The notes: generated by a model from the letters alone, not told the origin. A DNA stretch of 64,000 nucleotides from Vulcanimicrobiota bacterium (GCA_963714015.1 OY970223.1:2208001-2272000); one strand, 5' to 3'. Counted from the first letter of the stretch, positions 1-64,000 are shown. A program made the numbers and translations.

Positions 1-96
1 TACACCGGCCTGGAATGGCCCGTGCAATATTTGCCGGGCAAATCGCAGCTCGAGCGCAATTTGGCGCGTGCGGCGGAGATTTCCGGCCGCATATGA
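1..96 (+). CDS. abmA: 3' end of 2-aminobenzoyl-CoA monooxygenase/reductase (bifunctional salicylyl-CoA 5-hydroxylase/oxidoreductase), partial
   Basis: Frame +1 reads YTGLEWPVQYLPGKSQLERNLARAAEISGRI*, resembling the WPxQY..GK.QLERN C-terminus of this family. Its stop overlaps the SDR start (ATGA), and the other pathway genes lie at 18754-24877. Confidence 0.7.
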   Translation, partial: YTGLEWPVQYLPGKSQLERNLARAAEISGRI

Positions 97-810
97 ATTT
101 TGAGGGAAAGCACGCCGTCGTCACCGGCGGTAATCGCGGGATCGGTCTTGCGATCGCACGGGAGTCTGCGCGCGAACGGCGCTCGCGTAAGTGTCATAAG
201 CCGCTCGGCGTTGCCGGCGGACGAAACGTTTGCCCACGCCGCGGCCGACGTGCGCGAGGAGCGGCAAGTCGCGATCGCATTCGCCGCCTCCCGCAAAGCG
301 AACGGCCCGGTTTCGATTTTGATAAACAACTCCGGCATCGCCGAATCGGCGCCGTTCAAGCGAACCGATCGAACCATGTGGGATCGGATCGTCGGGACGA
401 ATCTCACGGGGACCTACGTGTGCACGCGCGAGGTCATCGAGGAGATGCTTGCCGCCAAATGGGGCCGCATCGTGAACGTCGCCAGCATAGCCGGCCTCTA
501 CGGCGCGCCGTATATATCCGCGTATTGCGCGAGCAAACACGGCGTGATGGGACTTACGCGCGCGCTCTCGGCGGAGCTCGCAAACAGCGGCGTCACGGTG
601 AATGCCGTCTGTCCGGGCTATACCGAAACGGATATGATGGCTTCGGCAGTTGGGAACATCGTCAAGCGTACCGGACTCTCCGCGGAGTTGGCGCGCGCCG
701 AACTCGCGAAGACGAATCCGTCCGGAAGCATTGTTGCGGTGGAAGAAGTCGCGCGCGCCGTCGTCCAGCTCTGCCAGGACGGCTCCAACGGCCGCGAAGT
801 GATTCTTTAA
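93..810 (+). CDS. SDR family oxidoreductase (3-hydroxyacyl-CoA dehydrogenase-like), frameshift near 165
   Basis: MNFEGKHAVVTGGNRGIG (TGxxxGxG) in one frame; NNSG, YCASK and NAVCPG in the 100..810 frame. Confidence 0.85.
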
Positions 811-816
811 GAATAT

Positions 817-1839
817 CTACAGAATTGCTTTGACCAGGCCGCGGGGTGCGTCGCTCTGCACGCCGCGTGCGCGGCCCAAATAGAGCGCGAGCATCTGTCC
901 GGCCACCAGCCACGAGAGCGGATCGAATGGTCCCGAATACAACGGTCCGAGCACCGGGAGATCTTCGGTGCGTTCGCCCACGACGTAGCCGAGCGCGCCG
1001 GCACCCAGCGCTTCGGTTAGGGCGCGTCGCACGAGGCGATCCGAGCGTTCGTCGATGATGCCCAGTATGGCGCATGAAGCGTCGAGCATCGCAGCACTGC
1101 CGTGACGGAATTCTCCGGCGGCAAAACCCTCGGCATGAAGGTAGCTGGCTTCTTTGATCTTCAGTGCGAACTCGCCGGCGATTGGCAAGCCGTAGCCGCT
1201 GCCGATTACGACGACGCTCGAACGCGTCGATATGCGCGCGGCCGCGTCGCGAACCGCGCCCGTGTCGGGGCTATTGAGCCACGTTTCGACGGCATCCGCG
1301 ATCCGCACGAGCGCTTCGGCACCGCCGGCGCCGTCCGTGCTCAGGAGCGCCGCCACCCATAGCAGTATCGCCGCCATGGCCGTGACCGTTTTGCTGGCGG
1401 GCACTGCGATCTCCTCACCGCAATCGGCGTGGATGCACAGTGTTGCGCGCCGGCCGAGCGGCGAATCGGGAGTGTTTGTGATCGCGATCAAACAGCTGGG
1501 CTGCAGCACGTCGAGCGCGTCGAGAACGTCCGTGGATTTACCGCTCTGCGAGCAGACGATTGCGGTCGTGCGCGCATAGACGACATGATCGATTGCCGCC
1601 TCGGTGGCCGCAATTGCCTGCGCCCGGACTCCTCGGCATCGCAGCGCAATCGCGCCCAGCTGCGCGACGAAGAGGGAACTGCCGCTGCCGATCAAGATCA
1701 CTTCCCGGCCCGCAATCGCGTCCGCGACCGCGCGCGCCTTATTTGTGGCGGCGAGCGCGCGCCAAATCGCCGGCTGTTCCCGAATCTCGCTCTCGAAGTT
1801 TGCCCCCAGCACGTTTCCGTTATCCGTTTGCGAAGTCAT
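817..1839 (-). CDS. SIS-domain protein (GlmS isomerase domain / glucosamine-6-P deaminase / FrlB-like)
   Basis: EIREQP, GSGSS, SQSGKS, EFALKIKEASY and EFRHG motifs; no glutaminase domain. Confidence 0.85.
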   Translation of the reverse strand: MTSQTDNGNVLGANFESEIREQPAIWRALAATNKARAVADAIAGREVILIGSGSSLFVAQLGAIALRCRGVRAQAIAATEAAIDHVVYARTTAIVCSQSGKSTDVLDALDVLQPSCLIAITNTPDSPLGRRATLCIHADCGEEIAVPASKTVTAMAAILLWVAALLSTDGAGGAEALVRIADAVETWLNSPDTGAVRDAAARISTRSSVVVIGSGYGLPIAGEFALKIKEASYLHAEGFAAGEFRHGSAAMLDASCAILGIIDERSDRLVRRALTEALGAGALGYVVGERTEDLPVLGPLYSGPFDPLSWLVAGQMLALYLGRARGVQSDAPRGLVKAIL

Positions 1840-3931
1840 GGCCCGAGCGTACCGCGCAGCACGGTGATCGACTGCGGCGCAAGCGTATAGGCTGAATCGG
1901 CATGCACGATCGACGTAACCGGCGGATTATCAGGACTAGGAGCGGACTGCGATCCGCGAGACCGCCAAACGTACTGATCGCTTCCGAACGTGACGCGCGT
2001 CACCGATCCGGTGAACGCGCGCGCGCCGGCGAATACCAATTTGACGGGCAGGCGGCACGCGCATTTGTTGACCAGCATGACGGACCAAGTATTCCCGGGA
2101 CGCTTTACGGGATACGCCGTCAGCAGCCGGCTGCTCGTGCGCGCGCGATAAAGGCGCTGCACGCGATTTGCCGGATCCAGCCACTGCCTTGCGATCATCT
2201 CGCCGCCGTAGAATTGGGCGCCGCGGGCGCGAATGCGCGCGTGGGCGTCCGCCACGAACATGGTGAGGTTACCCCAGTCGGCCGGACACTGCTCGTTCTG
2301 CGAGAGCGGGACCGGCTCGTACTGATAGTAGACGATCCCCTTCACGCCTTCTTCCAAGAAGCCCGCCATATAGTCCGCGAGCCATAAGGCGCCTTCAATC
2401 TGCATCGGCGTCTGCGTGAAGTTCACGGCCGAGAAGTTCGCTTCGGTGACGTACATCGGGACGTTCGGCGGAACACCGTCGCGGCGCCACGCGGAGACGA
2501 CGGTGTGGATGATGCCGCTCTCGCTCTCCAAGTCTTTGAGCAGGGCCGCGCCGTGCTCGCAGCCGTCGAACGGATAATGTTCGAACGACATGAAGTTCAG
2601 TTGGGCCAGAGCGCCGTGCGCGTGCAGATAATTGAGAAAACGGTTGAGCCACGAGACGTTTGCCGTGTGCATCCGGCCACCATTGCAAATCGGAGTTCAC
2701 ACCGGAGAAGACAGGGCCGCCGAGCGCCAATCCGGGAAACTTGCGGTGAATTGCGCGCGCCCATTGAACGTAGAGCGCGGCGTCATCTTCGGGCTCGATG
2801 TACTGTCCGTCGGGCTCCTCACCGAGCTCGATCCGTTCGATCGGATAGCCGCGCGCGTGCAGATATTGCACCTCGGCGACCGCGTTCTCCGGCGTGCTGT
2901 AGATCATGGCGACCGGATAGGTGCCGCCGAGTCCGCGCGTCAGTCCGCTGCGCGCAATGAGATCGAGCCCGGGCTGTTCCTGGTCGCGCACCCGGGTTGC
3001 CGCCGTATGCCATGGATCGACGGACGAAACGTACATTGCCGTTTGACGCAACCCGCAAGCGTAGCGCTTGGGCAAATATCCGCCGCAACGGCGCATGATG
3101 GACGTAATCGCTGAAGACGGTGCGGCGCAGGACGCCGACGGACAGCTCCTCGATCGCATAGCCGACGCAGTTGCGCTTGTCGGCGGCACCGTGGGAGTCG
3201 CAGGTATTCGACGACCTCGACATCAGCACGCGCACGAAGCGCGCGTTTATGGGTTTTCTCGCAAGACGCAGCGTAACCGTACTGCCTTGGCCGTTCGATG
3301 CGGCGCCTTGCGGGAAATCTTTCCAGGATCCGTGTGCGGGGTCACCGATCGCATCGCTTCCGGTCCAGTATGAAACGCGATACGCCGTCGCATACGGCGA
3401 GCCCCACGCGATGCGAACTGCGTTCACCGGCTTTGCCGCATTCAAATCCGCCACGACCCATTGGGGATGAAGCGCTTCGGATTCTCCGGTGAATGCGGAC
3501 GTCAAATACGGATTACTTTTCCAATAGGTCTTCGGATCGCCGTCGTCGATGCGCGAGTAGTCGGCGTTGTTCCCCTGATCGGTCGTGGAACCGCGATGCG
3601 GAAGACGGTAACCGAAGGAATCGGCGATCGGCGCGCCGGGGACTGCGCTGCTGGTCCAGTATCCGGCGTTGCCGGCGCTGAATGCGCCGGCGGGATTCCA
3701 GTGCCAATCTTGCGACGAAAGCTCGGTGAAGAGCCGGTAGCTGAGCCAGCCGAATCCCGGCTGCAGCATTTGGCGCACGTTCTCCGGCGAGTACAGGGCG
3801 GGAATCGTTCCGGCCGGCTCCTTGTCCACGGTGGACCCGACAGCGTCGCGCGCACGGAACGTGTTGACTGCATGCGAGGTGTCTACGTCGACGGTGACAA
3901 GTGACGCGAGCAGCGCGACGAGTTGAATCAA
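1836..3931 (-). CDS. Secreted clan GH-A-like glycoside hydrolase with inserted discoidin (F5/8 type C, CBM32-like) domain; two frameshifts
   Basis: Joined from ORFs 2819..3931, 2395..3189 and 1836..2672. Signal peptide; DDGDPKTYWKS, PQWVVADL and ARFVRV discoidin motifs; candidate catalytic ELGEEPD and YVTEAN. Confidence 0.7.
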
Positions 3932-5392
3932 CGGCGCACTGCGGCGCGGCGCGCGCGTGTCTGCGCAGGCCGCCGATGGCCCGACAGCGGCGAAGGCGCG
4001 TAGCCCGGACCGGATTCCGCAATCGGCGTCGAGATCGTGATGTCCGATTGACCGCTCGTGCCGGCGATCGGCGGTGCCTGAGGAACGCTGCCTGCCGATT
4101 TTTCGAGCGAGGCGACGGCTTCATACAGCGGGTAGTCGACGCCGATCGCCTGCACGGAGATCGTGTCGCCTTGGCCGGAGACGGGGAAGCTCGGCGTGTT
4201 TGCGGCGTTGTTGTCGGCGGCCGTGCAGATGCTCGGACTCGGCGTCAGATTTTGAACGCCGCCCCCGATGTTCGTGTTGGGTCCGTCCGCTGCGGGCAGA
4301 TTGTACGTTCCCGAGGACCTCACTTCGATCGTGTAATAGACCGGAGCGAATGCCGTGCCTTTGGGTCCTTGACAGTTGTTTGCCGTGCTTCCGGGCGTTC
4401 CCACAGGGCCCCAGTCGACGATCTGCACGAATTCCTCGGTGACGCCGCCGGGAACCGTTACTGCAAGTGTTGCGCCCCCGTCGCCGTTTGCATCCGGAAC
4501 GACGCGCGGAGCGCTAATCGCCGGCAGCACGATGCCCGCATTGAGATTGGCGGTCTGAGCGATATTGCTGACACTTTGCGAACCGCCGTTTCCGACGGTC
4601 GCAACGGCGACATTGAGCTTGTACGTTCCGGATCCGGCCGCGAGGCCTTCGAATACCGTGATTCCTTCGGCCAAGCCCAAGAAGTACGGTTGTCCGAAAG
4701 TATCGTCGCCTTGAACGGTAAGGCCGTCACGATCGCCCATGTGATCGCCGTTGGGGTCGAACGCCGGCGGACCGCCCCATGGGACGAAGAGCGGGTGCGT
4801 GCTTCCGTCGTCGTAGAGCGGCTGAGGATACGGCGCGTATCCGTCCGCCTGTCCAGTGACGGGATACGAGTTGAACGGCGCAAGGCCCATCGCAAAGACG
4901 CCGCCGCTCTGTCCGAACGTCGTAGCATTCGGCGGAATGTTGTTGGTACACGCGGTGAAGTTAGCGGGCACACTCCCCGTCCCGTCGCAATATGGAGTCC
5001 CCAATTGCACGAGTTGCGACGTGCCGGTGATCGCCGGAGTCGCTGCCGTCGTCTCGGACAAACTCGGTCCGGCGTTGGGAATCGTCGTATACGGATCTTG
5101 ATCGGCACCATTTGCAGGCGCTGCTGCTGCGCTTCCCCAGAGTGAAGGGACCGGTGATTTTCGGCGTATCCGCGCCGATTGCGGTTTGTCCGTTCGGCTG
5201 GCGCAGCGTCGAGACCACGTTCAAGCCGGTCGCGCTTCCGTAGATGTTCGCGGTTCCGACGGCAAACTGCAGTTTCGCGTAGCTCTGACTCGTCGGATTA
5301 ACGGAGCTGATCGGCACGCCTGCAGATCCGGCGCCGCAGCCGGCGATCGAGCCGCCGCAAAGAAGCGCGGCGATAAGGCGGAGTGTTTTCAT
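3928..5392 (-). CDS. Lipoprotein co-transcribed with the TonB-dependent receptor, frameshift near 5100-5140
   Basis: Lipobox IAGC in MKTLRLIAALLCGGSIAGCG; continues in ORF 3928..5061; G/P/T-rich. Confidence 0.65.
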
Positions 5393-5401
5393 CGTTGTCT
5401 C

Positions 5402-8400
5402 CTAGAGGGCAATCTGCAGATAGAACCGGTACGTGCGTCCGGGTACGTAGAATTCTTGGAACGGCAGCCAGTACTGATCGTAGTAGCTCTCGTTACGTCC
5501 ACCGGCCAGGTAAATCGGATTAGGAACGCCGCCTTGCACGATCGGGTAGTCGACGGCGTATTGGCCGGTCTGTGCGCCTCCGACGCCCGTGGCGACGGGT
5601 TGCCAATCCGTGTTCGGCTGCGGCTGTCCGCGATAGTTATCGAACAGGTTGCTGACGTAGACGCCCCACGTCAAGCGATCGTGCGTATATTCCAGATCGA
5701 GATCCGAATACAGGCGCGGCGCGGTGAACGCTTGTCCGGCAAGCGCGGGCTCGTTGTTGCCGCGGCATGCGAAATCTCGCGGATTCAAGTAACTTCCCGG
5801 ATCGGCCGGATCGACGTAGCACGTCGCGTCGATGGGTAAATTCGGACCAGCGGCACCAGCGTATGGCGTCGCGACGCCGAGGTTTCCGGTCGGCATGTGA
5901 TAGAGCACGCCGTTGATGTAGCCGATTGCATCGCGGCCGACGCCGAACGGCTCGCCGCCGTCGAAGTCCAAAATCGGATTCACCCGAATCCCGCCCTTCG
6001 TCGCGTAAGTAATACCTGCGCGCGCCGAGAACGGCGGCAGGAAGCTCTGATGGAAAAGCACGTTTGACTCGTACAAGAACTGCTGCGCGATCGGCAGGCT
6101 GTCGGACCCGCTGACCGGCGGTGTGTCCGTGAGTTCATTGATGTAGTTTGCCGTCAAAAATCCGCTCCAGCCGTACTCGCGCACCGGCGTCGTGAGCATG
6201 AACTCGACACCGAGCGCTTTTTGCAATCCGGTTTCACGCTCTTGAAATGAGCCGGCCGTCTGCTGTCCCGTGACCGGGTTCGGCGGTCCGTTGTTGAGTT
6301 CGACCGTTTGGAACGTATCGAAACCGCGGCGCGCGTAGCCGGTCAACTTCATGCCCCAGGCGTTCTTGAATTGATGCTGATAGCTGAGGTCCCAATTGTT
6401 GTACGTCGACGGACGCTGGCCGCCGTAATCCGGCGCGCTATATCCCTGGTCAAAATTCCAGTACAGCGCTTCGGCGTAATTCGGGCACTTGAAGAACCAG
6501 CCGGAATATGGATTGGCCGGCGTGCCGATGATGTCGGCGCCGCCGAAGTACACGTTGGGATTTTGCGTGTACGTACCGTTCCCGTTGGTGCCCGGTCCGT
6601 GCCAGCCGCTGCCGCAGGCCGGATTTCCGGCCGAGTCCTGGGCCGGAATCTGATAGAGGATCGGGTTAATGTTCTCGAGCGAGCTCGGCGTGCCGGCGTA
6701 CTGACCGAAGAAGTCGCTGACGGAGCGTCCGAAACTGACTCGTGCACTGTCGTTTTGGTCGAAGATGTAATCGACCGACGCGCGCGGCTCCAGATCGCGC
6801 GGCCTAAGAAACGTATTCGGCAACTGCGCGAAGCTCAGTCCCACGTCATACGGGTTGGAAAGATCCGCGCTGAACGGATTTGCACCCCACTTCAGATTCT
6901 GTCCGTCCATGCGCACACCGTAGTCGATGTTCCATTTCGCACTCGGCGTCCATTGGTCACGGATGCCGACGCCGAAATCTTGGAAGTCGGTGTTGTGATA
7001 GTTCCAGCCCGCGGTCGGCATCGCCGGCAATTGCCCGTTCCATTTGCCGTTCGCCAGCATCCACGAATAGATGTAGCAGCCTTCTTGGGTCGGTGTTTGG
7101 GTGAAGGCGTTGTCGAGCGCCGGTCCGATGCAGGGATTGCTCGCGCTGACCGGTTGTCCCGGATTCACGCGGCAGATACCAATCCCAAATGCGCGGGCCG
7201 TTGGGAGCGTACTGCGACTCGAGAATAGGGGACCCGCTGTATCCGGTGATTTGCTGGTCGTACGACTGCGCGTTGTTGAGGCCCGTCCAGGTGTTGCCGT
7301 CGTTCTGCTGATTCCAATACGGGAAGTTGTTTTCGAACTTGCCGACGAGCGTGAGAATATGTTTCTCGCCCGCCTGCACGACCAGTTGGGACTGCACGCC
7401 GGTCGAACGGCTCCCCTCGGGATTGTAGCCGTTGACGAAATATCCGTCGCCGCCGTCGGTCAAATCGGAATAGTTTCCGGTGATGTTGGACTCGTTCAGG
7501 CCGCCCCAGTTGTAGAAGAAGGTATTCCAGGTCGCGTTTCGGCTCAGTTGCCGGGTGTAACCGATCTTCAAGACGTCGTCGGGTCCGAGATTGTTCTGCT
7601 CCGGCTGAGTGACGGGAACGGACTGGAACGGATTCGACGGATGCGGAACACCTTGCACGTAGGTCAGAATCGAATCGTACCACGCGAGTTGATCCGCGGG
7701 ACTGCACTGCTGGACGCCGGGCGGAAGCGGAAAGTAGCAGCCCCACATGCTGTTGCCGTTGTAGTCCGTTTGCGCGAAGCCGTAGTTCGCCGGATTCCAG
7801 GGATAATACGCAGCCTGCGCGAGGCCGCCGTAGTTCGCCCACGAGCGATGATCGATAAAGTCCGCGAGCACTTGAAGTTGCTGATCGTTGTTGCGGCCGA
7901 AGCGGTAGACGAAGTTGTTCAGAACGTCGTCATCGTACGTCAACGACGTTCCGAAATATGCGCCCACGTCAGCGGCGCTGCGTCCGTAGGGCGCATACTG
8001 CGGCACCGACCGATCGGCGCGAACGGAGAAGAAATCCGAGAAACGCCCATTCTTTGTGGCGGTGCCGTATTGGAACGCAAACGCGTGGTCGTACCACGGC
8101 GACCCCATGTCGAAACTCATGAAACCGTCGCCGGGATACGAACCGCGCCCGGGTATCAAATTCACGACGCCCGCGCCGATGCCGCCTTGCGTCGCGTCGC
8201 CCGCGCCGCTGACGACCTGAAGCGAGCCGCGTCCCCCGCCGATGCCGTTGAGGAATCCGGCGTCGGGGTTTTCATCAAAGAATGCGCCGCGGAAGTCGAT
8301 GCCGTCGAACTGATAGCCGATGTCGACGCTCGCGGATCCGCGAATGGAGAATGCGGCATTGGTTCCCACTTGCGCCGTTTGGATGACGCCCGGTGCCGAT

Positions 8401-8912
8401 TCGACCAGGGTGTTGTAATCCGTGGATCCTTTTTCACCCAGCGCCTGATCGACGCGCGCGCCGCTGAACGTGGTCTCGTCCGTCGTTTGATGCGGCTCGA
8501 AAGCGGAGGATTGCGATCGCGCCGTGACGTGCGCCACAGTCTTCAACGACCCGGACAATCGCACCGTCGCCGCCGTATTCGTTTCATCGCCGAAGACGGC
8601 TACGCCGGTCAACGCGAACGCGTCGTAGCCGTTTTTTTCGAAGGACAGATTGTACGTGTCCGCCGGCAACTGCAAGAATGAATAGTAGCCGTGGTTGTCC
8701 GTAGTCGTTTGGAACCTGCCGGACGGAGAATTGGCGATCACCTGGACCCCCGCCAGGGGCGCGCCGCCCGACGCATCGAGAACGATTCCCCGGAGGTTTC
8801 CGGTGATTCCGCCGGCAGCGGATGCCGCAAGCGGCTGCGCTATACACGTAAAGACGATGGCGGCAAAAGCGATCCAAGACAGAAGGCGGGCAAAGCGAGA
8901 GGTCATGAACAT
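5402..8912 (-). CDS. TonB-dependent receptor with N-terminal carboxypeptidase-regulatory-like domain, frameshift near 7170
   Basis: AAGGAG RBS, signal peptide, GNLRGIVLDASGGAPLAGVQV domain, plug motif FSIRGS...DGI, GIRDQW, YVSNLFD and a terminal beta-strand. Confidence 0.85.
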
Positions 8913-8962
8913 CGGTTGCTCCTTACGGTCACGGGCGCACGGGCGCTTCGAGGGCTTTTTAT

Positions 8963-8985
8963 TTTTACTAAGGAAAGTAAGTCCT
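8963..8985 (-). promoter_or_regulatory. Candidate ROK repressor operator, copy 1
   Basis: Minus strand AGGACTTACTTTCCTTAGTAAAA, containing the TTACT-N6-AGTAA inverted repeat; lies between the divergent TBDR and ROK genes; 21/23 identical to 23027-23049. Confidence 0.6.
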
Positions 8986-9028
8986 CCTTGCTTGTTTTGG
9001 CCCCTGCGGCTCTGATACGGTAGGCACA

Positions 9029-10265
9029 GTGAACCTCAATCAGCGAGGGCGCTTGAGCCTCGCCGCGGACCAGCCTGTGATGATGCGCCGCCGGAACATC
9101 AGCGCCATCATGCGGACGGTCCTGGCCAACGGGCCGCTCTCGCGTTCGGAGATTGCCGAGCGAACCGGCCTTAGCCCCGGCGGCGTCACGAAACTTACGG
9201 CAACACTGCTGTCCGCAGGATTGCTCCGGGAAGTCCAAGGCCAGTTCGGCCCCGCCTCCGTGTTGGGACGTCCGCGCGTACCCGTGGAGATCGACGATCG
9301 TTTGCATGTCGTCGTGGGCTTGCACATCGGCACGCAGTGGACCACGGTCGGTATCGTCGATTTGGCCGGACGCCTCATCCATCAAGAACTCTTTGCGCGC
9401 GACGATAGAGACCCGGCGGTGGTCTTGCGGGAAGCAAAACGCTACTCGGAGACGCTGCTCGGCAAACACGCGCCCGCGAGCAACGTGATCGGGGTCGGCG
9501 TGGCGATCGGCGGCTGGATCGACACGGAACTAGGCGCCGTCGTCGAGCATGCGGCGCTGGGGTGGAAAAACGTTCCGCTGCTCGAGATGCTTCGCGGAAC
9601 ATTTGCATATCCGGTCCGGCTGGACAGTACCGTGCGGGCAATGGCGCTGGCCGAAGGCTGGTTCGGCACCGCAGTCGGCGCGCAGAACTGGGTGCAGACT
9701 CTTCGTCGCCAATGTCGTCGGAGCGGCGATCTCGGTCGAGCACTCGATTCAGCGCGGTCCGCAATCTGCCGCAGGCGACCTGACGCACCTGCCGATTCGC
9801 GGCGCGCACGGGATCATGACGTGCACGTGCGGCCACCGCAACTGCTTTCAGGTCGTCGGCAGCGATCAGGCCGTGCTTACCGCTGCGCGCGACCGCAAGA
9901 TCGTGCCGAAGGCGCATGTCCTCAAAGACGTCATCGAAGCGGCACGCGGCGGAAATTCTGCGGCGCAGAAACTGCTGCGCGACCGCGCGCGCGTCGTCGG
10001 TCAGGCGGCGGCGCTGATCTTTGAATTGATCAATCCCGACGTGACGGTTCTCGCCGGCGGCATCATCCACGCGCCCGAGTATTTGGACGATCTTCGAACC
10101 GCGGTCGCACGGCACGTTCATCGGGATATCGATCTGGAGCAGCGTATTCTGCCGAGCATTTTGGGCGAAGACGCGTATCCCATCGCTCCGGCAGCACTGG
10201 TTTTATCGGAATACTATCGCGATCCGATGGCTTTCGAACCGCTGCTTTCGTTCGCCGCGGAATAG
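9029..10265 (+). CDS. ROK family transcriptional repressor, frameshift near 9700
   Basis: HTH SRSEIAERTGLSPGGVT, GRPR motif and Zn motif CTCGHRNC; ORFs 9029..10024 and 9549..10265. Confidence 0.9.
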
Positions 10266-10456
10266 TCATGACGACACTGACCGCGTAATAGGCGCGCCCG
10301 ATTGGCCGCTAGCGTTAGCTGCCTGAGCCGGCGTGTACTATTCATTAAATAAGCTCGATACTGCCAAACTTCCTTAACAAAAAGCGGCAAGCGGACGATA
10401 ATACACTCGTGCCAGCCGCGATCTTTGAGACCGGCCGATTTTACTACTGTGCCGGC

Positions 10457-11059
10457 ATGCGGATAGTTCATGGTAACGCGCCATACATAAGGCGCTGCTT
10501 TCGTATTGCCTGCGCCCACGTAGTCGCTGCATCGTTTATTGCTGCTTGCGGGCCGGTGCCCGCAAACCCGGGGACGGCTCCGTCTTCGCAGCCGACGGAT
10601 TCGCCTTCTGCTAATCCCACGCCGCCCGTGGGCTCTCCGGCTCCGACGCCGTCCTCAAGCCCACCGGTAGGTTCGACGCCAGCCCCGTCGCCCAGCGCAA
10701 CCCCGAGCTCATCGCCGTCTTGCACATCCGGGTGCATTCCCGTCATCATCCCGATCCCAACCCCTGCGCCGAATCCGACGTCTACCCCCGGATTCGGCCC
10801 GCTTTTCTTTCCGGACGGCGGTTCCGGAAATTGCGCCGCCGGTCTCCAAATCGACGCGCCTTCGGGCGTTGCCGACACCAGGGTGACGGAAAGCCGATAT
10901 TTCGGAGTCTTTTCCGTTGCAAATCCCAATCCGTCCGTGGCGAGCGCGGCGATCCAAAACAACGTGTTGACGATCGACGCACTTGCCTCGGGCTCGACCC
11001 GCCTAACGGTTTCCGATTCGTTTGGAAATTCAAACGCGTGTCAGGTCAACGTTCCATAA
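10457..11059 (+). CDS. Pro/Ser/Thr-rich lipoprotein with C-terminal Ig-like domain
   Basis: Lipobox-like IAAC, PTP/PSP linker; C-terminal segment resembles the end of the next gene. Start uncertain. Confidence 0.55.
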   Translation: MRIVHGNAPYIRRCFRIACAHVVAASFIAACGPVPANPGTAPSSQPTDSPSANPTPPVGSPAPTPSSSPPVGSTPAPSPSATPSSSPSCTSGCIPVIIPIPTPAPNPTSTPGFGPLFFPDGGSGNCAAGLQIDAPSGVADTRVTESRYFGVFSVANPNPSVASAAIQNNVLTIDALASGSTRLTVSDSFGNSNACQVNVP

Positions 11060-11093
11060 CACCACGCTAATAATCGCCAGAAATGGAGTTCTC

Positions 11094-12531
11094 ATGTACA
11101 CGAACCTAGGAGGGTTTAGAGCGGCATTAGCAGCCGCAGCAGCGATCTCACTGACGCTAACGGGGTGCGCAGGATCGACGACAAAAGCGGTACCGGCGCT
11201 TCAGCATAACGCGAAAGTGCTGGTCCACATCATCATGGATAATGGCAGCAGTCCGGCCGGCCATCGCATCAAACAGAGCAGCAATCACAGCCGGCGGCCG
11301 ATGTTCGTCTCGCCGTCCACGAACGGTGCGCAAGTAACGGTCACCGATCATTCGACGCATGCAGCGATATGGAGCGGCGTTGCGGATCTTTCCTCCGGAT
11401 CGGGAAGCTGCGTGGCGGGCCCTCCTCGCACTTGTACGATTGCGATGAACTTGGACCAAGGCGGCAATTTCGACTTCCAACTGCAAACGTACGATGCGGC
11501 TCCGGTAAGCGGAGTCATTCCCGGAGGCGCTAATCGAGCTGGGCGTTTCGACCGTGACGCAAACGATCGTCCTCGATCAATTAAATAGCGTCACGTTCCT
11601 GCTATCCGGCATCGTCGTAGGGCCGCCAGGTGTTTCTTGCAGTCCTTCGTGCGGCGCGCTGACCTATGCTTCATTGCCCGCGGACGGGGCCACCCATTCT
11701 TTTGGCTTCACCTTCACGTTCTACGATGAAGATGGAAACCCGATTACCGGTTCGGCGCCGTTCAGTTCGCCGGTCGCGGTGTCGTTGGTGGAGTCCGGAG
11801 GATCGGGACATATGCAGCTGCTGCTTAACGGTACGCCGTCGGGCACAAGCGTTAATCTAACGTATCCGACGGACAATCTCGCCGTTAAGTACGATGGCGG
11901 CGGAGCTGCGGGCTACACTTCAACGATCACGATCGGCGGAGCGACGGTGCAGATTTCTCCAATGTTCATCGCACCGGCCGGGCTTACGATCAACACGAAT
12001 ACGAGCACCAATACGCCGGCGATCACGGAAAACGGTGCGCCTTCTGCGACGGCCTACTCGGCCAGTACCGCTTGCGCGCAAATCACCTCAACGAGCGTTA
12101 CCGGTACAGGCGCTTCAGCAACGCTGAACGTTTCGACGAGCGCGCCCCAGGGTGAGACTGAATCGTGCACCGTCCAAGTGACGGACGTGTACGGAACGAC
12201 GTACAACTACCCCGTGACCTTCGCCGTGTATGGGCCGATAACCGCAGGGTCGGTCACTTTCACCGGCGGCGGGCAGGGCAGCTGCTCGTCGAGCATTCAG
12301 TTCGGTGCGGCAAATCAAACCGCCGGGTTCACACTGAGCGATCCCGGCTTCCCGGGCACCTACACGGTGTCGAACCCAACGCCGGCGGTGGCGTCGGCTT
12401 CGGTTTCCGGAGCAAACGTCACCATCACCGCGTTGACCGCCGGAACGACTACCGTAACGTTCGGCGACGGGTCGGGCAATGTGTTGACTTGTCCGGTAGG
12501 CGTCACGATCACCGGCGGATCGGTGCAGTAG
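11094..12531 (+). CDS. Surface lipoprotein with Thr/Ser/Gly-rich beta-sandwich domains, frameshift near 11540
   Basis: GGAG RBS, lipobox LTGC, N-terminal FVSPST domain; ORFs 11022..11588 and 11554..12531. Confidence 0.7.
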
Positions 12532-12548
12532 GAATAGGAAAAGGAAGG

Positions 12549-14534
12549 ATGCGCATGTCCACCGTCGCGCGCCGCAGCGTTTCAGTATTAACGAGCATCG
12601 TAATGCTGTCGCTTACGGCGTGCGGCGCTGGACGCAGCGGAACTCCGCTCGCACCGCTTCCGTCTCCGCACGCATCGGGCAAAGGAAAGGCCCGAGTGGT
12701 CGTGCTGATCGCGAGCGAAGCCGATCGAGCCGCTGCACGCGCCGCCGAGCCGGCCAAAAGCCGGACGCGTATGTGGGTCTCACCTTCCAGCATGGGGCTT
12801 GAAGTGCAGGATGGTCCGCACGGGTCGCCTCCGACCGATACGGAGGTCTTCGACATATCCTCCGGGGGACCAAACTGCACGGCGACTTCTCCCCGGTCGT
12901 GCACGCTCTACATGAATCCACCCGTCGGCAACGATGACTTCACCATTACCACGTACGATCAAAAACCCGTCGGCGGCACGATACCTTCAACCGCAAAGGT
13001 TCTCGGGGAAACCGCTACCGTTGCGCAGACGATTACACTGGATACGCTCAACACGCTCAACTTCTACGTCGGCGCGGTGCTTGCGGGGGTGTCGTATAGC
13101 GGGGGCCTGAGTTACGAGTCGCTCCCTGCAAACGGATCTGCGCAAACGATGGCGATGGATCTCATTCCGGTTGACGCTGACGGGAACGTTACGCAAGGCG
13201 GCGCGAACGACCCTTACAGCAACCCGATTTCCGTGACGCTCGGTGAAACCGGCGGCTCGGGGCATGCCAGCCTTTGGCTCAACGGTTCGAACGTGGGCAC
13301 GGCGGCGACGATCGCCCACTCGTCGGACAGTTTGGTACTGCACTACGACGGCGGCGGCTTGCCGGGATACTATACGAGTACGTCCGTTTCAGCCTCGGGA
13401 GCAACCGGCTCCACGCTGCAGATGTCGCCCATGTACGTGACGGCGCCGTGCGGCCAGTACTGTTTGGGCAACTTGACGTACACTTCGGGGATTCAGAGCG
13501 TCGGATTTACGATCTCGGAGGCTGCTGCGCCGCCCTCAATTACGTATGCAGCCGACTTTAGCGGCTGCAACGTCACGACCTCGGGCATCTCCGGCAGCGG
13601 CGCTTCGGCGAGCGACACGATTGAGTCGGACGATCTTCAGACCGCCGCATCGAATTGCACCGGCACGTTTTCCGATTCAAGCGGGACGAGCATAAATATT
13701 CCGACCTCGATCCCGGCCGCCGTCCAGCATTGCTCGAGCGGGCCTGCCGGCGCGCAAATCGATGCGAATACGGTTTCCACGGGGAGCCGCTGCCCGTTAA
13801 CCGTCTCGACGTACCACACGTGGGAGTATTACCCGGCGGGGCCAGGCGGCGCCTATTCCACCAGCATGCCCTTTTCCGTCAGTGAAACGAACGATACGAC
13901 GCCTTTGAGCGTAAGCAATACGTGCAGCGGTGATGCGACCGTATCGCCTAGTTCCGTTCCGGGCGGCGCCTCTTTGGCGTCGACGGCTGCGGGCACCGTT
14001 ACGCCGACTGCAACCACTGCAAACGCCGTTTGCGGCATTACCGTAAGCGACGGCACGCAGACCCAAACGATCGACGTAAACACGTACGCGCCGAACGTGC
14101 TGACGAATTCGCTCGTCACCCAGCCGAATTGCGTCGCAGCCTTGTCTTCGTCAAACGGCTATCTCTACGACTGCACGTTCCATTTTATTACGCCATACGC
14201 GGTCAGCGCCTCGGATCCGGTCGGCATAGAGAGAATATCGAACAGCATCCCCGCGCCCATCGCCTACACGATCTTGGGCAACGAATACGTGGGTGACTGC
14301 TCGGATCCGACGCCCAAACCGCCGTCGTACTCCAATTGGACGAACGTCGCATTCCAGAGCGGCGCAGGCATAGCCGCAGGACAGACGTCCAATTCCAGCC
14401 TTCCGCTCACCGGAGAGATCACGTCACTGCCGGGAACGGCGGCGAACGGCCAAATATGCGGCTATTTTGAAATGTCGGTTCGCGGACCGGCCGCTACGAC
14501 GTTCACGCTGCAGTACGCTATCGACCAAACGTAA
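12549..14534 (+). CDS. Surface lipoprotein, paralog of the upstream gene
   Basis: AAGGAAGG RBS, lipobox LTAC, WVSPSS domain, paired cysteines, S/T-rich repeats. Confidence 0.75.
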   Translation: MRMSTVARRSVSVLTSIVMLSLTACGAGRSGTPLAPLPSPHASGKGKARVVVLIASEADRAAARAAEPAKSRTRMWVSPSSMGLEVQDGPHGSPPTDTEVFDISSGGPNCTATSPRSCTLYMNPPVGNDDFTITTYDQKPVGGTIPSTAKVLGETATVAQTITLDTLNTLNFYVGAVLAGVSYSGGLSYESLPANGSAQTMAMDLIPVDADGNVTQGGANDPYSNPISVTLGETGGSGHASLWLNGSNVGTAATIAHSSDSLVLHYDGGGLPGYYTSTSVSASGATGSTLQMSPMYVTAPCGQYCLGNLTYTSGIQSVGFTISEAAAPPSITYAADFSGCNVTTSGISGSGASASDTIESDDLQTAASNCTGTFSDSSGTSINIPTSIPAAVQHCSSGPAGAQIDANTVSTGSRCPLTVSTYHTWEYYPAGPGGAYSTSMPFSVSETNDTTPLSVSNTCSGDATVSPSSVPGGASLASTAAGTVTPTATTANAVCGITVSDGTQTQTIDVNTYAPNVLTNSLVTQPNCVAALSSSNGYLYDCTFHFITPYAVSASDPVGIERISNSIPAPIAYTILGNEYVGDCSDPTPKPPSYSNWTNVAFQSGAGIAAGQTSNSSLPLTGEITSLPGTAANGQICGYFEMSVRGPAATTFTLQYAIDQT

Positions 14535-14556
14535 GACTCCGGTTGCCGGGGGCAAA

Positions 14557-15735
14557 CTATACCGGCCGCGGCCGCGACCGTCCTACGGCAATTCGTTCGA
14601 GTTCCAGCCAGATCGCGAGCGAACGCAGATCTTCGTCCAATCGCGCGCGCACGGCTGCGTGTTTTACTCCCGGCTCGTAGTGAATCGCATGAACGCGCAG
14701 CGTCGCGGCGGCGCGGTCGGCTTTGAGATCGACGCGCGCGACGAGGTGCTCGTTCAAGAGATACGGCAGCACATAGTATCCGTGGACGCGCTTGTGCGGA
14801 GGCGTGTAGATCTCGATCCGGTAATGAAAGCCAAACAGGCGATGCGTACGGGCGCGATTCCAAACGAGGGAGTCGAACGGCGAGAGCAGCGCCGAGGTCT
14901 CGATGTTTCGCGGTACGCGCCGGCCGGTCTCGACGTACGCGGGTTGCTTCCAGCCCTCGACTGCGACCATTTGCAAAGCGCCGCTTTGAACCAACTCGTG
15001 AACTCGGCGCTTTCCGTCTGCGGCGTCGAGCCGAAAGAAGTCGCGCAGGTCGGCCTCGGTCGCTACACCCAGCGCCCGGGCCCCGATTAGAATCAAGCGC
15101 CGCTGCTGTTCGTCTTCCGGAAGCGCCGGTGCGCTGCGCAGTTCGGCGGGAATAACGCGATCGCTGAGATCGTAGACGCGTTCAAAGCTGGAACGACGCT
15201 CGACGACCGCGAGATCGCCGGCCCAAAAGAGAAACTCGACGGCGCGCTTGGTGTCGCTCCAGCCCCACCAGCTGCCGGTGCCTTTGCCCTCGCCGAACTC
15301 CGACGCGCTCATCGCGCCGTTTTTCCGGAACGTTTCAAGCACGCGCGCGACGAAGTCGCGCCGTTCGCGTCCGATCCGCGCGACGTGGTTCCATGTCCCG
15401 CGTCCGTCGCGCGCGCGTTCCATCCGCCAGCCGAACAGCGGATACGATTCGATCGGTAGGAGCGATGCTTCGTGACCCCAATATTCGAACAGGCGGCGCG
15501 GACGGCGATACGCCAGACGCTCGAGCAGACTACGATCGTAGGCACCAAGTCGCGAAAAGGCCGGCAAATAATGCGAGCGAACCAGCACGTTGACGGAGTC
15601 GATCTGCACCGTGCCCAGACTGCGGATCAGCGCGAGCAGCGCGCGAAGGCCGGCGCGCGGATACTCCCGGCCGAAACCTTGCGCGTCGAGAGCGATGCGC
15701 CGCGCTTGCGCGAGGGAAAGCGAATTGTCCCTCAC
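14557..15735 (-). CDS. ycaQ: YcaQ/AlkZ (HTH_42) family DNA glycosylase for interstrand crosslink repair
   Basis: LSLAQARRIALDAQGF, QIDSVNVLVRSHYL (QxD), FEYWGHEAS, LLSPFD, YRIEIYTP and GYYVLP. The GTG start overlaps the upstream stop. Confidence 0.88.
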   Translation of the reverse strand: MRDNSLSLAQARRIALDAQGFGREYPRAGLRALLALIRSLGTVQIDSVNVLVRSHYLPAFSRLGAYDRSLLERLAYRRPRRLFEYWGHEASLLPIESYPLFGWRMERARDGRGTWNHVARIGRERRDFVARVLETFRKNGAMSASEFGEGKGTGSWWGWSDTKRAVEFLFWAGDLAVVERRSSFERVYDLSDRVIPAELRSAPALPEDEQQRRLILIGARALGVATEADLRDFFRLDAADGKRRVHELVQSGALQMVAVEGWKQPAYVETGRRVPRNIETSALLSPFDSLVWNRARTHRLFGFHYRIEIYTPPHKRVHGYYVLPYLLNEHLVARVDLKADRAAATLRVHAIHYEPGVKHAAVRARLDEDLRSLAIWLELERIAVGRSRPRPV

Positions 15736-17252
15736 GCGCCGTACCAGCGTAAACGCGGCCAAATCGCCGGAAGCGGCGCGATCGGATCGCTGCACAGGTA
15801 AATCGGCGTGGGGCCTTCCACGATCCATTTGTACGGATTGCCGTACGTCGCAACGAGCTTCATTCGGCGATAAAGGCTGCGCACGACGTCCGCTTGCGTT
15901 GCACCGACGACGATGAGCGTGCTGCCGTCGTATCCGTCCGTTCCCCAGAGGTAATAGGTATTTTGCGCACTGATGACGCGCGGCAACCCATATCGCGAGC
16001 CATAGAATTCCAAGCCGCCGGCGTCGCCGTAGGTGTCGGCAAAGACGCCCGTTCGCGCACGCGTACGCGGCGGCAACGAATTGTAGACCGCGGCGACGTG
16101 CCGGGTCAGCTCGTCCCAACCGAATTCCTCGGCGAAGAGCGGCTGAATCAGCCGCGGCTCCGTGCCGTTCCGGCCGGTCAGATGCAGCGCGCGCGTATAC
16201 GCAATGAGCGAGTCGACCGGTAAGACCGGCAGCGAGATCGGCAGAAACACGACCGACGTCACGACCAAGACGGCGACGAGCAGGGCCCGCTTCGTGACGC
16301 TCTGCAGAACCGATTCGACCACGACGCTTCCCGCTGCAAGCAGCGCGGCGTAGACGCCGATGATGTAGTAACCTTTCGCTTCGAGCGCGATGGCCAACAG
16401 CAGCAGCACGCCGTACGTCACCGCCAGGAAACGCAGCGCCGCGAAGCGCCGGCAGAACGCCGGCGCGGCCAGCCCCAAAATCCAGATGAGCGCCGCAATC
16501 GGATTCGTGTAGACGAGCTGTTCGACGATGAATGCCAGCCCGTTTTGGCCGACGTTGCGGTATTCCAGTTCCAGGCCCGTTTGAAAAGCGTGGCGATGCG
16601 CGAAGTCGCCTTGAACGACTTGAACGAACGGCCACGCATGCGCCCATTGCCAGAGCAGATTCGGCGCCAGCAGCACGCCCGAGCATAGGATGGCCGCGGG
16701 GAACCACCAGGTTGCCAAGAGTTTTCGCTCGCGCGTCGCCATCAAGCCGGCCGCTATCGAAACGCCGAGCAGCAGCATTGAGTACTTTCCGTACATGCCG
16801 AACGCAAACGCAGCCCCCGCCGCAATCCAAAGCCGGCGATCGCCGGTGCGGGCCATGCGAATCACGATATAGATGAAGAGCGTCCAGGAGAACGGTTCGA
16901 ACGACGTCGTCGTCAGCGTGTTGCCCAGCAGAAGGTACGCGGGGAGCACGAATGCGGTCAGCGCTGCGAGCGATTGCGCGAAGCGTCCGCCGCCCAGGTC
17001 CGAAGCGATGCGCGCCGCCAGCCAAACGGTGACTGCCGCCGCAAGCGAGGGCAGCAGGCGCAGTACAATCAGATTGTAACCCAGCGGCCCCGATAGCCAT
17101 GCATCGAACGCCACGAGCGGCGGCTGATCCACATAGCCCCAAGACAGATGCTTCGCGCATGCGATGAAGTAGAGCTCGTCGCGAAAGTAGCCGTAGCGCC
17201 AATCCGTTGCAACGTGCGCAAGGAAGGCGGCGACGGCGATGACGAGCGGCAT
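15732..17252 (-). CDS. Glycosyltransferase family 39 (ArnT/PMT-like) membrane protein
   Basis: YGYFRDELYFIAC..HLSWGYVDQPPL, GKYS and PNLLWQ; multiple TM helices. Confidence 0.85.
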   Translation of the reverse strand: MPLVIAVAAFLAHVATDWRYGYFRDELYFIACAKHLSWGYVDQPPLVAFDAWLSGPLGYNLIVLRLLPSLAAAVTVWLAARIASDLGGGRFAQSLAALTAFVLPAYLLLGNTLTTTSFEPFSWTLFIYIVIRMARTGDRRLWIAAGAAFAFGMYGKYSMLLLGVSIAAGLMATRERKLLATWWFPAAILCSGVLLAPNLLWQWAHAWPFVQVVQGDFAHRHAFQTGLELEYRNVGQNGLAFIVEQLVYTNPIAALIWILGLAAPAFCRRFAALRFLAVTYGVLLLLAIALEAKGYYIIGVYAALLAAGSVVVESVLQSVTKRALLVAVLVVTSVVFLPISLPVLPVDSLIAYTRALHLTGRNGTEPRLIQPLFAEEFGWDELTRHVAAVYNSLPPRTRARTGVFADTYGDAGGLEFYGSRYGLPRVISAQNTYYLWGTDGYDGSTLIVVGATQADVVRSLYRRMKLVATYGNPYKWIVEGPTPIYLCSDPIAPLPAIWPRLRWYGA

Positions 17253-17253
17253 C

Positions 17254-18261
17254 CTATCCGCTTTGCGTCCGAGGCGCCGCAAGGAGCGTCAGCCCGAATC
17301 CGATGACCCCGGACCAGAGCGTCGCGCCGAGTACGACGTTCCAGTCCCACCACAGGCGGTCCGCGATCGCCGTAACGAGAAAGTAGGCAACAAAATACGC
17401 CATCGGCACGGCGATCCCCAGGATGCGGTACGGCGAACCGGGCTCGGGAGAAGGATGCAGCGTCGCGACGATAACATCGCCTACGATTCCGGCGGCAAGA
17501 CTCATCACCAGCACCGTAATCAGCAGCGGCGTGTCGTTCGTAAATGCCGCGGCTGCGGCAAAATTGCCGAGCAGATACGTGAGCGTAAGCGCACCCGGAC
17601 GCAGATTGAAGCGCGTTCCGGCAAAAAGTGCGAAGCCGGCCATAATAGCGCTTTGAAACAGCACGACCAGAACGCCGGTTCCGATCTTGTAGTACCCGAT
17701 TGCGACCGCGGTGAGGTAGTCGGGCGAAAAGCCGGCGATTGAGGGCGGCGCGTTCGTGCGCCCGGCGCCCGGGTCGAATGCATAGGCGGTTCCGAAGTGA
17801 ATTAGCTCGATCCAGGTCGCCAGCGCAAAGATCAGCGGAAGTTGATCCGCAAGGGTGCGCAACTGCGCGCGATTGCGCAGCGCCGATGCAATCGGCCCGC
17901 TCGCGATGAAGAAGATCCCCAGTCCAAGTCCTTGGTGCGTCGGACTGAGCAGCGCATCGACGCCTTCTTCGACGCCCAGCAGCCGGTGCCAGAGCATGTC
18001 GCCGATACCCGAAAGGATAAAGATCGGAATGCCCAGCAGCGGCAGGCGGTACGCGGAGGGAATGCGCTTGCGGAAAGCGACGAGCACGGCCACCAAAGCC
18101 AGCATACCGCTGTAAAATAGTGCGTGATACGGCGTGAAAAACGATTCGATCGGTACGTGGCCGTGTGCCCAGGCGTCCAAGAAGAATCCGCACGAGATCC
18201 AGAGCGTGCACGCGCCGACGAGCAGGTCGAGTGCAGCGTTGCGGTTTGGCCGGGCACGCAT
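17254..18261 (-). CDS. Polytopic membrane protein with two D-x3-H...P-x-H motifs
   Basis: About 9 hydrophobic segments; FLDAWAH..ESFFTPYH and GDMLWH..ALLSPTH. Confidence 0.7.
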   Translation of the reverse strand: MRARPNRNAALDLLVGACTLWISCGFFLDAWAHGHVPIESFFTPYHALFYSGMLALVAVLVAFRKRIPSAYRLPLLGIPIFILSGIGDMLWHRLLGVEEGVDALLSPTHQGLGLGIFFIASGPIASALRNRAQLRTLADQLPLIFALATWIELIHFGTAYAFDPGAGRTNAPPSIAGFSPDYLTAVAIGYYKIGTGVLVVLFQSAIMAGFALFAGTRFNLRPGALTLTYLLGNFAAAAAFTNDTPLLITVLVMSLAAGIVGDVIVATLHPSPEPGSPYRILGIAVPMAYFVAYFLVTAIADRLWWDWNVVLGATLWSGVIGFGLTLLAAPRTQSG

Positions 18262-18321
18262 GGGCCTAGCGTACGAGCCCCGGCAGGAAATATCCGCTGC
18301 ACCGGGTGTAGAAAGCTCGCG

Positions 18322-18735
18322 ATGCAAACTCGGGCCTATGCGCTCGCCGCACTCCTGCTTGCGGCATGTGCTTCGCACGTAACCGCCGTTCCGGCGAATG
18401 CGACCTTCGGTGAAAAACCGTCGCTTCCGGCGCCGGAAAGGGATACGCCGAAAGCGACGCCGCGTATCCAGGCGATCTGGCTTTCCGGCAACGACGTGCG
18501 GCGAGGAGCGGATTGGTCCGGAGAGATCGTAACCTCGACCAACGTCGCAAGCGTGGAGGTGCGGACGAACCTGTTTTCGATCGACGTTCCGCGGCGCGCG
18601 TTCGGACGCTTCGCGTTTCGGCTCCACGTATTCGACGTTCCCCCGATCTTCGTGCGGGCGTACGATCTGCGCGTGATCGCGCGGAACGCGGCGGGCGCGC
18701 AGGCTGAAGAAGACTTGCCTTTCCGGATTCGCTGA
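18322..18735 (+). CDS. Small hypothetical lipoprotein
   Basis: MQTRAYALAALLLAAC lipobox followed by a beta-rich C-terminus. Confidence 0.65.
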   Translation: MQTRAYALAALLLAACASHVTAVPANATFGEKPSLPAPERDTPKATPRIQAIWLSGNDVRRGADWSGEIVTSTNVASVEVRTNLFSIDVPRRAFGRFAFRLHVFDVPPIFVRAYDLRVIARNAAGAQAEEDLPFRIR

Positions 18736-18753
18736 TTTGGAGATGAAGACGTA

Positions 18754-19542
18754 ATGCCCGACGTTCGCTTTGCCTCAAACGGCGCCGTATTGACGGTGAC
18801 GCTCGATCGCCCGCAGCGAAAGAATCCGCTGACGTTCGAGTCGTACGCGCAGCTGCGCGACTGCTTTCTTGCGTTGAATGACGATTCGCAGACGAAGGTA
18901 GTCGTTTTGACGGGGGAAGGCGAGAATTTTTGCTCCGGCGGCGACGTGCATGACATCATCGGGCCGCTCACGGCGCGCAGCCCCGAGCAACTTCTCGAGT
19001 TTACGCAGATGACCGGAAATTTAGTCAAAGCAATGCGCGCCTGCCCGCAGCCGATCGTCGCGGCGGTCGACGGCGTCTGCGCCGGAGCCGGTGCTATTCT
19101 GGCGATGGCATCGGACGTTCGATTCGGTACGGCACGCAGTAAGGTCGCGTTTCTGTTCGTTCGCGTAGGGCTCGCCGGTTGCGATATGGGCGCTTGTGCC
19201 TTGCTGCCGCGCATCATCGGCCAAGGCCGCGCATCCGAGCTGCTCTACACCGGCCGGACGATGGGGGGCGACGAGGCGCTGTCGTGGGGATTCTACAACG
19301 GGCTGCACGAGCCCGGCGATCTGCTTGCATACGCCGCATCGTTTGCGCAGACGCTGGCTTCGGGTCCGACGTTCGCCCACGCGATGACCAAGCAGATGCT
19401 GCATGAGGAATGGAACATGCCGCTCGACGCCGCCATCGACGCCGAAGCGCGGGCGCAAGCGCTTTGCATGCAGACGAACGATTTCCGGCGCGCGTACGAA
19501 GCGTTTGCCGGCGGCACCAAACCGTTGTTTGCGGGCGATTAA
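18754..19542 (+). CDS. Enoyl-CoA hydratase family protein (aminobenzoate-cluster type)
   Basis: [23 protein letters not shown] and [10 protein letters not shown] crotonase motifs. Confidence 0.92.
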
Positions 19543-20670
19543 ATGCTGCAAAGGATCGTTCACTGGCCGTTCTTCGGAGAGTCTGAGCGTGATTTTGCCT
19601 CCGACTTCGAATCGTGGGTTTCAAGGCAGCCGCCCGGCGACGAAAACGACGCTGACGGTTCGTGCCGGCGATGGGTGCACACGCTGGCGGAAGGGGGCTG
19701 GCTGGCATTCTGCGTCGAGCTTGAAGTGCGCAAATTGGCCCTTGCGCGCGAGGCCCTGGCTTATCGCGACGCGCTTGGCGATTTTGCGTTCGCGATGCAG
19801 GGCCTCGGCGCTGGACCCATCGCCCTGTTCGGCAGCAAGGAACAGCGCCAAACTCTTCTTCCGGAGATCGTCTCCGGCGAAGCGATTATGGCCTTCGCGC
19901 TCTCGGAAAGCGAAGCGGGCTCCGACGTTTCAGCTATTACTACGCGGGCGCGGCGCGACGCAGAGAGCTACGTCATCGACGGCGAGAAGACGTGGATCAG
20001 CAACGCCGGCATTGCCGACCGGTATGTCGTCTTTGCTCGCACTTCCGACGAGGGATCGAGGGGGCTCAGCGCGTTCGTAGTGGATGCAAACACGCCGGGG
20101 CTGTCGATCGCGCGGCGCATCGAAACGATCTCGCCCCATCCGTTAGGCACCCTTCGATTCGACGCCGTGAGCGTTCCGGTCGCCCGGCTCATCGGCGTGC
20201 CCGGCGAGGGTTTCAAGATCGCAATGGCCACGCTCGACCTCTTCCGTCCGACCGTCGGCGCCGCTGCAATGGGCTTTGCGCGGCGCGCGCTGGACGAAAC
20301 GATCCGGCACGTGAAGTCGCGCCGTGTTTTCGGCGCACCGCTCGCCCAGATGCAGTTGACGCAGGCAAAGATCGCCCACATGGCCACCGAAATCGAAGCG
20401 GGTGAATTGCTGGTCTATCGCGCCGCGTTCGAAAAGGATTCGGGCAAGCCCCGGATCACGCGCGAAGCGGCAATGGCCAAGTGGTTCGCCACAGAAGCGG
20501 CCGGGAGAGCGGCGGACGCGGCCGTGCAGCTCTTCGGCGGTGCCGGCGTGACGAAAGGCGAGATCGCCGAACGGCTCTACCGTGACGTGCGCGCGCTGCG
20601 GATCTACGAAGGCGCGAGCGAAATTCAGCAGCTCGTCATTGCGCGCAGCGTTCTAGAGGATCGATCGTGA
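19543..20670 (+). CDS. Acyl-CoA dehydrogenase
   Basis: FALSESEAGSDV, GEKTWISNAG and RIYEGASEIQ. Confidence 0.92.
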   Translation: MLQRIVHWPFFGESERDFASDFESWVSRQPPGDENDADGSCRRWVHTLAEGGWLAFCVELEVRKLALAREALAYRDALGDFAFAMQGLGAGPIALFGSKEQRQTLLPEIVSGEAIMAFALSESEAGSDVSAITTRARRDAESYVIDGEKTWISNAGIADRYVVFARTSDEGSRGLSAFVVDANTPGLSIARRIETISPHPLGTLRFDAVSVPVARLIGVPGEGFKIAMATLDLFRPTVGAAAMGFARRALDETIRHVKSRRVFGAPLAQMQLTQAKIAHMATEIEAGELLVYRAAFEKDSGKPRITREAAMAKWFATEAAGRAADAAVQLFGGAGVTKGEIAERLYRDVRALRIYEGASEIQQLVIARSVLEDRS

Positions 20671-22280
20671 CCGAAACGGCCCACGTCGACGCCTTCGCGC
20701 GCGCAGGTCTGCCGCCGCGAGATCAGTGGCCGGATCTCATCTTTAGCCTTCCGGAATTGCAGTATCCGGAGCGCCTGAATTGCGCGTCGCGCTTACTGGA
20801 CCGGCACGTCGCCGAAGGCCGCGGAGACCGCCGCTGCATCGTCGCTCCCGGCATCGAGTGGACTTATCGCGATCTGTTCGAGCACGCCAATCGCATCGCG
20901 CGCGTGCTCACCGAAGACCTAGGCATCGTTCCTGGTAATCGCGTATTGCTGCGGGCGCCCAATACGCCCATGCTCGCGGCATGCTGGTTTGCGGTCATGA
21001 AAGCGGGCGCCGTCGCGGTTACGGCGATGCCGCTCTACCGCGCGAACGAACTTCGCAACATCATCGGTAAGGCGCGGATTGGTTTGGCGCTTTGCGATGC
21101 GGCACTCGCCGAAGAACTGCACGCCGCAGCGGCGGAAACCGCCGGGTTTACCACGGTGCACTTCGGAAACGGCGATCTGGAGGAACGAGCCCGCGCAAAG
21201 GAGCCGTCTTTTCGGAACGTCGACACGGCCGCAGAGGACGTGGCGATCATTGCATTTACGTCGGGAACGACCGGCAAACCGAAGGCTGCGATGCACTTTC
21301 ACCGCGACATCTTGGCGACGTGCGACAGCTACGGCAAACACGTGCTGCAAGCAAACGCGGACGATCTGTTCACCGGAAGTCCGCCCCTGGGGTTCACGTT
21401 CGGCTTGGGGGGCGGCCTGCTCTTTCCCCTCGACGTCGGCGCCGCGACGCTTCTGCTCGAAAAGGCGCCCCCGGAGAAGTTGCTTGGGGCAATCCGTGAA
21501 TTCAAAGTGAGCGTCCTCTTCACTGCGCCGATTGCGTACCGCGCAATGTGCGAATTGATGGAAAAATACGACGTGTCGTCGCTGCGCAAATGCGTCTCGG
21601 CCGGTGAGACTCTGCCGCTTGCGGTCTGGAAGCGCTGGCACGAGCAGACGGGCATCCGTATCTTGGACGGTATCGGCAGCACCGAGATGCTGCACATCTT
21701 CATCGGTTCGCCCGAACATCGCGTGCGCGGCGGATCGACCGGACAGACCGTTCCCGGTTACATCGCGCAAATTCACGACGATGATGGTAACGAACTGCCG
21801 CGCGGGCAGGTCGGACGTCTCGCCGTCAAAGGTCCGACCGGGTGCCGGTATCTGCAAGACGATCGTCAGCACACGTATGTGCGAGGCGGCTGGAACTATC
21901 CGGGCGACGCGTATCGCATGGACGAGGACGGCTATTTCCACTACGTCGCGCGCACCGACGACATGATCATCTCCGCCGGCTACAACATCTCCGGGCCCGA
22001 AGTCGAAGAAGTCTTGTCGGCGCATCCGCAGGTGCGCGAGTGCGCGGTCGTCGCGAAACCCGATCCGATCCACCACACGAACATCGTCAAAGCGTACGTC
22101 GTCCTGACCGACGCGCCGATCGGCACCGATGCCAAGGCAATCGAACTTCAAGAATTCGTCCGCGACCGTATCGCGCCGTTCAAAACGCCGCGCGAGATCG
22201 AGTTCGTTCCGGAACTGCCGCGCACTCAGACCGGCAAAGTGCAGCGGTTCCGCCTGCGCGAACAAGCCGCTTCCGAATAA
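20667..22280 (+). CDS. 2-aminobenzoate-CoA ligase (benzoate-CoA ligase family)
   Basis: AFTSGTTGKPK, DGIGSTEMLHIF and ARTDDMIISAGYNI; TAHVDAFAR..LPPRDQWP N-terminus. Confidence 0.88.
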   Translation: MTETAHVDAFARAGLPPRDQWPDLIFSLPELQYPERLNCASRLLDRHVAEGRGDRRCIVAPGIEWTYRDLFEHANRIARVLTEDLGIVPGNRVLLRAPNTPMLAACWFAVMKAGAVAVTAMPLYRANELRNIIGKARIGLALCDAALAEELHAAAAETAGFTTVHFGNGDLEERARAKEPSFRNVDTAAEDVAIIAFTSGTTGKPKAAMHFHRDILATCDSYGKHVLQANADDLFTGSPPLGFTFGLGGGLLFPLDVGAATLLLEKAPPEKLLGAIREFKVSVLFTAPIAYRAMCELMEKYDVSSLRKCVSAGETLPLAVWKRWHEQTGIRILDGIGSTEMLHIFIGSPEHRVRGGSTGQTVPGYIAQIHDDDGNELPRGQVGRLAVKGPTGCRYLQDDRQHTYVRGGWNYPGDAYRMDEDGYFHYVARTDDMIISAGYNISGPEVEEVLSAHPQVRECAVVAKPDPIHHTNIVKAYVVLTDAPIGTDAKAIELQEFVRDRIAPFKTPREIEFVPELPRTQTGKVQRFRLREQAASE

Positions 22281-22328
22281 ATTACGGTAAGCCGGATAAT
22301 CGGCACACGGGCGAGGTCCACAATAACG

Positions 22329-22350
22329 TGCTATAATGCGACCCCGGAGG
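22329..22350 (+). promoter_or_regulatory. Extended -10 promoter and RBS
   Basis: TGcTATAAT at 22329-22337 and GGAGG at 22346-22350 before the ATG at 22358. Confidence 0.6.
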
Positions 22351-22357
22351 TAGAACG

Positions 22358-23014
22358 ATGTTTGCACGCGTAAGCTCGCTGCTCTTGTGTTTCGCGCTCG
22401 CCGCTTTTGCGGCAATCGCGCCGGCGAACGCAGATGAAGGCCCCACGTATACCGGTCCGATGAGTGCCTCGGAAAAAGCCTTCGTACAAAGTATCCAAAG
22501 CGATCTGATGAAGCGGTTTCCCACCGCAGCCGATGCGATGAAAGCCGGCTACGTGCGGTACACGAACGAGGACAACACCGGCGCCATCAGTTACGCGAAC
22601 CAGCAGTGGACGTCCAGCGACATCCGTCATCCCAGCCAGCTCTGGTATGACAAGAAGGGCAATTTGCTCGGCGCCGATTTTTCGGTTCCGGACACCAACG
22701 GAAAACGTCCCAACTTGTTCGGCGTCAATCCCGGCCGCTGGGTCGAGTTCGACGATCACGTGCATTGGATCGGTCGCAGCGCGTCGACTGGGAAGACGAC
22801 GTACGACAACTACGTGATGGCCGGCCCGTACAAGGCGGCAGGCGGCGATCCTGCGCACCCGACGGCCCAGCAGCTCGTCAAGATGGGCAAAGTGAAGGAC
22901 ACCTCGCAGGTCACGCAGGTCTTCGACATGCCTTCGATCTGGGATCTGATCGTCTGGGTCAAGCCTAACCCGAATGGGGCGTTTGCCGAAAAGAATCCGA
23001 ACGTCGCAATGTGA
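22358..23014 (+). CDS. Secreted hypothetical protein
   Basis: Signal peptide ending ANA-D, strong RBS; C-terminal WDLIVWVKPNPNGAFAEKNPNV. Confidence 0.8.
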   Translation: MFARVSSLLLCFALAAFAAIAPANADEGPTYTGPMSASEKAFVQSIQSDLMKRFPTAADAMKAGYVRYTNEDNTGAISYANQQWTSSDIRHPSQLWYDKKGNLLGADFSVPDTNGKRPNLFGVNPGRWVEFDDHVHWIGRSASTGKTTYDNYVMAGPYKAAGGDPAHPTAQQLVKMGKVKDTSQVTQVFDMPSIWDLIVWVKPNPNGAFAEKNPNVAM

Positions 23015-23026
23015 ATCGCGAGCGGC

Positions 23027-23049
23027 AGGACTTAGTTTCCTTAATAAAA
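23027..23049 (+). promoter_or_regulatory. Candidate ROK repressor operator, copy 2
   Basis: AGGACTTAGTTTCCTTAATAAAA, 21/23 identical to the reverse complement of 8963-8985. Confidence 0.6.
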
Positions 23050-23065
23050 TAATAGTCCCGGACTC

Positions 23066-24448
23066 ATGGCGCTCACCGAATCTTCAGATGAATCCGGGAC
23101 CGGGCGGCCCCGACGGCGGCTGACGCTGTGGGATCTGATCTTTTACGGCATAATCCTTATCCAGCCCATCGCGCCGGTGCCGCTTTTCGGGGTCGCACAG
23201 CAACTTTCGAACGGCCACTTCGCCACGATCATTCTCATAGCGATGGCGGCGATGATGATCACGGCGGTCAGTTACGGGCGGATGGCCGCGGTCTATCCGG
23301 CCGCCGGGTCGGCATATACCTACGTGGGCAAAGGGCTGAATCCGCATTTGGGGTTTTTGGCCGGCTGGGCAATGTTCATGGACTATCTGCTGCAGCCGCT
23401 CATCAATACGGTTTTCATTTCGATGGAACTGCACGCGCGGTATCTGAAGGCCGTTCCGTACGCGGTACTGGCATTCGTCATCGCTGCAATTCTTACGGTT
23501 TTGAATCTGCGGGGCATTCGGACTTCGGCAAAAGCAAATAAAGTTTTGCTCCTTTTCATGTTCGTGGTCATCGCCGCGTTCGTGCTGCTCGCACTGGAAT
23601 TTTTATTCCGCACGCAAGGCTGGGGCGGCGTACTCTCGACCCAGCCGTTCTACGATCCGGCGACCTTCAACTGGACTCGCATCTGGACCGCCACCTCGTT
23701 TGCCGCGCTCACGTATATCGGTTTCGACGGCGTCACGACACTTGCGGAAGACGCGCAGAATCCTAAGCGCAACATAATGCTCGCCACGGTTTTGGTGTGC
23801 GCATTCACCGGCGTCTTCGGCTGCTTGGAAGTGTATCTGGGGCAGCGCGTATGGCCGAACTGGCAGACGTTTCACGATCTCACGACCGCGTTCATGGACG
23901 TCTGCAGCCGAGTCGGCGGACCTTGGCTTTTCAATGGAATGGGCGTCATTCTGATTCTCGCTGCGTTCGGCAGCGGACTGACCGGAGCACTCGGCGCCTC
24001 GAAGCTGCTCTTCGGCATGGGCCGTGACAACGTGCTGCCGCGCCGCGTCTTCGGGCATTTGAGTCCGAACAGCACGACGCCCAGTTACAACATCGTGATT
24101 ATCGGCGTGCTCACGCTGGTAGGGGCAGTTCTGCTCAATCGCTACGGCAACGCGTACGAGCTCGCGGGAGAGATGCTGAATTTCGGCGCCTTTCTCGCGT
24201 TCATGGGCGTCAATTTCGCGGCGTTTTGGCAATTCTCCGTACTAGGTTGGAAGGGGCTGCGCCGGGAGGTGATCGCCGACGCGGTGCTGCCGCTCGCGGG
24301 ATTCGCATTTTGCGCGGCGATCTGGTGGAACCTCAATCCCCTTGCAAAGACCGTCGGCGGAATCTGGTTCGCCCTCGGCATTCTCTATCTGATCGTCAAA
24401 ACACGCGGGCTGCGCCGCGCCCCGGTGATGATCGACTTCAGCGGCTGA
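23066..24448 (+). CDS. APC family permease (PuuP-like)
   Basis: LTLWDLIFYG, YPAAGSAYTY and YIGFDGVTTLAED; about 12 TM helices. Confidence 0.9.
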   Translation: MALTESSDESGTGRPRRRLTLWDLIFYGIILIQPIAPVPLFGVAQQLSNGHFATIILIAMAAMMITAVSYGRMAAVYPAAGSAYTYVGKGLNPHLGFLAGWAMFMDYLLQPLINTVFISMELHARYLKAVPYAVLAFVIAAILTVLNLRGIRTSAKANKVLLLFMFVVIAAFVLLALEFLFRTQGWGGVLSTQPFYDPATFNWTRIWTATSFAALTYIGFDGVTTLAEDAQNPKRNIMLATVLVCAFTGVFGCLEVYLGQRVWPNWQTFHDLTTAFMDVCSRVGGPWLFNGMGVILILAAFGSGLTGALGASKLLFGMGRDNVLPRRVFGHLSPNSTTPSYNIVIIGVLTLVGAVLLNRYGNAYELAGEMLNFGAFLAFMGVNFAAFWQFSVLGWKGLRREVIADAVLPLAGFAFCAAIWWNLNPLAKTVGGIWFALGILYLIVKTRGLRRAPVMIDFSG

Positions 24449-24475
24449 TCGTCTGGTCGAGGCCGACACTCCAGA

Positions 24476-24877
24476 TTATGCGCGCGATTCAATAATGGCC
24501 GTTGCCTCGATCTCGACCTTCGCCCGATCTTCGAGGAGCGCCGCAACTTGAACGAGGGTCATCGCGGGGTAGTGGCCGCCGATGATCCCGCGATAGGCCT
24601 CCCCTATTCGGCTGCGCGCGGCGGCGTACTCGTGCTTATCGGTCACGTACCACGTCATGCGAACCAGGTCGCTAGGCTTGCCGCCGGCCGCATGCAGCAC
24701 GGCTGCCACGTTGCGCAGCGCCTGCGCGGCCTGCTCGGCGAAGTCATCCGAAACGATCTCGCCGTGCTCGTTCCAGCCGATCTGGCCGGCTATTGCAACG
24801 TACTCGCCTTGCGCGCAAATCGCGTTACTGTAGCCTTGCGGGTTTGGCCAGCCCGGCGGCTGGACGGCCCGCGTCAC
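24476..24877 (-). CDS. RidA/YjgF family protein
   Basis: PQGYSNA, AGQIGW and YPAMTLVQVAALLEDRAKVEIEATA. Confidence 0.9.
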   Translation of the reverse strand: MTRAVQPPGWPNPQGYSNAICAQGEYVAIAGQIGWNEHGEIVSDDFAEQAAQALRNVAAVLHAAGGKPSDLVRMTWYVTDKHEYAAARSRIGEAYRGIIGGHYPAMTLVQVAALLEDRAKVEIEATAIIESRA

Positions 24878-26379
24878 GCGTAATCCGCCGCAGTAGTGAA
24901 ATCGGTTTGGTTCCGCGCACCGGCGGCGTTGAGGCCGGCGCTCAGGGCGAGCGTCACCGCCAGATTAAGTAGAAAAGCGTAGAACATATTCGCGCCCGTA
25001 ATCGTGAGGCCGCCGAGGTGCAGCGGAAATACCGATGAAAAATGGGTGACAATCGCCATGGCGGTGGCCGCGATCATTCCCACGGCCCAACCGGTTAGGA
25101 GTGCGGCCGAGTGCAGGCGCCGCGTATAAAGGCCTAAGATGACGGACGGGAATATCTGCAAGATCCAGCTCCTCCGAGCAGTTGAAAGTTGATGGAAAAT
25201 TGCGGCTTGATCAGCAGTGCGACGGTAAGTGCGCACGCCAGCACGCCCAATGCCACGTAACGCGCGAGCGCTGCTTGAATCGGCGGCCGTTCGCTGCGCG
25301 ATCGGAACGAGCGCAGGATGTTGCTCGCAAATAAATTCGCCGCACCGATCGCCATGATAGCCGCCGGCACGAGCGCGCCGATAACGATCGCCGCAAACGC
25401 AACCCCGGCAAACCAGCCGGGAAAGAATCGCGAAAACAGCATGGGGATCGCCAGGTTGTTGTCTTTGACGTGAATTCCGGCTGCGAGGGCGCAGTAACCT
25501 AGGAGCGCGATGAACGTCAGCAATAAGTCTGTAAAGGGGAAGCAGCGCGCAGTTGCGGCGAATCACCCCTGCACTCTTGGCGCTTAATACGCTCGTGATG
25601 GTGTGCGGATAGAGGAAGAGCGCAAGCGCGGATCCCAGCGCCAGACTCGCGTACGCAAAATAGGCATTCGGTCCTAGAATGATCGAGGCGGGTTTCGGCG
25701 CCGCCGCGAGAGCCTTTTGCGCGGCATCGAAGACGCTATGCCAACCACCGAGCGCGGCCGGAACGATCGCCAGCGCGGCACCGACCGTGATGTAGATAAG
25801 CGCGTCCTTCACGAAAGCGATCATCGCGGGCGCGCGCAAACCGCTGACGAATGTGTAGCCGGCCAGCAATACGAACGCGCCAATCAGGAACAGAGTAGAC
25901 GATTGCGCATTTGGGGCGATGCCCGACTGCTGCAGCACCGAACGCATGCCGATGAGCTGAAGCGCGATATAGGGAAGCGTTGCTGCAACGCCCGTCGCTG
26001 CGACCGCGAACTCCAAGCCGCGGCTGCCGAAGCGGTCGTGCACGAAATCGGCGGTCGTTACGTAGCCCCGGCGTTTGGCGATGGTCCAAAAGCGGGCCAT
26101 GACGAGAAAGGCTGCCGGATACGCGATCGTCGTGTACGGCACGGCAAAGAACGCAATTGCGCCCGCTCCGAACGCAAGCGCCGGTACTGCGATGAAGGTA
26201 TAGGCGGTGTAGAGATCGCCGCCGAGCAAAAACCAGGAGACCAGGGTTCCGAAGCGCCGGCCGCCCAGGGCCCATTCGTCCAAACTTTCAATCTTGGCGT
26301 TGCCCCAGCGCGCCGCCAAGAATCCCATGAGCGTGACTGCAGCAACCAAAAAGATGAAGATGGCGGTCCCGCTACTCAC
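24874..26379 (-). CDS. Sodium:solute symporter (MctP-like), with a compensating pair of frameshifts near 25520 and 25170
   Basis: EWALGGRRFGT, WFLLGGDLYTAYTF and LYPH; the missing TM segment is in ORF 25134..25523. Confidence 0.85.
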   Translation of the reverse strand: MSSGTAIFIFLVAAVTLMGFLAARWGNAKIESLDEWALGGRRFGTLVSWFLLGGDLYTAYTFIAVPALAFGAGAIAFFAVPYTTIAYPAAFLVMARFWTIAKRRGYVTTADFVHDRFGSRGLEFAVAATGVAATLPYIALQLIGMRSVLQQSGIAPNAQSSTLFLIGAFVLLAGYTFVSGLRAPAMIAFVKDALIYITVGAALAIVPAALGGWHSVFDAAQKALAAAPKPASIILGPNAYFAYASLALGSALALFLYPHTITSVLSAKSAGVIRRNCALLPLYRLIADVHRAPRLLRPRSRNSRQRQQPGDPHAVFAILSRLVCRGCVCGDRYRRARAGGYHGDRCGEFICEQHPALVPIAQRTAADSSSARALRGIGRAGVRTYRRTADQAAIFHQLSTARRSWILQIFPSVILGLYTRRLHSAALLTGWAVGMIAATAMAIVTHFSSVFPLHLGGLTITGANMFYAFLLNLAVTLALSAGLNAAGARNQTDFTTAADYA

Positions 26380-26565
26380 GCTCCTGCTCCCGCGTGGCGA
26401 GATAGACGGCGATGACGATCAGCGCCGAGAGTACGATCCACAGGATCTGGTACCAGTAAAAGAACGGAAAGCCGAAGAGTCGGGTTCGCGGCGCGCATAA
26501 AACGGGGGGAACAGCGTTGCGGCGAACGGGATGACCAGGGCCCAATACCACAAACGCCGGCTCAT
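26376..26565 (-). CDS. DUF3311-type small membrane partner of the symporter, frameshifted
   Basis: MSRRLWYWALVIPFAATLFPPFYARREP, then in another frame LFGFPFFYWYQILWIVLS; its stop overlaps the symporter start. Confidence 0.75.
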
Positions 26566-26594
26566 TGCTGGCGAGGTTCGAGCCGTGCGCGGTT

Positions 26595-27518
26595 CTATCT
26601 TCCCAATGGGACCGTACGTTTCGCCCACAGCGCGCGCAGCGAGTATTTGCCGAGCAGTTGCGAAATAGCCATCCCGCTTATGCAGACGGCGGCGCCGGCG
26701 ATTTCGTGCGGCTCTATCCGCGCCTGGAGCAGCGGAATGCTCAAGAACCCCGTGGCCACCGGAACGGCGAATTGAAACATCGACACGCGGCCGGCACCGA
26801 GCTGGGAGATGGCAAAACTCCAAACCGGATACGTGAGGACGACCGGAAAGATGACGGCATAACCGAAGATCGCCCAATCTATCGGGGGAATGAGCTGCCA
26901 ATTCTGGTGGAGCATCCGCGGTACGGCACCGGGCAAGAGCATCACCGTTCCGAAGGCCATCGCAATCGCTACGAGCGAGACCGGCGCGTAGCGTCCGACG
27001 AGCCGCGCGCTGAGCACGTTAAAGCCGGCGAAGACGCCTGCCGAGAGCAGCGTCAGACCGTCGCCGATACGGAACGTCACGTGCCGCGCGAAGACGCCTT
27101 CGAAGATCGCAACGCCGAAGAGCGCCATCGCCGCCCCGGCCCAACGTCCGCTGCGAACGCGTTCGGTCCGGGCGAACGCGACGATCGCCAGCGTAATGAC
27201 CGGCGCCATCGACGCGAGCAGCGCCGAGGCGAACGCGGTCGTATGCGCGAGACCGATTACCCAAAGATACTGATAGACTCCATATCCGCAGGCGCCGCAT
27301 GCGATGAGCAGGGGCAGGTCTTTCTTTTGAATGCGCACGCGTTCGCCCAAGGCATATGCCAGCGCAAACGCCAGCGGTGTCATCAGGAGAAAGCGCAAAC
27401 CGGTAAAAGCGAGCGGATCCATCAAGCGAACCGCATATTTAACGGCAACGGTGTTGATCGACCACGTCGCGACGGTGTAGACGAGTCCGAGATACGTCAG
27501 CGCGCGTTGCGTCGTCAC
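26595..27518 (-). CDS. DMT/EamA family transporter
   Basis: Ten hydrophobic helices; FTGLRF, GLAHTTA and LGAGRVS motifs. Confidence 0.85.
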   Translation of the reverse strand: MTTQRALTYLGLVYTVATWSINTVAVKYAVRLMDPLAFTGLRFLLMTPLAFALAYALGERVRIQKKDLPLLIACGACGYGVYQYLWVIGLAHTTAFASALLASMAPVITLAIVAFARTERVRSGRWAGAAMALFGVAIFEGVFARHVTFRIGDGLTLLSAGVFAGFNVLSARLVGRYAPVSLVAIAMAFGTVMLLPGAVPRMLHQNWQLIPPIDWAIFGYAVIFPVVLTYPVWSFAISQLGAGRVSMFQFAVPVATGFLSIPLLQARIEPHEIAGAAVCISGMAISQLLGKYSLRALWAKRTVPLGR

Positions 27519-27573
27519 CGCACAGGTCATACCGGCCGCGGGCAAAACCTCCTGGCCACGTTGTCCTTCGTGC

Positions 27574-29286
27574 CTAGGGAATGAACTGCTTCGGCAAGCC
27601 GGCGAATCCGCGCGGCTGTACCCCGGCGTGGGGAACGCGCTCCGGCGCGATTTTCAAAGCAGCGCAGCTCATCGCCGCCGGAAACACGTTCACGACGCGA
27701 TCGGGAACGATCGCACGATCCGCAGGGATAGCGGGACGAACACCGGCAAGACGCAACGGATCGAAACCTGAGGTGAGATCGGACAGCCGTGGGTTAGTGT
27801 CGCGCGGGCCTTCGGGCATGTACGGCTTCTCATCCGGAAGCGACGCCAGCGCGGGCAGATCGAACACCGTCTCGATAAACCGCACAACGGATGAGGTGTC
27901 ACCGAGGTCGTGCACGATCGCACTCGACTTTGAGTAAGGCGAAATGAGAATAAGCGGTACGCGGGGACCGTCGCCGCATGGGTGCCCGTCCCAACACCGT
28001 TCGAACCGGGGCGGCGGTGCATGATCGTAGAAACCGCCGCTGTCGTCCCAAGTAATGACGATGGCCGAATCCTTCCAATAGCGGCTTCGCGCGATCGCGT
28101 TGACGAATGTTGCGACGAACGATTCGGCAACCTGCCGATCCGAATCCCCCGTGCCGGGGTGATCGTCGTCGCCTAGGAAGTTCCGCTGTATGAACGGCGA
28201 TCTGTTCGCGGGGCGCCATCCGAAGCGGTTTTGGTTTCCCCCTTTGATGTAGAAGACACCGCGATCCGGAAGCCTTCCCTCGCGAATCGCCGGTATCAGC
28301 GCGCCAAGCGGCGCAACGTGACTCCAAAATACGTCGTTGTGGCGCATGTACGCGAAATATTGCACCGCATTATGATGCGCGGAGTAGCCGGGAAGCGCCG
28401 CATTCGACGGGCCGTTGTACCCTTCTTGGAACCACCCCCACGGAACGGGCGCTCGCGCGTTGCGTCCTACTAGGGACAAATCTCTGCGCACGCCTGCCGT
28501 GTCGTTCGTTGCCAAGACGTCCTTGCGGCCGTTGAGGGTCAGCATTACCGTAGCATACCGCTGCGGAACTTGCAGATGTTTCTTCGCTGCATCTGCCGCG
28601 TACGGACCGTATGGCGGATCCATGCTGTTCTCGACCGGCACGCCTGCACCCGACCCCGAGCCGCGCACGATTTCCGACGGATCGCGTGCGGCCTGCGTTT
28701 GCCCGGACTGTGCGGCGATGATCTCGATGTTACCCGGCGTTGAGGGCGCCGTCATGGCTTGAAAAAAGTGATCGTAAAGCGCGAAGTTGCCGGCGTATTT
28801 CCAGAGAAACGGTATGGTTGCACAGTCGTAGTAACTCATCGTCAACTCACCAAGCCTGCGTCGATCGTCCCGCCCATATCCGTCTTTCGCTGACGACGCC
28901 TCCTGTACGGTAAGGAAATGGTCCATCTTTCCGCCGTCCATCTTCGAAAGCAGTGCGGCACGAGAGTGGTCCGGACTTTCGACGTCCGGGTCCGCGATGC
29001 GAAACGGAGTGACCCACGTCTTTCCGATCGGATCCCACTGACGGAATCCGTGCAAGGCGGCGGAAACGCCGCCCAGATTGTCTGCCCCGGGAAACGATCC
29101 GAAATAGTGGTCGAACGACTCATTTTCCTGGTAAATGATGAAGACGTGTTTGACGTGCGCGCGCAGCAACACTACTAAGGCTGCTTGCGACGTGGCTGTC
29201 GACGCGCGCACCGATGCATGCGGCGCTATCGCGCAAGCAGCCACCGCGGCAGCGAGCGTACAGAGTGTCTTGTTCAGCATCCTCAT
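27574..29286 (-). CDS. Secreted phospholipase C / acid phosphatase (phosphoesterase family)
   Basis: VKHVFIIYQENESFDHYFG, DDDHPG, ITWDDSGGFYDH and GPRVPLILISPY; signal peptide. Confidence 0.88.
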   Translation of the reverse strand: MRMLNKTLCTLAAAVAACAIAPHASVRASTATSQAALVVLLRAHVKHVFIIYQENESFDHYFGSFPGADNLGGVSAALHGFRQWDPIGKTWVTPFRIADPDVESPDHSRAALLSKMDGGKMDHFLTVQEASSAKDGYGRDDRRRLGELTMSYYDCATIPFLWKYAGNFALYDHFFQAMTAPSTPGNIEIIAAQSGQTQAARDPSEIVRGSGSGAGVPVENSMDPPYGPYAADAAKKHLQVPQRYATVMLTLNGRKDVLATNDTAGVRRDLSLVGRNARAPVPWGWFQEGYNGPSNAALPGYSAHHNAVQYFAYMRHNDVFWSHVAPLGALIPAIREGRLPDRGVFYIKGGNQNRFGWRPANRSPFIQRNFLGDDDHPGTGDSDRQVAESFVATFVNAIARSRYWKDSAIVITWDDSGGFYDHAPPPRFERCWDGHPCGDGPRVPLILISPYSKSSAIVHDLGDTSSVVRFIETVFDLPALASLPDEKPYMPEGPRDTNPRLSDLTSGFDPLRLAGVRPAIPADRAIVPDRVVNVFPAAMSCAALKIAPERVPHAGVQPRGFAGLPKQFIP

Positions 29287-30691
29287 TGCAGTGGGCCGGA
29301 GGCGGCAACGCTGACCGTCTGAACGTTCGCGAATTCGTGCATTCCGAACTGCCCGAGCTCGCGCCCGTATCCGCTTTTCTTGACGCCGCCGAACGGCAAA
29401 CGCGGATCCGAGGCAGTCATGCCGTTGATGAAGACGAGGCCCGACTCGAGCTTCGCGGCGATCATTTCCGCGCGGCCGAGGTCGCGGGTCCAGATGCTGT
29501 TGCCGAGGCCGAACGGGGATGCGTTCGCGAGTTCGACGGCTGCATCCGCGCCGGACGCGTGGATGATTGCGGCTGCGGGACCGAACGTTTCCTCGTCAAA
29601 TGCCGCCATGCCCGGGCGGACGTCGCTCAAGATCGTCGGCTCGAAAAAATTGCCGGGCCGCTCGATGCGCCGGCCGCCTAAAATGGCCCGCGCGCCCGAC
29701 TCCAAGGTTGTCTTTATCTGGCGCTGCAAATCGTCGAGCAAGTCCGCTCTGGCCAGCGGTCCCATCGTCGTGCTGCGATCCATCGGATCGCCTACCACGA
29801 TGTCGCGCGCGTGTCCGACGAAAAAATCGCAAAATTCTTCATAAACGGGCGATTCCACGATGAACCGCTTAGCCGCTATGCAGACTTTGTCCGCAGTTTT
29901 GAAAGCGCGCCCGGACTGCGACCTGCGCGGCGGCTTCAACGTCCGCATCGGCCAGCACGACGAAAGCATCGGAACCGCCCAGTTCCAATACAATTTTTTT
30001 TAGATGTTTACCGGCGATCGAGGCAACGGCAGAGCCCGCAGCTTCGCTCCCCGTTAAGGTCACAGCTGCGATTCGCTTGTCCGCGACGACGCTTTCGACT
30101 TGAGTAGAACGAATCACGAGTGTCGTAAAGATTCCCGGCGGAAATCCCGATTCAAGAAATGCGTTCTGAAGATCGATGGCGCAGCCTGTGACGTTAGCGG
30201 CGTGTTTCAGAACGGCGGCATTGCCTGCAGTCACTGCCGGGACCGCGAAGCGAACGACTTGAAAGAACGGAAAATTCCACGGCATGACGGCGAGCACCAC
30301 GCCTAGCGGCCTGAACGCGGCGTAGTCTGCGAAGCGTGTGGGTTTGTACGTCCCTGCGTGCCAAATGCTCCGGCGCGTTCTCGGCATAGTAGTCGCACGC
30401 CCAGGCGCACTTTTCAACCTCCGCTTCGGCTTCGGCGACAGTCTTCCCCATCTCGAGCACGATCGTCCGCGCATAACCTGCGGCTTTAGTGCGAAAGTGC
30501 GCGGCCAGGCTGCGCAGGAGTTCGCACCGGTGCTCTAGCGGGGTCTCCCGCCACAGTAAGAACGCGCGGTGCGCCTCGCCGAGCCGAGCGTCGATCTGCT
30601 CGCCGCTGAAGACCTCGTAGCGCCCGGCCGTTTCTCCGGTAGCCGGGTTTTCGGTTACGATGCAATCTACGGAATCAATTGCGGCGGTCAT
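29283..30691 (-). CDS. NAD(P)-dependent succinate-semialdehyde dehydrogenase-like aldehyde dehydrogenase, two frameshifts
   Basis: NPATGE, VMPWNFP, LTGSEAAG, LELGGSD, EETFGP and PFGGVKKSGYGREL spread over three ORFs. Confidence 0.88.
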
Positions 30692-30711
30692 GAAGATTCC
30701 TCGCGTTGAGC

Positions 30712-33400
30712 TCAGATGCGCTGTGTTACCGAGAACGTAAACGACATGGGAGCGAGGCCGAAGCGCTCGGTGCCTTGTTGCAGCGAGTTGGCGTCGGTTC
30801 CGAACTGGTTCTCCGCTTGGAATAGGCCCCAACCGATGCGTCCGTAGTTGTCGGTTGCAGCACTGAAGAGATTCGAGATTCCCAGATTCAGTGACGTTCG
30901 ATCCGTGAGCCGTGCATTGAAAAACGCGTCCGTTTCCCCAAAGGCGGGTCGATTGTAGGCGTTGTAGTTGTCGTAATGCGTGTAGTCGAGATAGACCTCT
31001 TCACCGTGCGTATTGGTCAAATCCAAGGCGATACCGTACGTATGCAGCGGGATGTTGGGCAACTGTGCGCCGTTGATGAGTGTGGGGTTCGCCATGAGAA
31101 TGCTGTCCGGCATATCGAACACGACAGCGGACTGGACGTTGTAATAAGCATCTACGGCGAGTTGCGGCGTGGCGCGCAGGCGCGTGCTGAGCTCATAGCC
31201 GCGCGCTCGTGACGTTGCGAGGTTTACGTTGGTGGCAACCGTCAGATTTGCGATTGTCGGCGCGGGATTCGGCGAGGAAAGGTTTGGGCAGATGGACGAA
31301 ATGTGGCTATACACGCCGGTTAGGTATGACGGCCCGTAGAGCTGATTGATCGTTCCGACGAACGGTGCTGCCGGTAAGTCGGCTTCGAAGATCGTATTCG
31401 TTTCATTCGTATCGTACGCCGTAAACTGCACCGTATCGTCGGTCCCGAACCGGTGACCCAGCGAAGCTTCGATGTCCTTCGCTTTTTCAGGCAGCTCGCC
31501 CGGTGTCGGCAACGACCCAAGTGAGAACAACTGGCAGTTCCCCGGATTTATTCCGCCGGCGCCGGTCAGCTCAAACGCGATCGGTGCCGGATCGGCCGAC
31601 GACGCGCCGCCCGTTAGGCGCACCACGTCGCGCGGCGTGGGCCTGTAAACGACCGACAGTCGAGGGTCGAAGGAGCTGCCGCCGATGAGCGAGTGTTTGA
31701 ACCATGCGTTGGTGAAATACGATACCCGTTGTGACGGCGTAAATGCATCGCGCACGAAGAAGTCTGTCCAGTTTGGAGTACAAGGCACTCGTGGGGATGA
31801 GGCCCGTCGCACCGCTTATCTGATCTCCGTTGGTGTATTGGCGCTGGCTGTAAAACCCGAAGCCGAGGTCGTTCTTGTCACTGGCGATGTCGTCGCTGAC
31901 CAGAGTTCCGTACGTCCGAAAAATACGGGTCAGAACGGACAAATCGCCGTTGAGGTTCGACGCGGGGCGCTCGCGGTCTTGACCGTAGTTGTCGACGAAT
32001 GAATCGACAACAATCTGGTTCTTCCCGAGCATCGTCAAGAACCGCGCGTGATAGTCCTGATTGCGAAGCGCTTGAAATGGCCCTTGTCCGCCGCCCGAAG
32101 GGCCGCTCGCGACGACGCCGTACCGCTGGGGAGTAACGCACGTCGAGCCCGCGTCCGTCGTGACCGTTATACCGTTCGGCGTCGACGAACTGCCAATCGT
32201 GCAATCCGTGCTCGACGCCGCCTGATATTGCGCGTAGTCGGCGGTAATGAAGTCGTTGTCGCCGTTTCCGGTTTTGTCGTCCCATGACGTCGCCGAGTAA
32301 CCGGTAAACGTGAGAGAAGTACTGGGCGAAAAGGACCACACGAGTTTTGCCAGGTCGTTGCGAAGCACGGCGTTACCGGTAACGAAGTAGGTGTCCGCAG
32401 CGAGCGTTGCAGACGTCCAATCGTTCCCGCGCGCACCGGTTTGCGCAATAATTTGCGGCTGGAACTGACCGTAGGTGCCGTTCACGCCGTGGATGAGAAC
32501 ATAACCGAGTTTGCCGAACGTTCCGCTCGCCTGCGTGGCGAAAAGTTGCGTGCCCTCGTCGCCGTATCCCCAGCGCATGATTCCCTCGGGCTGTTTCGTC
32601 GGATCGATTGTTTGAAAGTCAATCGCGCCGCCGACCGCGTCGACGCCGTACAGCCCTGACGCTCCCGATCCGTAAGTGACCTGTGCGCCCTTCAACGCGA
32701 ACACGGGCGAGTCGGCCAAATCGAAGCCTCCGGTTCCGCCGCCGATATCCCAGCCGGGATAGACGCCCGCCGGGCCGATAGGATGGCCGTCCAGAAGAAT
32801 CTGCGTTTCGCTTGGTTTGAGTCCGCGTATGTCGATGCCGATGTCGTCGCCCCGCGACGAGTCCGCGTCGGCGCGGTTTACGCCTGGAAGCTTCCCGAGA
32901 CTCTCAGCCAAGCGGAGTTGGTTCGTCTGCTGCACGACGTTCATGTCGACAGTCTGCTGGATTGTCGTCGTCGTCTGCAGCGTGCCGGCGCCGCCTGCCC
33001 GAATATTTGCGATCGTGCGGAGCGCTCCGCGCGAGACCGCCCGTATCAACGCCACGTTAACTGCGACGGGTCCGCTCAGCACGATGTCCTGCGAACGCCC
33101 ACTCTCATAGCCGGTCGCCTGCACCGAAATGGAGTAGATGCCGTATGGTACGGGACGAAACGCGAAATTACCGTAGGCATTGGAAACTGCCGAAGCAATG
33201 GCTTTCGTGCCCTGCTGTAATTGAAGCTGCGCATTGGCCACCGGAAGGCCGCCGTTTTGGTCGAGGATCACCCCGGTGATTGCCGCAGTCCGCGCCAACG
33301 GGGTTGGCGTCGATTGCGCGACGGCGCAAACCGTTACCGATACCGTGCAAACGATCGTGACGACGATCGAACGGACGAGCTGTTCCCAGTCGAGCCTCAT
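30712..33400 (-). CDS. TonB-dependent receptor (paralog 2), frameshift near 31770
   Basis: Carboxypeptidase-regulatory-like N-domain, plug IDIRGL..LLDGHP..AVGGAIDF, LGISNLF. Confidence 0.85.
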
Positions 33401-33445
33401 GATGGTACCTCTTTTCAGGTCCTTCCTCAAGGACGGCGCGTTACT

Positions 33446-36121
33446 CTATACTTTCTGAGATAGGGTGAACAAAAAGGCGCGTGGCGCCAAACCGAATTGC
33501 TCGGTTCCTTGCTGCAAGCCGCTGGTATCGGTGCCGTACGAGTTCTCAGGGATGAATACGCCTAATCCTATTCGGCCGTATATGTCCGAGGCTTCGTTGA
33601 ACAGGTTCGTCACGCCCAGAGTCGCGGCCAGCCCGTTACTCGTAACAGTTTGCGTCAATGCGGCGTTCGCAATGCCGAAAGGCCCGCGATTGAGCGGATT
33701 GTTTCCGGCGAAATGCGTGTAGTCCATATAGTATTCGGTTCGATCCGTGAGCGTCCAATCGAGCGTGGCACCGTACTTTTGCAGTGGGATCCCGACGAGC
33801 TGGCTGCCGTTTATCAAAGTAGGGTTAGACTGCTGCAAAAAGACCGGTGCATCGAAAATAGCCGAAGACTGCACGTCGTAGTACGCTTGCAGAGACATTC
33901 TGTGAAATCGGACGTTGCCGCTCAGCTCGATGCCGCGTGCGCGCTGTTTGGCCAAGTTGACGTTGGTCACGACCACCAAGTTCGAAATCGTCGGCGGAGC
34001 GCTCGGCGGGGAGAAGTTCGGGCAAATCGACTGGATGTGGGCGAAGATCGACGGAAGGTACGTCGAGCCCGCGGCGTTCAAGATGTCCTGGAAGTTCGAG
34101 GCCGGCACGTCTGCTTGGAAGATCGTATTCGTCTCGTTCGTATCGTACAGGACACCTTGCACCGATGCGTTTGCGTTGAAGCGGTGGCCGTAGGAGAATT
34201 CCAGATCGGCGGCTCGCTCCGGCTGCTCGTTCGGCGATTGCGCTTCGCCCACAGAGAAAATCTTACAGTTTCCGGCGCCGATGCCGCCCACTCCGGTGAG
34301 TTGCAGCGCCAGGGGCGCGGGATCCGCCGAAGACTTGCCGCCGGTTAACCGCAGCATGTCAGATCGAGTCGGGCGGAATAGTATGGACAACCGCGGATCG
34401 AACGAGTTGCCCCCGACGTTCGAGCTCTTCATCCATGCATTCAGGAAGAACGAGAGCGGTTGGGACGGCTGATACACCTCGCGAACGAAGAAACTGTTGA
34501 GGCGGTCGAATATCGGCGCATGGCCCAACACCGCAGTGCCGCTGATGTTGTCGCCGTTCGTGTACTGGCGCATCGAGAAGAGGCCGAAGCCGACGTCGTT
34601 TTTGGAAAGCGAGATGTCGTCGCTCAAAAGCGTTCCCATCGAGCGGTAGTCGACGTCCAAGATCGAGAGGGGCCCGTTGACGAACGACTCCGGCCGTTCG
34701 CGGTACTGCGTGTAGTTGTCTAGGTAAGAGTCCAAAACCACTAGGTTGCGGCCTTCGGTGGTCGTCATGCGCGCGTGATAATCTTGATTGCCCAAATGCT
34801 GGTATGCGCCGGGGCCTCCGCCGGCGGGACCGCTCGCATTCGCGGCGTACTGCTGCGGGGTGTAGCACTGCGTACCGGCATCCGTGCTCACGCTCAGGCC
34901 CGGTGAACCCGCACCGGTCGTGCAGTTCGTATTGTGCTGTGCTTGATAAAGTGAGTAGTCGTACGTGACGAAGTCGTTATCGCCCTCACCGGTCTTGTCG
35001 TCCAAAGAATTGGCAGCGTATGCGGTGAAGCTCAAGTTCGTGGCGGGCGAAAATGCGTATTGCACTTTCGCGAGATCGTTGGCAATATTGTAGTTTCCGG
35101 AAACGTAGTACGTAACGCCGCTCAAAGTGGCCGACGTAAAATCGTTACCCCGGATGCCGGTTTGCGGAATGATCGCACCTGGAAAATTCCCGAGCGTGTT
35201 CTCGATGCCGTGGACGAACGCGTAGCTCAGCTTGCCGAGAGTTCCAGTGGCCTGCGCATCGGCAATTTGGGTACCCATGTCGCCGTACGCCATTTTCAGC
35301 AGCCCTTCCGGACGCTGACTGGCTTGGATCGTTTGAAAATCGACGGCACCGCCGACAGCGTCCACTCCGTACAAGCCCGTCGCGCCGGAGCCGTACGTTA
35401 CGAGGGTATTCTGCAGCGCGAAGAGGGGAGCGACCTGATAGTCGAATCCGCCGTTGCCTCCGCCGATCCGCGAAGGGTAGACGCCGATAGGGCCAATCGG
35501 ATGTCCATCCAGCAGCACTTGCGTCTCGCTAGGCTTTAAGCCGCGTATGTCGACTGAGATGTCGTCGCCCACCGCGGAGTCTTGCCCGACTAGATTAACG
35601 CCCGGCAGCTCTGCAAGCCCCTCCGCCGCCCGCAGCTGGCCTACGTTCTGCATCAGTTTCGGATCGATCTGAGTTTGGACGGCCGTGGTCGTTTGCAGAC
35701 CACTCGCGCGCGTAGTCACATGAGCGATGGTCTTTTCTGACGATATATTCGCGGCCTGGAGGCGCGAGATCGTCACCGACACCTGCACCGGCGCACCTCC
35801 GACCACGATATCGTCCGAGCGAGCGGTTTGATATCCCGCTGCACTGACCTGAAGGTTATAAATTCCGGGCGCGACATTCGAGAACGTGAATGCCCCCGAC
35901 GGATCCGAAGTGGCATGCGCCACCGTATGATCTCCCTGGACCAACGCGATGGCCGCCCCCGGAACGGGAAGCGCCGCCCGGAGCTCCAGCACCGTGCCGG
36001 TTATCGTCGCGCCGGTGGCAGCCGGCTGCTGCGCGCGGACGAACGACGGCGTCGTTAAGAAGGCGGCGCAAACGAGAGCGCAGATGATGAACCGTATCTT
36101 GCGTGCGTCGAGTAACTGCAT
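33446..36121 (-). CDS. TonB-dependent receptor (paralog 1)
   Basis: Intact 891-aa ORF; signal peptide, plug VDIRGL..LLDGHP..AVGGAVDF, LGVTNLF. Confidence 0.9.
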   Translation of the reverse strand: MQLLDARKIRFIICALVCAAFLTTPSFVRAQQPAATGATITGTVLELRAALPVPGAAIALVQGDHTVAHATSDPSGAFTFSNVAPGIYNLQVSAAGYQTARSDDIVVGGAPVQVSVTISRLQAANISSEKTIAHVTTRASGLQTTTAVQTQIDPKLMQNVGQLRAAEGLAELPGVNLVGQDSAVGDDISVDIRGLKPSETQVLLDGHPIGPIGVYPSRIGGGNGGFDYQVAPLFALQNTLVTYGSGATGLYGVDAVGGAVDFQTIQASQRPEGLLKMAYGDMGTQIADAQATGTLGKLSYAFVHGIENTLGNFPGAIIPQTGIRGNDFTSATLSGVTYYVSGNYNIANDLAKVQYAFSPATNLSFTAYAANSLDDKTGEGDNDFVTYDYSLYQAQHNTNCTTGAGSPGLSVSTDAGTQCYTPQQYAANASGPAGGGPGAYQHLGNQDYHARMTTTEGRNLVVLDSYLDNYTQYRERPESFVNGPLSILDVDYRSMGTLLSDDISLSKNDVGFGLFSMRQYTNGDNISGTAVLGHAPIFDRLNSFFVREVYQPSQPLSFFLNAWMKSSNVGGNSFDPRLSILFRPTRSDMLRLTGGKSSADPAPLALQLTGVGGIGAGNCKIFSVGEAQSPNEQPERAADLEFSYGHRFNANASVQGVLYDTNETNTIFQADVPASNFQDILNAAGSTYLPSIFAHIQSICPNFSPPSAPPTISNLVVVTNVNLAKQRARGIELSGNVRFHRMSLQAYYDVQSSAIFDAPVFLQQSNPTLINGSQLVGIPLQKYGATLDWTLTDRTEYYMDYTHFAGNNPLNRGPFGIANAALTQTVTSNGLAATLGVTNLFNEASDIYGRIGLGVFIPENSYGTDTSGLQQGTEQFGLAPRAFLFTLSQKV

Positions 36122-36159
36122 AATGCGGACGCTCCAACTTCAATGTCCCGCCGAACTCA

Positions 36160-36945
36160 TCAGTCGCCGGGAGCGGATGCGACGGAAGCGCCGGTCATAA
36201 GACTGACGGCGCGGTCCATCGTAGTTGTTTTGGGATCCAACGATCCGACCCGGCGACCGTGGCGAAGAACGACGATCCTATCGGCCGCTTCGAAAACGTG
36301 CGGCAGATTGTGGCTGATGAAGATGACCGATATGCCTTTCGCGCAAACGCGCTGCATAAGACCAAGGACCAGTGCCGACTGCGCTACGCCGAGTGCCGCA
36401 GTGGGCTCGTCCATGATGACGACGCGCTTTCCCCACAGAACCGCACGCGCAACGGCGATGGCCTGCCGTTGTCCCCCGGAAAGCGTGTCGACGGTTTGAC
36501 GGATTTTCGAAACTTTGATTCCGAAGTCGTGCAGATGACGTTCCGCTTGCCCGCGCATAGCGGAATCGTCGAAGAAATCGAATCTTCCCAGGAATCCCTT
36601 GCGAACCGGTTCGCGGCCTAAGAATAAGTTTGCCGCCACGTCCAAGTCCGGAGCAAGGGCCAAATCCTGATACACCGTTTCGATTCCCGCACGCTGCGCG
36701 TCGCGCGGGCCGCCGAACGTACGAGCCACGCCGTCGACGAGGACCGCTCCCGTATCGGGCGTGACGGCGCCCGAAAGAATCTTCGTCAGCGTCGATTTTC
36801 CCGCTCCGTTGTCACCGATAAGTGCGACGATCTCTCCGGGATACGCTTCGAAATCGACGTCTTCGAGCGCGACGACCTTGCCGTAGCGCTTCGAGACGCC
36901 TTTCGCTTCGAGGACGGCCGCTCGAACGCCGGCAGCGACGCTCAC
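36160..36945 (-). CDS. Sugar ABC transporter ATP-binding protein (single domain)
   Basis: Walker A GDNGAGKST, LSGGQRQ and MDEPTAALG. Confidence 0.92.
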   Translation of the reverse strand: MSVAAGVRAAVLEAKGVSKRYGKVVALEDVDFEAYPGEIVALIGDNGAGKSTLTKILSGAVTPDTGAVLVDGVARTFGGPRDAQRAGIETVYQDLALAPDLDVAANLFLGREPVRKGFLGRFDFFDDSAMRGQAERHLHDFGIKVSKIRQTVDTLSGGQRQAIAVARAVLWGKRVVIMDEPTAALGVAQSALVLGLMQRVCAKGISVIFISHNLPHVFEAADRIVVLRHGRRVGSLDPKTTTMDRAVSLMTGASVASAPGD

Positions 36946-37955
36946 GCGGACGCCGCCAGTCGCTTGCGATGCTGATCGGCAAAGACGAAAGCGATGATCA
37001 GCGCGCCTTCGAGCATGCGCGCAACCTGCGGATCGAAGTTCATCAGGTTCAGTCCGTTCGTCATAATCTGCACGAGCAAGACCCCTAAGAACGTGCCGGC
37101 GATCGTGCCGCGCGCTCCGAAAAGACTGGCGCCGCCCAGAACGGCTGCGGCAATGGCATCCAATTCGAAGCCCGTTCCGGCGTTCGGATCGCCTTGCGAT
37201 TGACGCGCCGTGATCAGCAGACCGCCGAGCGCCGCAAGCACGCCGCTAATCGCGTAGACCGTCAGGATCGTTGCGCCGACGTTGACGCCGGCGCGTCGCG
37301 CACTCTCGCGGTTGCTTCCGACGGCGTAAATATAGCGGCCCCGTCGCGTAAAGTGCAGAAAAATGCCGCAGATCGCGCTCACCCCAAGCAGCACCCAAAA
37401 GAGGTTGGGAATTCCGAACGTGCTGTCCGACGCGAAATTCACGAAGCCAGGCGCGTCGAACGCCACTTGTTGGCCATTGCCGAGAATCTGCGTAAGACCG
37501 CGCAAAACGCCTAACATGCCGAGCGTGACGATGAACGGCGGAAGCGCGCCGCCCAGAATGAGCGCGCCGTTCAGCAAACCCACGGCAAGTCCCGCCGTAA
37601 TCACGATCGGCAAGACGAATGCAACGGGCAGTTGGTTCGAGAGCGACAGCGCAGCCAGTATGCCGCCGAACCCCAAAAGCGATCCCACGGAAAGATCGAT
37701 CCCGGCGGTGATGATGACGAACGTTTCGCCTACGGCGATGATTCCCACCACGGCCATCTGGCGCGCGTTGTTTTCGATATTTTCAACGCTCAGGAATCCC
37801 GGCGCCGCCGCAGCGAAGACGACGAACAGCACGACGATGATGCCGACGAGGCCGAGGCGCAACATCGCCGTCCACACGGCCAAACGCCGATCGTCGCGGG
37901 TTGCCGGCGTGCCGGCACTGCGTTCCGGGGTGACGTTTGCCACACTCGGCGTCAT
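36942..37955 (-). CDS. Sugar ABC transporter permease (RbsC-like)
   Basis: GIDLSVGS, PPFIVTLG and ELDAIAAAVLGGASL; the ATG overlaps the upstream stop. Confidence 0.9.
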   Translation of the reverse strand: MTPSVANVTPERSAGTPATRDDRRLAVWTAMLRLGLVGIIVVLFVVFAAAAPGFLSVENIENNARQMAVVGIIAVGETFVIITAGIDLSVGSLLGFGGILAALSLSNQLPVAFVLPIVITAGLAVGLLNGALILGGALPPFIVTLGMLGVLRGLTQILGNGQQVAFDAPGFVNFASDSTFGIPNLFWVLLGVSAICGIFLHFTRRGRYIYAVGSNRESARRAGVNVGATILTVYAISGVLAALGGLLITARQSQGDPNAGTGFELDAIAAAVLGGASLFGARGTIAGTFLGVLLVQIMTNGLNLMNFDPQVARMLEGALIIAFVFADQHRKRLAASA

Positions 37956-39021
37956 ACCGGCCGCGAAAAACCCATGTGACGCTTTGCTACGGGATCGAGC
38001 AGACGCTTGAATCTGCGGCGAATCGACGTTCTCCGGCGTCGCCGCGAAGACGCCCGTATCGATATTTTTGGGCACGTCGACGCCTGCTGCCGCCAATACT
38101 CCGTACGCCACACCGCCGTACCCCATTTGATACGGGTCTTGCAGGATGATCCCGTCAACGCTTCCCGATCGCAAAGCGCGCACGAGTTGCGGCGAGGGGT
38201 CGAAGCCTACCAACGAAATTTTTTTCGGATCCGTCCGATTCTCTCGAAACGCCGTGAGGGCGCCTTGCAAGGTGATGAGCGAGTCGGCAAAATAGCCGGC
38301 GAGATTGGGAAAGCGCGTCAGCGTGTCGGCAACGATACTGATGGGCTTTGTCGATTGGTCGCCGCCCGCGTCCTTGTGCGATACGACCTGAATGTTCGGA
38401 TATGCTTTGAGCGCGTCCAGGAAACCGCGATCGCGCAGCGTGAGTGAACCAACGCCGCTCAAGAAGGTCGAATAGGCAATCTGCCCGGCAGCGAGCTCCC
38501 GTTTTCTTGCGGATCGACTCGACGAGCGTGTGGGCCGCCAACATGCCGGCGGCGTGATTGTCCGTGGCCAAGAACGTGTCGTATGCCGTCGTGTTTGCAC
38601 CAGAGTCGATCAGAATGACTTTGATGCCGGCATCGTGGGCTTTTTGAATGGCCGGGACGAGCGCGCTGGCGGCTGTCGGAGCGAGCGCGATGAAACTCGG
38701 CCGCTTAGCGATTGCGTCTTCGACGATCTCAATCTGTCCGTGAATATTTGCCTCGGAGTTCGCGCCCGTGAACTGCAGCGCGTCTAGCCCGAACTGTTTG
38801 GCGGCGCTCTTGCCCCCGGCCAAACACGCCTGCCAGTAATCGGAGTTCGGGGTTTTAACGATAAATGAGAACCGGACCGCGCCCAGCGACGATTTAGCGC
38901 CTTGCGCGCAGTCGGTCAAGAACAGCAGTCCGGCGGCGCCGGCGGACGCCGGAGAAGATGCCGGCGTGAAAAGTCGGGCACGCGACCTCCAGAAAGCAGG
39001 CTTTCTCCCCAACTTCACCAT
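37952..39021 (-). CDS. Sugar ABC transporter substrate-binding protein (RbsB-like), at least two frameshifts
   Basis: SDYWQ, VILIDSG, ATDNHAAG, VGFD and LQDPYQMGY distributed over frames. Confidence 0.8.
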
Positions 39022-39022
39022 G

Positions 39023-39105
39023 TTATTGCGTCATTGTCAATATCATTGCAAAACCGTGCCGTATGCTTTATGCTTGTGCGGAGCCTTATTGAGAATAGTG
39101 CAATA
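39023..39105. promoter_or_regulatory. Two TATTG-N9-CAATA inverted repeats in the divergent promoter region (candidate IclR operators)
   Basis: TATTGcgtcattgtCAATA at 39024-39042 and TATTGagaatagtgCAATA at 39087-39105. Confidence 0.55.
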
Positions 39106-39120
39106 GAGGGAACGATTCGC

Positions 39121-39911
39121 CTGAGAAACCCAACGCTGATCAACTCTCTGGCGCGCGGCGTCAGCTATTCTACGCTTGCTGGCGGAGCGCGGCGGTGCTT
39201 TGGGGGTGACCGAGGTCGCCGAGCGCCTGCAAGTCGATCCGAGCACCGCATACCGTCTGCTCAGTACGCTCGAGGGCGATGGTTTCGTACGTCCAGGACC
39301 CGGCGACGAAAAAGTATTCGATTGGATACGGCGTGCTGGAAGTGGCGGCTGGACTACTGCGCGGCATGAGTGTCGTCGACGCCGCAAAGCCGTTCATGAG
39401 CGCGCTCTCGGCGAGTACCGGCGAAAACACGCACGTTGCAGTGCGAGAACCGGCGCGCGGCCGTTTCGGTCGGTTCCGAGTCCGCTTCCGGCATACTGCG
39501 CGTCGAAACAAAGGTCGGATCGGCCGAGCCCCTGCACTGCACGGCAGTGGGGAAGGCGCTGCTCTTCGACTATACGTATGCGCAGCTCGCCGAGCTTTTC
39601 GGCGGCGAGCCGCTGCAGCGTTATACGCCCAAACGATTACGACGCTCGATCTGCTCGATGCGGAACTTGCGCGCGTCCGCCGCCTAGGATATTCCCTGGA
39701 CGATGAGGAGTTGCATCCGGGAGTGCGCTGCATTGCGGCGCCCGTGCGGGATCACTTGGGCCGAGTCGTAGCGGCCTTCGGCATATCCTCGCCGGCGGTG
39801 CGCCTGAGCCGCGCCCGCATTCCGGAACTGGCGGAAGAGATTCGAACCGCCGCCGCGGCAATTTCCGTGCAGCTCGGAAACACAGCGCAGCGGGCGCCGG
39901 CGCTTCCCTGA
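39121..39911 (+). CDS. IclR family transcriptional regulator, several frameshifts, start uncertain
   Basis: INSLARG, HTH GVTEVAERLQVDPSTAYRLLSTL, PLHCTAVGKALL and GYSLDDEE..GVRCIAAPV. Confidence 0.85.
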
Positions 39912-39927
39912 AACGAGGGATGTACGA

Positions 39928-41736
39928 ATGCGAATGACGGGAGGCCAAATCGTCGCGGCGTACCTGATCCGTGAAGGCATGCCGATGCTGTTCGGCGTGC
40001 CCGGGCATGGAATCACCGCACTGCTCGACGCATTCGTCGATCGCCGCGGCGAGATTTCCGTAGTTCAAGCTATCCACGAGCAGGGCGCGGCACATATGGC
40101 CGACGCTTACTATCGCGTGGCCCGCAAACCGTGCGGCGTTTTCACTTCGATCGGCCCGGGCGCGGCCAACACCGCGATGGGCGTCGCAAACGCATACATC
40201 GATTCCATCCCGCTGCTTCTGCTGACGGGTTCCGTGCATACGTACATGCGCGGGCGCGGAGTACTTCAAGAGCTCGAACGAACGCATTGGGCGAATTTTC
40301 CGCGAATGATGGAACCGGTCGTGAAACGTTGGTGGCAGCCGTGCAGTGCGGACCAGCTGCCCAACGTGCTGCACCTGGCTTTCAACGTAATGCTCGAAGG
40401 CCGCCGCGGTCCCGCGTACATCGACATTCCGATGGATGTGCAGGCGGAGTACGCGGACGTTGAGCATCTTCCGAAGCCCGTTTCGCGCAGGGCCAGGGGC
40501 CGCACGCACGGCGATCCCGCAATGGTCGAAGAGGCTGCAAAACTCTTGCTGGCTGCTGAGCGGCCCGTCATCATCGTCGGCGGCGGCTTGTCTGCCTCGC
40601 AAGGTTACAGTGAACTGCGCGAAGTTGCCGAGTTTATCGGTGCGGCGGTGACGGTCACGTGGATGGGTAAAGGGTCCATATCTGAAGATCACGAGCTGTA
40701 TGCATGGCCCTGCGGCGATCTCGGTTCGATCTCCGGGAATACGCTGACGCGTGAGGCCGACGTGATTCTTTCCGTCGGCTGCCGCTTCACCGATCGAACG
40801 GCATCGTCTTTCCGCCGAGGCGCGACGTTTAACATACCGCCGACGAAGCTGATCCAAATCGACCTCGACCCGTATGAAATCGGGAAAAATTACGACGTCG
40901 AAGTGGGAATCGTCGGCGATGCAAAAGCGACGCTAGCCGATCTGGTGAGCGCGCTGCGCGACCTTTCCAAGCCGCGCGACTATCGGAATACGCCGTACTT
41001 CGGCCGCATCGCGGAGTTGAAGACGCAATGGGAATCGGCGCTTGCATCGTCGCGCGAAAGCGACGCCGCCCCGATGACGATTTCGCGCGCTCTGGTCGAG
41101 CTGCGCAAAGTACTGGACCGCGATGCGATCGTCGTTACCGGAGCCGGGAATCCGCAGAGTCAAGTATTCAACGAGTTTCCGGTTTACGGTCCGGGCCAGC
41201 ACATAACGGCGGGCGGCTTCTCCGCCATGGGATTTGAAGTGCCCGGCGCGATCGGCGCGAAACTCGCAGCCCCGGATCGACAAGTCGTCGCCGTGGTCGG
41301 CGACGGAAGCTTCCTGCAGACGGCTCAAGAATTGGCGATGGCCGCGCAGTACGACATTCCGGCGGTATTCCTCGTCATGAACAACTACGGGTGGGAGTGT
41401 ATCAAGAACCTGCAGGTACTGCAGTTCGGGCCGGACCGCGTCATCGCAACGAACTTCAAGAAGCCTGACGGAACGCCGTTCTCAGCCGATCTTGCACTGA
41501 TGTCGAAAGCAATGGGCTGCCACTCCGAGCGCGTCGAGCACCCGGCCGAAGTCGGACCGGCGCTGCGGCGCGCGTTTGCCAGCGGACGCCCTGCGGTCGT
41601 TGAGGCATTGTGCAGCCGCGAGCTGCCCGGCAGCGGTTTAACCTCGACCGGATGGTGGGACGTCACGGTTCCCGCGTACCATCTAGACAAACGCAAAGCC
41701 TATGAGAAGGCCCGTTCGGAGGAGGCGCTCACGTAG
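39928..41736 (+). CDS. ThDP-dependent enzyme (acetolactate-synthase fold; IolD-like role inferred from context)
   Basis: FGVPGHG, HEQGAAHMAD and the ThDP motif GDGSF...NN; first enzyme of the iol-like operon. Confidence 0.8.
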   Translation: MRMTGGQIVAAYLIREGMPMLFGVPGHGITALLDAFVDRRGEISVVQAIHEQGAAHMADAYYRVARKPCGVFTSIGPGAANTAMGVANAYIDSIPLLLLTGSVHTYMRGRGVLQELERTHWANFPRMMEPVVKRWWQPCSADQLPNVLHLAFNVMLEGRRGPAYIDIPMDVQAEYADVEHLPKPVSRRARGRTHGDPAMVEEAAKLLLAAERPVIIVGGGLSASQGYSELREVAEFIGAAVTVTWMGKGSISEDHELYAWPCGDLGSISGNTLTREADVILSVGCRFTDRTASSFRRGATFNIPPTKLIQIDLDPYEIGKNYDVEVGIVGDAKATLADLVSALRDLSKPRDYRNTPYFGRIAELKTQWESALASSRESDAAPMTISRALVELRKVLDRDAIVVTGAGNPQSQVFNEFPVYGPGQHITAGGFSAMGFEVPGAIGAKLAAPDRQVVAVVGDGSFLQTAQELAMAAQYDIPAVFLVMNNYGWECIKNLQVLQFGPDRVIATNFKKPDGTPFSADLALMSKAMGCHSERVEHPAEVGPALRRAFASGRPAVVEALCSRELPGSGLTSTGWWDVTVPAYHLDKRKAYEKARSEEALT

Positions 41737-42743
41737 TGGCCAGCGTTCCCGCGACGGCGGTTTTCGGCGCCGGACGAATCGGCAGAGTGCACGCACGAAA
41801 TCTTGCCGTCGAGCACGGCGCGGCTTTCGCCGGTGTGGCCGACGTCGATGAAGATGCAGCGGCGCGGCTCGTCGCCGAGTTAGGCTGCGGCCGCGCGGGA
41901 TCGGTCGAATCCTTTCTGCAGGATCCGGACGTAACCGCAGTTGTGATCGCGACACCGACCGGCACGCACGCAGATCTTATCGAGCGGTGCGCCTCCGCCC
42001 GAAAGCATATTTTCTGTGAAAAGCCGATCTCGCTGGACGTCGATGAGACCAATCGCGCAATCGCCGCCGTACGCCGTGCGGGCGTAACGATGCAAATCGG
42101 CTTTCAGCGGCGGTTCGACCCGAAGTTCGTGCGGGCGCGGCGTGCAGTCGAGTCGAACGAGCTCGGTCCGGTACGTTTCATACGGCTCGTCGGCCGCGAC
42201 CGCGCCCTGCCGCCAATCGAATACATTCGTACGAGCGGCGGTCAGTACAAAGATCAAATGATACACGATTTCGACGCTGCGCGCTGGCTCGCCGGTGAGG
42301 AAGTGGAAGAGGTGGTAGCAGTCGGAAGCGCGCTTGCCGATCGCCGGGTTGCGGATGCGGGCGACGTCGATACTGCCGTGGCTTGCCTGCGTTTCGCTTC
42401 AGGCGCCTTAGCGGTCATCGATGCATCGCGCGAAGCTCCCTACGGTTACGACGCGCGATTGGAGATTCAGGGATCGCGAGGCCTGTTCTTGGACGACGAT
42501 CGGCTGCGTTCGGGAACGGTGATGGACGCGTCATTTCTCACGCCGGACGCCGACTCGTTCGCGGATCGGTTCGGCGAAGCGTACAAGGTCGAACTTCACG
42601 AATTTCTCGCTGCGCTCGAGCGCGGCTCCGCTCCCAAAGCGCGCGGTGAGGACGCGCTCCAGGCGCTTCGCATAGCAATCGCAGCCGATCGCTCGCGGCG
42701 CGAACGGCGAACAGTGCAGCTCGCCGAGATCGAAGGCGCTTAA
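41736..42743 (+). CDS. iolG: Inositol 2-dehydrogenase (Gfo/Idh/MocA family)
   Basis: GAGRIG, CEKPI, GFQRRFD, DQMIHDFD and YGYDARLE. Confidence 0.8.
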   Translation: MASVPATAVFGAGRIGRVHARNLAVEHGAAFAGVADVDEDAAARLVAELGCGRAGSVESFLQDPDVTAVVIATPTGTHADLIERCASARKHIFCEKPISLDVDETNRAIAAVRRAGVTMQIGFQRRFDPKFVRARRAVESNELGPVRFIRLVGRDRALPPIEYIRTSGGQYKDQMIHDFDAARWLAGEEVEEVVAVGSALADRRVADAGDVDTAVACLRFASGALAVIDASREAPYGYDARLEIQGSRGLFLDDDRLRSGTVMDASFLTPDADSFADRFGEAYKVELHEFLAALERGSAPKARGEDALQALRIAIAADRSRRERRTVQLAEIEGA

Positions 42744-42747
42744 GCAC

Positions 42748-43561
42748 GTGAGCAGCCCGCTACTTCTGCGCGGCAGCCCGAACGATTTCGGCGAAGTCGT
42801 GCGAGCGACACCGGGCGGCCCGGATTGGAACTACATCGATTTCCGCGTCCTGCGCATTCCGAAAGGCCAGACGGAGGCTCGAACCACCGATGGCAACGAA
42901 TTGCTCGCCGTGTTCGTCGAGGGAACGGCGGACGTGCATTCGTGCGAAGGCGCATGGAACGCTGTCGGCGAGCGGATATCGCCGTTCGAAGGGCCGCCGC
43001 AAGCGGTGTACCTTCCCCCGGACTCTCGTTATGTCATCAAGGCAATCACCGATTGCGAAATCGCCCTGTGCGCCGCCGTGGCGCGGCGGGCCGCGCCGGC
43101 GACCGAGACTTGTCGCTTTGCGCGACACCGACGCGCGGACGCGAGGAACGGGCGCAGCCGAGCGCACTGTGTACGACTTGCTGATGAGCCCGGACGAAGC
43201 TTCGACGCTCTTCGTCACGGAAGTGTTCACGCCCGCAGGAAACTGGTCGAGCTATCCTCCTCACAAACATGACGTGGACGATCCGCCGCGCGAGTCGGCG
43301 CTCGAGGAACTTTACTATTACCGCGCGTCGCCGCCCGCGGGCTTTGCGTTTCAGCGCATCTACACCGCCGACGGAGAGCTGGACGAGACGATAACGGCGC
43401 ATAATCGCGACGCTGTGCTCGTGCCGCGCGGCTATCACGTCTGCGCGGCCGCTGCGGAATACAGCATCTATTACTTGAACGTTCTCGCCGGTCCAAAGCA
43501 CGTCTATCACATGACCTTCGATCCCGAGCACGAGTGGATCAAGCGGGATTGGGTGTGGTGA
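42748..43561 (+). CDS. iolB: 5-deoxy-glucuronate isomerase, frameshift near 43085
   Basis: EVFTPAGNWSSYPPHKHD, LEELYYYR, LVPRGYH and YYLNVLAGP. Confidence 0.9.
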
Positions 43562-43566
43562 GCGCG

Positions 43567-44437
43567 ATGCGCATCGGGACCGCATCGGTTAATTGGGGCT
43601 TCGACCCTTTTTACACCTGGTCGAAGACGCCGTCATTCGAACGGATGCTCGACGAAATGGAACAAGCGGGTTATGAAGGGACGGAGATCAGCTACAATTT
43701 CCCCGACGACGCCGGTGCCCTGAGAGATGAACTCTGCAAGCCGCAATCTCGCTGCCGCCGCAACGTTTCACGCCGTCGACGTACGAGACCCGGAAAATCA
43801 CGACGCAGCGATGGCAAGCAGCATGCGCGTGGCGGAACGGCTGCGAGACGTCGGATCGGACGTCTTGATCCTCTCGGACAAGCCGTCCTCCGGCCGGATA
43901 GCCGTGGCCGGACGCGCAAGCAAATCGGACGAACTCGACGATCGCGGCTGGAGAACGATGACGGACGGCTTGCAGCGAATCGCTGAAAGGCTGCGAGCCG
44001 GCGGCATACACGCGGTTTTTCATCCGCATGCGGGGACGTACGTGGAAACGCGCGACGAAATCGACCGGTTTTGCGAGATGACCGATCCTGCGCTAATCGG
44101 CCTATGCCCCGATACTGGACACTTGGCCTATGCGGGCGCGCGGCCTGAGGACGTCTTCGCGGACTACGCAGATCGCATCGAATACGTCCATCTCAAAGAC
44201 GTCGACGCGGCAAAATTGGCGCGCGTGCGCGAGCAGGGAATAGATTTTGTCCAAGCTGTGCGGCTTGGGATGTTCGTCGAGCTCGGTACGGGCGCGGTGT
44301 CGATCCCTGCGATCGTCGAAGCGCTGCGATCGCGCGAATACTCCGGTTGGATCATCGTCGAGCAGGACGCTCCACCGGAGCCGCTTCGTTCGGCGCTTGC
44401 GAATCGGCGCTACCTTCGCGAGTACTTCGGTCTTTGA
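43567..44437 (+). CDS. iolE: Myo-inosose-2 dehydratase-like sugar phosphate isomerase/epimerase (TIM barrel), frameshift near 43735
   Basis: GYEGTE, FHPHAGTYVET, DTGHL, VHLKD and GWIIVEQD. Confidence 0.7.
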
Positions 44438-45270
44438 ACGCCGAGTCGCTCGCCCGCATCGGCGACGACATTCGCAGACACGTTCTGCACGCGGTCCATC
44501 ATGCCGGAGCCGGTCACATCGGCGGAGTCTTTTCGGCAGCCGATATGCTGGCCGCGCTCTATTTCGAAATTCTGCGTATCGATCCGGCTCGGCCGGCTTG
44601 GCCCGACCGGGACCGCTTCATTCTCTCCAAAGGACACTGCGCGATCGGATTGTATGCGGCGCTGGCGCTGCGCGGGTATTTTCCGATCGACGAACTGAAC
44701 ACGTTCGACGCGATCGATTCCCGGCTGCAGGGGCATCCGGACATGCGAGCGTTACCGGGCCTCGACATGTCGACCGGGTCGCTCGGGCAAGGCCTTTCAC
44801 CCGGCGTCGGCATGGCGCTAGCCGCGCGGATGACGGGCAAGGATTTCCGCACGTGGGTTATGCTTGGCGACGGCGAGATCCAGGAGGGACAGATTTGGGA
44901 AGCCGCCTTCTGCGCAGCCCGGTACGATCTCGACAACGTAACCGCCATCTTGGATTGGAACGGCCTGCAGCAGTACGGCTGGCCGACCGTTTCCGGATAT
45001 ACGGTAGACGACAGACGTGAGCCGGTCGACAACGCTCGCGATAAATGGGCGGCCTTCGGCTGGAACGTGCTGGAATGCAACGGCCACGACGTTTCCGCAT
45101 TTCTCCAAGCATGCCGAACGGCATGCAGTACGCGCGGACGGCCGTCGATCGTCATAGCGCGCACCGTTAAGGGGAAGGGCGTCACGTTCATGGAGCACGA
45201 CTATACGTGGCATTCCCGGCCTGTCACCCCGGAAGCTCTGGCGCAAGCGCTGACGGAGCTGCAGCGATGA
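44434..45270 (+). CDS. Split transketolase, N-terminal (ThDP-binding) subunit
   Basis: GHIGG, DRFILSKGH, STGSLGQG and GDGEIQEGQIWEA; the TTG start overlaps the upstream stop. Confidence 0.9.
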   Translation: MNAESLARIGDDIRRHVLHAVHHAGAGHIGGVFSAADMLAALYFEILRIDPARPAWPDRDRFILSKGHCAIGLYAALALRGYFPIDELNTFDAIDSRLQGHPDMRALPGLDMSTGSLGQGLSPGVGMALAARMTGKDFRTWVMLGDGEIQEGQIWEAAFCAARYDLDNVTAILDWNGLQQYGWPTVSGYTVDDRREPVDNARDKWAAFGWNVLECNGHDVSAFLQACRTACSTRGRPSIVIARTVKGKGVTFMEHDYTWHSRPVTPEALAQALTELQR

Positions 45271-46202
45271 CTGCATCTGCGCAGCGAGACGTTTTCGGCG
45301 AGACGCTCGTGCAATTGTGCGACGAGGACCCTCGGGTGGTCGTCCTCGACGGCGATCTGGCAAACTCAACGAAAAGCGACCGCGTTGCGCTGGCACGGCC
45401 GGATCGCTTCGTGATGATCGGCATCGCCGAACAAAACCTGGTAGGCGTGGCGGCCGGCATGGCGACGGTCGGTATGATACCTTGGGTGTGTTCGTTTGCC
45501 GCGTTCTTAGCTTCGCGCGATCTCGACCAGGTTCGCGTGGTGGTCGCTCAACCGCGCTTGAACGTAAAGCTTGCGGCGCATTACAGCGGTATCCTGACGG
45601 GCTACACCGGGAAGACGCACCAGGTCGTCAACGATATCGCGATCATGCGCTCGCTGCCGAACATGACTGTGATCGCTCCCTGCGACGCCGAGGAAGCCCG
45701 TATGGCGATTCGAGCGGCAAACGAATTCGACGGCCCGGTTTATATGCGCTTCACTCGCGATCCGATCGAAACCGTGACGAAGCCCGGAACTCCATTTCGC
45801 ATCGGCGCGGCAGCGCTGCTTCGGGAGGGCACGCAGATAGGGCTGATTAGCACGGGAGCGCAAACCGTGCGGGCGATGCAAGCAGCGCGAGTGCTCGGGC
45901 GGGAAGGCATCGATTGCGCCGTGCTGCACGTGCCGACCCTAAAACCGATCGATGAACAGGCTATCGTCGATTTGGCTTTGAGGATTCCTTTTATCGTAAC
46001 GTGCGAGGAACATTCGATCCTAGGCGGCCTCGGCGGCGCAGTAGCAGAGGTTCTGTCCGAACGGTGCCCGACGCGTATCGCGCGATCCGGTCTGCGCGAC
46101 GTCGACGGCGAGAGCGGGCCGAACGACGCGCTCCTGGCGAAGTATGAGCTGAATGCCGAATCAATTGCGGCGCACGCGCGACGGCTTTTCGCGCTCGCAT
46201 GA
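45267..46202 (+). CDS. Split transketolase, C-terminal subunit
   Basis: GIAEQN, GKTHQ, GPVYMRF and EEHSILGGLG; ATGA overlap. Confidence 0.9.
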   Translation: MTASAQRDVFGETLVQLCDEDPRVVVLDGDLANSTKSDRVALARPDRFVMIGIAEQNLVGVAAGMATVGMIPWVCSFAAFLASRDLDQVRVVVAQPRLNVKLAAHYSGILTGYTGKTHQVVNDIAIMRSLPNMTVIAPCDAEEARMAIRAANEFDGPVYMRFTRDPIETVTKPGTPFRIGAAALLREGTQIGLISTGAQTVRAMQAARVLGREGIDCAVLHVPTLKPIDEQAIVDLALRIPFIVTCEEHSILGGLGGAVAEVLSERCPTRIARSGLRDVDGESGPNDALLAKYELNAESIAAHARRLFALA

Positions 46203-47269
46203 AGATTGCCGTACTTTCGGGCGACGGCATCGGACCGGAGGTCATCTCACAAGCGGTTCGCGTGCTGCGAGCCGTTAGACCGGACGTTGAATGCGTCGAA
46301 GGATTGGCCGGCGCGGCGGCAATTCGCGCCGGCGAAGAACCGTTGCCGCCCGCGACGCGATCGCTCTGCGACGCCAGCGATGCGATTCTTTTTGGTTCAG
46401 TGGGCGACGCCGAGCTCGACGCTGAGCCCTTTGCTCGGCGCCCTGAAGCCGCGCTCTTTTCACTTCGCCACGACTACAGCCTCTTCGCAAATCTTCGCCC
46501 CGTGCGAACGTATCAAGGTCTCGAACATGCATCGAGCCTGCATTGGCACCTTATCGCGGGCCTCGATCTCATCGTCGTACGCGAGCTCACCGGGGGCATC
46601 TACTTTGGTACGCCGAAGGAAGTCCGCGTCGACGCGCGGGGCAAAGGCTACGCCGTTGATACGATGTCATATACCGAGGGGGAAGTCGACCGAATCGCGC
46701 GCGTTGCGTTCGAACTGGCGATGCGCCGCCGCCGTCACGTTACGTCGGTCGACAAACACAATATCTTGGCCACGTCGCGGCTGTGGCGAGGCGTCGTCGA
46801 GCGCGTCGCCACGGAGTATCCCGCCGTTGAAGTCGAGCATCTCCTGGTCGACAATGCGGCAATGCAAATTATTCGGCGTCCGCGTGACTTCGATGTTATC
46901 GTCACGGAGAACATGTTCGGTGACATCCTTTCGGACGAGGCGGCGATGCTGACGGGATCGATCGGAAATTTGCCGAGCGCGAGCCTCGCGGGGCAAAGCG
47001 ATCGCGTGTTCGGCATGTACGAGCCCATCGGCGGAACCGCACCCGACATCGCGGGCCGCGGTATCGCCAATCCGACGGCGGCCATTTTGTCGGCCGCACT
47101 GTTGCTGCGCTTCAGCGCCGGCGACGAGCCGGCGGCATTGCGGATTGAAAACGCGATCGCCCAATGTTTTCGAGATGGTGTACGAACGGCCGACTTGTGT
47201 TCTAGCGGCCGGGACGCGGTAAGCACGGCGGCGTTTGGGGATGCGGTTTTGGCGCGTCTCGGCCTTTAG
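46199..47269 (+). CDS. leuB: 3-isopropylmalate dehydrogenase family beta-decarboxylating dehydrogenase
   Basis: GDGIGPEV, LFANLRP, RELTGGIYFG, NMFGDILSDEA and GTAPDIAG; ATGA overlap with the transketolase. Confidence 0.8.
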   Translation: MKIAVLSGDGIGPEVISQAVRVLRAVRPDVECVEGLAGAAAIRAGEEPLPPATRSLCDASDAILFGSVGDAELDAEPFARRPEAALFSLRHDYSLFANLRPVRTYQGLEHASSLHWHLIAGLDLIVVRELTGGIYFGTPKEVRVDARGKGYAVDTMSYTEGEVDRIARVAFELAMRRRRHVTSVDKHNILATSRLWRGVVERVATEYPAVEVEHLLVDNAAMQIIRRPRDFDVIVTENMFGDILSDEAAMLTGSIGNLPSASLAGQSDRVFGMYEPIGGTAPDIAGRGIANPTAAILSAALLLRFSAGDEPAALRIENAIAQCFRDGVRTADLCSSGRDAVSTAAFGDAVLARLGL

Positions 47270-47308
47270 CACTCGTTGCGCCCGTATCTAAGCAAACCCT
47301 TAAGAGTC

Positions 47309-48046
47309 CTATGGCGACCAGCCCGGCGCAGCGTTCGAACTTTGGGAGTATGACGAGCTTCCGAAGGTACTGCCGTTCGTGCATGCCGACGTTTGCGTGT
47401 TTTCGTACGCGACGCGAACTGCCGTGTCGTCCGAGGTGCCTGCAACCGGCGTAGCGCACGGGTTCGGCGTTGCAGGAGGCAAACCGCCGTCGTCGCCTTG
47501 CGCAGCTTGCGCAGTCACGTCGTCAAATGTGCCGTCGCGAGCATCCGCCGCCGCAACGTACGGCGGGGCGCGGAAGGTTCGGAGCGTCACGTCCTCTGCG
47601 CGAGTGAGCAAAGGATTCTTTTGTGCGTCCGTTACCGAGACGGCAATGTGAGCCGTAACGCGTCCTTCCGTTACGTAACCGTTGGTTTCTTCGTTTTGCG
47701 CGCAGTTGGTCGAGGATTGATCGCAACTCGCTGCCGGAGTGGCCGGCGCGATAATCGTGTAAGTGATGTTTTCGCCCGTCATGAAACGGCAAGCCGGATC
47801 CGCGCACGCAAGCGGCAGCGGCGAAATGACGGGCAGCGGCGAGGGAAGGCCACCGTTCTGCATGTCGCTCGAAAGCTCGCGTTCCAGGGTGCGGTTTGCA
47901 ATCTGATAAGCGCCCGCAACGTACGTCGCAGCGGCGCGATAGGTCGCGGCGCGCGTCATCGCGAGTCCCGCGCTGACGAACGACAACGCGATTGCGGCGA
48001 GCAGCGCGACGCAGAACAACGCGTTTAAAAACACGTCATGGCGCAC
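47309..48046 (-). CDS. Hypothetical protein with N-terminal pilin-like helix (PilX-like)
   Basis: Hydrophobic N-terminal segment followed by a Cys-paired S/T-rich body; overlaps the prepilin gene. Start uncertain. Confidence 0.55.
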   Translation of the reverse strand: MRHDVFLNALFCVALLAAIALSFVSAGLAMTRAATYRAAATYVAGAYQIANRTLERELSSDMQNGGLPSPLPVISPLPLACADPACRFMTGENITYTIIAPATPAASCDQSSTNCAQNEETNGYVTEGRVTAHIAVSVTDAQKNPLLTRAEDVTLRTFRAPPYVAAADARDGTFDDVTAQAAQGDDGGLPPATPNPCATPVAGTSDDTAVRVAYENTQTSACTNGSTFGSSSYSQSSNAAPGWSP

Positions 48047-48521
48047 CGCTCGGCGCTGGAATGGCGGTCGGATCCACAATCTCGGAACCGGGTACCGGTG
48101 CTCGAACGGATACAGCGCCCGACACAGAGACGACCCCACTATCGGATGGATGGCCCGGGTCGGGTGTATAACGCACCTGGACCGAAAGCTGCGCATCGGA
48201 AGCCGTCACGGAGGTCAACGCCGTGGTCACGGTAACAGGCGCGGTGGTTGCAGAACCGTTCGGCAGCGCAATTGGAACCTGCACGTCGGCGATCCCCGAC
48301 GGCGCGTTTCCCGGTGAGCCGTACTTCCAAGCATTCTGCGCGACGCGCAGCGTCTGCTGCGCCAGAAGCTGGGCCGCCGAATGAACCGGCCCGCTTTGAT
48401 GTGCCGTGAACCTTCCGAACGAGCTTATGGCAAAAAGCGCTCCGGCGGCGGCAATTGCCAGCACCGCGCACGAGAGCGCAGCTTCAATTAACGTGAACCC
48501 GGATTGAGCGCGATTCCTCAC
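48036..48521 (-). CDS. Type IV prepilin / pseudopilin
   Basis: RNRAQSG-FTLIE class III signal with Glu+5, followed by a hydrophobic helix. Confidence 0.85.
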   Translation of the reverse strand: MRNRAQSGFTLIEAALSCAVLAIAAAGALFAISSFGRFTAHQSGPVHSAAQLLAQQTLRVAQNAWKYGSPGNAPSGIADVQVPIALPNGSATTAPVTVTTALTSVTASDAQLSVQVRYTPDPGHPSDSGVVSVSGAVSVRAPVPGSEIVDPTAIPAPSGAP

Positions 48522-49681
48522 ATGCCGGGAAGTGCCCGCGAACGCCGAAAGCGGGACGCGAGCCGGCGCCAATTTTGGATAGGCACTCTTAGTAGCGGCC
48601 TTTCGAACGCATAGGTCACCAGCGCAGCCTGCGCAATTGTGACGGAAAACGCAACGACTGTGTACGTGAGCTGCCAATGCGGATCGAGCTTCGGATCCGC
48701 CGATGCGGACGGCGGAACGTGCCATGCGAGGAGCTCGCGGGCGAAGACCTGATGGTAGAGGTATAGGTTGTATGAAATCGCGGCGAAGAAAAGCAATGCC
48801 GGATTGGCAATGACGCGCTGCCAGTACGGAAGCGCCAGCAGCGAACCCAGTCCCATGAGCACGAACGCGCCCGCGACCAAGGTGCGGTTGTGAATGGCCC
48901 AGGCGGTCGACCATTGATCCGCCGTGCGCATCGACCAGAGATTCTCGAGCAGCAACGTAAGCGCAGCAAACCCGGCGACCGCGACGAGCGTTGCCGCGAT
49001 CTGCACCCGGCGATCGGCACCGCGCTCCCGCAAGCGCACGTAAGCGTAAGCGGACAGCATGCCCGCGGCAAACACATCCAGATAACCGGGAAGATTTTCA
49101 ATCATCAATTCGGTAGACGTCGTCCAGCAGCAGGTCTGCGCGTACGAACGCCAAGCCAGGCTTGCCAGAATCATTGCCGCCGCAGTTACGAAGGGCCGGC
49201 GCGAGAAACCGGACCAGATTAGCGGGAAGCAGACGTAGAATTGGACTTCCACGGCAAGCGTCCAGAGCACGCCGTTAATCGAGCCGTATGTCTGCGGCCA
49301 CCACGTGTGAATAAAGAGCAGATGCGAGCCGACGTCACGCAACGCTTGCGCCGGCGAGGTGAAATGGGCGTAACCGATCGCAATGACGACGGCGATGGAA
49401 AGCACGTAGGACGGCACGATCTTCATTGCGCGGCGGAAGGCAAAATCGCCCCATCGCGGCGCGGGCTCGTTGCGGAAGGCTGCTTTGACGAACGGATACG
49501 CGATGACGAATCCGCTGATGAAGAAGAAGAGATCCACCCCAATGAAGCCGGTCTCCGGAATGAACTGGAGCGCCGGAAGCGGCGCAGCCAGCCACGAGAT
49601 CTCCCAAATGTGATACCAAAGGACCAGAAGCACTGCGATGCCCCGCAGCCCGTCGAGCACGCTCAGGCGAGTTTGCGCCAT
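48518..49681 (-). CDS. Acyltransferase 3 (OafA/YrhL-like) membrane protein
   Basis: LDGLRGIAVLLV, GVDLFFFISGF, WTLAVEVQFY and ISYNLYLYH. Confidence 0.92.
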   Translation of the reverse strand: MAQTRLSVLDGLRGIAVLLVLWYHIWEISWLAAPLPALQFIPETGFIGVDLFFFISGFVIAYPFVKAAFRNEPAPRWGDFAFRRAMKIVPSYVLSIAVVIAIGYAHFTSPAQALRDVGSHLLFIHTWWPQTYGSINGVLWTLAVEVQFYVCFPLIWSGFSRRPFVTAAAMILASLAWRSYAQTCCWTTSTELMIENLPGYLDVFAAGMLSAYAYVRLRERGADRRVQIAATLVAVAGFAALTLLLENLWSMRTADQWSTAWAIHNRTLVAGAFVLMGLGSLLALPYWQRVIANPALLFFAAISYNLYLYHQVFARELLAWHVPPSASADPKLDPHWQLTYTVVAFSVTIAQAALVTYAFERPLLRVPIQNWRRLASRFRRSRALPGM

Positions 49682-49701
49682 CAGGTCTTTGTATTAGGAT
49701 G

Positions 49702-49740
49702 TTGACACAAAAGCGAAGTTTGTATTAACATATTGGTACA
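49702..49740 (+). promoter_or_regulatory. Sigma70-type promoter overlapped by a YtrA/GntR-type operator
   Basis: TTGACA at 49702, an 18-nt spacer, then TAACAT at 49726; TGTA-N12-TACA inverted repeat at 49721-49740 directly before the ATG. Confidence 0.65.
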
Positions 49741-50529
49741 ATGGCTGAAGCACACACGGCTGAATTCCTTCGATGGTTCTACTGCGGCTTTTTCGCCGCG
49801 ATGGGCGCGTTCTTGCTCTGGATGCCTCCTACGGACAATCCTGCAGGCGTACTCCATTACCTCGCGCGCTTCGCGAATCGGGAAACGGCATGCCGCCTGC
49901 GCCGCGTGTGGTGCAAACGCATCCGGAACGAAGACATTGCGCAATCCATAAGGCTTTGCCCGGGGGTTTCAAGCCTCGTCCTGGCCATCGTTACCGGACT
50001 CGATCTGCTGGGCGGAGGGCTGAGCTATGGCCTCCTGATGCTCGTCATCGCAGGATCCGCAACGGCAGGGTTCTTGCAGGTGCGCAACCGGCTCCCCGTA
50101 CGGGTCGCAGTGCTGCAGCCGCGAAAGGCTGCTTCGGTAATTCCGGCGATTTGGTTCGTGCTCGCGGCCCTGCAAGGTTTAGTCGCGCTCGAAGCGCTGC
50201 GCTTTCCGGCAACCGAGACAAAGGCTGCCGCGATATTCGTCTGCTTATCGACCATCGTTTGTGCGACGCTGGCCTGGCGCGTCACGCAAATGCCGGCGTT
50301 GCTCGCGGGTGAGGATTTGCCGATGGAGCAGTACGTCGACGAGCGGCTGAGGCGGCAGAGGGCGGGGAGCATTCTCCTCTACGCATTCGCGCAAACCTTC
50401 GTCTTCCTGAGCTTCGCCCGGTCCGCGTCGTGGAGCGTGAACGCGGCTGCGCTGCTCATGGTCTGCTACTTTGCTTGGTTCCTCTATCAGACGTTTCGCA
50501 AAGCCGGCTTTAACGCGCTGCCGGCATGA
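49741..50529 (+). CDS. Hypothetical membrane protein (paralog A)
   Basis: About 7 TM segments; shares QxRNRxPVRVAVL, VIPxxWF and LAWRVTxMPALLAGxD with the next gene. Confidence 0.75.
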   Translation: MAEAHTAEFLRWFYCGFFAAMGAFLLWMPPTDNPAGVLHYLARFANRETACRLRRVWCKRIRNEDIAQSIRLCPGVSSLVLAIVTGLDLLGGGLSYGLLMLVIAGSATAGFLQVRNRLPVRVAVLQPRKAASVIPAIWFVLAALQGLVALEALRFPATETKAAAIFVCLSTIVCATLAWRVTQMPALLAGEDLPMEQYVDERLRRQRAGSILLYAFAQTFVFLSFARSASWSVNAAALLMVCYFAWFLYQTFRKAGFNALPA

Positions 50530-50577
50530 CGTCATGATTTACGCCGAACTACTCCTCCCTGAAAAGGTCTCGATACG

Positions 50578-51378
50578 ATGAGCAATGCCCAAATAGCGCA
50601 CTACTTGCACTGGTTCTGGACGGCATTCTTCGCCGCTTTCGGAGCGGGAATTCTGGCCGCGTCGCGCGGTGAATTAGGCGCCAAGCGCGCGGCTTGGCTC
50701 CTGCGCTTGCAAGATCCGGCGATCAAACCTCGCGTCCGGGCTGCGCTGGGCAAGCGCAGCGAAATGGAGCAACTTTCGCCGCTGGTCAAGATCGTGCCGG
50801 CAATCGTGAGTTTCATGCTCGCTGCCGTCGCGGCGTTCACATCCATCGAGCCTGCGGTCCTCTACGGTGCTCTGCTTCTCGCTGCGGCTTTTGCCATGGC
50901 CGTTGCCTTCGTTCAACTGCGTAATCGCCAACCTGTAAGGGTTGCGGTGCTGTCCCACCGCGTGCCGACGGCCGTCATTCCGCCGGTGTGGTTTGCCGTT
51001 GCAGCCGTCCAGGCTTTGCTCGCACTCTCGGCGCTCAGCGTTCGCGCCGACGCGTTAGGAGCGCTGTTCGTGTGCGTTTCGACGCTGACATGCGCCGTGC
51101 TGGCGTGGCGCGTAACCGAAATGCCGGCACTCCTTGCCGGTGACGACATCGAAGTGGAGCAGTTCCTGGACGAGCGCCTGCGTTTTCACCGCGCCGCATC
51201 AGTCCTTTATCTCGCGTTGGCGCAGTCGTTCGTATTCATCACTCAGGTCGCGCCGTTTCATCCGCAAGCGCAGCTGCAATACGCCGAGATCGCTTCAGCC
51301 GTACTCTGGGCCGGCTACAGTGTTTGGTTCTTCGTGCGTCTGTTGCGGAAAGTCGACGTTTCTCCGGCCGTCGCATGA
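50578..51378 (+). CDS. Hypothetical membrane protein (paralog B)
   Basis: Same shared blocks as paralog A; ATGA overlap with the GntR gene. Confidence 0.78.
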   Translation: MSNAQIAHYLHWFWTAFFAAFGAGILAASRGELGAKRAAWLLRLQDPAIKPRVRAALGKRSEMEQLSPLVKIVPAIVSFMLAAVAAFTSIEPAVLYGALLLAAAFAMAVAFVQLRNRQPVRVAVLSHRVPTAVIPPVWFAVAAVQALLALSALSVRADALGALFVCVSTLTCAVLAWRVTEMPALLAGDDIEVEQFLDERLRFHRAASVLYLALAQSFVFITQVAPFHPQAQLQYAEIASAVLWAGYSVWFFVRLLRKVDVSPAVA

Positions 51379-51749
51379 GCACAGCAATTACGGTCGATCC
51401 GAACATCGAGATCGCGCCGTACCAGCAGATCGAAGAACAGATAGTCGGATCGATCCAGCGCGGCGACTTGCAGCCGGGCGCGATGCTTCCCACCGTCAGG
51501 CAGCTTGCCGACGATCTCAACGTTGCGCCGAATACTGTTGCCCGGGCATACGCGGATCTGCAGAGCGGCGGCTGGATCATCAGTGAGGGCCGGCGCGGTA
51601 CGAGAATCGCCACGCGTTTGCCGGTTGCGGACAAAAAAGTCCGGACGCACGTTCTGCGGGAGACGATCGAAAACGTCGTGGGCTCGCTGCTCGGTCGAGG
51701 CTACTCCGCAGGCGAGATCCTGGCTGAGGCGCGCCGCTTGCTTGGCTGA
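51375..51749 (+). CDS. GntR family regulator, YtrA subfamily
   Basis: 124 aa; PYQQI, LPTVRQLA..VAPNTVARAY and RRGT; short C-terminal domain. Confidence 0.9.
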   Translation: MSTAITVDPNIEIAPYQQIEEQIVGSIQRGDLQPGAMLPTVRQLADDLNVAPNTVARAYADLQSGGWIISEGRRGTRIATRLPVADKKVRTHVLRETIENVVGSLLGRGYSAGEILAEARRLLG

Positions 51750-51919
51750 GGCAAGCGTGGCCGCAATGGCGCGGGCGTTCCGGCGGAAGCCGCAAAAAAG
51801 ATTCTTCCTTATATTTGGGTGCTGTGGAGTACCGGGGGGCGCCGTTTCCGAGCGTGGCGCCGGCGCGCGCCGCATTCCGGGCAGCGAGCAAGCGGTACTT
51901 CACCGCATCGAGCGCGCAT

Positions 51920-51948
51920 TTGACGGGGCTGGAACTCCTTGCTATACT
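51920..51948 (+). promoter_or_regulatory. Sigma70 promoter of the str operon
   Basis: TTGACG-N17-TATACT with an extended TG, about 60 nt before rpsL. Confidence 0.8.
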
Positions 51949-52008
51949 CCCGTAGTTCGGTCCCACCGATGGTGTGGCCGACTTTGTGTGTGTGGTTAAG
52001 GAGTAACG

Positions 52009-52449
52009 TTGCCGACCATCAGTCAGCTGGTTCGTAAGGGCCGCGAGAAAGCCGAAAAAAAGGTCAAGACGCCGGCGTTCCGCGTCATTCAGACCGGTCC
52101 CAAGCCGGGGCATCCGGACCTGCCATTGCGTACGTTCGAAGTCGCCGGCAATCCTCAGCGCCGCGGTGTTTGCACGCAAGTCAAGACGGTCACTCCGAAG
52201 AAGCCGAATTCCGCGCTGCGTAAGGTGGCCCGCGTCCGGTTGACCAACGGTGAAGAAGTCACGGCCTACATCCCCGGCATCGGGCATAATCTGCAGGAGC
52301 ACTCCGTGGTGCTGGTGAGGGGCGGCCGCGTCAAGGATCTGCCCGGCGTTCGCTACCACATCATTCGCGGCACGCTGGACACTTCCGGGACCGCGAACCG
52401 CAAGCAAGGCCGCTCCAAGTACGGCGCCAAGCGCTCCGCCAAAAAGTAA
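52009..52449 (+). CDS. rpsL: 30S ribosomal protein S12
   Basis: [23 protein letters not shown] and [23 protein letters not shown] start. Confidence 0.98.
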
Positions 52450-52460
52450 GGACCGAGACA

Positions 52461-52931
52461 TTGCCACGTAAAGGACCCGCGCCCAAGCGGCAGATTCTGC
52501 CGGATCCGCGCTTCAACTCGAAAGTGCTCTCGCGCTTCATCAACAAGGTCATGCTCCGCGGCAAGAAATCGCTGGCGGAACAGATTACCTATGGAGCGCT
52601 GGACATCGTCACGGAGAAGACGGGCCGCGAGGCGATGGATGTGTTCTCGCAAGCACTCTCCAACGCGATGCCGCTGGTCGAAGTCCGCCCTCGCCGCGTC
52701 GGCGGCGCAACGTACCAAGTGCCGATGGAAGTGCGGCCCGACCGCCGTCAGGCGATGGCGATGCGCTGGTTGATCGGCTTTGCGCGCGCCCGTTCCGGCC
52801 GCTCCATGGAAGAGAAACTCGCCGCCGAACTGATGGACGCCTCGAACAACCAAGGCGCATCGATCAAAAAGCGCGAGGACACCCACAAGATGGCCGAGGC
52901 GAATAAGGCCTTCGCGCATTACCGCTGGTAA
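52461..52931 (+). CDS. rpsG: 30S ribosomal protein S7
   Basis: [16 protein letters not shown] and [15 protein letters not shown]. Confidence 0.98.
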
Positions 52932-52941
52932 CTTTTACATC

Positions 52942-55038
52942 ATGGCTGCAAGAGAATATCCGCTCGAGCGAACGCGCAACATCGGCATCGCCGCCCATAT
53001 CGATGCAGGCAAGACGACCTGCACCGAGCGTATTTTGTTTTACACCGGCCGCACGCACAAAATCGGCGAGGTTCACGACGGCGCCGCTACGATGGACTGG
53101 ATGGTTCAAGAGCAGGAGCGCGGGATCACGATCACGTCCGCTGCGACGGCCTGCACTTGGCGCGACACGCGAATCAACATCATAGATACGCCTGGCCACG
53201 TGGACTTCACCGTCGAGGTGGAGCGTTCGCTGCGCGTACTCGACGGTCTGGTAGCGCTCTTCGACTCGGTTGCGGCGGTGCAGCCCCAGTCCGAGACCGT
53301 TTGGCGTCAGGCAAACAAGTACCGAGTGCCGCGGATCATCTTCGTCAACAAGATGGACCGCATGGGCGCCGACTTCTTCAATGCCGTCGCCAAAATCAAA
53401 GAGCGTCTGGGCGCCAACGCCACACCGATCCAAGTGCCGATCGGTGCCGAAGACAACTTCAAGGGCGTCGTCGACCTGTTCACGATGAAGAAGGTCATCT
53501 ACACGGACGACATCGGTTCGACGACCGAGCAAGAAGACGTCGCCGGTGAGCTGAAAGAGCTCGCGCTCGAGTGGCGTCAGAATCTGGTCGAAAACATCGC
53601 CGAGCAAGATGAAGAGCTGCTCGAGATGTTCTTCGACGGCAAAGATCTGCCGATCGATCGCATGAAGGAAGCGCTGCGCAAGGCGACCATCGCCGGCACG
53701 GTGCTGCCCATGCTGTGCGGTTCTGCTTTCAAGAACAAAGGCGTGCAGCCGCTGCTCGATGCGATCGTCGAGTATCTGCCCTCGCCGCTCGAAGCCAAAC
53801 CGATCGTCGGCAAGGATCCGAAGACGGACGCGGAGATCGCGCGTAATCCCGACGACAAAGAACCGTTTGCGGCGCTGGCTTTCAAGATTGCGACCGACCC
53901 GTACGGGAACTTGACGTATTTCCGAGTATATTCGGGCACGCTCGAAAAGGGCTCGTACGTCTACAACTCGCGTTCGGGCAAGAAAGAACGCGTTGGCCGC
54001 ATTCTGCGAATGCACGCAAACCATCGCGAAGACATCGACGCGATCGGCGCCGGCGACATCGCGGCGGCGGTCGGCATGACGGACACGCGCACCGGCGATA
54101 CGCTGTGCGATGAAAAAAAGGCGATCGTGCTCGAATCGATCACGTTTCCGGAGCCGGTCATCTCCCAGGCGATCGAGCCCAAGACCAAAGGCGATCAGGA
54201 TCATCTCGGCAAGGGCCTGCAGCGCCTCGCGCAAGAGGACCCGACGTTCCGGATGTACACGGACGAAGAGACGCAGCAGACGATCATCGCCGGCATGGGC
54301 GAGTTGCATCTCGAGATCATCCTCGACCGTCTGCGCCGCGAGTTCAAGGTTGAAGCCAACGTCGGCAAACCGCAGGTCGCCTACAAAGAAGCGATCACCA
54401 AGAACGTCGAGAAGCAGGGCAAATTTGTTCGTCAGTCGGGCGGTAAAGGCCAGTACGGCGACATCTGGCTGCGCGTGGGGCCGGGCGAAGCGAATTCGGG
54501 ATTCACGTTCGACTGGAAAATCGTCGGCGGAGCGGTGCCCAAGGAGTACCAGAAGGCCGTTCAGGAAGGCATCCGCGAGGCATCGCAGAGCGGCGTGCTC
54601 GCGGGCTATCCCATCATGGACTTCCATGTCGAGGCCTTCGACGGTTCCTACCACGACGTCGACTCTTCCGAAATGGCGTTCAAGATCGCTGCGTCAATGG
54701 GTTTCAAAGAAGCCAATCGCGCTGCGGGCCCGATTTTGCTCGAGCCGATTATGAAGGTCGAAGTGACGACGCCAAAAGATTACATGGGCGCAATTACCGG
54801 AGACCTGAATCGCCGGCGCGGCATGATTCAGGCAACCGAAGAAGCTCCGGGCGGCGCGCAAGTGATCACGGCGAACGTACCGCTTTCCGAGATGTTCGGT
54901 TACGCGACGGACATGCGTTCGGCAACGCAGGGCCGGGCAACGTACACGATGGAGTTCTCGCATTACGAGAAGGCTCCGAAGTCCGTTGAGGAGGAAATCG
55001 TGGCGAAAGCCGCGGGCAAAAAAACCTCCGCCGCATAA
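52942..55038 (+). CDS. fusA: Elongation factor G
   Basis: [21 protein letters not shown] and GMGELHLE. Confidence 0.98.
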
Positions 55039-55196
55039 GCCGCGCAAGGACGACGATCCCAAAAGGGATCTCAAAGACCTCAGAGATCGCATGGATCCGA
55101 AGTTTCGAAAATACGCCGAGGACCGGAAGAACCCTGAGGACCCTAAAGACCCAATAAACAAAAGATAAGCAAAGCAAAGGATACTGAGAGCGAATC

Positions 55197-56399
<1,203 letters not shown>

Positions 56400-56422
56400 G
56401 TCTTTTCCGCCGATATGTCGTT

Positions 56423-56465
56423 GCTCAAGGCCTCGTGTAGCAGTCAGTACACTTAGGCCTTGAGC
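56423..56465 (+). other. Stable stem-loop in the tuf-rpsJ spacer
   Basis: GCTCAAGGCCT pairs with AGGCCTTGAGC (11 bp), with an inner GTGTA/TACAC stem; no U tract follows. Confidence 0.6.
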
Positions 56466-56526
56466 GCCTAATCTCGACGAAAAATACCGTCGTCCTGAGT
56501 AATAAGAAATTCAAGAAAGAAAGTAA

Positions 56527-56835
56527 ATGGCTAAGCAGAAAATTCGCATCCGCCTGAAGGCGTACGATCACAAAGTGCTCGATCAATCGGCGGAGCGTAT
56601 CGTCGAGACGGCGAAGCGCACGGGTGCATTCGTCAGCGGGCCCGTTCCGCTGCCGACCGAAATCAACCGCTTCTGCGTGAATCGTTCGCCGCACGTCGAC
56701 AAGAAGTCGCGCGAACACTTCGAGATGCGCACGCACAAGCGCCTGATCGATATTCTGCAAGCCTCGCCCAAGACGATGGACGCGCTGATGCACCTCGATT
56801 TACCGGCCGGAGTCGACATCGAACTCAAAGCCTAA
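56527..56835 (+). CDS. rpsJ: 30S ribosomal protein S10
   Basis: [11 protein letters not shown] and [23 protein letters not shown]. Confidence 0.98.
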
Positions 56836-56856
56836 CAGCTTAGCCCGATTATTCAA

Positions 56857-56884
56857 GACCCCGCTGCTTCAGCGGGGTTTTTTT
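56857..56884 (+). terminator. Rho-independent terminator after rpsJ
   Basis: ACCCCGCTG-CTT-CAGCGGGGT followed by a T run. Confidence 0.88.
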
Positions 56885-56962
56885 CTTTCGCGCCGGAGCA
56901 TGCAGCCGCACGCAGATTGACGAGGACGGAGCCCGCGACGTAAGGCCGAATCCGTTAGCTCT

Positions 56963-58528
56963 ATGCTCGCCATGCTGCTCTTTGCGGCCTTCTCCGGGTT
57001 TTCGACATACCAGCCCATTACGCTCGCTACGCCCGTTCCGCATCCGCCAAAACCGCCATGCCGCGTCACGTTATTCGAGAACCGCGCTTTCTTGGGCGAC
57101 GCGCCGTTCCTCGGACCGTATCTGCCGAAATGTACGGGACCATGGGCACGCGTCGTGCTGCACTTAAATACGCGCATCAAGGGCATGCAGTACGATCGCA
57201 TGGGAGCCCTGTGGCTGAACCGATCGGAGTTGCTGCGATTCACGACTGCCGAGCCGACGAAGCACGGCATAGCGTATTCCGTCCAGAAGGACGTTACGGC
57301 GTACGCGGCCCTGTTTCGAGCGCCCGGGTCCGTCGTGGCGGAACTTGCAAATTACGTCGACAAGCAGGATGACGGCATTTACTATTTGGACGCCTATCTG
57401 GATTTTTATCGGGCGTCTCGAGCGAATCCGGCGCCGATGGGCGCGGACGGCATACTGCCGATCGACAATGAACTGAGCGCCGTTCCCTGGAGCACCGGCG
57501 GTATGCTGACCGACCGGCTTGCGCCGCTGCCGCGAAACATCGTCGCAGCGCAGCTGGATTTATACGCGAGTAATCACGGCTGCGACGAATTCTGGTATAC
57601 GAATGTCCCCGACGCATATGCCGCCAGGCATAAGGCCGACGGTTTGTGCGGCGGCGGAACGTATCGCGAGATCGACGTCGCGATCGACGGCAGACCGGCA
57701 TCGGTCGTCTATCCGTTTCCATACATCTGGACCGGCGGCATCAATCCGCTCTTGTGGCGTCCGCTCTCGGCGATCGATACGCTGAACGTTCCGGCGTACC
57801 GGGTCGATCTCGATCCCTGGGCGGGTGTGCTCTCAGACGGTAAACCGCACACCGTTACCCTCGCGGTGTTCGATAATCGCGGCCTGTGGCCGATGGACGC
57901 GAATCTTCTGCTCTGGCGGGATCGTCGCGCCGCTCGCACCGGCGGAAAGGTCGTCGAAGATACGATTGCTCCAACCCACGTCATCACACGTGACGGCCTC
58001 GACCCTAAGGGAGGGCGGTTCGGTCAGTCGGCGGTCACGAACTGGATCGTGAAAGGGTATGTCGTGACCAGTGCGGGGGCAGTCCGGCACAGTATCCGAG
58101 CGGGGTCGTCGTTCTCGAATCACCAGCGCCTAAATTTTTCAACGGGCGAGCAGGACGCCTCGCAGGACGAGTACTTCACCTTTGCAACGCTCGCACAAAG
58201 TTCGAAAAAAACCGTAAAGAGCGTCTTCTTCGGCGCGTATCAGCTCTCGGCAAACTCCGTATATCCGCCGCTCGCGGCCGGCTCTCCGTTCGCGCTGATC
58301 GTCCGCGCCGGCGTGCAGCAACGCCGAACTCTGGTTGCGCCGGGAAGGGATGGCTGTGACTTCGTCGTCCGAGCGCGGGCGCTACTCCAGCGGCGCAAAG
58401 ACGGCCGCAGGCCCATCCAGCGCGGCGACACGTTCGAGCGCAGCCATTGCTGGGGCGTGCGGAATTCCGTGCGCTGGGCCCGCGCGCACAACGGCGCGAT
58501 CACGTCCGGTAATATAAGCAACATCTAG
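56963..58528 (+). CDS. Peptide-N4-(N-acetyl-beta-glucosaminyl)asparagine amidase (PNGase A family)
   Basis: QYDR, TTAEP, DEFWYTNVP, YREI and PFPYIWTGGINPLLWRP; hydrophobic N-terminus. Confidence 0.85.
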   Translation: MLAMLLFAAFSGFSTYQPITLATPVPHPPKPPCRVTLFENRAFLGDAPFLGPYLPKCTGPWARVVLHLNTRIKGMQYDRMGALWLNRSELLRFTTAEPTKHGIAYSVQKDVTAYAALFRAPGSVVAELANYVDKQDDGIYYLDAYLDFYRASRANPAPMGADGILPIDNELSAVPWSTGGMLTDRLAPLPRNIVAAQLDLYASNHGCDEFWYTNVPDAYAARHKADGLCGGGTYREIDVAIDGRPASVVYPFPYIWTGGINPLLWRPLSAIDTLNVPAYRVDLDPWAGVLSDGKPHTVTLAVFDNRGLWPMDANLLLWRDRRAARTGGKVVEDTIAPTHVITRDGLDPKGGRFGQSAVTNWIVKGYVVTSAGAVRHSIRAGSSFSNHQRLNFSTGEQDASQDEYFTFATLAQSSKKTVKSVFFGAYQLSANSVYPPLAAGSPFALIVRAGVQQRRTLVAPGRDGCDFVVRARALLQRRKDGRRPIQRGDTFERSHCWGVRNSVRWARAHNGAITSGNISNI

Positions 58529-58618
58529 CAACTTCCCGGCGTGCGGGCGACTAGGATCGACAGTCAGGACACTGCATGGCGAGGTCGAAGTCCGAGACTT
58601 GCCTGAAAGGGGGCTGCT

Positions 58619-58855
58619 ATGGAAGTAAAACCCACCTACCTTGGAACGATGATTGCCCTGGCGACGGTCGCTTTCGGAATCATTTCGGCGCTTGCGTGGA
58701 ACAAGTTCATCACCGATCTAATCGCGCTCTTCCTCAAGCCGGGGAGCGGCGTATGGGCCGAACTGTTGTACGCCGTAGTCATCACCTTGATCGCCGTTAC
58801 CGTCATTCAAAATCTCGGCAAACTGGCCGAGCGGGGTATCGGGCCGAAGGTCTAG
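58619..58855 (+). CDS. Small two-helix membrane protein (DUF5654-like)
   Basis: AFGIISALAWN and LLYAVVITLIAV. Confidence 0.75.
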   Translation: MEVKPTYLGTMIALATVAFGIISALAWNKFITDLIALFLKPGSGVWAELLYAVVITLIAVTVIQNLGKLAERGIGPKV

Positions 58856-58859
58856 GGCC

Positions 58860-61803
58860 TTAGTGTGCGGCCGCAGAGCGCCGTAAGCGTAGTTCCGCGG
58901 CAACGTGGTTGCCGTAGCCGGGAATCCGCTCGACTCGCAGCGATCGCGTCAGCCGCGAGATGATGTAGAGTCCGCGGCCGTTTTCGCTAAAGGGATTCTC
59001 GGGCAGCGACGGATTACGAACGACTCCCCTACCGCGATCCGTTACATGGAGCACGGGATGCGTTCCGCTCCACTGCAGTTGCACGTCTATCGGCCCAGGC
59101 GCGTGGCGCACGACGTTTCCGACCAGTTCACCGAAGACCAGCTCGGCCGCTTCAAAATCGCCGCGGGAGTTGGTCTTTTCGCGAAGGTACGACATGAGTT
59201 CCGTGCGCGCTTCATGCGCCGCCTGCGCGTTTTCGGCATCGAACGACCATTGGTACCCCTCGCCGAAGCGCACGGTAAGAACCGCAGTGTCGTCCTGCGA
59301 TTCGTACGGCAAACACGCATCGCAGAGAAAGCGCGCAGCACTGCGAACGTAGAGAATCGCTTCGGAACCGGCCACCGTGCGAAGACGGCTGGTTCCGAAC
59401 GCCAAATCGCGGGTCGCTTCGGTCAGGCCGTCGGTGTAAAGCATCAGCAGATCGGCGCCCTCCAGCGAGACTTCCTTTGCCGCCTCGTGATCCAAATCGC
59501 GCAGACCGAGCGGGAGACCGTCGGATCGCAGCTCCTCCACGCCGGCGCCTCGTCGCAAAAGCGGCGGCGGATGACCCGCGGCGGCAAAGCGCATCGTTTT
59601 GCGGTCGGGGGAGATAATTCCAAGGAATGCAGTCGCAATTTCGCTCGAGCCGCGCGTGCGCAGCGCGAAGTCGACGGAGTCGAGCAGACGCGCCGGATCC
59701 GTTTCGTAAAGGCACGCCATCCCCATCGCTTGGCGAAGTTTTCCCATCAAACCGGCCGCCCGCAGCCCGCGCCCGGTCACGTCGCCGACGCTCACCGCAA
59801 CCGATCCATCGCGCAGTTTGACGGCGTCGTACCAATCGCCGCCGACATCGGCTTCGCGTGAGCTCGGGCGGTACTCCGATTCAAAGCTCAATCCGGCAAT
59901 GACCGGCAGCATACCCGGTTGCGGAAGAAGCGTCCGCTGCAGCGCGTGCGCGATTCGGCGCTCGCGGTCAAGCGTGCGCGCGTGTTCGATTGCAATCGAC
60001 AGCCGGCGCCCCAGATCTTCGAACACGGGGACGTCTTCAGGGCAGTAGCGGCGATCCGCCCGGCACCAATAGACCTCGAGCGCACCGAACGACTCGCCGC
60101 GCGCGTACAGCGGGATCGTTATGCACGAGGTCGGCCCGAGCGCTTTGAGATCCGCGATGACGTACTCCCAAACGTCGGCGAGCAGTTCCCCGGCTGAAAT
60201 CTCGGCACGCAACCGAGGTCTCTCGCGCGTTAGTTCACGAACAGCGCGCTCCTCGGCTTGCGGGCGCAGAATGCGCTGACCTCGCAGTTGGTGCGCGATC
60301 TGCGCCTTGCGCCGGTCCCGATGCGCCGCTGAAACGGTTCGCAACGCCTCCCCGCCCTCCGCCAGCACGACGAATGCCAAGTCCGCCATCTCCGATACGA
60401 CGAATTCGGTCAGCCGGTCGAACGTGGACTGCAAATCGAACGACTCAAAGATCAATTCACTGGCCCGCGCGATAAAGCGCAGACGCTCAGATCGCCGCCG
60501 TTCTTCGCTATACAGACTTTGCGGTGCCAATAGCGGAAGCCGCTCTTCGCGCCACCATTTCGACGACGGCCAAATCGTCGTTGCTGAAGCTGTGGCCGGA
60601 TTCAGACGAGACGAGCGTGATCGCTCCGAGCGCCCGATTCGCCTCAGTGCCGATCGGCACGATCATGATCGAATGCATTGCCAGGTTTTGCAGAATCGTC
60701 AGATGTTCGGCGTCTGTTGCTGCTCTGCGTACGCTTTCCGGATCGATAGTAGGCATCAGGAGCGAGAGATTCTTGCGAATGGCCTTATCCACGGCTGAAC
60801 CGCGCTCGATAGGATAGCGGCCGCGAAACTGCTCGACGTAACGGATTCGTGCCGGATTACGGTGTGCGATCGAAATCGTTTCGTACCGTCCGTCCTCCTG
60901 CAGCAAAGTGATGAAGCACCAATCAGCGACGCTCGCGATCGCGAGCCGAGCGAGCTCGTTGCAGACCGCTTCAACGTCCAGAAGCGCGGTTAATGCGGCG
61001 GTGGCGTCGAGTGCGAAACGGAGGTTTGCATTCGCGCGCACCTGCTGATCGACGTCGGTCGCCGTCCCAATCCACTTGAGGATCGTTCCGGACTCGTCGC
61101 GGATAGGCACGGAGCGCGCGATGAACCACCGGTACGTTCCGTCGCGGGCGTTGCGAAGCCGGTATTCGATTTCGAACGGTTTGCCGGTTGAAAGGGCGCT
61201 GGACCAGCGGCTCCAGGTAAGATTCAGATCTTGCGGATGCACGACGTGCTTGGTACCCGTTGCCCTCATGCGCTCGACGGTCAGCGCCGTATAGTCCAGC
61301 CACGGCCGGTTAAAGTATTCGATGCTGCCGTCCGGAGCGGCGATCCAAGCAAAGTGCGGCATCGCGTCCGCAAATTCGCGAAAACGATCGCGACTGGCCG
61401 AAAGCTCGGCGACGCGGCTGGTCAACTGCGTGATGTCGGATACGGCGCCCGTAAAGCTTACAGCGCCGATTTCGCTGCCGAGCGGCGCGAGCAAAATGCG
61501 CACGGTCCGTGCAGAGTCCGCCGCGAGTTGCGCGTGAAAATCGCCTGCACCGCCCTCTTCGATGACGGCACACCAAGCCGCTTCCAACCGCGCGCGATCC
61601 GCCGGCAGAATGGCGCGTAGCCATTCGCTGCCCAAACCGTCATTACGGTCGAGTCCGAGGATCTGGAAAAAGCGCGGAGTGGCAAAAATAATCGCGCCGG
61701 TGCAGTCGGCTTGAAAAAGACCGACCGGTGCGCCTAAAGCGACGCGTTCCAATGTGCCCTGTTCAGGCGGCGCGTCCGGTTCTAAAGGACGGCTGTAAGC
61801 CAC
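58860..61803 (-). CDS. PAS-PAS-GAF-GAF-PP2C(SpoIIE)-HATPase signalling protein, frameshift near 60520
   Basis: VHPQD and EYRLR (PAS); VGGDWYD, GDVTGRG, YTDGLTE and DDTAVL (PP2C); ELVGNVVRH, DRGRG and GRGL (RsbW-like). Confidence 0.85.
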
Positions 61804-61864
61804 TTACTCCTCTCTACCCACTCTGTTGCATGGATACGCCTGCCCGCCCGGCGAAGGGTCGGAC

Positions 61865-62290
61865 ATGCCGATCCCTCTCCTCGAGGTGCGTGAACGAATA
61901 TTTTCGGGCACTCGCCGGCGCATCTTTCAACTTTTGGTGGACATGGGCACGTCCAACGACGTCGTGTGGCCGTTCCCGGCCCAGCCGTTCATGCGATCGC
62001 CCGGTCCGCTGACGCCGGGGAAAACCGAAGAATGGCACAACGGCTTTCACGCGGTTCTCGAGGAGGTCGTTCCGCTGGAGCGGATCGTCTGGCAGATTCG
62101 GAACGACGGTTTTGAAGGTAAACACGGCTTCTATTTGAGCGGCGACCCAAAAAAGACGACGGTTCAGCACCGCATCGAGGCAACGCTGAGCGACACGGAG
62201 GGCCGTCTGCTCTGGCGGCGCCTCGAGGACGCCAACGAACGATCGATGGAGGCTTTGTTCGACAAGATCGCCCGAGTGCTCAAACGCTGA
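61865..62290 (+). CDS. Hypothetical protein, possibly SRPBCC fold
   Basis: 141-aa ORF with WPFP, EEVVPLERIVW and a C-terminal amphipathic helix; abuts the next gene. Confidence 0.6.
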   Translation: MPIPLLEVRERIFSGTRRRIFQLLVDMGTSNDVVWPFPAQPFMRSPGPLTPGKTEEWHNGFHAVLEEVVPLERIVWQIRNDGFEGKHGFYLSGDPKKTTVQHRIEATLSDTEGRLLWRRLEDANERSMEALFDKIARVLKR

Positions 62291-63474
62291 TGGCGACGAT
62301 GGACCAAAAGCGCGCGTCCCTCAATACGTCCGATTTTCTCGACGTTGACGCCCTTTTGACGGAAGAGGAGCGGATGATTCGGGACACGGTGCGAGCGTTC
62401 GTGCGGGATCGCGTTGGGCCCAACGTCGCCCAGTGGTTCGAAGCCGGAACGATTCCACGCGACTTTGGAAGGGAACTGGGGGAGCTCGGATTACTCGGCA
62501 TGCACTTGTCCGGCTACGGCTGTCCGGGCGTCAGTGCCGTGGCATACGGCTTGGCTTGCATGGAACTCGAGGCAGGCGATTCCGGGGTTCGCAGCTTCGC
62601 CTCGGTTCAAGGATCGCTCGCAATGTATGCGATTCACCGCTGGGGCTCCGAAGATCAGAAGCAGCGATGGCTTCCGCGAATGGCCAAGGGTGAGGCGATC
62701 GGATGCTTCGGGTTGACCGAGCCGGATTTCGGCAGCAATCCTGCGGGAATGCGAACCTTCGCCAAGCGCGACGGCGGCGATTGGGTGATCGACGGGACGA
62801 AAATGTGGATCACGAACGGATCCATAGCCGACGTAGCAATCGTCTGGGCTCAGACGGACGAAGGCATTCGCGGCTTTGCCGTGCCGCGTGACTCAAAGGG
62901 ATACTCATCGCATGATATAGAGCGCAAACTTTCGCTGCGCGCTTCGGTAACCTCAGAACTGGTGCTGCAGAATTGCCGGGTTCCGGACGATGCGGCGTTT
63001 CCGGAAGTGCGTGGTTTGCGCGGCCCCCTGGCATGCCTGAACGAGGCGCGCTACGGCATCATCTGGGGCGCCATGGGCGCGGCTCGTTCCTGCTACGAAA
63101 CCGCACTGGCTTACGCGAAGGAGCGGGTGCAATTCGACCGTCCGATCGCCGCCTACCAGCTGACGCAGGAAAAACTCGTCAACATGCTGCTCGAGATAGG
63201 GAAGGGCACGCTGCTTGCATTGCACGTGGGCCGAATGAAAGATCAGCACCGGGCGCGGCCCGAACACGTCAGCTTCGGCAAACTGAACAACGTTCGCGAA
63301 GCGTTGCGGATAACTCGCGAGGCTCGCACCATTTTGGGCGCGAGCGGGGTGACCCTGGAGTATCCGATTATTCGCCACATGAACAACCTCGAATCGGTTC
63401 TCACCTACGAAGGGACGAGCGAGGTCCACACCTTGATCTTGGGTCAAGCGATCACGGGCATGAGCGCGTTCTAA
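62290..63474 (+). CDS. Acyl-CoA dehydrogenase (glutaryl-CoA dehydrogenase-like)
   Basis: GCFGLTEPDFGSNP, GTKMWITNG, SLRASVT and NLESVLTYEGT. Confidence 0.9.
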   Translation: MATMDQKRASLNTSDFLDVDALLTEEERMIRDTVRAFVRDRVGPNVAQWFEAGTIPRDFGRELGELGLLGMHLSGYGCPGVSAVAYGLACMELEAGDSGVRSFASVQGSLAMYAIHRWGSEDQKQRWLPRMAKGEAIGCFGLTEPDFGSNPAGMRTFAKRDGGDWVIDGTKMWITNGSIADVAIVWAQTDEGIRGFAVPRDSKGYSSHDIERKLSLRASVTSELVLQNCRVPDDAAFPEVRGLRGPLACLNEARYGIIWGAMGAARSCYETALAYAKERVQFDRPIAAYQLTQEKLVNMLLEIGKGTLLALHVGRMKDQHRARPEHVSFGKLNNVREALRITREARTILGASGVTLEYPIIRHMNNLESVLTYEGTSEVHTLILGQAITGMSAF

Positions 63475-63596
63475 GCAACCTCTAACGTCCCGAGGCCGCC
63501 AGGGGCACGTTTCTGAAACCTGCGGCTCAAATATTTCGTTTCCTAGTCGTCTCTCTCAACGCCGGAACCTACGGCGGGAGAACAAGCGAGGAAACG

Positions 63597-64000
63597 ATGC
63601 CCAATCTCTCCAGCAGAATATTCAGAAATTTGGTCGCCGCAGGGATCAGCACGGCGCTTGCCTTCTCCGGCCTTACGCCGGCGATCGCGCAAGAAGCGCC
63701 CAGCCATTCTCATGCAAGCGGCCGTGCTTCCGCAAGCTCCGGTTCACCGCAGCAGTCGTACCGCGCAACTAGTGCGCCCGAGCGTTCGTACAGCGCACCT
63801 CAGCGTTCGTACAGCGCACCTCAGCGTTCGTACAGCGCACCCGAACGCGCGTACAGCGCCCCCGAGCGTTCGTACAGCGCACCGGAGCGTTCGTACAGCG
63901 CACCTGAGCGTTCGTACAGCGCACCGGAGCGTTCGTACAGCGCCCCCGAGCGTTCGTACAGCGCACCCGAACGCGCGTATAGCGCACCCGAACGCGCGTA
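63597..64000 (+). CDS. Secreted low-complexity heptapeptide-repeat protein, partial
   Basis: GAGG RBS, signal peptide MPNLSSRIFRNLVAAGISTALAFSGLTPAIAQ, then (SAP[EQ]R[SA]Y)n open to the window end. Confidence 0.8.
   Translation, partial: MPNLSSRIFRNLVAAGISTALAFSGLTPAIAQEAPSHSHASGRASASSGSPQQSYRATSAPERSYSAPQRSYSAPQRSYSAPERAYSAPERSYSAPERSYSAPERSYSAPERSYSAPERSYSAPERAYSAPERA
63771..64000 (+). repeat. 21-bp tandem repeat, at least 11 copies
   Basis: Consensus AGCGCACCNGAGCGTTCGTAC; variation falls mainly at third codon positions. Confidence 0.95.

Follow-up and report, generated by a model that had tools for sequence, protein, structure and literature searches.

Canonical myo-inositol catabolism of the Bacillus subtilis type employs IolG, IolE, IolD, IolB, IolC, IolJ and IolA, with IolB forming 2-deoxy-5-keto-D-gluconate (DKG). 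The operon described here shares with this system IolG by profile score, probably IolB, a relative of IolE and a ThDP enzyme as candidate for the ring opening, but neither IolC nor a class II aldolase was found in the genome and the operon has no IolA, and the two subunits of a transketolase and a paralogue of LeuB are encoded instead; also the ThDP and IolE-like proteins stay below the IolD and IolE cut-offs. In the sulfo-transketolase pathway of sulfoquinovose degradation, SqwGH splits 6-deoxy-6-sulfofructose, which is anionic and not phosphorylated, with GAP as acceptor of the ketol (PMC9594981). Like in the route proposed below, a dedicated transketolase acts on an unphosphorylated ketose with an anionic tail, but the sulfonate passes through two cleavage rounds that are joined by an RpiB-type isomerase, whereas a single cleavage would be expected for the carboxylate. 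With an engineered E. coli TktA, 5-keto-D-gluconate was turned into tartaric semialdehyde, and for plants and E. coli a route of transketolase plus SSADH has been suggested to form tartrate (PMC12016104, PMC7970118). As DKG is 2-deoxy-5-ketogluconate, the carbon skeleton would be identical and would be cut at the same place, with oxidation of an acid semialdehyde as the next step. The tartrate route, however, serves biosynthesis or has been engineered, with R358I/H461S/R520Q as the TktA variant, whereas the operon enzymes keep those aligned residues and differ at D469 and P471. The E. coli DmlA/tartrate dehydrogenase (TIGR02089) has the superfamily (PF00180) and the proposed reaction in common with the LeuB copy, which in contrast to DmlA is a recent LeuB offshoot. 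A transketolase-based inositol route was not found described in the literature searched.

The operon is located in a 64,000-nucleotide stretch of DNA from a Vulcanimicrobiota bacterium (the window), where an IclR regulator gene is followed at 39928-47269 by the genes of the ThDP enzyme, IolG, IolB, the IolE-like protein, the two transketolase subunits (TK-N and TK-C) and the LeuB copy (Table 1). The seven operon genes were assigned to families by Pfam and NCBIfam profile searches, and adjacent genes either overlap by 1-28 nt or are 4 nt apart. The original prediction thus had families and tight coupling right, but overlooked a frame break in each of iolB and the iolE-like gene.

Table 1. Features of the operon and its surroundings (positions counted from the first nucleotide of the window)
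Feature	Position	Strand	Basis and remarks
SSADH-like ALDH, three frames	29283-30700	-	PF00171 in three ORFs
ABC transporter ATPase, sugar/CUT2-like	36160-36945	-	PF00005; transporter divergent from operon
ABC transporter permease, BPD_transp_2	36942-37800, end approximate	-	PF02653 in ORF 36942-38606
Periplasmic sugar-binding protein, Peripla_BP_4, two frames	37800-39027	-	PF13407 halves in ORFs 36942-38606 and 38155-39027
IclR-family regulator, two frames	39140-39911	+	HTH_IclR in 39140-39703, IclR_C in 39210-39908
ThDP enzyme, acetolactate-synthase/IolD superfamily	39928-41736	+	three TPP domains
IolG, inositol 2-dehydrogenase	41736-42743	+	TIGR04380 359.2 bits, cut-off 355
IolB, 5-deoxy-glucuronate isomerase	42748-43561	+	TIGR04378; frameshift near 43085-43100
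IolE-like TIM-barrel, inosose dehydratase relative	43534-44437	+	TIGR04379; frameshift near 43733-43745
Transketolase N-terminal subunit (TK-N)	44422-45270, start approximate	+	PF00456 175 bits
Transketolase C-terminal subunit (TK-C), xGKTH clade	45267-46202	+	PF02779 + PF02780; start taken from 311-aa database form
LeuB-derived isopropylmalate-dehydrogenase paralogue	46199-47269	+	TIGR00169 436.4 bits, cut-off 353.2

Among the genes for the upper pathway, iolG encodes a protein that only just clears the cut-off of its model, and IolB would reach its cut-off (205 bits) if the scores of both pieces of the split gene, 70 bits for model positions 4-101 and 202.5 bits for 99-247, are summed. The pieces of the IolE-like protein (32 and 163.6 bits, about 196 summed) stay under the cut-off of 290 bits, and its closest solved relatives are IolE proteins (96 and 90 bits). 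The ThDP enzyme has 322.8 bits with the IolD model TIGR04377, whose cut-off is 715 bits, and similar scores with the acetolactate synthase models, none of which it passes. It is nevertheless the top IolD-like match of the genome, where the IolD profile search gave a runner-up of 125 bits and no second IolD-like gene. Orthologous loci encode ThDP enzymes that are 78-86% identical, and homologues with 53-64% identity are grouped with IolG, IolB and IolE-like genes in one Bacillota and one Chloroflexota MAG. We infer that the ThDP enzyme opens the ring in place of IolD. Of the surroundings, the IclR gene is directly 5' of the ThDP gene in all 18 assessable loci, and a homologous transporter is found upstream of the operon in 11 of 18 related loci. 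The top NCBIfam matches of the transporter ATPase in the window are sugar ABC ATPases, all of them under the cut-off, and orthologues of the binding protein in relatives are 60-86% identical.

The gene order recurs in 27 further loci, mostly Eremiobacterota-like, whose TK-C orthologues have an identity of 64% or more. In assessable loci, the ThDP and IolG genes are kept in 18/18 cases each, IolB in 19/19, the IolE-like gene in 21/21 and TK-N in 24/24, and the LeuB copy follows TK-C in 19 of 20. As had been stated, iolC, iolJ, iolA and leuC do not occur in the window, and the profile search of the whole genome did not find the canonical lower pathway either: the top match to IolC (TIGR04382) has 37.6 bits at a cut-off of 300 bits, there is no match to the class II aldolases (PF01116, the IolJ family), and none of 41 genomes of the class has an IolC above cut-off or a PF01116 protein. 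The only MMSDH above cut-off (C1:151726) and the LeuC-like matches of the genome are outside the 64-kb window.

The transketolase of the operon exists beside two more transketolases in the same genome. TK-N retains the histidines aligned to H26, H66, H100 and H261 of E. coli TktA, and in the same alignment R358, H461, H473 and R520 are retained as well; of these, R358, H461 and R520 bind phosphate. The canonical loop G-x-D-G-x-[ST]-H, GEDGPTHQ in TktA, is not found in TK-C of the window, which has TGYTGKTHQ instead, and all eight operon TK-C sequences aligned have T-G-[KR]-T-H at the position of E. coli D469-G-P-T-H. In the clade with this loop, TG[YF]TGKTH, the active-site Asp (D469) is replaced by Thr, and two residues later there is a Lys. 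In a tree of 106 TK-C rows, one branch (SH-aLRT 98) separates the 48 rows with the motif from 57 rows with Asp. The operon transketolase is of a distinct clade and, judged by its sequence, specialised. In E. coli, D469 faces into the active site, and a D469T exchange shifts the acceptor specificity, carboxylated aldehydes included (PMC5073344). The closest solved structure is the split transketolase of Carboxydothermus hydrogenoformans (PDB 6YAJ/6YAK; 283 bits to TK-C), which has the same split architecture but, unlike TK-C of the window, the canonical loop VGEDGASHQ, and the structure search with TK-C found no solved structure with an xGKTH loop. The motif by itself is no proof of function, and of 20 Chloroflexota loci (50-56% identity), 10 have the transketolase with this motif amid genes that lack any link to inositol or catabolism and that in many cases are housekeeping genes.

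Other members of the transketolase clade do have neighbours that fit to the chemistry in question. At locus L148, an IolD (891 bits, cut-off 715) is followed by TK-N, TK-C, an IolB-like cupin and an FAD/FeS D-2-hydroxyacid-dehydrogenase-like protein, and at L150 a divergent SSADH gene (TIGR01780 744 bits, cut-off 646) precedes those of an IolD, TK-C and a LarA-family racemase. In Chloroflexota, the transketolase adjoins IolG, IolB, IolD (931 bits), IolG and an IolE-like protein at L213, and an IolD (923 bits) at L210; no IPMDH-family gene is adjacent in the three Chloroflexota genomes with iol and transketolase clusters. At the Chloroflexota locus L211, the transketolase is followed by a GntR regulator, an SSADH-like ALDH and an enzyme that passes the TIGR02089 model (542 bits, cut-off 470) and shares 53% identity with E. 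coli DmlA; a similar enzyme is encoded at L209, so that a true DmlA-like gene follows this transketolase clade in two Chloroflexota loci.

From the gene content, its conservation, the absence of the canonical genes, the origin of the LeuB paralogue and the transketolase clade, all of which can be read directly from the genomes, we infer the following enzymatic steps. IolG would oxidise the cyclitol, the IolE-like enzyme would dehydrate the product, the ThDP enzyme would substitute for IolD in opening the ring to 5-deoxy-glucuronate, and IolB would isomerise this to DKG. Without any phosphorylation or aldolase cleavage of DKG, the split transketolase would then take off C6-C5 as a ketol and transfer it to an aldose phosphate, such as glyceraldehyde-3-P that would become xylulose-5-P, and the remaining fragment would be (3R)-3-hydroxy-4-oxobutanoate. 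An aldehyde dehydrogenase encoded elsewhere may oxidise this to D-malate, and the LeuB paralogue may convert D-malate to pyruvate by oxidative decarboxylation. The stereochemistry claimed in the original prediction is borne out by our own reasoning with Fischer projections: when DKG is read from C6, its diol is D-threo (3S,4R) as in xylulose and fructose, and its C4 fragment, when oxidised, is D-(R)-malate. Less can be said for the SSADH-like ALDH that had been named for the oxidation (29283-30691), as this gene exists but is frameshifted, its pieces reaching 233, 213 and 80 bits with the best family NF006915 (cut-off 730 bits), and no ALDH gene is found beside the operon among the Eremiobacterota-type related loci listed. 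With no link by synteny, it is one possible enzyme for this step.

The LeuB copy is of the LeuB and not of the DmlA/tartrate dehydrogenase family: it shares 53% identity with E. coli LeuB as against 35% with DmlA, its 203.9 bits with the tartrate/D-malate dehydrogenase model TIGR02089 are far below the cut-off of 470.4 bits, its top solved relatives are all IPMDH, and it retains all motifs. It is proposed here as a decarboxylating D-malate dehydrogenase, yet it could be an ordinary IPMDH. That it is just a second isopropylmalate dehydrogenase, serving leucine synthesis or redundant, which is co-transcribed by chance while the C4 product goes to other enzymes, is improbable, although its score as LeuB fits to this, a scan of alignment columns (7 operon versus 16 housekeeping LeuB) gave just two weak separating positions, with a soft difference in one loop (RPE-x-ALF-[SAT] versus ALF-[LV]) and hardly any systematic change of the active site, and one contig (L136) has no LeuB copy after TK-C. 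Against this stand the 3' position that is so widely kept, the 4-nt overlap of its start with the TK-C stop, and the D-2-hydroxyacid enzymes that follow other members of the transketolase clade. Moreover, it is an extra copy, as had been claimed, which adjoins iol and transketolase genes and is neither the sole nor the housekeeping LeuB: the genome has a second, split leuB at C1:311924-312986 amid housekeeping genes, two LeuB-type genes occur in six of seven operon-bearing relatives (the seventh, G013, has no match), and all six assessable ones retain a separate housekeeping LeuB. The LeuB copies of the operons group in a single clade (98/94) that is nested inside the housekeeping LeuB of the family. 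In two genomes of another order, the operon LeuB is 66-71% identical to that of the window, against no more than 35-36% for their other LeuB-type gene, and the copy has therefore moved together with the operon. It is quite improbable, too, that the operon of this genome is a decaying pseudogene cluster with real frameshifts. Four genes of the cluster are out of frame (iolB, iolE-like, regulator and binding protein), iolB and the iolE-like gene by a single-base indel each in this assembly, and the public contigs that align to the region leave both indel sites uncovered. However, unrelated neighbours break equally often (two breaks in the ALDH gene, one in a TonB receptor gene), and as at least five neighbouring genes and also the housekeeping leuB are frameshifted, the breaks in iolB and the iolE-like gene are likely assembly errors. 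There are about seven breaks within 18 kb of a single-contig genome that is 89.6% complete, the assemblies of three relatives (G007, G013, G017) have comparable breaks within the highly conserved ThDP gene, and the iolB and iolE-like orthologues of relatives are in one intact frame. This pattern suggests uncorrected indel errors of long-read assembly as the cause.

A weightier alternative, though still unlikely, keeps the architecture and changes the substrate: the compound degraded would be a different cyclitol or else a keto sugar acid, DKG would not be the ketose that the transketolase splits, and the LeuB copy would have as its substrate some other (2R)-hydroxy-dicarboxylate, for instance tartrate or a 3-substituted malate. 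As the ThDP enzyme does not reach the cut-off for IolD, nor the IolE-like protein that for IolE, the substrate may indeed not be myo-inositol, and the binding protein has merely weak matches to rhamnose and allose binding proteins. Actinomycetota homologues of the ThDP enzyme (52-57% identity) belong to clusters of an unrelated kind, which also encode a GMC oxidoreductase, a TIM barrel and a histidinol-dehydrogenase-like protein, and the Chloroflexota locus L210 joins IolD, transketolase and IolB with two aminotransferases. Two Chloroflexota genomes, G172 with a cluster of transketolase and SSADH-like/TTC genes and G061 with one of transketolase and TTC, have no IolB; these clusters probably act on another keto-acid and therefore support the chemistry of the route only by analogy. 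On the other hand, IolG attains its equivalog cut-off and IolB would do so with its pieces summed, and the known product of IolB is DKG; also, the ThDP enzyme holds the position of IolD beside IolG, IolB and the IolE-like protein in three phyla.

For the D-malate route as a whole, the original prediction is in agreement with the missing lower pathway, the conserved LeuB copy and the IolD, SSADH and D-2-hydroxyacid enzymes next to the transketolase clade, but finds no support in the ALDH it named, in the family of the LeuB copy or in the scores with the IolD and IolE models. The hosts of the operon are uncultured soil bacteria, and with chances that we consider evenly balanced, it would endow them with a form of inositol catabolism that needs neither kinase nor aldolase and in which DKG may be converted via malate semialdehyde and D-malate to pyruvate.

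The window is part of a single contig of 3.56 Mb (C1), and the seven plus-strand genes between 39928 and 47269, assigned to families with Pfam and NCBIfam, form a tight operon in which neighbouring genes overlap by 1-28 nt or are 4 nt apart; the overlap is 4 nt both between the two transketolase subunits and between transketolase C and the LeuB copy. The first gene downstream is on the opposite strand. With acetolactate synthase models the ThDP enzyme remains equally below threshold, and the LeuB-type dehydrogenase reaches 204 bits with the model for tartrate/D-malate dehydrogenases, which is below the cut-off of 470. Two TonB-dependent receptors lie between the aldehyde dehydrogenase (ALDH) and the transporter, and a phosphoesterase-family protein of the phospholipase C/acid phosphatase type borders the ALDH; these proteins might help to take up inositol phosphates or the head groups of phospholipids, or to dephosphorylate them.

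Features of the operon and its surroundings in window numbering, with bit scores and cut-offs of curated NCBIfam models, and presence in the assessable loci
Feature	Position	Strand	Assignment	Loci with the gene
PF04185 phosphoesterase-family protein	27574-29286	-		
ALDH	29283-30700	-	SSADH-like at family level only; pieces of 233, 213 and 80 bits, cut-off 730	
Two TonB-dependent receptors	30712-36136	-	both with CarboxypepD_reg N-domains	
Sugar-type ABC transporter	36160-39027		divergent from operon	11/18 (adjoining)
IclR regulator	39140-39911		upstream of operon	18/18
ThDP enzyme	39928-41736	+	three TPP domains; IolD model 323 bits, cut-off 715	18/18
IolG	41736-42743	+	359 bits, cut-off 355	18/18
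IolB	42748-43561	+	two pieces, 70 and 202.5 bits; cut-off 205	19/19
IolE relative	43534-44437	+	two pieces, 32 and 164 bits; cut-off 290	21/21
Transketolase N	about 44422-45270	+	PF00456	24/24
Transketolase C	45267-46202	+	PF02779 and PF02780	
LeuB-type dehydrogenase	46199-47269	+	TIGR00169 436 bits, cut-off 353	19/20

The iolB and iolE-like genes of the original prediction are present, but each contains a single frame change that it did not register (near 43085-43100 and near 43733-43745, respectively), and the orthologues in relatives have an uninterrupted frame. Of the public contigs from three DNA runs of one study, none spans either site. IclR, the binding protein and a TonB receptor are each interrupted once and the ALDH twice, which brings the total to about seven breaks in 18 kb, and the housekeeping leuB elsewhere in the genome is broken too; the genome consists of one contig and was scored 89.6% complete. 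Comparable breaks occur in the assemblies of the relatives G007, G013 and G017 within the best-conserved gene, that of the ThDP enzyme. This suggests indel errors of an unpolished long-read assembly, and gene calls throughout the genome will therefore come out fragmented.

Orthologues of transketolase N with 70-76% identity were found in seven of 40 relatives, representing the same genus, family and class, and all seven keep the full order from IclR to the LeuB copy. A contig scan with one genome per species added Candidatus Eremiobacter antarcticus (L048) and another MAG (L049), the former of which was not counted, being a probable duplicate of locus L022, and a metagenome scan gave 19 further contigs with a transketolase C of at least 64% identity. 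The resulting 27 loci were counted gene by gene over those long enough to show the gene in question (see the table), and the counts are not independent, since the loci are related and duplicate genomes may be among the contigs. The combination of iolB, split transketolase and LeuB-type gene, for which the original prediction had proposed a survey, is conserved here; for the LeuB copy there is one exception, contig L136, with an unassigned ORF and a LivF-like ATPase downstream of transketolase C. The named database relatives of transketolase C belong to Eremiobacteraceae, Acidoferrales and Chloroflexota.

The genes iolC and iolJ, which the original prediction had missed in the window, were not detected in the whole genome either: the best match to IolC has 37.6 bits (cut-off 300), and there is no class II aldolase domain (PF01116). 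Among the own genome and the 40 relatives, four unpublished genomes included, IolC above cut-off and PF01116 were each found in 0/41. A second IolD-like gene was not found in the own genome either (runner-up 125 bits), and its sole methylmalonate/malonate-semialdehyde dehydrogenase above cut-off is encoded far off, at C1:151726.

A pathway that would do without these enzymes can be drawn from the operon. By our own reasoning with Fischer projections, 2-deoxy-5-keto-D-gluconate (DKG) read from C6 is a 2-ketose with the 3-OH on the left and the 4-OH on the right, which is the D-threo arrangement of xylulose-5-phosphate and fructose-6-phosphate, with its carboxylate in the place of the phosphate ester oxygen of xylulose-5-phosphate. 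The transketolase would cut DKG between C5 and C4 and leave (3R)-3-hydroxy-4-oxobutanoate, aldehyde oxidation would give D-(R)-malate, and the LeuB copy would convert this to pyruvate by oxidative decarboxylation, the 2R configuration being the one used by the isopropylmalate dehydrogenase (IPMDH) family. For the individual reactions there are precedents in three papers: SqwGH cleaves 6-deoxy-6-sulfofructose and the ketol is passed to GAP (PMC9594981), a variant of E. coli TktA converts 5-keto-D-gluconate to tartaric semialdehyde, and tartrate formation in plants and E. coli has been suggested to proceed through a transketolase together with an SSADH (both PMC12016104, PMC7970118). No route that connects iol genes or DKG to a transketolase or to D-malate was found in the open-access literature, to which the search was confined. 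For the aldehyde oxidation, the ALDH at 29283-30691 had been nominated, and this assignment is not supported, as there is no synteny with the operon elsewhere (no ALDH adjoins it in the related loci listed among relatives and metagenome contigs) and all pieces score below the cut-off. Assigning the ALDH from the distribution of the SSADH family was also tried and is uninformative, since 39/41 genomes are positive with or without the operon. In the own genome, full-length ALDH matches were found at six places besides 29283-30700. We consider the chances evenly balanced that there is, as stated here, a kinase- and aldolase-independent inositol route via transketolase, D-malate and pyruvate.

The transketolase itself has a distinctive active site. 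Two further transketolases are encoded in the genome, one of them split (C1:881979) and the other full-length (C1:1839510). The operon enzyme retains the residues aligned to H26, H66, H100, H261, R358, H461, H473 and R520 of E. coli TktA, whereas the TktA loop G-E-D469-G-P-T-H is replaced by T-G-[YF]-T-G-K-T-H, which is present in all eight operon sequences aligned (one with Arg for Lys) and in 19/19 close metagenome orthologues; the tier of 44-47% identity has VGEDGxSHQ. The Asp is retained in the other split transketolase of the genome, and the nearest relative of solved structure, from Carboxydothermus and likewise split, shows the canonical loop that the operon enzyme lacks. D469 of the E. 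coli enzyme is directed into the active site, and D469T admits other acceptors, T469 being able to hydrogen-bond substrate carboxylates (PMC5073344). In a tree of 106 transketolase C rows, a branch with an SH-aLRT of 98 sets the 48 motif-bearing rows apart from the others, which shows clustering only, because the motif columns were kept in and the motif itself had served to define the groups.

Members of this xGKTH clade, in which the Asp is replaced, also occur in other settings. In the metagenome contigs L147-L150, transketolase C is 52% identical to that of the window and has the loop GLTGKTHQ. The order in L148 is IolD (891 bits, cut-off 715), transketolase N, transketolase C, an IolB-like cupin of 145 aa and an FAD/FeS oxidase of 977 aa, which scores best with the model for the D-2-hydroxyglutarate dehydrogenase YdiJ but stays below its cut-off (601 bits). 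In L150, a DeoR regulator and an SSADH (TIGR01780 744 bits, cut-off 646) are divergent from IolD (897 bits), which is followed by a transketolase N remnant, transketolase C and a LarA-family racemase below the cut-offs of the lactate and malate racemase models. That contig is 94% identical to L148, and only the last 46 codons of transketolase N remain between IolD and transketolase C (4239-4376 of L150), either by a deletion or as an assembly artefact.

Transketolase C of at least 50% identity was found in 30 of 401 sampled Chloroflexota genomes (one of the 30 unpublished), and x-G-K-[TS]-H is at the aligned position in all 20 loci inspected. The transketolase adjoins IolG, IolB, IolD (931 bits), IolG and an IolE-like gene in L213, it adjoins IolD (923 bits) in L210, followed by aminotransferases, IolB and an IolE-like gene, and in L214 it follows a 53%-identical ThDP enzyme. 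No IPMDH-family gene adjoins the clusters in the three Chloroflexota genomes that combine iol genes with the transketolase, and IolC above cut-off was found in none of five checked. In L211, the transketolase is followed by GntR, an SSADH-like ALDH and a TIGR02089 enzyme (542 bits, cut-off 470) that is 53% identical to E. coli DmlA, and in L209 by GntR and then a TIGR02089 enzyme (523 bits). Both genomes were checked and lack IolB, so these two clusters probably act on a keto-acid other than DKG. A sugar ABC transporter stands beside the transketolase in L209, L212 and L218, GntR in L209, L211 and L212, and the L211 cluster includes an FGGY kinase; loci of this type are candidates for the conversion of 5-ketogluconate, or of a different keto-acid, to tartrate or malate in nature.

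The loop as a marker of DKG cleavage is weakened by ten of the 20 Chloroflexota loci (50-56% identity), which have neighbours without a link to inositol or catabolism, many of them housekeeping genes; another transketolase is present in all five genomes checked for these ten. In L216, also from Chloroflexota, the transketolase lies amid a TRAP transporter, alpha/beta hydrolases, a glyoxalase-family protein, a cyclase, an epimerase and an amidohydrolase (4317-16174), a context unrelated to inositol. Three kinds of enzymes follow transketolases of the clade, which are IPMDH-family dehydrogenases (the LeuB copy in the operon, the DmlA-like enzyme in two Chloroflexota loci), the LarA-type racemase and the protein resembling FAD-dependent D-2-hydroxyacid oxidases, and an SSADH turns up nearby twice. 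The families of all three kinds work on 2-hydroxy acids. To judge by gene neighbourhoods, this fits a four-carbon hydroxy-dicarboxylate product.

Whether the upstream substrate is myo-inositol has to be considered as well, since the sub-threshold ThDP and IolE-like enzymes may point to another cyclitol. In the Bacillota MAG contig L055 (1692-11980), an FGGY kinase, a glycerophosphodiester phosphodiesterase, IolG, a 53%-identical ThDP enzyme, an IolE-like protein and IolB are encoded together without a transketolase, which hints that glycerophosphoinositol-type substrates are handled with the same non-IolD ThDP enzyme. The closest ThDP homologues in cultured Actinomycetota (52-57% identity), in Arthrobacter sp. 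(L051, 4384-8854) and Leucobacter musarum (L057, 6608-11779), belong to unrelated clusters and were dropped as support; the conserved set there, a GMC oxidoreductase, the ThDP enzyme, a xylose-isomerase-like TIM barrel and a histidinol-dehydrogenase-like protein, could not be matched to a known pathway.

For the last step, the alternative to a D-malate dehydrogenase is an ordinary LeuB. A second leuB, which the original prediction had suggested seeking beside leuCD, does exist at C1:311924-312986, but its neighbours are housekeeping genes (divIVA, lgt, lspA and others), and LeuC-like matches are found at C1:2766322-2767578. Two LeuB-type genes are present in six of the seven operon-bearing relatives, G013 giving no match at the threshold used. 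In a maximum-likelihood tree of 26 sequences with DmlA as outgroup, the seven operon copies form one clade (98/94) within the housekeeping LeuB of the same bacterial family, with E. coli LeuB outside. Two genomes from another order carry an operon copy that shares 66-71% identity with that of the window, against only 35-36% for their other LeuB-type gene, and therefore the gene has moved along with the operon. Identity of the copy of the window is 53% with E. coli LeuB and 35% with DmlA, and its closest solved structures are all IPMDH. A search for specificity-determining residues gave just two weak columns separating operon from housekeeping LeuB, P/A at residue 48 and I/V at 125. By eye, the loop RPE-x-ALF-x-LR, which contacts the isopropyl group in IPMDH, has small A/K/T/H and S/A/T in the operon copies and Y/F/L and L/V in the nearest housekeeping ones. 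All this makes the copy a very recent duplicate of LeuB, the activity of which cannot be read from its sequence.

Taken together, a wider reading is possible, which we hold tentatively and rather doubt. The xGKTH split transketolases would be natural keto-acid transketolases cleaving carboxylated, non-phosphorylated ketoses (DKG, 5-ketogluconate); Eremiobacterota would convert inositol and GAP to xylulose-5-phosphate, pyruvate and CO2 independently of ATP, with the last step catalyzed by a LeuB duplicate early in neofunctionalisation to a D-malate dehydrogenase; and the same family would include the long-sought natural catalyst for the conversion of 5-ketogluconate to tartaric semialdehyde.

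Inositol is a major carbon source in soil and plants, derived from phytate and phospholipids, and its bacterial catabolism is taught as one pathway. If the proposal is true, a transketolase lower branch would spare the ATP of the kinase step, and the carbon would enter the pentose-phosphate pool and pyruvate, not DHAP and acetyl-CoA. A biosynthetic enzyme, LeuB, would have been drawn into catabolism while its sequence hardly changed, and the transketolase clade may provide natural catalysts for non-phosphorylated keto-acids, which are currently pursued by engineering for tartaric acid production. For the widespread uncultured soil phyla concerned, Eremiobacterota and Chloroflexota, it would be a first metabolic trait.
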